Notes: generated from the sequence alone by a model not told the origin. 52,031 nt of DNA from Pseudomonadota bacterium (GCA_022572685.1 JACZVL010000003.1:1-52031); one strand, 5' to 3'; counted from the first letter of the stretch, positions 1-52,031 are shown. Numbers and translations are program-made.

Positions 1-1257
1 TCGGTCGATGTCTCCGCGATCGTCTTCGGCCCCGGGGTCTTGGCCGAGGCCGGCGACCATGTGCGTGCGCGGGGCATCAAACGGGTCGCGCTGATGACCG
101 ACAAGGTCGTGGCCGGGCTCGAGCATCTGGCCACCCTGCGCGAGTCCCTGGAGGGCGCCGGGCTCGATGTCGTGCTCTACGACGAGGTCCGGGTCGAGCC
201 GACCGACCAGTCGTTCCTGGCGGCCGCCGATTTTGCCCGGGAGTGCGGCGCGGAAGGCTACGTCTCGCTCGGCGGCGGCTCGGTCCTCGACACCTGCAAG
301 GCGGCCAACCTCTACGCCAGCTATCCGGCCGAGTTCCTGACCTACGTGAACGCGCCGATCGGCGGCGGCCAGCCGGTGCCGGGGCCGCTCAAGCCCCACA
401 TCGCCTGCCCGACCACCGCGGGCACCGGCAGCGAGTGCACCGGAATCGCGATCTTCGATCTGCTGTCCCTGAAGGCCAAGACCGGCATCGTCTCGCGCCA
501 CCTGCGCCCGACCCTCGCGCTGGTCGATCCGGACTGCACCGCGACCCTGCCGACCAACGTGGTCGCGGCTTGCGGCTTCGACGTGCTCAGCCACGCGCTC
601 GAGTCCTATACCGCGATCGCCCACACAAAGCGCGCGCCGGCCGCGCGGCCGAGCCTGCGGCCGATGAGCCAGGGCGCCAATCCCTGGAGCGACATGGGCT
701 GCAAGGAGGCGCTTCGGCTGCTCGGCCGGTACCTGGTGCGGGCGGTGGGGGACGCGGGCGACCGGGAGGCGCGCGGCCAGCTGATGTGGGCCGCGACGCT
801 GGCCGGCATCGCCTTCGGCAACGCCGGCGTCCACGCGCCCCACGGCATGGCCTACGCGGTCGCCGGGCTGGTCCGGGACTTTCATCCGGAGGGCTATCCG
901 AACGACGGCCCGATCGTGCCCCACGGCATGTCGGTGATGGTCAACGCGCCGGCGGTGTTCCGCTTCACCGCCGCCGCCTGTCCGGAGCGCCACCTGGCCG
1001 CGGCCGGCTGGCTCGGCGCCGAGACCCGCGGGGCGGGGCCCGGGGACGCCGCCGAGGTGCTCTCGGGCCGGCTGATCGAGCTGATGCGCGCGACCGCCAT
1101 GCCGAATGGCATTGCCGGCGTCGGCTACGGCGAAGGCGACATCCCGGCGCTGACCGCGGGCGCCGCTCCCCAGCGCCGTCTGCTCGACAACGCGCCCTGT
1201 GCCATCGGCCGGGACGAACTGAGCGGCCTGTTCCGGGACGCGCTCAGCTACTGGTAG
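1..1257 (+). CDS. Hydroxyacid-oxoacid transhydrogenase (ADHFE1/HOT-like, iron-containing alcohol dehydrogenase family), 5'-truncated by window
   Basis: Open frame from base 1 ([14 protein letters not shown]...); motifs [50 protein letters not shown]. Confidence 0.88.
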
Positions 1258-1372
1258 GGCCCAGGTCGTGGCCTCACATAATCCGGCGAATTGGCCCTAG
1301 CCGCGCCTCGGCTCCAGGGACTAAGCTCCGGGCCAGGATTCGACAACACACTCGATGGGGTGGAACCGGGCC

Positions 1373-2692
1373 ATGACCGAAATCACCAAAATGCCAAACT
1401 CGCTCGAAGAGTACTGGATGCCGTTCACGGCCAACCGCGACTTCAAGGCCAATCCGCGGCTGATTACCGGCGCCCAGGGCATGTATTACACCACCCATCG
1501 GGGCGACCAGGTGCTCGACGCCTCGGCCGGGCTGTTCTGCGTGGCCGCCGGCCATGGGCGCAAGGAGATCGCCGAGGCGGCGCACAAGGCGCTGACCGAG
1601 CTCGACTACTGCCCGCCGTTCCAGTACGGCCATCCGCTGTCGTTCGAGCTGTCGCGCCGCCTGGCGGCGCTGACGCCGGGCGATCTCAATCACATCTTCT
1701 ATGGGAACTCAGGCTCCGAGGCCGTTGATTCGGCGTTGAAAATCTCACTCGCCTATCATCGGGCCAAGGGCGAGGGGCAGCGCACGCGCCTGGTCGGGCG
1801 CGAGCTCGCCTACCACGGCGTCAACTTCGGCGGCCTGACCGTGGCCGGGCTGGTCAACAACAAGCGCGTGTTCGGCCCCGGGCTGCCCGGCGCCCTGCAC
1901 CTGCGCCACACCCGCCTGCCCGAGCACCAGTTCGTGCGCGGCCAGCCGGAGACCGGGGCGGAGTTGGCCGAGGATCTGCAGCGCTTCGTCGAGCTCCACG
2001 GCGCCGACACCATCGCCGCCTGCATCGTCGAGCCGATCGCCGGCTCGGTCGGCTCGCTGGTGCCGCCCAAGGGCTACCTGGAACGCCTGCGCGAAATCTG
2101 CACCCAGCACGATATCGTGCTGATCTTCGACGAGGTGATCTGCGGTTTCGGGCGCACCGGCAAGCAGTTCGCCTCGGATTCCTTCGGCGTGGTGCCCGAC
2201 ATGATCACCATGGCCAAGGCGCTGACCAACGGCGTCGTGCCCATGGGCGCGGTCGCCTGCAGCGAAAATATCCACGAGACCATCACCGGCGCCGCGCCGG
2301 AACAGGCGATCGAGCTGTTCCACGGCTACACCTATTCGGGCTGCCCGGTGGCGGCGGCGGCGGGACTTGCGACCCGCGATATCTTCGAGCGGGAAGGCCT
2401 GGTCGAGCGCGCCGCAGAGATGGCGCCCAAGTTCCTGGACGCGCTGTTCGCGCTCCGGGACATCCCGGTGGTCACCGACATCCGCGGCTACGGCCTGCTC
2501 GGCACCCTCGACATGGCGCCGGTGGAGCGGCCGGGGGTGCGCGGCTACGCGGTCCTGCAGCAGCTCTACGACGCCGGGGTGATGACCAAGATCACCGGCG
2601 ACAGCGTGCTGCTCTCGCCGCCGCTGATTCTCGAGGACCGCCACATCGACGAGATGTTCACCAAGATCCGCGGCGTGCTCCAGGGGCAGTAA
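1373..2692 (+). CDS. Class III PLP aminotransferase (omega-amino acid:pyruvate aminotransferase-like)
   Basis: YWMPFTANR start, NSGSEAVD, YHG, FDEVICGFGRTG, PLP lysine in MAKALTNG, HGYTYSG; alternative start 1355. Confidence 0.92.
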   Translation: MTEITKMPNSLEEYWMPFTANRDFKANPRLITGAQGMYYTTHRGDQVLDASAGLFCVAAGHGRKEIAEAAHKALTELDYCPPFQYGHPLSFELSRRLAALTPGDLNHIFYGNSGSEAVDSALKISLAYHRAKGEGQRTRLVGRELAYHGVNFGGLTVAGLVNNKRVFGPGLPGALHLRHTRLPEHQFVRGQPETGAELAEDLQRFVELHGADTIAACIVEPIAGSVGSLVPPKGYLERLREICTQHDIVLIFDEVICGFGRTGKQFASDSFGVVPDMITMAKALTNGVVPMGAVACSENIHETITGAAPEQAIELFHGYTYSGCPVAAAAGLATRDIFEREGLVERAAEMAPKFLDALFALRDIPVVTDIRGYGLLGTLDMAPVERPGVRGYAVLQQLYDAGVMTKITGDSVLLSPPLILEDRHIDEMFTKIRGVLQGQ

Positions 2693-2709
2693 AACCAAGG
2701 ATCAAAGGA

Positions 2710-3597
2710 TCAGCCCTCCGGTGGCGGGGCGATGGCGTCCTCATAGGCGTGGCGCTGGGTGATGCGGCCGGCGTGCTCGAACACGTCGAGGGTCGCCTCA
2801 TAGGCTTGGCGCGTGATCTCGACATGCGGGCTCCAACAGCCCAGGGCCTGGTAGGCGGCGATGGTGTCGGTGAGGACGTCGATGTCGATCTCCGGGAACA
2901 GGGCCCGCTCGGCATGGGCGATCTCGGCGGCCGGGGTGGCGCCGATGTAGGCCCGGGTCTTGCGGTAGGCGCGCATGAAGGCCTTGGCCTCCTCGGTCGC
3001 CAGCCATTCCCGCGTCGCCGCCAGGCTGGAGAAGGCGCAGGGGCCGATCGGGTCGCCGACGCGGGCGACCACCTGGCCGACGCGGTCGTGCTCCAACTGC
3101 TGCGGCGCCGGGCCCTGCTGGTGGATGTAGTCGCCGGACCCATTGCGGAACGCCGCGTCCATCTCGGCGGCGCTGCCCGCGTCGACCGCCTCGATCGCGC
3201 CATAGTCGACCCCCGCCTTGTGGCAGGCGTAGCGGAACATGGCCAGCGGCTGGACGCCGTGGTCGACCAGGACTTGTCTGCCGGCGAGTGAGTCCCAGGA
3301 GAAGTCCGGGTCCGGCCCGCGCCCGGTGAGGAAAAACCCGTCCATCTCGTTGACCTGCGCGAAGTGCAGGGCCGGCGGGGTCTCGCCGCGCTCGAGCGCC
3401 GCGATCCCCTGCGAGGGCGCCGACTGCACCACCTCGGCGGTGCCGTTTTGCAAGGCCGCGATCGCGGTTACGCCGGGCGCCGCGATCGAATGCTCGGGCT
3501 CCAGGCCCTCGGCCTGCAGGAAGCCGCCGGTGAAGGTCGAGATCAGCGGGCTGTAGAAGGCGGAGAAACGGGTGAACTGAATGCGGATCTTGGTCAT
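2710..3597 (-). CDS. ABC transporter substrate-binding protein, NMT1/THI5/SsuA-like
   Basis: FSAFYSP...GFLQAEGL N-terminus typical of NMT1-like SBPs; no signal peptide and no adjacent cognate permease. Confidence 0.7.
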   Translation of the reverse strand: MTKIRIQFTRFSAFYSPLISTFTGGFLQAEGLEPEHSIAAPGVTAIAALQNGTAEVVQSAPSQGIAALERGETPPALHFAQVNEMDGFFLTGRGPDPDFSWDSLAGRQVLVDHGVQPLAMFRYACHKAGVDYGAIEAVDAGSAAEMDAAFRNGSGDYIHQQGPAPQQLEHDRVGQVVARVGDPIGPCAFSSLAATREWLATEEAKAFMRAYRKTRAYIGATPAAEIAHAERALFPEIDIDVLTDTIAAYQALGCWSPHVEITRQAYEATLDVFEHAGRITQRHAYEDAIAPPPEG

Positions 3598-3864
3598 GGA
3601 TGTCAGCCTCGCGGATCGATCGGAAGGGTGCGGCGGGGGGCCGGGCCGTTGTCGGCCGGAAGCGGCCGGACCGGGATGTTATACCAAAGGTCCCTGATAT
3701 TGACCCATGGAGACGGTTTTCCAAGGTTTTCGGCCCGCGAGGCGTGTTTTCCCGCTGGATCAAAGACCTTGAAGGAAATCGCCGGTTCTGGCACCGTAGC
3801 GCCCTGTGATTTCGGCACGATAATCAGAATCTGCCTCAAGGAGGCACATAGCAGGGAGAGTCCG

Positions 3865-5103
3865 ATGAAGAGATTTGGTTTGTTGGCCGCCACCGCCATC
3901 CTGGCCCTGGCGGCGTATAGCGGCGCGGCGGAAGCCCAGAGTTGCCCGATCAAGATCGGCGGTCTGACGCCGCTGTCGGCGCCCGGCGCGGTCGGCGCCG
4001 GCGAGGGCATGCGCGCGGCGATGCTGATTGCCGAGAAAGACATCAACGCCGCCGGCGGTATCCTTGGCTGCGACCTCAAGGTGATCATCGCCGATACCGA
4101 GGGCCTGCCGGAAAAGGCGTCGGCCATGATGGAGAAGCTGATCACCCAGGACGGCGTGGTCGCGGTCGGCGGTGCTTATCATAGCTCGGTCGGCGTGGCC
4201 TCGAAGGACGTCGCCAACAACCGCAAGATCCCGGTGGTCTTCGCCGAGACCTGGAACGACACCATCACCGGCGACAAGCAGAAGTTCATCTTCCGCATCG
4301 CGCCCTTGAGTTCCTGGGCGTCTTCCACCCTGTGGCAGGCGGCGCTGCTGGTTCCCAACATCAAGAAGGTCGCGATCCTGACCGAGAACACCGACTACGG
4401 CATTCCCGCCGCCCAAGAGACCAGCAAGGGCCTGGCGAGTGGCGGCGTCGAGGCGGTGACCTTCAGCGTCGATATCGGCACCCAGGATTACGCCGGCATC
4501 GTCGAGCGCATGAAGGCCGAAAAGCCGGACTACATCATCGTGCTCGCCACCGGCGAAGCGGGCTACAACTTCGCCCAGCAGGCCGCCGACGCCGGCATGG
4601 GGCCGCAGGACATTCCCTTCCAGGCCGGTCAGGTGGCGCTCGAAAGCAAGGCCTATTGGGAAAACGTTCCCGACGGCAACTTCGCCTTCGTGCAGCGGAT
4701 CGGCACGCCGGCGAACCTGTGGAGCGAGAAGGCGCTGGCTTTGAACGAAGCCTATAAGGCCGTGACCAATCGGGGCGTCATCGAGAGCTATTCGATGGAA
4801 GCCTATGACTCGATCGCGATTCTCGCCCAGGCCATCAACGAGGCCGGCACCACCGACGGCGACGCCATCGTCGCGGCGCTGGAGGGGATCAGTCACGAAG
4901 GCACCCTGGGGCGCATCTACTTCCCCTACGGGACCAAGAAGGACCCGAGCGTGGACGGCAAGGGCGACGAGTGGTGGCACCAGTGGCCCGATGTGGCGTT
5001 GACGATGATCCAGTATCAGGAAGAGGGGCAGAGTTCGGTCGACGCCCCGATCGTCTGGCCGGATGCCTACAAGACCGGCGAGCCCATCTACGTCAACCAG
5101 TAG
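3865..5103 (+). CDS. Branched-chain amino acid-type ABC transporter substrate-binding protein (LivJ/LivK family)
   Basis: RBS GGGAG; signal peptide MKRFGLLAATAILALAAYSGAAEA; IKIG..PLS.PG, INAAGGILG, YDSI motifs. Confidence 0.9.
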   Translation: MKRFGLLAATAILALAAYSGAAEAQSCPIKIGGLTPLSAPGAVGAGEGMRAAMLIAEKDINAAGGILGCDLKVIIADTEGLPEKASAMMEKLITQDGVVAVGGAYHSSVGVASKDVANNRKIPVVFAETWNDTITGDKQKFIFRIAPLSSWASSTLWQAALLVPNIKKVAILTENTDYGIPAAQETSKGLASGGVEAVTFSVDIGTQDYAGIVERMKAEKPDYIIVLATGEAGYNFAQQAADAGMGPQDIPFQAGQVALESKAYWENVPDGNFAFVQRIGTPANLWSEKALALNEAYKAVTNRGVIESYSMEAYDSIAILAQAINEAGTTDGDAIVAALEGISHEGTLGRIYFPYGTKKDPSVDGKGDEWWHQWPDVALTMIQYQEEGQSSVDAPIVWPDAYKTGEPIYVNQ

Positions 5104-5137
5104 GCGGCCGGTAAACGGATTTCCGACCCATGAGACC

Positions 5138-5176
5138 CCGCCGGCGGCCTCCGCGTTTCGCGGAGGCCGCCGGCGG
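5138..5176 (+). terminator. Perfect 18-bp GC-rich hairpin after the SBP gene (mRNA stabiliser or partial terminator)
   Basis: CCGCCGGCGGCCTCCGCG-TTT-CGCGGAGGCCGCCGGCGG; no U-tract follows. Confidence 0.6.
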
Positions 5177-5228
5177 ACCTCGTGAAAATCACATCTTTTC
5201 CATGACCGGGACGCGGGCGGGGTAGAGC

Positions 5229-6497
5229 GTGGAGTTTCCGCATATCTTCTGGGGAGTGTTCGGCTGGATGATCTTCTGGGCGGTGACCGGGAGCATCGCC
5301 ACCCGCTACTTCTATCTGCGCCGGGACCTGGATACCTCGAACGCGCCTTTCGTCGGCGCCATGCTGGGCGCCTCGACGGGTCCTATCGGCCTGGTGCCGC
5401 TGTGCCTGAACACGCCCGAACTCACCACCCGCTTGATGGTGATGCCGGCGCTGGCGTCGGTCGGCGTGCTGATGATCGCCTTCGGTTTCGCCGACCCGGA
5501 GAACTTCTGCGTCGCCAACGGCTCTTTCGTCGCCTCGCAGATCGTCAACGGGCTGATCATCGGCATCATCTACGGCTTCATGGCGCTGGGGCTGACGCTG
5601 ATCTTCTCGATCCTCGGCGTGGTCAGCTTCGCCCACGGCGAGTTCTACATGATCGGCGGCATGATCACCTATTTCCTGACCAAGGTTTGGCTTCCCGGCA
5701 TCAACCCGATCCTTGCCATCTCGCTCGCCTGCCTCGCCGCCTTCGCCATCGGCGCGGCTTTCGAGCGGATGTTCCTGACGCCGATGTACGAGGGCAAGGT
5801 CGACCGGCCGGTCGAATACGGCATCCTGGTGACCTTCGGCCTAGCCTTCACGATACAGTATTTCGTCCAGGCCACGGCCGGCGCCAACCCGTTGAAGGCG
5901 AGCCGGTACTTCGATTTCCCCCGCATCCGTCTGCCGTCGAGCGCCGATCCCTGGCTGATCAAGACCAGCCGCGGGAATATGGAGCTGTTCGAGACCATAT
6001 CGATTTCCAACCCCCGCTTCACGGCGGCGGTGATGTGCATCATCGTGTTCGGCGCGCTGATGTTCTTCCTGCACCGCACCTGGACCGGCAAGGCGCTGCG
6101 CGCGGTCAGCCAGGACCGCGAGGCGGCGGCCATCGCCGGCATCAACCCCGACCGCATGAACATGCTGGCCTTCGCGCTCGGCGGCATGATCGCGGCCCTC
6201 GCCGGCGCCATGCTGGTGCAGGCGTTCTCCTGGCTGCCCCAGGTCGGCGCCATACCGGCCATGCGGTCGTTCGTGATCCTGGTCCTCGGCGGCTTGGGCT
6301 CGATCCCCGGCGCCTTCGTCGGCGGGGTCATCGTCGGGCTGTTCGAGGCGGCGGGCACCGGCTGCCTGCCGGACCCCCAGAAGGCGGCCTCCTATATCCC
6401 CGCCTACGGCATGATCATCCTCACGCTCACGCTATTGCTGCGACCGACCGGGCTGTTCGGCCGCCGCTTCGCCACCGGCGCGCACGGTAAATTTTGA
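5229..6497 (+). CDS. LivH-family ABC permease with N-terminal extension
   Basis: QIVNGL..G.IY.FMALGLTLIF...SFAHGE, GKALRAVSQD, VLGGLGSIPGA. Confidence 0.9.
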   Translation: MEFPHIFWGVFGWMIFWAVTGSIATRYFYLRRDLDTSNAPFVGAMLGASTGPIGLVPLCLNTPELTTRLMVMPALASVGVLMIAFGFADPENFCVANGSFVASQIVNGLIIGIIYGFMALGLTLIFSILGVVSFAHGEFYMIGGMITYFLTKVWLPGINPILAISLACLAAFAIGAAFERMFLTPMYEGKVDRPVEYGILVTFGLAFTIQYFVQATAGANPLKASRYFDFPRIRLPSSADPWLIKTSRGNMELFETISISNPRFTAAVMCIIVFGALMFFLHRTWTGKALRAVSQDREAAAIAGINPDRMNMLAFALGGMIAALAGAMLVQAFSWLPQVGAIPAMRSFVILVLGGLGSIPGAFVGGVIVGLFEAAGTGCLPDPQKAASYIPAYGMIILTLTLLLRPTGLFGRRFATGAHGKF

Positions 6498-7708
6498 CCA
6501 GGTCGCGCATACCGCAAGCGGCGGGGCTGTTCCTGGTCCTGTTCTTCGCGATCTTTCCGTTCGTCTACAGCGCGAACGACTATCCCTACATCATGCACAC
6601 CCTCATCGCGTGTTTTTACTACGCGATCCTGGCCTCGAGCTGGTCGATGCTGTCGGGTTACGCCGGACAGTTTTCGTTCGGTCACATGGGGTTTACGGGT
6701 GTCGGGGCCTATACCGCGGCGTTGTTCAGCCATTATTTCTATCTGTCGCCGGTGCCGACCGGATTTTGCACCGAATTTCTCATCGGCGACCAATATCTGG
6801 TCATCGTCGATGCGATCGGCGTCACCTCGTCGACCCTGACCCAGGACTGCCTGCGCAAGGCGCTCGCGGTGTGGGACGGCAGTGTCCAGATCACCCCCAT
6901 GCCGGTCTGGCTCGGCATCGCGCTGGGCACCATCATGGGCGGCGTATTCGGCCTGCTGATCGGGCTTTTGGTGCTGCCCTTGCGGGCCGCTTATCTGGCC
7001 TTGTTCACCCTGGGATTTTCGGAAATTCTGCGCGCCACGATCAGCGCGGAGATCGCGATTACCCGTGGCCAGGCGGGCATCGAGTTGCCCTATCTGTTCG
7101 ACAGCGGCATCACCCTGTTCGGCCGCCATTTCGATAAGACCGACAAGCTGCCGCCCTATTTCGTGATGCTGTTCCTGCTTCTGACCTGCCTCGCCATCAT
7201 GTTCTGGCTGACCAAATCCAAGTTCGGCCTGTTCGTGCGCGCGTTGCGCGAGGACCAGGACGCGGCGGCGGCGCTCGGCGTCAACACCACGCGCTACAAG
7301 ATCCTGGTGTTCGTCATCACCTCGATGATGGCGGCGGCGGCCGGCGCGGTGATGGCCCATTACATCCGTATCATCACGCCCAACAATCTGATGATCCTGC
7401 AGATGAGCCTGGTGGTCGCCATGGCGGTGATCGGCGGAGTCGAGAACGTGATCGCCGCGGCGATCGGCGCGATCCTCATCAACTTCGCGCTGGAGCTGCT
7501 GCGCAACTCCTTCGAGATCGGCCCCTTCACGCTCGATATGACGATCTGGCGTCTGGTGGTCTTTGGCGTGTTGCTGATGGTAACTCTGCGGTTCTTCCGC
7601 AACGGGCTGATCGCGCCTTTGATCGACCATTTCACGCGCGGCCATGTCGCCGCCGAGACGGTGGCCCAGCGCAAGGTGGCCGCGGACCAGGCGGGGGGCG
7701 CTTCATGA
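6494..7708 (+). CDS. LivM-family ABC permease
   Basis: GYAGQFSFGH, LRAAYLALFTLGFSE, RALREDQDAA.ALG; 4-nt overlap with previous stop. Confidence 0.9.
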   Translation: MTRSRIPQAAGLFLVLFFAIFPFVYSANDYPYIMHTLIACFYYAILASSWSMLSGYAGQFSFGHMGFTGVGAYTAALFSHYFYLSPVPTGFCTEFLIGDQYLVIVDAIGVTSSTLTQDCLRKALAVWDGSVQITPMPVWLGIALGTIMGGVFGLLIGLLVLPLRAAYLALFTLGFSEILRATISAEIAITRGQAGIELPYLFDSGITLFGRHFDKTDKLPPYFVMLFLLLTCLAIMFWLTKSKFGLFVRALREDQDAAAALGVNTTRYKILVFVITSMMAAAAGAVMAHYIRIITPNNLMILQMSLVVAMAVIGGVENVIAAAIGAILINFALELLRNSFEIGPFTLDMTIWRLVVFGVLLMVTLRFFRNGLIAPLIDHFTRGHVAAETVAQRKVAADQAGGAS

Positions 7709-8466
7709 CCAATCTGGTGGTCACGAACCTGAACAAGCGCTTCGGCGGGCTCCACGTTCTCAAGGACGTCAACTTCGAGATCAACGGGCCGGAGCTGATC
7801 GGCCTGATCGGGCCCAACGGCGCCGGCAAGACGACCGTGACCAACATCCTGGACGGCGCGATCAAGCCCAACAGCGGCACGGTCTATCTGAACGGCCAGC
7901 GCATCGACCAGCTCCAGCCCTACCAGGTGGCGCGCGCGGGCCTGGGCCGGACCTTCCAGGTGACCCGTTCGTTCCGGCGCATGTCCGTGCTCGATAACCT
8001 CTTCGTGCCGGCGCTGGCGCTCAACCGCGGCAACAGCCGGGCCGAGATCGAAGAGAAGGCCATGGAGGTGCTCGAGTTCCTGACCATGGCGCACCTGCGC
8101 AACGAATATGCCCGGGCGCTGTCCGGCGGCCAGCAGAAGCTGCTCGAGCTCGGCCGCCTGCTGATGCTCGACCCGGAGGTGATCATCCTCGACGAGCCCT
8201 TCGCCGGCGTGCACCCGCAGCTCATGAAAGTCATCTACAGCTACATAGAGCGGGTCAACGACGCCGGCACGGCGATCATCCTGATCAGCCACCAGATGGA
8301 CTCGATCTTCACCCTGTGCCGGCGCCTGCTGGTGCTCAACTACGGCGATTTGATCGCCGACGGCGTGCCCGACGACGTCAAGCGCGACCCCGCCGTGATC
8401 GAGGCCTATCTGGGAGTCGAGGAAGAAGACACCGGCGCCGGGAAAGGGGGCCGGGCCCAGCCATGA
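7705..8466 (+). CDS. LivG-family ABC ATP-binding protein
   Basis: Walker A GPNGAGKT, RTFQ, LSGGQ, LDEP, VIEAYLG. Confidence 0.92.
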   Translation: MTNLVVTNLNKRFGGLHVLKDVNFEINGPELIGLIGPNGAGKTTVTNILDGAIKPNSGTVYLNGQRIDQLQPYQVARAGLGRTFQVTRSFRRMSVLDNLFVPALALNRGNSRAEIEEKAMEVLEFLTMAHLRNEYARALSGGQQKLLELGRLLMLDPEVIILDEPFAGVHPQLMKVIYSYIERVNDAGTAIILISHQMDSIFTLCRRLLVLNYGDLIADGVPDDVKRDPAVIEAYLGVEEEDTGAGKGGRAQP

Positions 8467-9197
8467 CCGAAGCGACTTCGGAAGCCCGGGTCATTCTCGA
8501 GATCAGCGATCTTGACGTTGGCTACTACAAGGACCTGAACATCATTCAGGGCCTCAATATCAAGGCCCGCGAGAACCAGATCACCGCGATCCTGGGGGCC
8601 AACGGGGTCGGCAAGTCGACCGCGCTCAAGGCGATGTTCGGTTTCCTGCGCCCCAACGCGGGCGAGATCCTGCTCGATGGCGAAAGCATCCTCGAGGTCC
8701 CGACCTACGAGAGGATTCTCAAGGGCCTGGCCTACATCCCGCAGCAGCCGGGCGTGTTCAAGGACATGTCCGTCGAGGAGAACCTGCAGCTCGGCGGCTG
8801 GACCTTCCGGCGCAACAAGAAGCTGGTCCGCGAAAAGATGGAGGCCAACTACGAGCGCTTCCCGGCGCTGCGCGACAAGCGCAAGCAGATCACCGGCGAG
8901 CTCTCCGGCGGCCAGCAACGCATGGTCGAGATCAGCCGCACCCTGATGGCCGATCCCAAGATGCTGCTGATCGACGAACCCACGGCGGGCCTGTCCAAGA
9001 TGCTGGCCGAGGAAGTCTACGAGATGCTGACCGTGCTGACCTCGCGGGACAACCTGACCATCCTGATCGTCGACCAGGAGATTCGTCAGGCCCTCAAGAT
9101 TTCCGACTACGTCTACGTGCTCGAACTCGGCCGCAACAAGTTCGAGGGCGCGCCGTCGGATTTCGACGACCTGGAAAAAGCCTTCTGGGTCGGCTGA
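8463..9197 (+). CDS. LivF-family ABC ATP-binding protein
   Basis: ATGA overlap; GANGVGKST, LSGGQQRM, IDEPTAGL. Confidence 0.92.
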   Translation: MTEATSEARVILEISDLDVGYYKDLNIIQGLNIKARENQITAILGANGVGKSTALKAMFGFLRPNAGEILLDGESILEVPTYERILKGLAYIPQQPGVFKDMSVEENLQLGGWTFRRNKKLVREKMEANYERFPALRDKRKQITGELSGGQQRMVEISRTLMADPKMLLIDEPTAGLSKMLAEEVYEMLTVLTSRDNLTILIVDQEIRQALKISDYVYVLELGRNKFEGAPSDFDDLEKAFWVG

Positions 9198-9319
9198 GCC
9201 GCGGGGCCGGGGAGCGACCCCGCGCCCATGGACCCACCCGATCCAATCGACCCGATCGCGCACTTGGATATCGGGGTGGTAACGACCCCCTCCGGCGTTC
9301 GGGACCAGGATCGCCGCGG

Positions 9320-10084
9320 CTACCCCAAGGCCGCCCGCAACAGGCCGGCGGTGGCGAGGAAGATCAGCAGGATCAGGGTGAAGCGGCGGAACGACCGTGG
9401 CGAGGTCTTGAGGAAGTGCCGGTTGCCGAGCCAGACGCCGAGGAACAGCGGGATACAGAACAGCGCCGTGCGCAGCAGCACCTCTTGGGTGACCAGGCCG
9501 TTGATCCAGGCCACGCCGGTGCCGTAGATATCGGCGATCATCAGGTAGACGATCAGCGTCGCCCGCGAGGTCGCGATCGCGGCGGCGCTATAGAGGAAGA
9601 ACAGGACCACCGGCAGGCCGCCGACCGCGGCGGCGCCGTTGGCGATGCCCGAGGCCACGCCGGTGCCTAAAATTGTCGGCCCGCCCGGTCGGGAGCCGGC
9701 TTGCGCGCCGCGCCAAATGAGCGCGCAGGCGAGCAGCACCAAGAGCGAGATCACCACGCGCATGACATCGGCCGGCAACGCCGCCAGCAGCGCGAAGCCG
9801 GCCGGCATGCCGAGCGCCGCCCCGGTCAGCAGCCATGCCATGGTGCGCCAGGGCACGTCCTTCCAGACCTGGGCGAGCAGGCCGAGGCTGGCGGCGATTT
9901 CGAGCAGCAGCGAGATCGGCACGACCTCGGCCGGCGGCAAGACGAGCGTCAGGCTGGTCACGATCAGCGCCGAGGCGCCGAAGCCGCTGTAGCCGCGCAC
10001 CACGGCCGCGGCGAAGACCACGACCAGCGCGTAGGCCAGGGTCGGCGCGTCCAGTCCGGCGAAAATCTGCGGTGCCGAGTCCAC
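9320..10084 (-). CDS. TauE/SafE-family sulfite/sulfonate exporter
   Basis: Hydrophobic 254 aa with VRGYSGFG and second-repeat G.A.G.AAVGG.P motifs. Confidence 0.8.
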   Translation of the reverse strand: MDSAPQIFAGLDAPTLAYALVVVFAAAVVRGYSGFGASALIVTSLTLVLPPAEVVPISLLLEIAASLGLLAQVWKDVPWRTMAWLLTGAALGMPAGFALLAALPADVMRVVISLLVLLACALIWRGAQAGSRPGGPTILGTGVASGIANGAAAVGGLPVVLFFLYSAAAIATSRATLIVYLMIADIYGTGVAWINGLVTQEVLLRTALFCIPLFLGVWLGNRHFLKTSPRSFRRFTLILLIFLATAGLLRAALG

Positions 10085-10287
10085 CGCGATTTATACCAGG
10101 GATCAGGCGACCGTGTAGTCCTTGTACTTGTCCAACAGGCGCACCGGCTGTTTCAGCGCCTCGCGGCGGAAGGTCGTTCGCATGCCCGCGAAGCCGGGGC
10201 CCGATTGCAGGGACGGGCCGGACTTGTTACCAATTCACGCAACTTATCCATCCAGGCAATTGAAACCCACGAGGGACCTCTCGAATA

Positions 10288-11157
10288 ATGACCAAAGTCG
10301 CCTTCATCGGCCTCGGGGTCATGGGCTACCCCATGGCCGGACACCTCAAGAACGGGGGCCACGACGTCACCGTCTACAACCGCACCGCCGCCAAGGCGGA
10401 GAAATGGGTCGCCGAGTACGGCGGCGCCTCGGCCCCGAGCCCGCGCGAGGCGGTCACGGGCGTCGAGATCGCCTTCTCCTGCGTCGGCAACGACGCCGAT
10501 CTGCGCTCGGTGGTGCTGGGTGAGGACGGCATCCTGGCCGGGCTCGGCTCGGGCAAGATCTTCGTCGACCACACCACCGCCTCGGCCGATGTGGCGCGCG
10601 AGATCTTCGGGCTCGCCAAGGACCGGGGCGTGGGCTTCATCGACGCACCGGTCTCCGGCGGCCAGGCCGGCGCCGAGAACGGCGTGCTCACGGTGATGTG
10701 CGGGGGCGAGCAGGCACCCTTCGACAGCGCCCAGCCGGTCATCGACTGCTACGCGCGGGCCTGCACTCTGATGGGACCGGTGGGCTCGGGCCAGTTGACC
10801 AAGATGGTCAACCAGATCTGCATCGCCGGGCTGGTTCAGGGCCTGTCCGAGGGCATGAACTTCGGCGCCAAGGCGGGTCTCGACATGGACCTGGTGATCG
10901 ACGTGATCTCCAAGGGCGCGGCCCAGTCCTGGCAGATGGAGAATCGCGCCAAGACCATGTGCGCGGGCAAGTTCGACTTCGGCTTCGCGGTCGACTGGAT
11001 GCGCAAGGACATGTCGATCTCGCTCGCCGAGGCCAAGAAACACGGCGCACGCCTGCCGGTCGCGGCGCTGGTCGACCAGTTCTACGCCCAGGTCCAGGCG
11101 CGCGGCGGCCAGCGCTGGGACACCTCCAGCCTGATGCACCTCTTGGCCAACGACTGA
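10288..11157 (+). CDS. NAD(P)-dependent 3-hydroxyacid dehydrogenase (3-hydroxyisobutyrate/tartronate semialdehyde reductase family)
   Basis: FIGLGVMGYPMAGHL, DAPVSGGQAGA, catalytic K in TKMVNQ. Confidence 0.92.
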   Translation: MTKVAFIGLGVMGYPMAGHLKNGGHDVTVYNRTAAKAEKWVAEYGGASAPSPREAVTGVEIAFSCVGNDADLRSVVLGEDGILAGLGSGKIFVDHTTASADVAREIFGLAKDRGVGFIDAPVSGGQAGAENGVLTVMCGGEQAPFDSAQPVIDCYARACTLMGPVGSGQLTKMVNQICIAGLVQGLSEGMNFGAKAGLDMDLVIDVISKGAAQSWQMENRAKTMCAGKFDFGFAVDWMRKDMSISLAEAKKHGARLPVAALVDQFYAQVQARGGQRWDTSSLMHLLAND

Positions 11158-11292
11158 ACGGCGCGCCTCCGGGGAGGGGCGGATCGCTCGGCGGGGGCAA
11201 GGGTCGGAGTGCGGCCAGTTGCGATTATGATTAGTAGTGTTATTATTCTTCCGTTCTACCATAGGTAACAATGCGTAGGCGGGGGATTGAAT

Positions 11293-11574
11293 ATGTCGTG
11301 TGAAACTAGAACTTTCACCCAAAGCTACTGGACTGTTTGTTGGAAGTGGATCTTTCCCTATCCGTGCAAGAAATACAGAACCGTCACCAAATGGTGCTGT
11401 GACTTCACCTGGATCAAGGAATCGAGATGGTTCTTTTTCTGTACGCTGGAGGGCTGCGCAGGCGGTCAACTGTATAAATGGACCGGTTTCTGCTTTCTTC
11501 TGCTCGGGTCGGTCTACTTCTACAATGTGACCAAGTGCTTTGACTCTCCTAAGACGTCCCAAGGGAAATGCTGA
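11293..11574 (+). CDS. Small Cys/Trp/Phe-rich hypothetical protein (93 aa, 10 Cys)
   Basis: RBS-like GGGGGA 6 nt before ATG; fills an AT-richer intergenic gap; strongly non-random composition. Confidence 0.7.
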   Translation: MSCETRTFTQSYWTVCWKWIFPYPCKKYRTVTKWCCDFTWIKESRWFFFCTLEGCAGGQLYKWTGFCFLLLGSVYFYNVTKCFDSPKTSQGKC

Positions 11575-11624
11575 GTAGAGGTTCGCGGCCGGGGGTCACA
11601 AGAGGAGCCGGGCAGATCGATTAG

Positions 11625-12458
11625 CTAGCGCTCCGCTGCCTTCACCGCTTGCCAGGCGTCCTCGAGCTCGGCGAGGCTGGCCTCGGTCAGCTCGCGCCCC
11701 GCGTCGGCATAGCGCGCCTCGATGGCCTGGAAGCGGCGGGTGAACTTGGCATTGGCGTGACGCAGCGCGGCCTCGGGATCGGTGTCCAGGTGGCGCGCCA
11801 GGTTGGCCAGGGCGAACAGCAGGTCGCCGAGCTCGTCGGTCACCCGGTCCGATGGCGAGCCGTCGCGGATTTCTTGTTTTAGTTCAACTATTTCTTCCTC
11901 GATCTTGTCAAGGACCGGCAGCAGTTCGGGCCAGTCGAAACCGACCCGGGCGGCGCGCCGCTGCAGCTTGACCGCACGGGTCAGCGCCGGCAGGCCCAGG
12001 GCGATGCCGTCGAGCACGCTGGCCCGGCCACTCTCCGCCGCCTGGGCCTGGCGCTCGGCCGCCTTGTGGTCCTCCCAGGCCCGGGTCTGGGCCGCCACCG
12101 AGTCGACGTCCTCGGCGCCGAACACGTGGGGGTGGCGGCGCACCATCTTGTCGGAGATCGCGGCCGCCACGGCGGCGAAGTCGAAGTCGCCGTCCTCCTC
12201 GGCCATGCGCGCGTGGTAGACCACCTGGAGCAGCAGGTCGCCGAGTTCGTCCCGCAGTGCCTTCTTGTCGCCCCGTGCGATCGCATCGGCGACCTCGTAG
12301 GCCTCCTCGATGGTGTAGGGCGCGATGGTCTCGAAGCTCTGCTCGAGGTCCCAGGGGCAGCCGGTGTCCGGGTCGCGCAGCCGGGCCATGACCTCGATCA
12401 GGCGCAGCATGGCGGCGCCAGGGGGGGCAGGGGTGGGGATCGACCGATCATGGGACAT
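11625..12458 (-). CDS. mazG: Nucleoside triphosphate pyrophosphohydrolase MazG
   Basis: LRDP.TGCPWD.EQ, EEAYEV, ELGDLL twice, RRHPHVF, VGFDW. Confidence 0.95.
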   Translation of the reverse strand: MSHDRSIPTPAPPGAAMLRLIEVMARLRDPDTGCPWDLEQSFETIAPYTIEEAYEVADAIARGDKKALRDELGDLLLQVVYHARMAEEDGDFDFAAVAAAISDKMVRRHPHVFGAEDVDSVAAQTRAWEDHKAAERQAQAAESGRASVLDGIALGLPALTRAVKLQRRAARVGFDWPELLPVLDKIEEEIVELKQEIRDGSPSDRVTDELGDLLFALANLARHLDTDPEAALRHANAKFTRRFQAIEARYADAGRELTEASLAELEDAWQAVKAAER

Positions 12459-12615
12459 GGCGCGCAAGCAGCATAGAGGCCGTGACCGGACCGGCCAAGG
12501 GGCAGCCGGGCCTCCTTGGCGGTAACTGTTGCGGCGCGGTATCATCCCCTCTAGTCTTTGAGGTATCTCGGAAATATGGATGACGGGGGCCGAGGTTCCC
12601 GGAATTTGGGAGACC

Positions 12616-14739
12616 ATGACGGAAGGTTCCGCAACGACCTCGATCGACGGGCCGTCGGGCCCGCGCCTCATGGTGATCGGGCTCGGCGGCGCTGGCGGCA
12701 ACGCGGTCGACAACATGATTCGCGCCAAGCTCGACGGCGTCGATTTTCTGGTCGCCAACACCGACGCCCAGGCGCTGGAACAGTCGCAATGCGAGCACCG
12801 GGTGCAGCTCGGCCGGGGCGTGACCCGGGGCCTGGGGGCGGGGTCCCGGCCCGACGTCGGGCGCGCCGCGACGGAGGAGGCGCTCGACGAGGTGCTCGGC
12901 GCCCTCGAGGGCGCGCATATGCTGTTCATCACCGCCGGCATGGGCGGCGGCACCGGCACCGGCGGCTCTCCGGTGATCGCCCAGGCCGCGCGCGAGGCCG
13001 GAATCCTGACCGTCGGCGTGGTGACCAAGCCGTTCCACTTCGAGGGCATCCGGCGCATGCGCCTGGCCGAGGCCGGCATCATCGAGCTCGGCAAGCAGGT
13101 CGACACCCTGATCGTGATCCCGAACCAGAACCTGTTCCGGGTGGTCGACGAGAAGACCACCTTCGCCGATGCCTTCCGGATCGCGGACGAGGTGCTGCAC
13201 TCGGGCGTGCGCGGGGTCACCGACCTGATGGTCATGCCCGGCCTCATCAATCTGGACTTCGCCGACATCCAAACGGTCATGGCCGAGATGGGCAAGGCGA
13301 TCATGGGCACCGGCGAGGCCGAAGGCGCCAACCGCGCGCTCGAGGCGGCCGAGGCGGCGATCTCCAATCCGCTGCTCGACGACGTCTCGATGAAGGGCGC
13401 GCGCGGGGTCTTGGTCAACATTTCCGGCGGCATGGACCTGACGCTGTTCGAGGTCGATCAGGCGGCCAATCGGATCCGCGAGGAGGTCGATAGCGAGGCC
13501 AATATCATCTTCGGTTCGGTCTTCGACCCGCGCCTAGAGGGGCGCATGCGGGTCTCCGTGGTCGCGACCGGGATCGAGGCGGAGGCGCAGGAGGCGCAGC
13601 CCCGCTCGGTAGCGCTCAGCCTGATCGTCAGCCGCAGCCGAGACGAGGCGGCGGCCGAGGAGCCGGCGGCGGCGGTGGCGCCGGACCGCGAATCCGCGGC
13701 GGCGCCATCTCCGGAACCGAAGGCCGAGGCGAAGCTCGAGCCGGCACCGGAACCGGAACCGGCGCCATTTTCGAGAGTCGATTCCACCGCGGACAAGGCC
13801 GACGGCGCGGCGGCGGCGTCCGGTGGCGCGACATCTCCCGAAAAGGGGCGCGAAACCGGGATGGAACCCGCGGCCCAGGGCGGCGGCACGGCCTTTAAGG
13901 AGATTCGCGACGACGACGCGGAAGGGCCGCACACCGCGACGCCGCCGGCGGGGGACGGTACCGTGGTCGACATCGCGACCCCCACCATGCCCCAGGCCAA
14001 ATCGAAGCGGTTGTTCGGGCCCACCCCGAATCCCGCCCCGAAACCCGCCCCGAAACCCGCGCCGACGAACGCCACACCGGCCGCAGCCACACCGGCTGAA
14101 GCCGCGCCACCTCCGAATCTGGCGCCGGCTACCGCGCCCGATACGGAGTCCGATACGGAGTCCGGCACGGAGGTCGGCGCCGGGTCGGAGCCCGAACCCG
14201 AACCCAAGAAGCGGCGCGCCGGCGGGCTGTTTTCCTGGATTGCCGGGCGAGGCGGCGCCGGCGCGGAGGAGAACTTCGAAAAGGGCGATCGCCATTACTA
14301 CGGCCAGGGCGTGCGCAAGAACCTGACCTTGGCCCTGCGCGCCTACCGCAAGGCCGCGGAACAGGGGCACGCGCCGGCGCAGAACCGGCTCGGCTGGATG
14401 TACGAAAAGGGCGAGGGCACCGAGGCGGACTACGCCGAAGCGGTGACCTGGTACCAACGGGCCGCCGAGCAGGGCCACATCAACGCCATGAACGACCTCG
14501 GCTACATGCACCGCCAAGGTTGGGGCGTGCCGCAGAGCTATTCGGAGGCCTTGCGCTGGTTCCGCGACGCGGCCGAGAAATACGACAGCTACGCCGAGTA
14601 CAACATGGGCCAGATGTACGAGAACGGCTGGGGCGTGGAGAAAGACCTGGACGAGGCCATCCGGTGGTTCCGCCGCTCGGCCGCGCGCGGCCACGAATGG
14701 GCCGCCAAGCGACTCGAGGAGATGGGTGTCCGAACCTGA
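12616..14739 (+). CDS. ftsZ: FtsZ GTPase domain + Pro/Ala/Glu-rich linker + C-terminal SEL1 repeats (FtsZ paralog)
   Basis: [32 protein letters not shown]7 loop GLINLDFAD; C-terminal SEL1 repeats; RBS GGGAG before 12616 (alternative start 12580). Confidence 0.9.
14263..14720 (+). repeat. About four SEL1-like (TPR-family) protein repeats
   Basis: A.N.LG.MY..G.G...D..EA..W...AAEQG pattern repeated at about 36-aa spacing. Confidence 0.9.
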
Positions 14740-14765
14740 ACTCGGGCGGCCCGGGTCCGGAGGAT

Positions 14766-14981
14766 TCAGGTCCGCGGCGCTGGAGAGGCCCGCGCCACGT
14801 CGCTGGCCCAGAGGTCCGTCGAGACCTCGCTCAAGTCCATTCTCGCGCGGAAATCACGCCACTCCTCCGGCCGCATCATGAGCTGGCCGACCCAAGTGAA
14901 ATTCTCTCCGACGGCCAGCGCGACCGCGAGCTTGCATTCGATCCATTCGCCAGCCGAGACAATGCGTCCTTCCCATACCAT
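14766..14981 (-). CDS. Small hypothetical protein (71 aa)
   Basis: MVWEGRIVSAGEWIECKLAV...; protein-like composition, convergent on ftsZ, downstream of an AT-rich stretch; no clear RBS. Confidence 0.45.
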   Translation of the reverse strand: MVWEGRIVSAGEWIECKLAVALAVGENFTWVGQLMMRPEEWRDFRARMDLSEVSTDLWASDVARASPAPRT

Positions 14982-15696
14982 GTAAGATAGAATACGTAAG
15001 AATAAATACGATACAACCATTTGTATGGTGTGGGTTTAACTATTTCAATGTTAGGGCGGTCACGCCATTTGGAGAAAAAAGTCGCTAAATTGGCAATAAC
15101 CCTCTGTGATTTCTTCCGACAGTTGTAAACCGATTGTCGGGCCTCGCGCGGCCACGGGCCACCAATCGATTTGCGCGCTGCCTGCGAACCGATTCTGCCG
15201 CGCGCGCCATGCCAATCTGATCGTCGGGGGACAGAAATTGACCATCCCGCCGACAATCTCGACAAGCCGATCGATAATTGAGAGACACGTTTAGAACGTT
15301 CATCGAACACCTTGAAAACACGCGAGGTTTCTGTGGAGGATACCCTGAGACATGAACACGACCCAATCACAAATACGCGCATAATCTATATTATGGAAAA
15401 TTTTCGGTGGTTCTTCGCCCGGTGGAATTATATCCGAGCTCCGGGGTGCAGTTTTCCGTTGCGCATGCCACGCAAGGCTTTATCTATCTTGGCGAGGCCG
15501 CTCTCTGCCCATGGGCGGCATGGCCGGGCGTGTCCGCCGCGATGGCGCCCGCGGCGGCATGGGGCCGGTGATACGGGTCGCCCAGCGGCCGGAACGGTTC
15601 GGCCGATCGTGTACCGGCGCGGGCCGCCCTGCCGGCCCTTCGCCGCCCCTCTGCCGGCGGTGAGCCGAGTGCATGACGCAATATGAGGTCCTTGGG

Positions 15697-16305
15697 ATGA
15701 GCGAAGGCACGGTTTTCATCGTCGACGACGACACCGATCTGCGGGCTAGCATGGTGGACCTGGTCGAGGGCGCGGGCCTTCAGGCCGAGGGCTTCAATTC
15801 GGCCGCGGCGTTCCTGGACGCCGGCAAGAAGTCGGGCGACGGCTGCCTGGTGGTCGACATTCACATGCCCGGCATGGACGGGCTCGAACTCCAGCAGAAG
15901 CTGAAGGACGACCGGGTCGCGATCCCGGTGATCGTGGTGACCGGGCGTGGCGACGTGCCCAAGGCGGTCCGGGCGCTCAAGGCCGGCGCGGTCGATTTCA
16001 TCGAAAAGCCGTTCAGTGGCGAACTGGTGCTCGGAAGCATCCATCAGGCGCTCGAGATCGGCCGGCGCATCCAGGAAAAGGAGGCGTTCGTCGGCGGCGC
16101 CCGGCACAACTTGGGGCGGCTGACGGCGCGCGAACGCGAGGTGCTCGACCGTCTCGTGGTCGGCGATTCCAACAAGATGATCGCGGCGCATCTCGAAATC
16201 AGCCCCCGGACCGTCGAGGTCCATCGCGCCCGGGTCATGGAGAAGATGCAGGCGCGGAGCCTGTCGCACCTGGTTCGCATGGCGCTCGCCATCCGGGGCG
16301 ATTGA
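15697..16305 (+). CDS. FixJ-family response regulator (REC + LuxR HTH)
   Basis: VFIVDDD, DIHMPGMDG, TGRGDV..AV.A.K.GA.DFIEKP, LT.RE.EV, ISPRTVEVHR; alternative start 15673. Confidence 0.92.
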   Translation: MSEGTVFIVDDDTDLRASMVDLVEGAGLQAEGFNSAAAFLDAGKKSGDGCLVVDIHMPGMDGLELQQKLKDDRVAIPVIVVTGRGDVPKAVRALKAGAVDFIEKPFSGELVLGSIHQALEIGRRIQEKEAFVGGARHNLGRLTAREREVLDRLVVGDSNKMIAAHLEISPRTVEVHRARVMEKMQARSLSHLVRMALAIRGD

Positions 16306-16338
16306 TCCTTGATCCATGGACCTTCCGGTCCGGGGGTA

Positions 16339-17115
16339 TCATACCTCCAACACCATGCCGTCGTAGGCCGGCTCGACGCCGGGCGGGCAGCGCCGCTTCA
16401 GGTCCTCGTAGTCGATCTGATGGTTCATGTGGGTCAGCACCGCGCGCGCCGGGGCCACCCGCGCGATCCATTCCAACGACCGCGCCAGATGGGAATGGGT
16501 CGGATGCGGGCGGTCCCGCAGGCAGTCCAGGATCCACAGCTTGACGCCGTCCAGGGCCGAAAAGGCCGCCTCGTCGAGCGCGCTCACGTCGGTCGAATAG
16601 GCGATCTCTCCAAAGCGGTAGCCCAGACTGGTCCCGCGCCCGTGCTGCTGCACGAAGGGCACGACCCGAACGCCGCCGACCTCGAACGGGCCTTCGATCG
16701 GAACGTCGTTCAAGATCGGCGCATACAACCCATCGGGGTCGTGGCTGGAGGTGAAGGCGTAGCCGAAGCGCTGGATCAAGGCCTCCCGGGTCGGCCGATC
16801 CATGTAGGCGTCGACCGGGCTGCCGCGCGCATAGGCCATGGTGCGCAACTCGTCGAGGCCGTGGCAGTGATCGGCGTGGGCGTGGGTGAACAGGATCGCG
16901 TCGATCGGCCCGGTCCCGCTGTCGAGCAGTTGGGCGCGCAGGTCGGGCGAGGCGTCGACGAGCAGGGCGGTGCCCCCCTGCTCCACCAGAATCGACACCC
17001 GGCGGCGCCGGTTGCGCGGATGGTCCGGATCGCAGACGCCCCAGTTGCCGCCCGGGGTGCCGTCGGCGAAGGGGACGCCGCCGGAGCCGCCGCAACCGAG
17101 AACGGTGATCTTCAT
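16339..17115 (-). CDS. MBL-fold metallohydrolase (PhnP-like)
   Basis: LGCG.S.GVP, THAHADHCHG, YSTD, HPTH, LTHM, AYDGM; usual tatD neighbour. Confidence 0.93.
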   Translation of the reverse strand: MKITVLGCGGSGGVPFADGTPGGNWGVCDPDHPRNRRRRVSILVEQGGTALLVDASPDLRAQLLDSGTGPIDAILFTHAHADHCHGLDELRTMAYARGSPVDAYMDRPTREALIQRFGYAFTSSHDPDGLYAPILNDVPIEGPFEVGGVRVVPFVQQHGRGTSLGYRFGEIAYSTDVSALDEAAFSALDGVKLWILDCLRDRPHPTHSHLARSLEWIARVAPARAVLTHMNHQIDYEDLKRRCPPGVEPAYDGMVLEV

Positions 17116-17927
17116 GCCGGGGATTGCCATATCGGAACTTGCGGGCGCGCCGGCCGCGCGGCCTTGGCGAACAGGCGGAAGACGTTGTCGCCGGTGGCCC
17201 GGACCAGTTCCTCGGGCGGGACGCCCTTGAGCTCGGCGAGGGCCGCGGCGGTGTGGACCACATAGGCCGGTTCGTTGCGTTTTCCCCGCTTGGGCACCGG
17301 CGCCAGGTAGGGCGCGTCGGTCTCCACCAGCAGGCGCTCGAGCGGCACCTGCGCCAGCGTGCGGCGCAGCTCCTCGGCCGTCTTGAAGGTCACGATGCCC
17401 GCGACCGAAATGTAGAGACCCAGCTCCAGCGCCGCTTGGGCCAGCCCGGGGCCGGCGGTGAAGCAGTGGATCACTCCGGTAAAAGGCCCCTCCTCACGCG
17501 CCTCGCGCAGCAGCGCGACGGTGTCGTCATCGGCGTCGCGCGAATGCACGATGACCGGCAGGCCGCTGTCGCGCGCCGCGCGGAGATGGACGCGGAAGCT
17601 GGCCCGCTGGCGCTCGCGTGGGGCGTGTTCGTAATAGTAGTCGAGGCCGGTCTCGCCGATGCCCACGACCTTGGGGTGCTCGGCGAGTTCGACCAGGCGC
17701 CGGGCGTCTGCCTCGCCCTCGTCCGCGGCCTCGTGGGGGTGCACCCCGACCGAGCAGTAGACCTCGTCGTAGCGGTCCGCGATGGCGCGGACCGGTTCGA
17801 ACTCGGAGAGCTTGGTACAGATGGTGATCATCGCGCCGACGCCGGCGCGGCGCGCGCGCGCGACCACCTCGTCCAGGTCGCCGTCGCGTTCCAGGTAGTC
17901 AAGATGGCAGTGGGAATCGACCAGCAT
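17112..17927 (-). CDS. tatD: TatD-family hydrolase
   Basis: DSHCHLD, GVHPH, GETGLDY, HSRDA, HCFT, ETDAPYLAP. Confidence 0.95.
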   Translation of the reverse strand: MLVDSHCHLDYLERDGDLDEVVARARRAGVGAMITICTKLSEFEPVRAIADRYDEVYCSVGVHPHEAADEGEADARRLVELAEHPKVVGIGETGLDYYYEHAPRERQRASFRVHLRAARDSGLPVIVHSRDADDDTVALLREAREEGPFTGVIHCFTAGPGLAQAALELGLYISVAGIVTFKTAEELRRTLAQVPLERLLVETDAPYLAPVPKRGKRNEPAYVVHTAAALAELKGVPPEELVRATGDNVFRLFAKAARPARPQVPIWQSPA

Positions 17928-17971
17928 CAACGGTTCTTGGTATTGGTATCAACGACCTCTGGTATAACCGC

Positions 17972-19447
17972 TTACTTCGAGATCGTATAGCCGCCGCCGG
18001 TTATGCCCTTGGCCGCGGTGGTGGCGGTGGCGTTGCCGCCGCCGTTAGCGCGGGCGCTGCCGTTGCCGCTACTGCGCTGGGTCTCGCTCTTGGCCGAGAG
18101 GTTCTCCATGGCGTCGAACAGCAGATCGCGGTCCATGGTCAACGGCTTGCCAACGTACTTGCAGGCCGCGATGCACTGCTCGACGACGAACTTCGGCTGG
18201 AAGTAGGACAGCGGCTGGTCGAAGGTGGCCTGCAGCTCCTGCGCCACAAAATCCGGCACGGCGTCGTCGTAGGGGAGATCGTACTGCGCGCAGAGGTTCT
18301 GGAACAGCTCGCGGTAGCTTTCCATGTTGGGCGCGCCCAACTCCACCTTATAGGGAATCCGGCGCAGGAAGGCCGGGTCCATGATGTCCTCGGGCGACAG
18401 GTTGGTGGAGAACACCAGGAGTTCGTCGAACGGGATCGAGAAGGTCTTGCCGGTGTTGAGCGTCAGGTAGTCGACGCGCTTTTCCATCGGCGTGATCCAG
18501 CGGTTGAGCAGGTCCTCCGGCCGCACCAGCTGGCGGCCCAGGTCATCGACGATGAAGGTGCCGCCGATTGCCTTGAGGTGCAGCGGCGCCTCGTAATAGC
18601 GCGCGTGGGGATTGAAACTGAGGTCGAGCATCTCGAGGGTCAACTCGCCGCCGGTGATGATCACCGGCCGCTCGCAGGCGACCCAGCGCCGGTCGATATC
18701 GTCGATGCGCAGGCCCGCCGATTTGGCCAGCGTCTGTTCCGGATGGGACACGTCGTCGACCGCCCGGTGCAGCGTGGTGTCGTACACCTTGATGATGCTG
18801 CCGTCCACGTCGAGGCAGTACGGCACGTGGATGATCATCTTGAAGATGCCGCCGATCACCTCGGCAATAGTGGTCTTGCCGTTGCCCGGCGGGCCGTAGA
18901 GCAGCAGCGAGCGTTCGGAATTGATCGCCGGGCCCAGGCGCCGGACCAGCTTATCCGGCACCACCAGGCCGCGCAGGCCCTCGATCAGGGCCTCGCGATC
19001 GATAGCCTCGAGGCTGATGCGCTGGCGGTCGATCTGGCGGTGGTAGTCTTCCAGGACCACCGGCGCGGGCCCGATGTACTGGGACAGGCCGAGGGCCTCG
19101 ATCGCCCACTCGCGTCCCTTGGACAACAGATTGAAGCGGAATTCGGAATGCTGGCCGCCGCCGGCCAGGCCCAGGTTCTCGATCAGGGCCCGGTCCTTGA
19201 TCTCCTCCATCAGGCCGTTGATGATCGCCGTATTGAGCTTCAGTGCCTCGGCGAGCTGGGAGGAGGTCTCGAGACCACGCACGTACATGGTCTTGACCAC
19301 CAGGCCGATCAGGTTGTTCAGCCCGATGCCGGTTTCGCGAACCGACCGCGGCGGCGGCGGCCGCTCGCACATCAGCGATTTGGTTTCCTCGGGAGTCATA
19401 GGTTCGGCACCCGCGCGGTTCCGTTGAAACGTCCGGAAAAGATCCAT
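17972..19447 (-). CDS. AAA-family ATPase of unknown function
   Basis: Walker A GPPGNGKT, GGELTLEMLDL, Walker B FIVDDLGRQ, FSTNL, AFLRRIPYK. Confidence 0.85.
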   Translation of the reverse strand: MDLFRTFQRNRAGAEPMTPEETKSLMCERPPPPRSVRETGIGLNNLIGLVVKTMYVRGLETSSQLAEALKLNTAIINGLMEEIKDRALIENLGLAGGGQHSEFRFNLLSKGREWAIEALGLSQYIGPAPVVLEDYHRQIDRQRISLEAIDREALIEGLRGLVVPDKLVRRLGPAINSERSLLLYGPPGNGKTTIAEVIGGIFKMIIHVPYCLDVDGSIIKVYDTTLHRAVDDVSHPEQTLAKSAGLRIDDIDRRWVACERPVIITGGELTLEMLDLSFNPHARYYEAPLHLKAIGGTFIVDDLGRQLVRPEDLLNRWITPMEKRVDYLTLNTGKTFSIPFDELLVFSTNLSPEDIMDPAFLRRIPYKVELGAPNMESYRELFQNLCAQYDLPYDDAVPDFVAQELQATFDQPLSYFQPKFVVEQCIAACKYVGKPLTMDRDLLFDAMENLSAKSETQRSSGNGSARANGGGNATATTAAKGITGGGYTISK

Positions 19448-19483
19448 GGCCTTTCCAGTTCCCTGAAAACTACCCGATAGGTC

Positions 19484-19498
19484 TTAATATCCTGTTAG
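19484..19498 (-). promoter_or_regulatory. CtrA-like box with one mismatch, upstream of AAA ATPase
   Basis: TTAA-TATCCTG-TTAG versus consensus TTAA-N7-TTAA; about 40 bp upstream of start 19447. Confidence 0.4.
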
Positions 19499-19532
19499 TG
19501 ATATGACGACCCCCGGCTCCGCTTCGCAATAG

Positions 19533-36254: not shown

Positions 36255-36407
36255 TCGGCCGACCCGCGCCACGCCCGTAATCTCCATCACGATGTGAACT
36301 CTCCATGATGAGCTGACAGGAAGACGACATACCGGCATGAGGCGCTGCGGGAGCGATATGCCGGCGGGGGGAGCCTGCGCGCAGGCATCTTTCGAGAGGG
36401 GAATTTC

Positions 36408-36899
36408 ATGGAAAAAGCCTTCTTTCTTTTGTTCGCGGCCGTGGCCATCGGATCGGGGTTATTGGTCATTACGGCGAGAAACCCGATTCACAGCGCCCTT
36501 GCGCTCATAGTCAGCCTCGTTCAAGTGGCCGCGATCTTCGTTCTTCTCGGATCGCCCTTCCTCGCAGCCATCCAGATCTTCGTTTACGTGGGCGCTGTGA
36601 TGGTCCTGTTCCTGTTCGTGATCATGATGCTCGACGTCCGCAAGGAGGCGCGCACCAGGTTTCTCGAAAAGGGGATCGCGCCGACGCTGGCCGTCCTGGT
36701 TCTTCTTGGCGGTCAAATGATTGCCCTTTTGCTGGGCAGCCAGCGCTTTCCGGTGCGCTCCGCTGGCGCCGCGGGCAGCCTTAAGGAATTGAGCAAGGCC
36801 CTTTTCACCGACTACCTTCTTCCCTTCGAGGTCGTCTCCGTCATCCTTCTGGTCGCCCTGGTCGGGGCCATCGTTCTGGCGAGAAAGGAAACCGATTGA
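36408..36899 (+). CDS. nuoJ: NADH-quinone oxidoreductase subunit J
   Basis: [41 protein letters not shown]. Confidence 0.95.
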
Positions 36900-37201
36900 T
36901 GGTCCCGCTGTCGTGGTATCTCGTGCTTGGCGCGGTTCTGTTCGTGACCGGCGCGGCGGGCGTTGTGCTGCGGCGCAACGTGCTCATTGTGCTGATGTCG
37001 CTGGAATTGATGCTCAATTCGGTGAGCGTCAACCTCGTTGCCTTCTCTCATTTCTTTGGCGATTTCCGTGGCCAGATCATCGCCATTTTCGTGATCGCCA
37101 TTACCGCCGCCGAGGTCGCCATTGCCCTGGGAATCCTGGTCGCCCTGGTGCGCAATAAGGCCACTCTCGAGGTCGACGAAGTGACGATAATGAAGGGATA
37201 G
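36899..37201 (+). CDS. nuoK: NADH-quinone oxidoreductase subunit K
   Basis: RRN....[18 protein letters not shown]. Confidence 0.95.
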
Positions 37202-37205
37202 CGGG

Positions 37206-38696
37206 TTGGAAGTCGTCCATTCGATCAAACCCATCCTGGCCATCGCGGTTTCGCTGCTGGCCGCCGGGGCCATCCTGGGGTTCCGCGATCGCGCCAACCT
37301 CAGGGACTCGGTGTCCCTGATCGCGGCGGTCGTCAAATTCCTGATCATCATTTCCATGGCGCCCATCGTGCTTGGCGGGGGAACCATCGAGATCACCCTG
37401 TTCGAGATCCTGCCGGGCGTCGAGTTCGCGTTTCGGGTGGACGCGTTGGGAATGGTGTTCGCAACCATTTCGTCGATGCTGTGGATCGCCGCCGCGGTCT
37501 ACTGCATCGGCTATATGCGAAGCCTGAAGGAACACGCTCAGACGCGGTTCTTCGCCGCTTTCGCCGTAAGTCTGTCGGCGGCCGTCGGCGGGGCCTTTGC
37601 CGCCAACCTGTTCACGCTGGTGATCTTCTACGAGGTCCTCAGCCTCGTCACCTATTCGCTGGTCTATCACCGGGAGAACGAAGATTCCTGGCACGGCAGC
37701 CGGCGGTACCTGGTCTACCTGGTCGGCGCGTCCAAGACCTTCCTGCTTGCCGGTCTGGCGCTCACCTACCAATTGACGGGGACGCTGGATTTCATGCCGT
37801 CCGGGCTGTTCGACGGGGTCGCCGCCTCGCCGCTGCTGCTGAGCGTCGTCTACTTCTGTTACCTGGCGGGTTTCGCCAAGGCGGCCATCATGCCCATGCA
37901 TGCCTGGCTGCCCGCGGCGATGGTCGCGCCGACGCCGGTCAGTGCGCTGCTGCATGCAGTGGCGGTGGTCAAGATGGGCGTGTTCTGCGTGCTCCGCGTG
38001 GTCTTCCACGTGATGGGGGTGGGGCTGATGGACGACCTGGGCCTGGGAATCGCCACCGCTTACCTGGTCTCCTTCACCATCATCACGGCCTCGATTTACG
38101 CGCTGACGCGAGATGATCTGAAAGCGCGCCTCGCCTATTCCACCATTAGCCAGTTGTCCTACATCATCCTCGGCGCGGTGCTGCTCACGCCGACCGCCAT
38201 CGTCGGCGGTGTCGTCCATATCGCCGCCCACGCGCTGTCCAAGATCACGCTCTTTTTCTGTGCCGGCTCCATCTATTGCGCGTCACGCCGCAAGAACGTC
38301 AGTGAACTCGCCGGAATCGGGCGCAGGTTGCCGTGGACCATGGCAGCCTTTTTCATCGCCTCGCTCGGCATGATCGGGGTCCCGCCTACGGGTGGATTCA
38401 TCAGCAAATGGTACCTGGTGCTGGGATCGGTAGAAGCGGGAGAACTGGTCTTCCTGGCGGTTCTGCTGGTGAGTACCGTGCTCAACGCCGCCTACTTCCT
38501 GCCGGTGACCTACACCGCCTTCTTCGAGAAGGAAAAAACCGGTCCGGTGGGCGACGGCCCCGATAAAATCCATCCCGACGATATCCGGGAGATTCCCCTG
38601 GTTACCATTCCCCTGGTGGTCACGGCGCTGCTGTCCGTGGTCTTGGGGATCTTCCCCGATTACTTCCTCACCCTGGCGCGGGGGATCGTGCCATGA
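37206..38696 (+). CDS. MrpD-like antiporter subunit (proton-pumping module, no NuoL tail)
   Basis: FYEVL, KAAIMPMHAWLPAAMVAPTPVSALLHAVAVVK, LAYSTISQ, H..SKITLFF.AG; TTG start. Confidence 0.85.
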   Translation: MEVVHSIKPILAIAVSLLAAGAILGFRDRANLRDSVSLIAAVVKFLIIISMAPIVLGGGTIEITLFEILPGVEFAFRVDALGMVFATISSMLWIAAAVYCIGYMRSLKEHAQTRFFAAFAVSLSAAVGGAFAANLFTLVIFYEVLSLVTYSLVYHRENEDSWHGSRRYLVYLVGASKTFLLAGLALTYQLTGTLDFMPSGLFDGVAASPLLLSVVYFCYLAGFAKAAIMPMHAWLPAAMVAPTPVSALLHAVAVVKMGVFCVLRVVFHVMGVGLMDDLGLGIATAYLVSFTIITASIYALTRDDLKARLAYSTISQLSYIILGAVLLTPTAIVGGVVHIAAHALSKITLFFCAGSIYCASRRKNVSELAGIGRRLPWTMAAFFIASLGMIGVPPTGGFISKWYLVLGSVEAGELVFLAVLLVSTVLNAAYFLPVTYTAFFEKEKTGPVGDGPDKIHPDDIREIPLVTIPLVVTALLSVVLGIFPDYFLTLARGIVP

Positions 38697-38947
38697 TCGG
38701 GCGGATCGTCCGCTTCTTCGGGGATGCCGAGCAGGCCAAGCGGCGGCGCTGGCTGCTCGCCGCCACGCTACTGGCCGTCTTCGTCGCCGACTTCTTCGTC
38801 GCCAGGGAGCACGTCGTCTTCTTCTGGGACGCCATCTCCGGGTGGGCGGCGCTGTTCGGCTTCCTCTCCTGCGTCGCCATCATCTTCATCAGCAAGGCTC
38901 TGGGTCGCCAAGGGCGGCTCATGCGGCGCGAGGACTACTATGACTGA
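38693..38947 (+). CDS. Small two-TM membrane protein (84 aa)
   Basis: Two hydrophobic segments, ends LMRREDYYD; overlaps both neighbouring genes. Confidence 0.8.
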   Translation: MIGRIVRFFGDAEQAKRRRWLLAATLLAVFVADFFVAREHVVFFWDAISGWAALFGFLSCVAIIFISKALGRQGRLMRREDYYD

Positions 38948-40703
38948 CTGGGTTCATCCCGGGCTGCTGTTCGTCGTCGGCGCCTTGCCGATCCCCTGGC
39001 TCAGCGGACGCCCGCGCCAGGCTTGGCTGATCCTGGTTCCGGTGCTCGCCATCGCCAACATGGCGACCCTGGTACCCGGAGACTACGGCGCCTTCGATTT
39101 CGCCGGCGTGGCGCTCCTGGTCGGCAAGGTCGACAAGCTCAGCTTGGTGTTCGCCTGGGTCTTCACCATCATGGCGTTGATCGGCACGGTTTACGCGCTG
39201 CACGTCCGGCGGCCCGAGCAGCATGTGGCCGCGTTCCTGTACGTGGGCAGCGCGCTCGGCGTGGTCTTCGCCGGCGATTGGTTTACCCTCCTGGTGTCCT
39301 GGGAGATCATGGCCTTCGCCTCCGCTTATCTGATCTTCGCGGCGGCGGAGGCGCCGGCCGTGCGTGCCGCGTTCCGCTACCTCATGGTCCATGTCACGGG
39401 CGGCGTCCTGCTGTTCGGCGGGATCGTCCTCCACGGCGTGGCGACGGGGTCCTTTCTGTTCGGCCCGTTGGGTGAGGAGGGCGGGCTCGCCTACACGCTG
39501 ATCCTGGTGGCCTTTATGCTCAACGCGGCGGTGCCACCCCTCAACGCCTGGCTCACCGACGCCTATCCCGAGGCCACGGTCACCGGTGCCGTTTTCCTGA
39601 GCGCCTTTACCACCAAGACCGCGGTCTACGTGCTGATCCGGGCCTATCCGGGTGCCGAGATTCTGGTGTGGCTGGGTTCGATCATGGCCATTTACGGTGT
39701 CGTCTACGCGGTGCTGGAGAACGATACCCGGCGCCTTCTGGCTTATCATATCGTAAGCCAGGTCGGCTACATGGTCGTCGGTGTGGGCATCGGCACCGAG
39801 ATGGCCCTCAACGGTTCCGCCGCCCACGCCTTCGCCCACATCTTCTACAAGGGACTGCTGTTCATGGGTGCGGGCGCGGTCATCTACATGACCGGGCGGC
39901 GCAAGCTGACCGAGCTGGGCGGGCTCTACCGGACCATGCCGGTGACGGTGTTCCTCTACATGATCGGTGCCTTCGCTATCTCGGCCTTTCCCTTGTTCAG
40001 CGGCTTCGTCAGCAAATCCATGGTCATCGCCGCGGCCGCCGGGGACCAACGGGCGGCCGTCGTGTTGATGCTCACCGTTGCCTCCTCAGGCACCTTCCTG
40101 CACACCGGGCTGAAGCTTCCCTACTACATGTTTTTCGGCAAGGACTGCGGATTGCGTCCCGCGGAGCCGCCACTCAACATGCTGATTGCCATGGGATTGG
40201 CGGCCGTGCTGTGTATCGGCATCGGGATATTCCCCGGCGTGCTTTACGCCCTGTTGCCCTACCCGGTCGATTTTGCGCCTTATACCGGCGCCCACATCAC
40301 CGGCAGTCTCGGCATCCTGATGTTCACGCTGCTGGGCTTCGTGGTGTTTCTGAAAGCCCTCGACCCCGAACAGACCATCAGCCTCGACACCGACTGGTTC
40401 TACCGCAAGGGCGCCCGGCTGTTCATGTGGTTCGCCGAGAAACCGGTGGCGCGCTGGGAAGGGGCGGTCAGTGCGCTGTCCGACACGGTGGTGCTGAGGG
40501 TTCTCCATGCTTCGGCGCGGGGCGGCCTCCTGGTCGATCTGCACGTAGTGGACGCCATCGTCAACGGTGTGGCACGGACCGCTTTGGCCTGGGGTGCGAC
40601 CGTCCGGCGTCTGCAAACCGGGATCGTGAGCCATTACGCCGCGGCCATGATCGGCGGCGTGCTGACAGGCATGGCCGTCTATGTGGTGTTCTGGGCCGGC
40701 TGA
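38940..40703 (+). CDS. MrpD/MrpA-like antiporter subunit with NuoL-type C-terminal lateral helix
   Basis: WEIMA, AWLTDAYPEAT.TG, AFTTK, LLAYH.VSQVG, YKGLLFM; tail DWFY...VVDAIVNGV...RRLQTG.V.HY. Confidence 0.85.
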   Translation: MTDWVHPGLLFVVGALPIPWLSGRPRQAWLILVPVLAIANMATLVPGDYGAFDFAGVALLVGKVDKLSLVFAWVFTIMALIGTVYALHVRRPEQHVAAFLYVGSALGVVFAGDWFTLLVSWEIMAFASAYLIFAAAEAPAVRAAFRYLMVHVTGGVLLFGGIVLHGVATGSFLFGPLGEEGGLAYTLILVAFMLNAAVPPLNAWLTDAYPEATVTGAVFLSAFTTKTAVYVLIRAYPGAEILVWLGSIMAIYGVVYAVLENDTRRLLAYHIVSQVGYMVVGVGIGTEMALNGSAAHAFAHIFYKGLLFMGAGAVIYMTGRRKLTELGGLYRTMPVTVFLYMIGAFAISAFPLFSGFVSKSMVIAAAAGDQRAAVVLMLTVASSGTFLHTGLKLPYYMFFGKDCGLRPAEPPLNMLIAMGLAAVLCIGIGIFPGVLYALLPYPVDFAPYTGAHITGSLGILMFTLLGFVVFLKALDPEQTISLDTDWFYRKGARLFMWFAEKPVARWEGAVSALSDTVVLRVLHASARGGLLVDLHVVDAIVNGVARTALAWGATVRRLQTGIVSHYAAAMIGGVLTGMAVYVVFWAG

Positions 40704-40720
40704 GGGAAGCGGAACCAGCC

Positions 40721-42193
40721 ATGACGGATTTCCCCATCCTCAGCCTCATCATCTTCCTGCCCGCGGGCGGCGCCGGCGTGCTGCTGTTGGTGCGCGGCGA
40801 CGCGGCCGTGCGCTGGACGGCCCTTGTGTTCGCCGTCGCCGACTTCCTGCTCACGATACCGCTGCTGTTGGCCTTCGATACGACCACCTATGCCATGCAG
40901 TTCCGCGAGACCGCCGCTTGGGTGCCGGCGCTCGGAATCTCTTATTCCCTCGGCGTCGACGGGATCAGCGTGCTGTTTGTGTTCCTGACCGCGCTTCTGG
41001 GCTGGATCTGCGTCGTCGTGTCGTGGCGGGCCATCGACAGCAAGGTCAAGGAGTTCATGATCAGCCTCCTGGTCATGCAGAGCCTGATGCTCGGCGTCTT
41101 TTGTGCGCTGGACCTGTTTCTTTTCTATGTTTTCTGGGAAGCGATGCTGATCCCGATGTACCTCATCATTGGCGTCTGGGGCGGCGATAACCGGGTCTAT
41201 GCGGCGTTCAAGTTCTTCCTCTACACGCTGGCGGGCAGCATGCTGTTCCTGGTCGGCATCCTGGTGTTGTATTTCCAGGGTGGGGAGACCTTCGACATTC
41301 TTGTCCTTATGGAGCAGACCTATCCTTTCGAGATTCAGGCATGGGTGTTCGTGGCCTTTCTGATCGCCTTCGCGGTGAAGGTGCCCATGGTGCCGCTGCA
41401 TACATGGCTGCCCGACGCCCATGTGCAGGCGCCGACGGCAGGCAGCATCGTGCTCGCCGGGGTGCTGCTCAAGATGGGGGCCTACGGCTTCCTGCGCTTT
41501 TCGCTGCCCATGTTGCCCGAGGCCTCGCACGCCTTCGCGCCCTTCATCCTCGTCCTGTCCGTGGTGGCGATCATCTATGGCGGCTTCCTGGCTCTGGCTC
41601 AAGACGACCTGAAGAAGCTGGTCGCCTATGCGAGTGTCAGCCACATGGGCTTCGTGACCCTGGGGCTGTTCACGTTCAACGCCAAGGGGGTCGAGGGCGC
41701 CGTGCTGCAGATGTTCAATCACGGCATCACGACGGGGGCCCTGTTCTTGTTTGTCGGCCTGATCTACGAGCGCACCCACACGCGGCGGATCGCCGATTAC
41801 GGTGGTTTGATGAAGGTGGTGCCGGTCTACGGCGTGCTGCTGGCCGTATTCACCTTGTCCGCCATGGCCGTGCCGGGCACCAACACCTTCGTCGGCGAGT
41901 TGCTGGTGCTGTCGGGCGCGTTCGGCGCCAACAAGGCCATCGGCGCCGTCGCCGTGGCCGGCGCGGTGCTCAGCGCCGCCTACCTGCTGAGGATGTTCCG
42001 CCAGATGGCGCTGGGCCCGGCTGTCCCCATCGGCGGGCGCCAGTTGTGGGATGTCAACGCGCGGGAGATGGCGGCGATCCTGCCCCTGGTGGTCTTCGTC
42101 TTCTGGGTCGGGTTTTACCCCAAACCCTTCCTCGAAATCATACGTGTGTCCGTCGAACACCTGCTCGTGCAGACCCAGGTTCAGGGCCGCTGA
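40721..42193 (+). CDS. nuoM: NADH-quinone oxidoreductase subunit M
   Basis: LGVDGIS, FWEAMLIPMY, KFFLYT, KVPMVPLHTWLPDAHVQAPT, LKMG.YG, YERTHTR. Confidence 0.95.
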   Translation: MTDFPILSLIIFLPAGGAGVLLLVRGDAAVRWTALVFAVADFLLTIPLLLAFDTTTYAMQFRETAAWVPALGISYSLGVDGISVLFVFLTALLGWICVVVSWRAIDSKVKEFMISLLVMQSLMLGVFCALDLFLFYVFWEAMLIPMYLIIGVWGGDNRVYAAFKFFLYTLAGSMLFLVGILVLYFQGGETFDILVLMEQTYPFEIQAWVFVAFLIAFAVKVPMVPLHTWLPDAHVQAPTAGSIVLAGVLLKMGAYGFLRFSLPMLPEASHAFAPFILVLSVVAIIYGGFLALAQDDLKKLVAYASVSHMGFVTLGLFTFNAKGVEGAVLQMFNHGITTGALFLFVGLIYERTHTRRIADYGGLMKVVPVYGVLLAVFTLSAMAVPGTNTFVGELLVLSGAFGANKAIGAVAVAGAVLSAAYLLRMFRQMALGPAVPIGGRQLWDVNAREMAAILPLVVFVFWVGFYPKPFLEIIRVSVEHLLVQTQVQGR

Positions 42194-42205
42194 GGGGAGA
42201 CGCCG

Positions 42206-43657
42206 ATGGACATGAACGCGGTCATCCGGTCGGTCATCGCCAGTGGGCCCGAGATCATCGTCATTGTCGGCGCCTGCGTGCTGCTGATGGTCGGGCTCGT
42301 CGCCGAGAAGCGGTATGGCCGGCTGCTCGTCGGGGCGACGTTGGCGGTGGTGATTGCCGCCGCGGCCGCGACCTTCGCCCTGGCCGGGGCGCCGCGCACG
42401 GCCTATGGCGGCATGTTCGTCATCGACGACTTCGCGATCTTTTTCAAACTCGTGCTCTATCTGGCCACCGGGCTCACCGTGCTGATGTCCGGCCGCTACC
42501 TGGAGGAGGAAGCGATCGCCCGCAGCGAATATTACGCGCTGCTGCTGTTCGCGCTGTCCGGCATGATGATCATGGTCTCGGGGCTCGACCTGTTGACCAT
42601 CTACGTCGGCCTCGAGCTCCAGTCGTTGTCCCTCTATGTGCTCACCGGATTTTTTCGTCACGACCCACGCTCCAACGAGGCGGCGTTGAAGTACATCATC
42701 CTCGGCGCGGTTTCCTCGGGGATCTTCCTCTACGGCCTGTCCCTGGCTTACGGCCTCACCGGCACCACCCAGTTGACGGACATGGCCACCGCCCTGGCCC
42801 ACGGCCGGGCGACCGATCCGGCGCTGATCCTCGCCACCATCTTCCTGGTCACGGGGCTGATCTTCAAGGTCGGCGCGGTGCCCTTCCACATGTGGGTCCC
42901 CGACGTCTACGAAGGCGCGCCGACGACCATCACCGCCTTCCTGTCGGTGGCGTCGAAGGCCGCCGCCTTTGCCATCGTGCTGCGCATCTTTCTCGATGCC
43001 CTCGCGCCGGTCACCGAAATCTGGACCGTCCTCGTCGCGGTGATTGCGGTGCTGACCATAGCCTTGGGCAGTTTCGTCGCCCTGGTCCAGACCAACATCA
43101 AGCGGATGCTGGCCTATTCGAGCATCGCGCACGCCGGCTTCGCGCTGCTGGGCCTGGTCGCCGGAGGACCCGACGGGGTCGCCAGCGTCATGCTCTACCT
43201 GCTGATCTATACCTTCATGAACCTCGGCATCTTCGGCACCGTGGTCATGATGCGAAAGGGCGACGTCCGCGGTGATATGATCGCGGACTATACCGGCTTC
43301 GCCAAGACCCACCGGGGCTTGGCCCTGCTGATGCTGATCTTCCTGTTCTCGCTGGCCGGCATCCCGCCGACCGCGGGCTTTTTCGCCAAGTTCTACGTTT
43401 TGGTCGCGCTGATCAATCAGGGTTACGTGGCCCTCGCGGTGATCGCCGTGCTCCTGAGTGCCGTGGCCGCCTTTTTCTACATCCGCATCGTGATGCTGAT
43501 GTACATGAGGGAGCCGACCCGGTCCTTCGATCTGGCGCTCACACCGTCCCTACGCCTGGTCCTCGCCATCGCCGGGCTGGGGACGGTGGGTATCGGTATC
43601 CTTCCTTCTTGGTTCCTCGATTTGGCCCAGGGGGCTATTCTAACCGTGATGCGTTGA
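42206..43657 (+). CDS. nuoN: NADH-quinone oxidoreductase subunit N
   Basis: LELQSL, EAALKY, FKVGAVPFHMWVPDVYEGAPT, KRMLAYSSI.H.G, SLAGIPP. Confidence 0.95.
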   Translation: MDMNAVIRSVIASGPEIIVIVGACVLLMVGLVAEKRYGRLLVGATLAVVIAAAAATFALAGAPRTAYGGMFVIDDFAIFFKLVLYLATGLTVLMSGRYLEEEAIARSEYYALLLFALSGMMIMVSGLDLLTIYVGLELQSLSLYVLTGFFRHDPRSNEAALKYIILGAVSSGIFLYGLSLAYGLTGTTQLTDMATALAHGRATDPALILATIFLVTGLIFKVGAVPFHMWVPDVYEGAPTTITAFLSVASKAAAFAIVLRIFLDALAPVTEIWTVLVAVIAVLTIALGSFVALVQTNIKRMLAYSSIAHAGFALLGLVAGGPDGVASVMLYLLIYTFMNLGIFGTVVMMRKGDVRGDMIADYTGFAKTHRGLALLMLIFLFSLAGIPPTAGFFAKFYVLVALINQGYVALAVIAVLLSAVAAFFYIRIVMLMYMREPTRSFDLALTPSLRLVLAIAGLGTVGIGILPSWFLDLAQGAILTVMR

Positions 43658-44082
43658 CGAACTGGAGTGTTGGCCCCCAAAGGGGCATGGTCTCGACTCT
43701 TGGATAGGGCGCGCGCCGCAACCCGGGCGCCTATGACTCGGCGGTCGGTTTGGCTGCCGCCGTGGGAAAATCGAAGGCGCGGGTGCGGCACTCCCGGCGC
43801 CCGGTTGCGGCAATCGGGGGCCGTCGTCTATTGACCGTGGTGTAGACGGCGGCGTGAATCGACAAGAAACGTGGAGCGGAGCGCACAGTTGACGGCAAGC
43901 AAAATTGGTGAGAATCCCGTTGCACCGACATCATTGGTGCCAACCGGCACATGTCCCCAAGCAAGTTGTCGTTATGTTCCGTGACCATTGATGCTATAGT
44001 ATGACGAACCTGCGCCGGCGTGGCCCGCCGAGAGCGGTCCCGGCGTGAAGCTTCTCGGTAGACAGGAGGCGGATCGACGAAG

Positions 44083-44445
44083 ATGCCTATCGACTACCTT
44101 CCGGTGTTCCTGATGGTGAGTGCGGTCTCCGTCCTGGCCCTGGTGATACTTTTCGTATCGTCGCTGGTGCGCCCCTCCAATCCCTATCCCGAGAAGAATC
44201 GCCCCTACGAGTGCGGAGTCGACCATTGGGGTGAAGCCTCGGCGGGACTGTTCAAGGTCCACTACTTCGTCATCGCTATCCTGTTCGTGGTCTTCGAAGT
44301 GGAAACCATGTTCCTGTTTCCCTGGGCCGTGGTCCTCGGGGACATCGGCTTGTTCGGCTACATCGAGATGTTCGTGTTCATCTTCCTGTTGTTGGTGGGT
44401 TTCGTTTATGCCTGGTTGAAGGGAGCACTGGATTGGGAGCACTAG
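44083..44445 (+). CDS. nuoA: NADH-quinone oxidoreductase subunit A
   Basis: RBS AGGAGG; [28 protein letters not shown]. Confidence 0.95.
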
Positions 44446-44936
44446 AGAACCGTTTCCCCGACAACGTCTTTTTCAGCACCGCGGACAGCCTCATCAACTG
44501 GGGGCGGAAGTCCGCTCTGTGGCCTGAGACCTTCGGGATCGCCTGCTGCGCCATCGAGATGATTGCGGCCGGATGTTCCCGTTACGACCTGGACCGTTTC
44601 GGCATCGTGTTCCGGTCCTCGCCCAGGCAGTCGGATGTGATGATCATCGCGGGCACGGTGACCAAGAAGTTCGCCCCCGTCGTCCGGCGCCTCTTCGACC
44701 AGATGCCCGAGCCGCGCTGGGTCATCGCCATGGGGACCTGCGCGATTTCCGGCGGTGTGTACAATACCTACGCCGTGGTCCAGGGCTCGGATCTGATCGT
44801 TCCCGTGGACGTGCACGTCCCCGGCTGTCCGCCCCGGCCCGAGGCCCTCATGCACGGCTTCGTCCTGCTTCAGGAGAAGATCCAGCGGTCCCACGTGCTA
44901 CGAAGGGGCGGTCCGGTCCACGCAGTGGGGAGCTAG
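44433..44936 (+). CDS. nuoB: NADH-quinone oxidoreductase subunit B
   Basis: [38 protein letters not shown]; TTG start overlapping nuoA. Confidence 0.95.
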
Positions 44937-44938
44937 CC

Positions 44939-45463
44939 GTGGGCGGTCCGAATCTGCGCGAGAGAATCGAGCATCGTTTCGGCGGACGCGTGCGCGACGG
45001 AGGCCTCCCCCACGGGATGCAGACTTTCCTGGTCGATCCCGATCTCGTCGTCGAGTTGTGCCAGTTCTTCAAGGACGATCCGGAGCTTCGCTTCGATTTC
45101 CTGTCGGACATCTGCGGGGTCGACCACTACCCGGAGGAAGACCGGTTGGAAGTGGTCTATCACCTCTACTCCATCGCCTTCAAATGGCGGGTTCGGATCA
45201 AGTGTCGGTCCGGCGATCCGCCAAAGGTCCCCTCTGTGGTGGGCGTGTGGAGGACCGCCAATTGGCACGAGCGCGAGACCTATGACATGTACGGGATCGT
45301 GTTCGAGGGCCACCCCGATCTCCGGCGAATCTACATGTGGGATGAGTTCGAGGGATACCCCATGCGCAAGGACTTCCCGTTGCGGGGCTACAAGGATGCC
45401 TACAACCCCTTTGGCGAGGAGAGGACCGCGGCCGCGCCGTCCGACACCGGCGGCGAACGCTGA
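44939..45463 (+). CDS. nuoC: NADH-quinone oxidoreductase subunit C
   Basis: GVDHYP, ANWHERETYDMYGI.F.GHPDLRRI, PMRKDFPL; GTG start approximate. Confidence 0.93.
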   Translation: MGGPNLRERIEHRFGGRVRDGGLPHGMQTFLVDPDLVVELCQFFKDDPELRFDFLSDICGVDHYPEEDRLEVVYHLYSIAFKWRVRIKCRSGDPPKVPSVVGVWRTANWHERETYDMYGIVFEGHPDLRRIYMWDEFEGYPMRKDFPLRGYKDAYNPFGEERTAAAPSDTGGER

Positions 45464-45502
45464 CCCGCGGGCCCGGTGGCCCCCTGCAAGCGAGTGTGCG
45501 AG

Positions 45503-52031: not shown

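Follow-up and report, generated by a model that had tools for sequence, protein, structure and literature searches.

A second, green-type complex I gene cluster with four antiporter-like subunits, two of them MrpD-like proteins in place of NuoL

Complex I with more than the usual complement of antiporter-like subunits is a known theme. Chadwick et al., cited in PMC6606698 and PMC9040806, reportedly described, in 2018, a 2M-type complex I in Nitrospira and others that is said to hold four antiporter-like subunits and a lateral helix about 26 residues longer, for which a fifth proton and reverse electron flow were, by that account, hypothesised. The hypothesis of a raised stoichiometry with reverse electron flow is already in print, as excerpts of the literature show.

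Closer relatives are found in the rhizobia, where a 'green' complex I is credited, in excerpts of two later papers (PMC7415380, PMC9040806), to Degli Esposti & Martinez-Romero 2016; its up-regulation in nitrogen-fixing symbiosis is reported by the citing literature, likewise in excerpt. The 'NuoL' of the pSymA cluster resembles a cation/H+ antiporter subunit, according to an excerpt of PMC3382624. Further, in Complex_I_3 of 'Ca. Manganitrophaceae' (Yu et al. 2022; excerpt of PMC9040806), a rhizobial-related pair of MrpD-like proteins replaces NuoL, and the second of them, MrpD2, carries the lateral helix.

The DNA analysed here, a window of 52,031 nt from a Pseudomonadota bacterium, contains at positions 34669-51137 a second NADH:quinone oxidoreductase gene cluster of this already described green type; the observation first made on it was right, and the architecture is not new. 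The genes form the series nuoHIJK-D1-S-D2-nuoMN followed by nuoABCDEFG in an intact operon, where D1 and D2 are MrpD-like and S is a small ORF (Table 1). All 16 cluster genes are open and full length, and family scores exceed the cut-off wherever a family exists; in particular, D1, S, D2, nuoM and nuoN, which occupy 37206-43657 on the + strand, have no internal stops. They are tightly packed: the spacing is 4 nt from nuoK to D1 and 17 nt from D2 to nuoM, while D1/S and S/D2 overlap by 4 nt and 8 nt, respectively. The start of nuoH was placed by choice at an internal ATG of a reading frame that is open from 34294. A promoter and terminator scan of 33800-52031 returned one promoter-like and 18 terminator-like sites, not above shuffled sequences (3.2 and 14.7), and placed no terminator-like site in the 425 nt gap between nuoN and nuoA.

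Two neighbours lie outside the series. An IS6-family transposase gene stands beside the cluster as a possible acquisition scar. The adjacent CBS-domain gene was considered as a part of the system and rejected, as tblastn (E<=1e-5) matches it in 4 loci only, which is too few.

Table 1. Genes of the complex I cluster and its upstream neighbours, with the matches on which each assignment rests
Feature	Coordinates	Strand	Basis and remarks
IS6-family transposase	33227..33877	+	PF13610 DDE_Tnp_IS240 3.1e-44; directly upstream of the cluster
CBS-domain protein	33936..34277	-	PF00571; divergent from nuoH
nuoH	34669..35655	+	PF00146 7.5e-122; NF004741 375 bits (cut-off 305)
nuoI	35688..36254	+	TIGR01971 156 bits (cut-off 113)
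nuoJ	36408..36899	+	PF00499 6.9e-42
nuoK	36896..37201	+	PF00420 1.6e-26; NF004321 102 bits (cut-off 91); directly 5' of D1
D1, first MrpD-like antiporter subunit, 496 aa	37206..38696	+	NF006236 773 bits (cut-off 663)
S, 84-aa two-helix membrane protein	38693..38947	+	no Pfam or NCBIfam match
D2, second MrpD-like subunit, 587 aa	38940..40703	+	NF009310 755 bits (cut-off 564)
nuoM, 490 aa	40721..42193	+	TIGR01972 635 bits (cut-off 264); NuoM clade 100/100
nuoN, 483 aa	42206..43657	+	TIGR01770 499 bits (cut-off 333); NuoN clade 100/100
nuoA	44083..44445	+	nuoA-D block: PF00507, PF01058, PF00329, PF00346
nuoB	44433..44936	+	nuoA-D block, Pfam matches
nuoC	44933..45463 (start uncertain)	+	nuoA-D block, Pfam matches
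nuoD	45476..46720	+	PF00346; TIGR01962 595 bits
nuoE	46744..47220	+	PF01257; NADH-oxidising module
nuoF	47253..48518	+	PF01512 and PF10589; NADH-oxidising module
nuoG	48552..51137	+	PF13510, PF10588 and PF00384; NADH-oxidising module

The preliminary description had listed nuoK, an MrpD-like gene, a small transmembrane ORF, an Mrp-like gene, nuoM and nuoN, and the ORFs indeed lie in that order at the coordinates given. Its count of four antiporter-like subunits also holds: the core family PF00361 matches D1 (8.4e-50), D2 (2.9e-39), NuoM (5.1e-81) and NuoN (1.3e-80). The canonical nuoL is absent from the operon, since no cluster gene reaches the cut-off of the NuoL model TIGR01974 (407.5) and the two candidates score far under it (D1 180.5, D2 140.5); D2 likewise stays below the cut-off of a second NuoL model (NF005141, 151.1 versus 556). 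Instead, the families matched by D1 and D2 are 'cation/H+ antiporter subunit D' (NF006236) and 'Na+/H+ antiporter subunit D' (NF009310). The call of D2 as MrpD/A-like falls short of the protein, which retains a lateral helix and anchor of the NuoL type at its C-terminus, so that NuoL is missing as a gene while this part of it persists in D2. At the level of the genes, the reading that NuoL is replaced by two Mrp-like proteins in a cluster with four antiporter-like subunits is confirmed.

Phylogeny with complex I and Mrp subunits places D1 and D2 each in a clade of its own outside NuoL, NuoM and NuoN (D1 clade 100/100), where they group with sequences from Phyllobacterium, Moritella and Aromatoleum (100/100). 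The deep placement is unstable. Support for D2 with HyfB is 96 in FastTree and 89 and 46/55 in other trees, with a long-branch warning, and the position of D1 near NuoL, MrpA and HyfD (83 in FastTree) is not resolved in later trees. Identity as a 2M-type complex I was rejected, because D1 and D2 fall outside the NuoM and NuoL clades and a single cluster gene passes the NuoM model TIGR01972.

The arrangement recurs widely. Among 80 related loci from several phyla, 57 have a complex I context and 18 an Mrp context, and all but one of the 57, which come from other genomes, have D1-S-D2 flanked by nuoK and nuoM (56 loci), which argues that it is not a chance arrangement. Ninety rhizobial plasmids match the region, 64 of them from Sinorhizobium, in keeping with the similar layout that the preliminary description named for S. 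meliloti pSymA, a cluster that PMC3382624 describes (in excerpt). The statement that the layout is not unique was correct, but it underrated how well known the rhizobial green complex I is.

The C-terminal part of D2 also points to complex I. D2 consists of an antiporter core, TM15 (~450-469), a lateral helix (~486-563) and a NuoL-like anchor helix (~565-586), and its alignment to the NCBIfam NuoL models reaches the C-terminus, whereas that of the Mrp paralogue of D2 encoded elsewhere in the genome (contig C229) ends at about residue 447. Moreover, the D2 tail aligns with the tail of the genome's own canonical NuoL across the helix end and anchor (43% identity over 49 aa, E 2e-7); the same comparison with the Mrp paralogue's tail gave no alignment. 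D1 has no lateral helix. In the AF2 monomer of D2, residues 486-586 form a single straight helix with a pLDDT of ~50-55, and the model is for that reason uninformative about the geometry and reach of the tail.

Counted from a conserved D[ST]DW motif to its last residue, the D2 tail is 100-113 aa long in 52 of 54 complex I loci, all with nuoM and nuoN following, and 79 aa long in the sole locus followed by nuoN only; one further complex I locus, with a tail of 191 aa, is an exception to the length rule. In Mrp contexts, the tails measure 79-80 aa in 6 of 13 loci, as in the proteobacterial operons, and 91-108 aa in the other 7, which are further exceptions, as only three antiporter-like genes are seen there. 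By hand count on the printed sequences, the NuoL tail is ~82 aa in this genome and ~76 aa in E. coli. Compared with three-pump contexts, the D2 tail has about 25 additional residues, in line with a distal D2 that clamps D1, NuoM and NuoN, and a further 26-aa insert is reported in the MrpD2 helix where a fifth pump is present (excerpt of PMC9040806). In most cases, clamp-helix length follows the number of pumps to be spanned.

Taken jointly, we assign a probability of roughly 0.7 to the reading that the cluster encodes a second, green-type complex I with one four-pump membrane arm, D2 as its distal clamp, a possibly raised ion ratio and a horizontal origin. The fixed position of D1-S-D2, the lack of Mrp partner genes within the window and the NuoL-like tail of D2 point to one complex. 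In such an enzyme, whose assembly, subunit order and stoichiometry we infer, all four antiporter-like proteins would line up as NuoN-NuoM-D1-D2, and D2 would take NuoL's distal place and send its lateral helix back over D1, NuoM and NuoN to the NuoL-like anchor. On thermodynamic grounds and in line with the hypothesis already in print, the ratio could rise to ~5 ions per 2 electrons with a fourth channel. For NADH to ubiquinone, calculated with standard potentials, this ratio would cap forward pumping at ~165-175 mV versus ~205-215 mV, and it would ease reverse flow from quinol to NAD+. With neither nitrogenase (nifH) nor RuBisCO found in the 81%-complete genome, there is no obvious sink calling for such reverse flow.

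The channel residues bear on the ratio. D1 has TM5 E143, TM7 K225, TM8 H250/K256, TM11 H338/H342/K346 and TM12 K401, and its TM7 Lys is invariant among D1 sequences; this lysine, which aligns with E. coli K229, is also kept in NuoM, NuoN and both NuoL sequences. D2 instead has N195, and Asn occupies this position in 45 of 46 D2 sequences, so D2 may differ from standard proton channels, and a gain of one full ion need not follow from the extra subunit. This weighs against taking the preliminary inference of a higher stoichiometry simply as '+1 proton'. The four subunits might then assemble with the ratio unraised, at ~4 H+ per 2 electrons or with Na+ exchanged for H+, in which case the chief role of D2 would be to carry the clamp helix or to form, with S, another kind of channel (e.g. 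for Na+ or leak control). Besides N195, this alternative draws on D2's own conserved acidic motif DAYPE, in which E211 is invariant, on the membrane-located Asp33 (nearly invariant) and Lys68 (invariant) of S, and on the origin of the cassette in Na+/H+ antiporter operons. Against it, D2 shares with D1 an invariant TM5 Glu, TM11 His/His/Lys and TM12 Lys, and the TM8 Lys of D2, which corresponds to that of NuoM and NuoN, is invariant too; moreover, the Na+ variant of this alternative concerns a family without an established Na+-binding motif. We regard an unraised ratio as unlikely, though still deserving of some weight.

The small protein S belongs to a widespread family without annotation, with 2242 cluster representatives at E<=1e-3. 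An alignment of 46 sequences shows two invariant residues (G56 and K68) and several nearly invariant ones (D33, W45, C60 and a C-terminal E-x-Y-Y motif), and the AF2 model (pLDDT 84) has helices at 12-34 and 51-73. Among 54 complex I loci, the gene shows a 4-nt overlap with D1 in 51 and an 8-nt overlap with D2 in 52. Profile-profile comparison with NuoA, NuoH, NuoJ, NuoK, MrpE, MrpF, MrpG, MrpB and MrpC gave a top probability of 17%, a value not exceeded by the C-terminal part of MrpA or by the C-terminal parts of NuoL, HyfB, MrpA, D1 and D2, which indicates that S is unrelated to the Nuo and Mrp subunits compared. A PDB profile search returned no matches at E<=1, and an Atlas search returned only clusters labelled 'hypothetical protein'. 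We infer that S is a small subunit bound to D2.

A bolder interpretation, which we consider rather improbable, holds that all enzymes with a D2-type pump have S as an overlooked core subunit, that D2 and S form a distinct terminal ion path, and that clamp length sets the number of pumps. D2 (TM7 Asn, DAYPE) together with S (Asp33, Lys68, E-x-Y-Y) would then build a path unlike those of NuoL, NuoM and NuoN, e.g. for Na+, the green complex I would be a hybrid H+/Na+ machine, and clamps of ~79, 104 and 130 residues would correspond to three, four and five pumps.

The favoured reading of a single four-pump arm also has to be weighed against a second home of the cassette. D1-S-D2 is a fixed cassette common to green complex I and to 'group-3' Mrp Na+/H+ antiporter operons (the term as in an excerpt of PMC7784846), and contig C229 of the same genome carries such an operon with a paralogous cassette (identities of 46% for D1, 37% for S and 50% for D2). 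Together with the 18 of 80 loci in Mrp context, this could suggest that the three proteins make up an Mrp-like antiporter of their own, only co-transcribed with a two-pump (NuoM, NuoN) complex I. However, Pfam and NCBIfam profiles locate neither MrpE, F, G, B and C genes nor a further L-type gene within the window, and identity as a stand-alone Mrp antiporter was rejected on the absence of those partners. The operon would furthermore be left without any other lateral-helix subunit, the D2 anchor is NuoL-like in complex I context only, placement between nuoK and nuoM is fixed, and the tail is longer by about 25 aa where nuoM and nuoN come after, all of which make a separate antiporter very improbable.

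The host genome also has a complete canonical nuoA-N operon (contig C141). The green-type cluster differs from the genome in composition, with a GC content of 0.628 versus 0.670 for the genome and a GC3 of 0.81-0.88 versus 0.93-0.96 in the canonical nuoL and the Mrp-type D2. A search of 40 relatives found no green-type D2; in 18 of them (a count that includes an unpublished genome), the Mrp-type paralogue, with an identity of 47-53%, is all that is present. Together with the adjacent IS6 transposase, these sequence features make a horizontal acquisition of the cluster probable. Near-identical DNA was recovered in 14 runs belonging to 7 studies and is found in marine-sediment metagenomes. Contigs from RNA libraries of three studies, which may contain DNA and stem from related strains, match the region with 95-99% identity; a 252-nt contig spans S and the S/D2 junction, and those of one run (X15) fall in all 30 bins of 36800-41000, while runs X16-X18 leave some bins without coverage. 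These contigs are a hint of expression. The idea of a second copy in decay, or silent, and without function here, which the complete canonical operon, the foreign composition and the adjoining IS element might suggest, can be given hardly any credence in view of its 16 open, full-length genes, their scores, the conserved functional residues, the RNA-library contigs and the repeated recovery of near-identical DNA.

Natural four-pump variants are ready-made test cases for two mechanistic questions about complex I, namely the number of ions moved for each electron pair and the way in which its distal pumps are driven. The green type extends beyond rhizobia and symbiosis to many phyla and, apparently by transfer, to a bacterium whose near-identical DNA occurs in marine sediment, and its cassette comprises the small unannotated protein S in every case. 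These findings are pointers for purification from a culturable host; they offer no new architecture and are not in themselves a discovery.

In comparison with known structures, the D2 fold is like that of NuoL and MrpA (E. coli 7z7r_L, B. pseudofirmus 7qru_A and A. flavithermus 6z16_A; Foldseek E 2e-20 to 1e-16, TM-score 0.70-0.75), with a 14-helix core, TM15, a lateral helix and an anchor in common; the best fold matches are MrpA, NdhF and NuoL. The sequence identity to the NuoL and MrpA structures is at most 25%, and D2 differs from them in its TM7 Asn for Lys, in its TM8 Lys, a trait of NuoM and NuoN, and in its longer tail. Group-3 Mrp operons share the order of the cassette, the 8-nt S/D2 overlap (8 of 15 loci) and the conserved residues, among which the TM7 Asn is present in 13 of 14 sequences, but their partners are MrpE, F, G, the C-terminal part of MrpA, MrpB, MrpC and MrpD, whereas here they are Nuo subunits; further, the D2 tail is NuoL-like in the green type and not in the group-3 Mrp operons. 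The 2M type reportedly owes its extra subunit to a duplicate NuoM and retains a true NuoL in lengthened form, whereas D1 and D2 here stand outside NuoL, NuoM and NuoN and are joined by the additional protein S. Complex_I_3 has an extra NuoM (five pumps) and the further 26-aa MrpD2 insert (excerpt of PMC9040806), both absent from the cluster here, and a second nuoM after D2 occurs in none of the 80 loci examined.

The closest match is the green complex I of rhizobia. Like Ensifer adhaerens p1 and pSymA, the cluster has two MrpD-like genes and an 84-aa ORF between nuoK and nuoM; like E. adhaerens p1, it places the membrane-arm genes nuoJ to nuoN ahead of nuoA-G, includes NuoEFG, shows an identical gene order from nuoJ to nuoG and, by the p1 annotation, adjoins a CBS gene. 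As in rhizobia, it co-exists with a canonical nuo operon. The proteins are 52-81% identical to those of E. adhaerens p1 overall (D1 73%, S 57%, D2 70%, NuoM 72%, NuoN 67%), and D1 and D2 are orthologues of their rhizobial counterparts. In contrast to E. adhaerens p1 and pSymA, where nuoH and nuoI are convergent and lie beyond nuoG, here they are upstream on the same strand, and, unlike the rhizobial hosts, the carrier is a non-rhizobium with a 3.2-Mb genome that bears the cluster on a chromosomal contig (MetRS, FtsZ).

The nuo cluster of the window is the green complex I already published from rhizobia, a four-pump NADH:quinone oxidoreductase in which a three-gene cassette replaces NuoL, and its novelty is therefore low. 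The cassette consists of D1 and D2, the first and second MrpD-like subunits, and S, a small two-helix protein encoded between them (see the table). The preliminary description had listed D1, a small ORF, D2, nuoM and nuoN in this order at 37206-43657, and the coordinates match exactly. The antiporter-like core PF00361 is found in D1, D2, NuoM and NuoN. Among the NCBIfam models, those for cation/H+ antiporter subunit D fit D1 and D2, with NF006236 matching D1 at 773 bits (cut-off 663) and NF009310 matching D2 at 755 bits (cut-off 564). NuoM and NuoN each exceed the threshold of the model for that subunit; TIGR01974, the model for NuoL (cut-off 407.5), gives only 180.5 bits for D1 and 140.5 bits for D2. 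These scores bear out the earlier reading that two Mrp-like proteins replace NuoL. There are 4 nt between nuoK and D1 and 17 nt between D2 and nuoM, and the overlaps are 4 nt for D1/S and 8 nt for S/D2; NuoE, NuoF and NuoG are encoded as well, and every reading frame of the operon is open.

Layout of the nuo operon in the window
Feature	Position	Strand	Product	Placement
nuoH, nuoI, nuoJ, nuoK	34669-37201			upstream of D1
D1	37206-38696	+	496 aa	
S	38693-38947	+	84 aa	
D2	38940-40703	+	587 aa	
nuoM	40721-42193	+		
nuoN	42206-43657	+		
nuoA, B, C, D, E, F, G	44083-51137			downstream of nuoN, across a 425-nt gap

The genome (3.23-Mb assembly, 274 contigs, 81% complete) contains ten PF00361 genes: four in the window, three on contig C141 and three on contig C229. 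The former contig carries a full canonical nuoA-N operon, with 30-53% identity to the green subunits. The latter (locus L012, 2447-9999) carries a group-3 Mrp operon composed of mrpE, mrpF, mrpG, an MbhD/MbhE-like gene (the C-terminal part of MrpA), mnhB, mrpC and mrpD, and ending in a paralogous cassette, D1'-S'-D2', which is 46% (D1'), 37% (S') and 50% (D2', residues 1-492) identical to the window copies. Excerpts of PMC7784846 refer to such operons as 'group 3 Mrp' and describe two extra NuoM/NuoL-like genes after mrpD. A phylogeny with NuoL, NuoM and NuoN, suggested in the preliminary description, placed D1, D2 and the three Nuo subunits in one separate clade each, using either FastTree (73 rows) or IQ-TREE (52 rows, omitting 21: those of loci L016, L053, L063, L066, L069 and L088, and L084_N). 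IQ-TREE support was 100/100 for the D1, D2, NuoM and NuoN clades and 100/99 for NuoL; the deep branches are not resolved in these trees. The separation indicates, at the level of sequence, that D1 and D2 are neither NuoL, NuoM or NuoN nor ordinary MrpD.

Searching one genome per species with an alignment of D2 sequences turned up at least 592 relatives in 600 candidate stretches; among the matches listed, the nearest are an Inquilinaceae MAG (87%), a Rhodospirillales MAG (77%) and Pelagibius (76%). The best 80 loci were annotated by tblastn, using the genome's own subunits as queries; 57 have D1-S-D2 among nuo genes (complex-I context), 18 have it among mrp genes (Mrp context), and 5 are too short to tell. 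Within the 57, D1-S-D2 occur in order in 56, D2 is followed by nuoM and nuoN in 52, and a nuoE+nuoF hit is absent from 17, partly through cut loci. Among these best 80 loci, several Alphaproteobacteria share the window's gene order; in rhizobia, nuoH and nuoI are separated from the remaining genes. In Aromatoleum and Photobacterium, whose loci start at nuoD, the nuo order is the usual one with D1-S-D2 filling the nuoL slot, and the Thermodesulfobacteriota order is nuoABCD-HIJK-D1-S-D2-MN. In a MAG of 'Ca. Syntrophoarchaeum butanivorans' (L084), an archaeal D1-S-D2 at 8274-11719 is followed by nuoN, B, C, D, H and I, and nuoM is absent. In the Mrp-type locus of a Desulfobacteria MAG (L092), S-D2 occurs twice, at 630-2658 and 8115-11770.

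D2 is a probable NuoL stand-in with a longer, putative clamp. Its AF2 model has a 14-helix core, TM15 at 450-469 and a helical tail at 486-586, and the solved structures that it resembles most are those of MrpA, NdhF and NuoL, with identities of 25% or less. The last 49 aligned residues are 43% identical to the genome's own canonical NuoL (E 2e-7), covering the lateral-helix end and the anchor, and the tail of the Mrp paralogue D2' gave no alignment to that NuoL tail. With the conserved D[ST]DW motif as the starting point of the count and the C-terminus as its end, 52 of the 54 complex-I loci from the best 80 have a D2 tail of 100-113 aa, and in all 52 nuoM and nuoN come next; hand counts on printed sequences give about 82 aa for the genome's canonical NuoL and about 76 aa for E. 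coli NuoL. The excess of about 25 residues matches in size the insert that the excerpted text of PMC9040806 reports for each additional pump, which suggests that D2 would sit distally, clamping D1, NuoM and NuoN. The archaeal L084, a three-pump relative with nuoN alone after D2, has a tail of 79 aa and fits this helix-length rule. The outlier among the 54, Leisingera locus L074, has a 191-aa tail on a 677-aa ORF (10001-12034), possibly through gene fusion or an error in the sequence. The 13 tails from Mrp loci in the best 80 measure 79 aa in five loci and 80, 91, 94, 95, 105, 106, 106 and 108 aa in the others, and the seven long ones among them show that tail length is an imperfect measure if taken by itself.

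Subunits were aligned to E. coli NuoL, NuoM and NuoN, and channel residues were tabulated over 46 sequences of each. D1 retains the TM5 Glu (E143), the TM7 Lys (K225), H250 and K256 in TM8, the TM11 His/His/Lys and the TM12 Lys (K401); D2 retains the TM5 Glu (E122), the TM8 Lys (K226), the TM11 His/His/Lys and the TM12 Lys (K359). We take these positions to have the same functional meaning as in the complex I literature. The TM7 Lys position is Asn in 45 of 46 D2 sequences, and the only one with Lys is the own-genome Mrp paralogue D2'. Mainly because of this Asn, a fourth subunit should not be assumed to add simply one proton.

Of the 54 complex-I loci from the best 80, 51 encode an S of 83-85 aa; its gene shares 4 nt with D1 in 51 of the 54 and 8 nt with D2 in 52 of the 54. 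The S/D2 overlap persists in 8 of 15 Mrp operons, whereas the distance from D1 to S varies there, indicating from gene arrangement that S is coupled more tightly to D2 than to D1. All 46 aligned sequences share G56 and K68, and D33, W45, G50, F57, C60, I64, G71, E80, Y82 and Y83 are almost invariant. Its AF2 model (pLDDT 84) has helices at 2-10, 12-34, 44-47 and 51-73. Among 1.84 billion cluster representatives, an S profile matched 2242 at E<=1e-3, of which 653 also reach E<=1e-10, with lengths of 43-201 aa among the 150 matches listed. S has no match in Pfam (also in the window ORF search), NCBIfam or the solved structures of the PDB, and in profile-profile comparison it shows no likeness to the other small subunits compared. 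D1 has no close solved structure, the best match being MbhH at 138 bits.

The rest of the contig encodes MetRS, an FtsZ-family protein, PBP5 and a lytic transglycosylase, and so it is chromosomal. The cluster (34000-48000) is poorer in GC than the genome (0.628 and 0.670, respectively), GC3 lies at 0.81-0.88 in the cluster compared with 0.96 for canonical nuoL and 0.93 for Mrp D2', and an IS6-family transposase gene (33227-33877) lies directly upstream. Among 40 relatives searched, including one same-genus genome, none has a green-type D2; the 18 with a D2 match, including the unpublished genome G022, have the Mrp type, each 47-53% identical and ending near residue 495. Together, these features suggest horizontal acquisition. 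Near-identical DNA (36800-41000) occurs in 14 runs from 7 studies labelled marine sediment or marine metagenome, one of which may be the source. RNA-library contigs from four runs of three studies map to this region at 95-99% identity; one run fills all 30 bins, and a 252-nt contig crosses S and the S/D2 junction. Marine sediments thus seem to harbour this organism, with its green cluster, at many sites. The RNA contigs are only a hint of expression, because DNA carry-over and related strains are possible. Searches of the 81%-complete genome did not find nifH or RuBisCO.

Other window genes include a CBS-domain gene adjoining nuoH (33936-34277, minus strand), found by tblastn also in L014, L023 and L038; its product may regulate the nuo cluster. 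In a 719-aa ORF (12580-14739, plus strand), Sel1 repeats accompany the GTPase and C-terminal domains of FtsZ; this is either an atypical arrangement for the FtsZ family or the result of reading two genes as a single one. At 26913-32805 (plus strand), a 909-aa protein with an integrin-beta-like VWA domain and RTX repeats is followed by one 1043-aa frame, a type-I-secretion ABC transporter plus an HlyD-type membrane-fusion protein, either a fusion or a missed stop.

The preliminary description knew of no biochemical characterisation, and a full-text search within one literature collection, for green complex I or an extra antiporter-like subunit, likewise found no biochemical or structural study. 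S as an obligatory small subunit, the sharing of the cassette with group-3 Mrp, the NuoL-like anchor and the clamp longer by roughly 25 residues on D2, and the conserved TM7 Asn may or may not already be in earlier literature, with S going unmentioned in the excerpted text of Yu et al. (PMC9040806), where Degli Esposti & Martinez-Romero 2016 is cited. Summarising the 2016 paper, an excerpt of Lindström & Mousavi 2019 (PMC7415380) describes a second operon with peculiar gene order in about 70 Alphaproteobacteria, most of them Rhizobiaceae, with up-regulation reported during symbiosis; according to part of PMC3382624, the 'NuoL' of the pSymA cluster best matches cation/H+ antiporter subunits. 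Plasmid records matching the region at 60-80% nucleotide identity number 90 (64 Sinorhizobium, 13 Rhizobium, 10 Ensifer, 2 Phyllobacterium and 1 Pararhizobium), with query coverage of at least 80% in 5. Ensifer adhaerens p1 is annotated as nuoJ, nuoK, 'antiporter subunit D family', an 84-aa hypothetical protein, 'Na+/H+ antiporter subunit D', nuoM, nuoN and nuoA-G; a CBS-domain gene likewise adjoins nuoI and nuoH, these three following nuoA-G on the opposite strand, whereas nuoHI lie upstream in the window. Further, the excerpts of Yu et al. describe a five-pump relative in 'Ca. Manganitrophaceae', with a 26-residue insert in the lateral helix of MrpD2.
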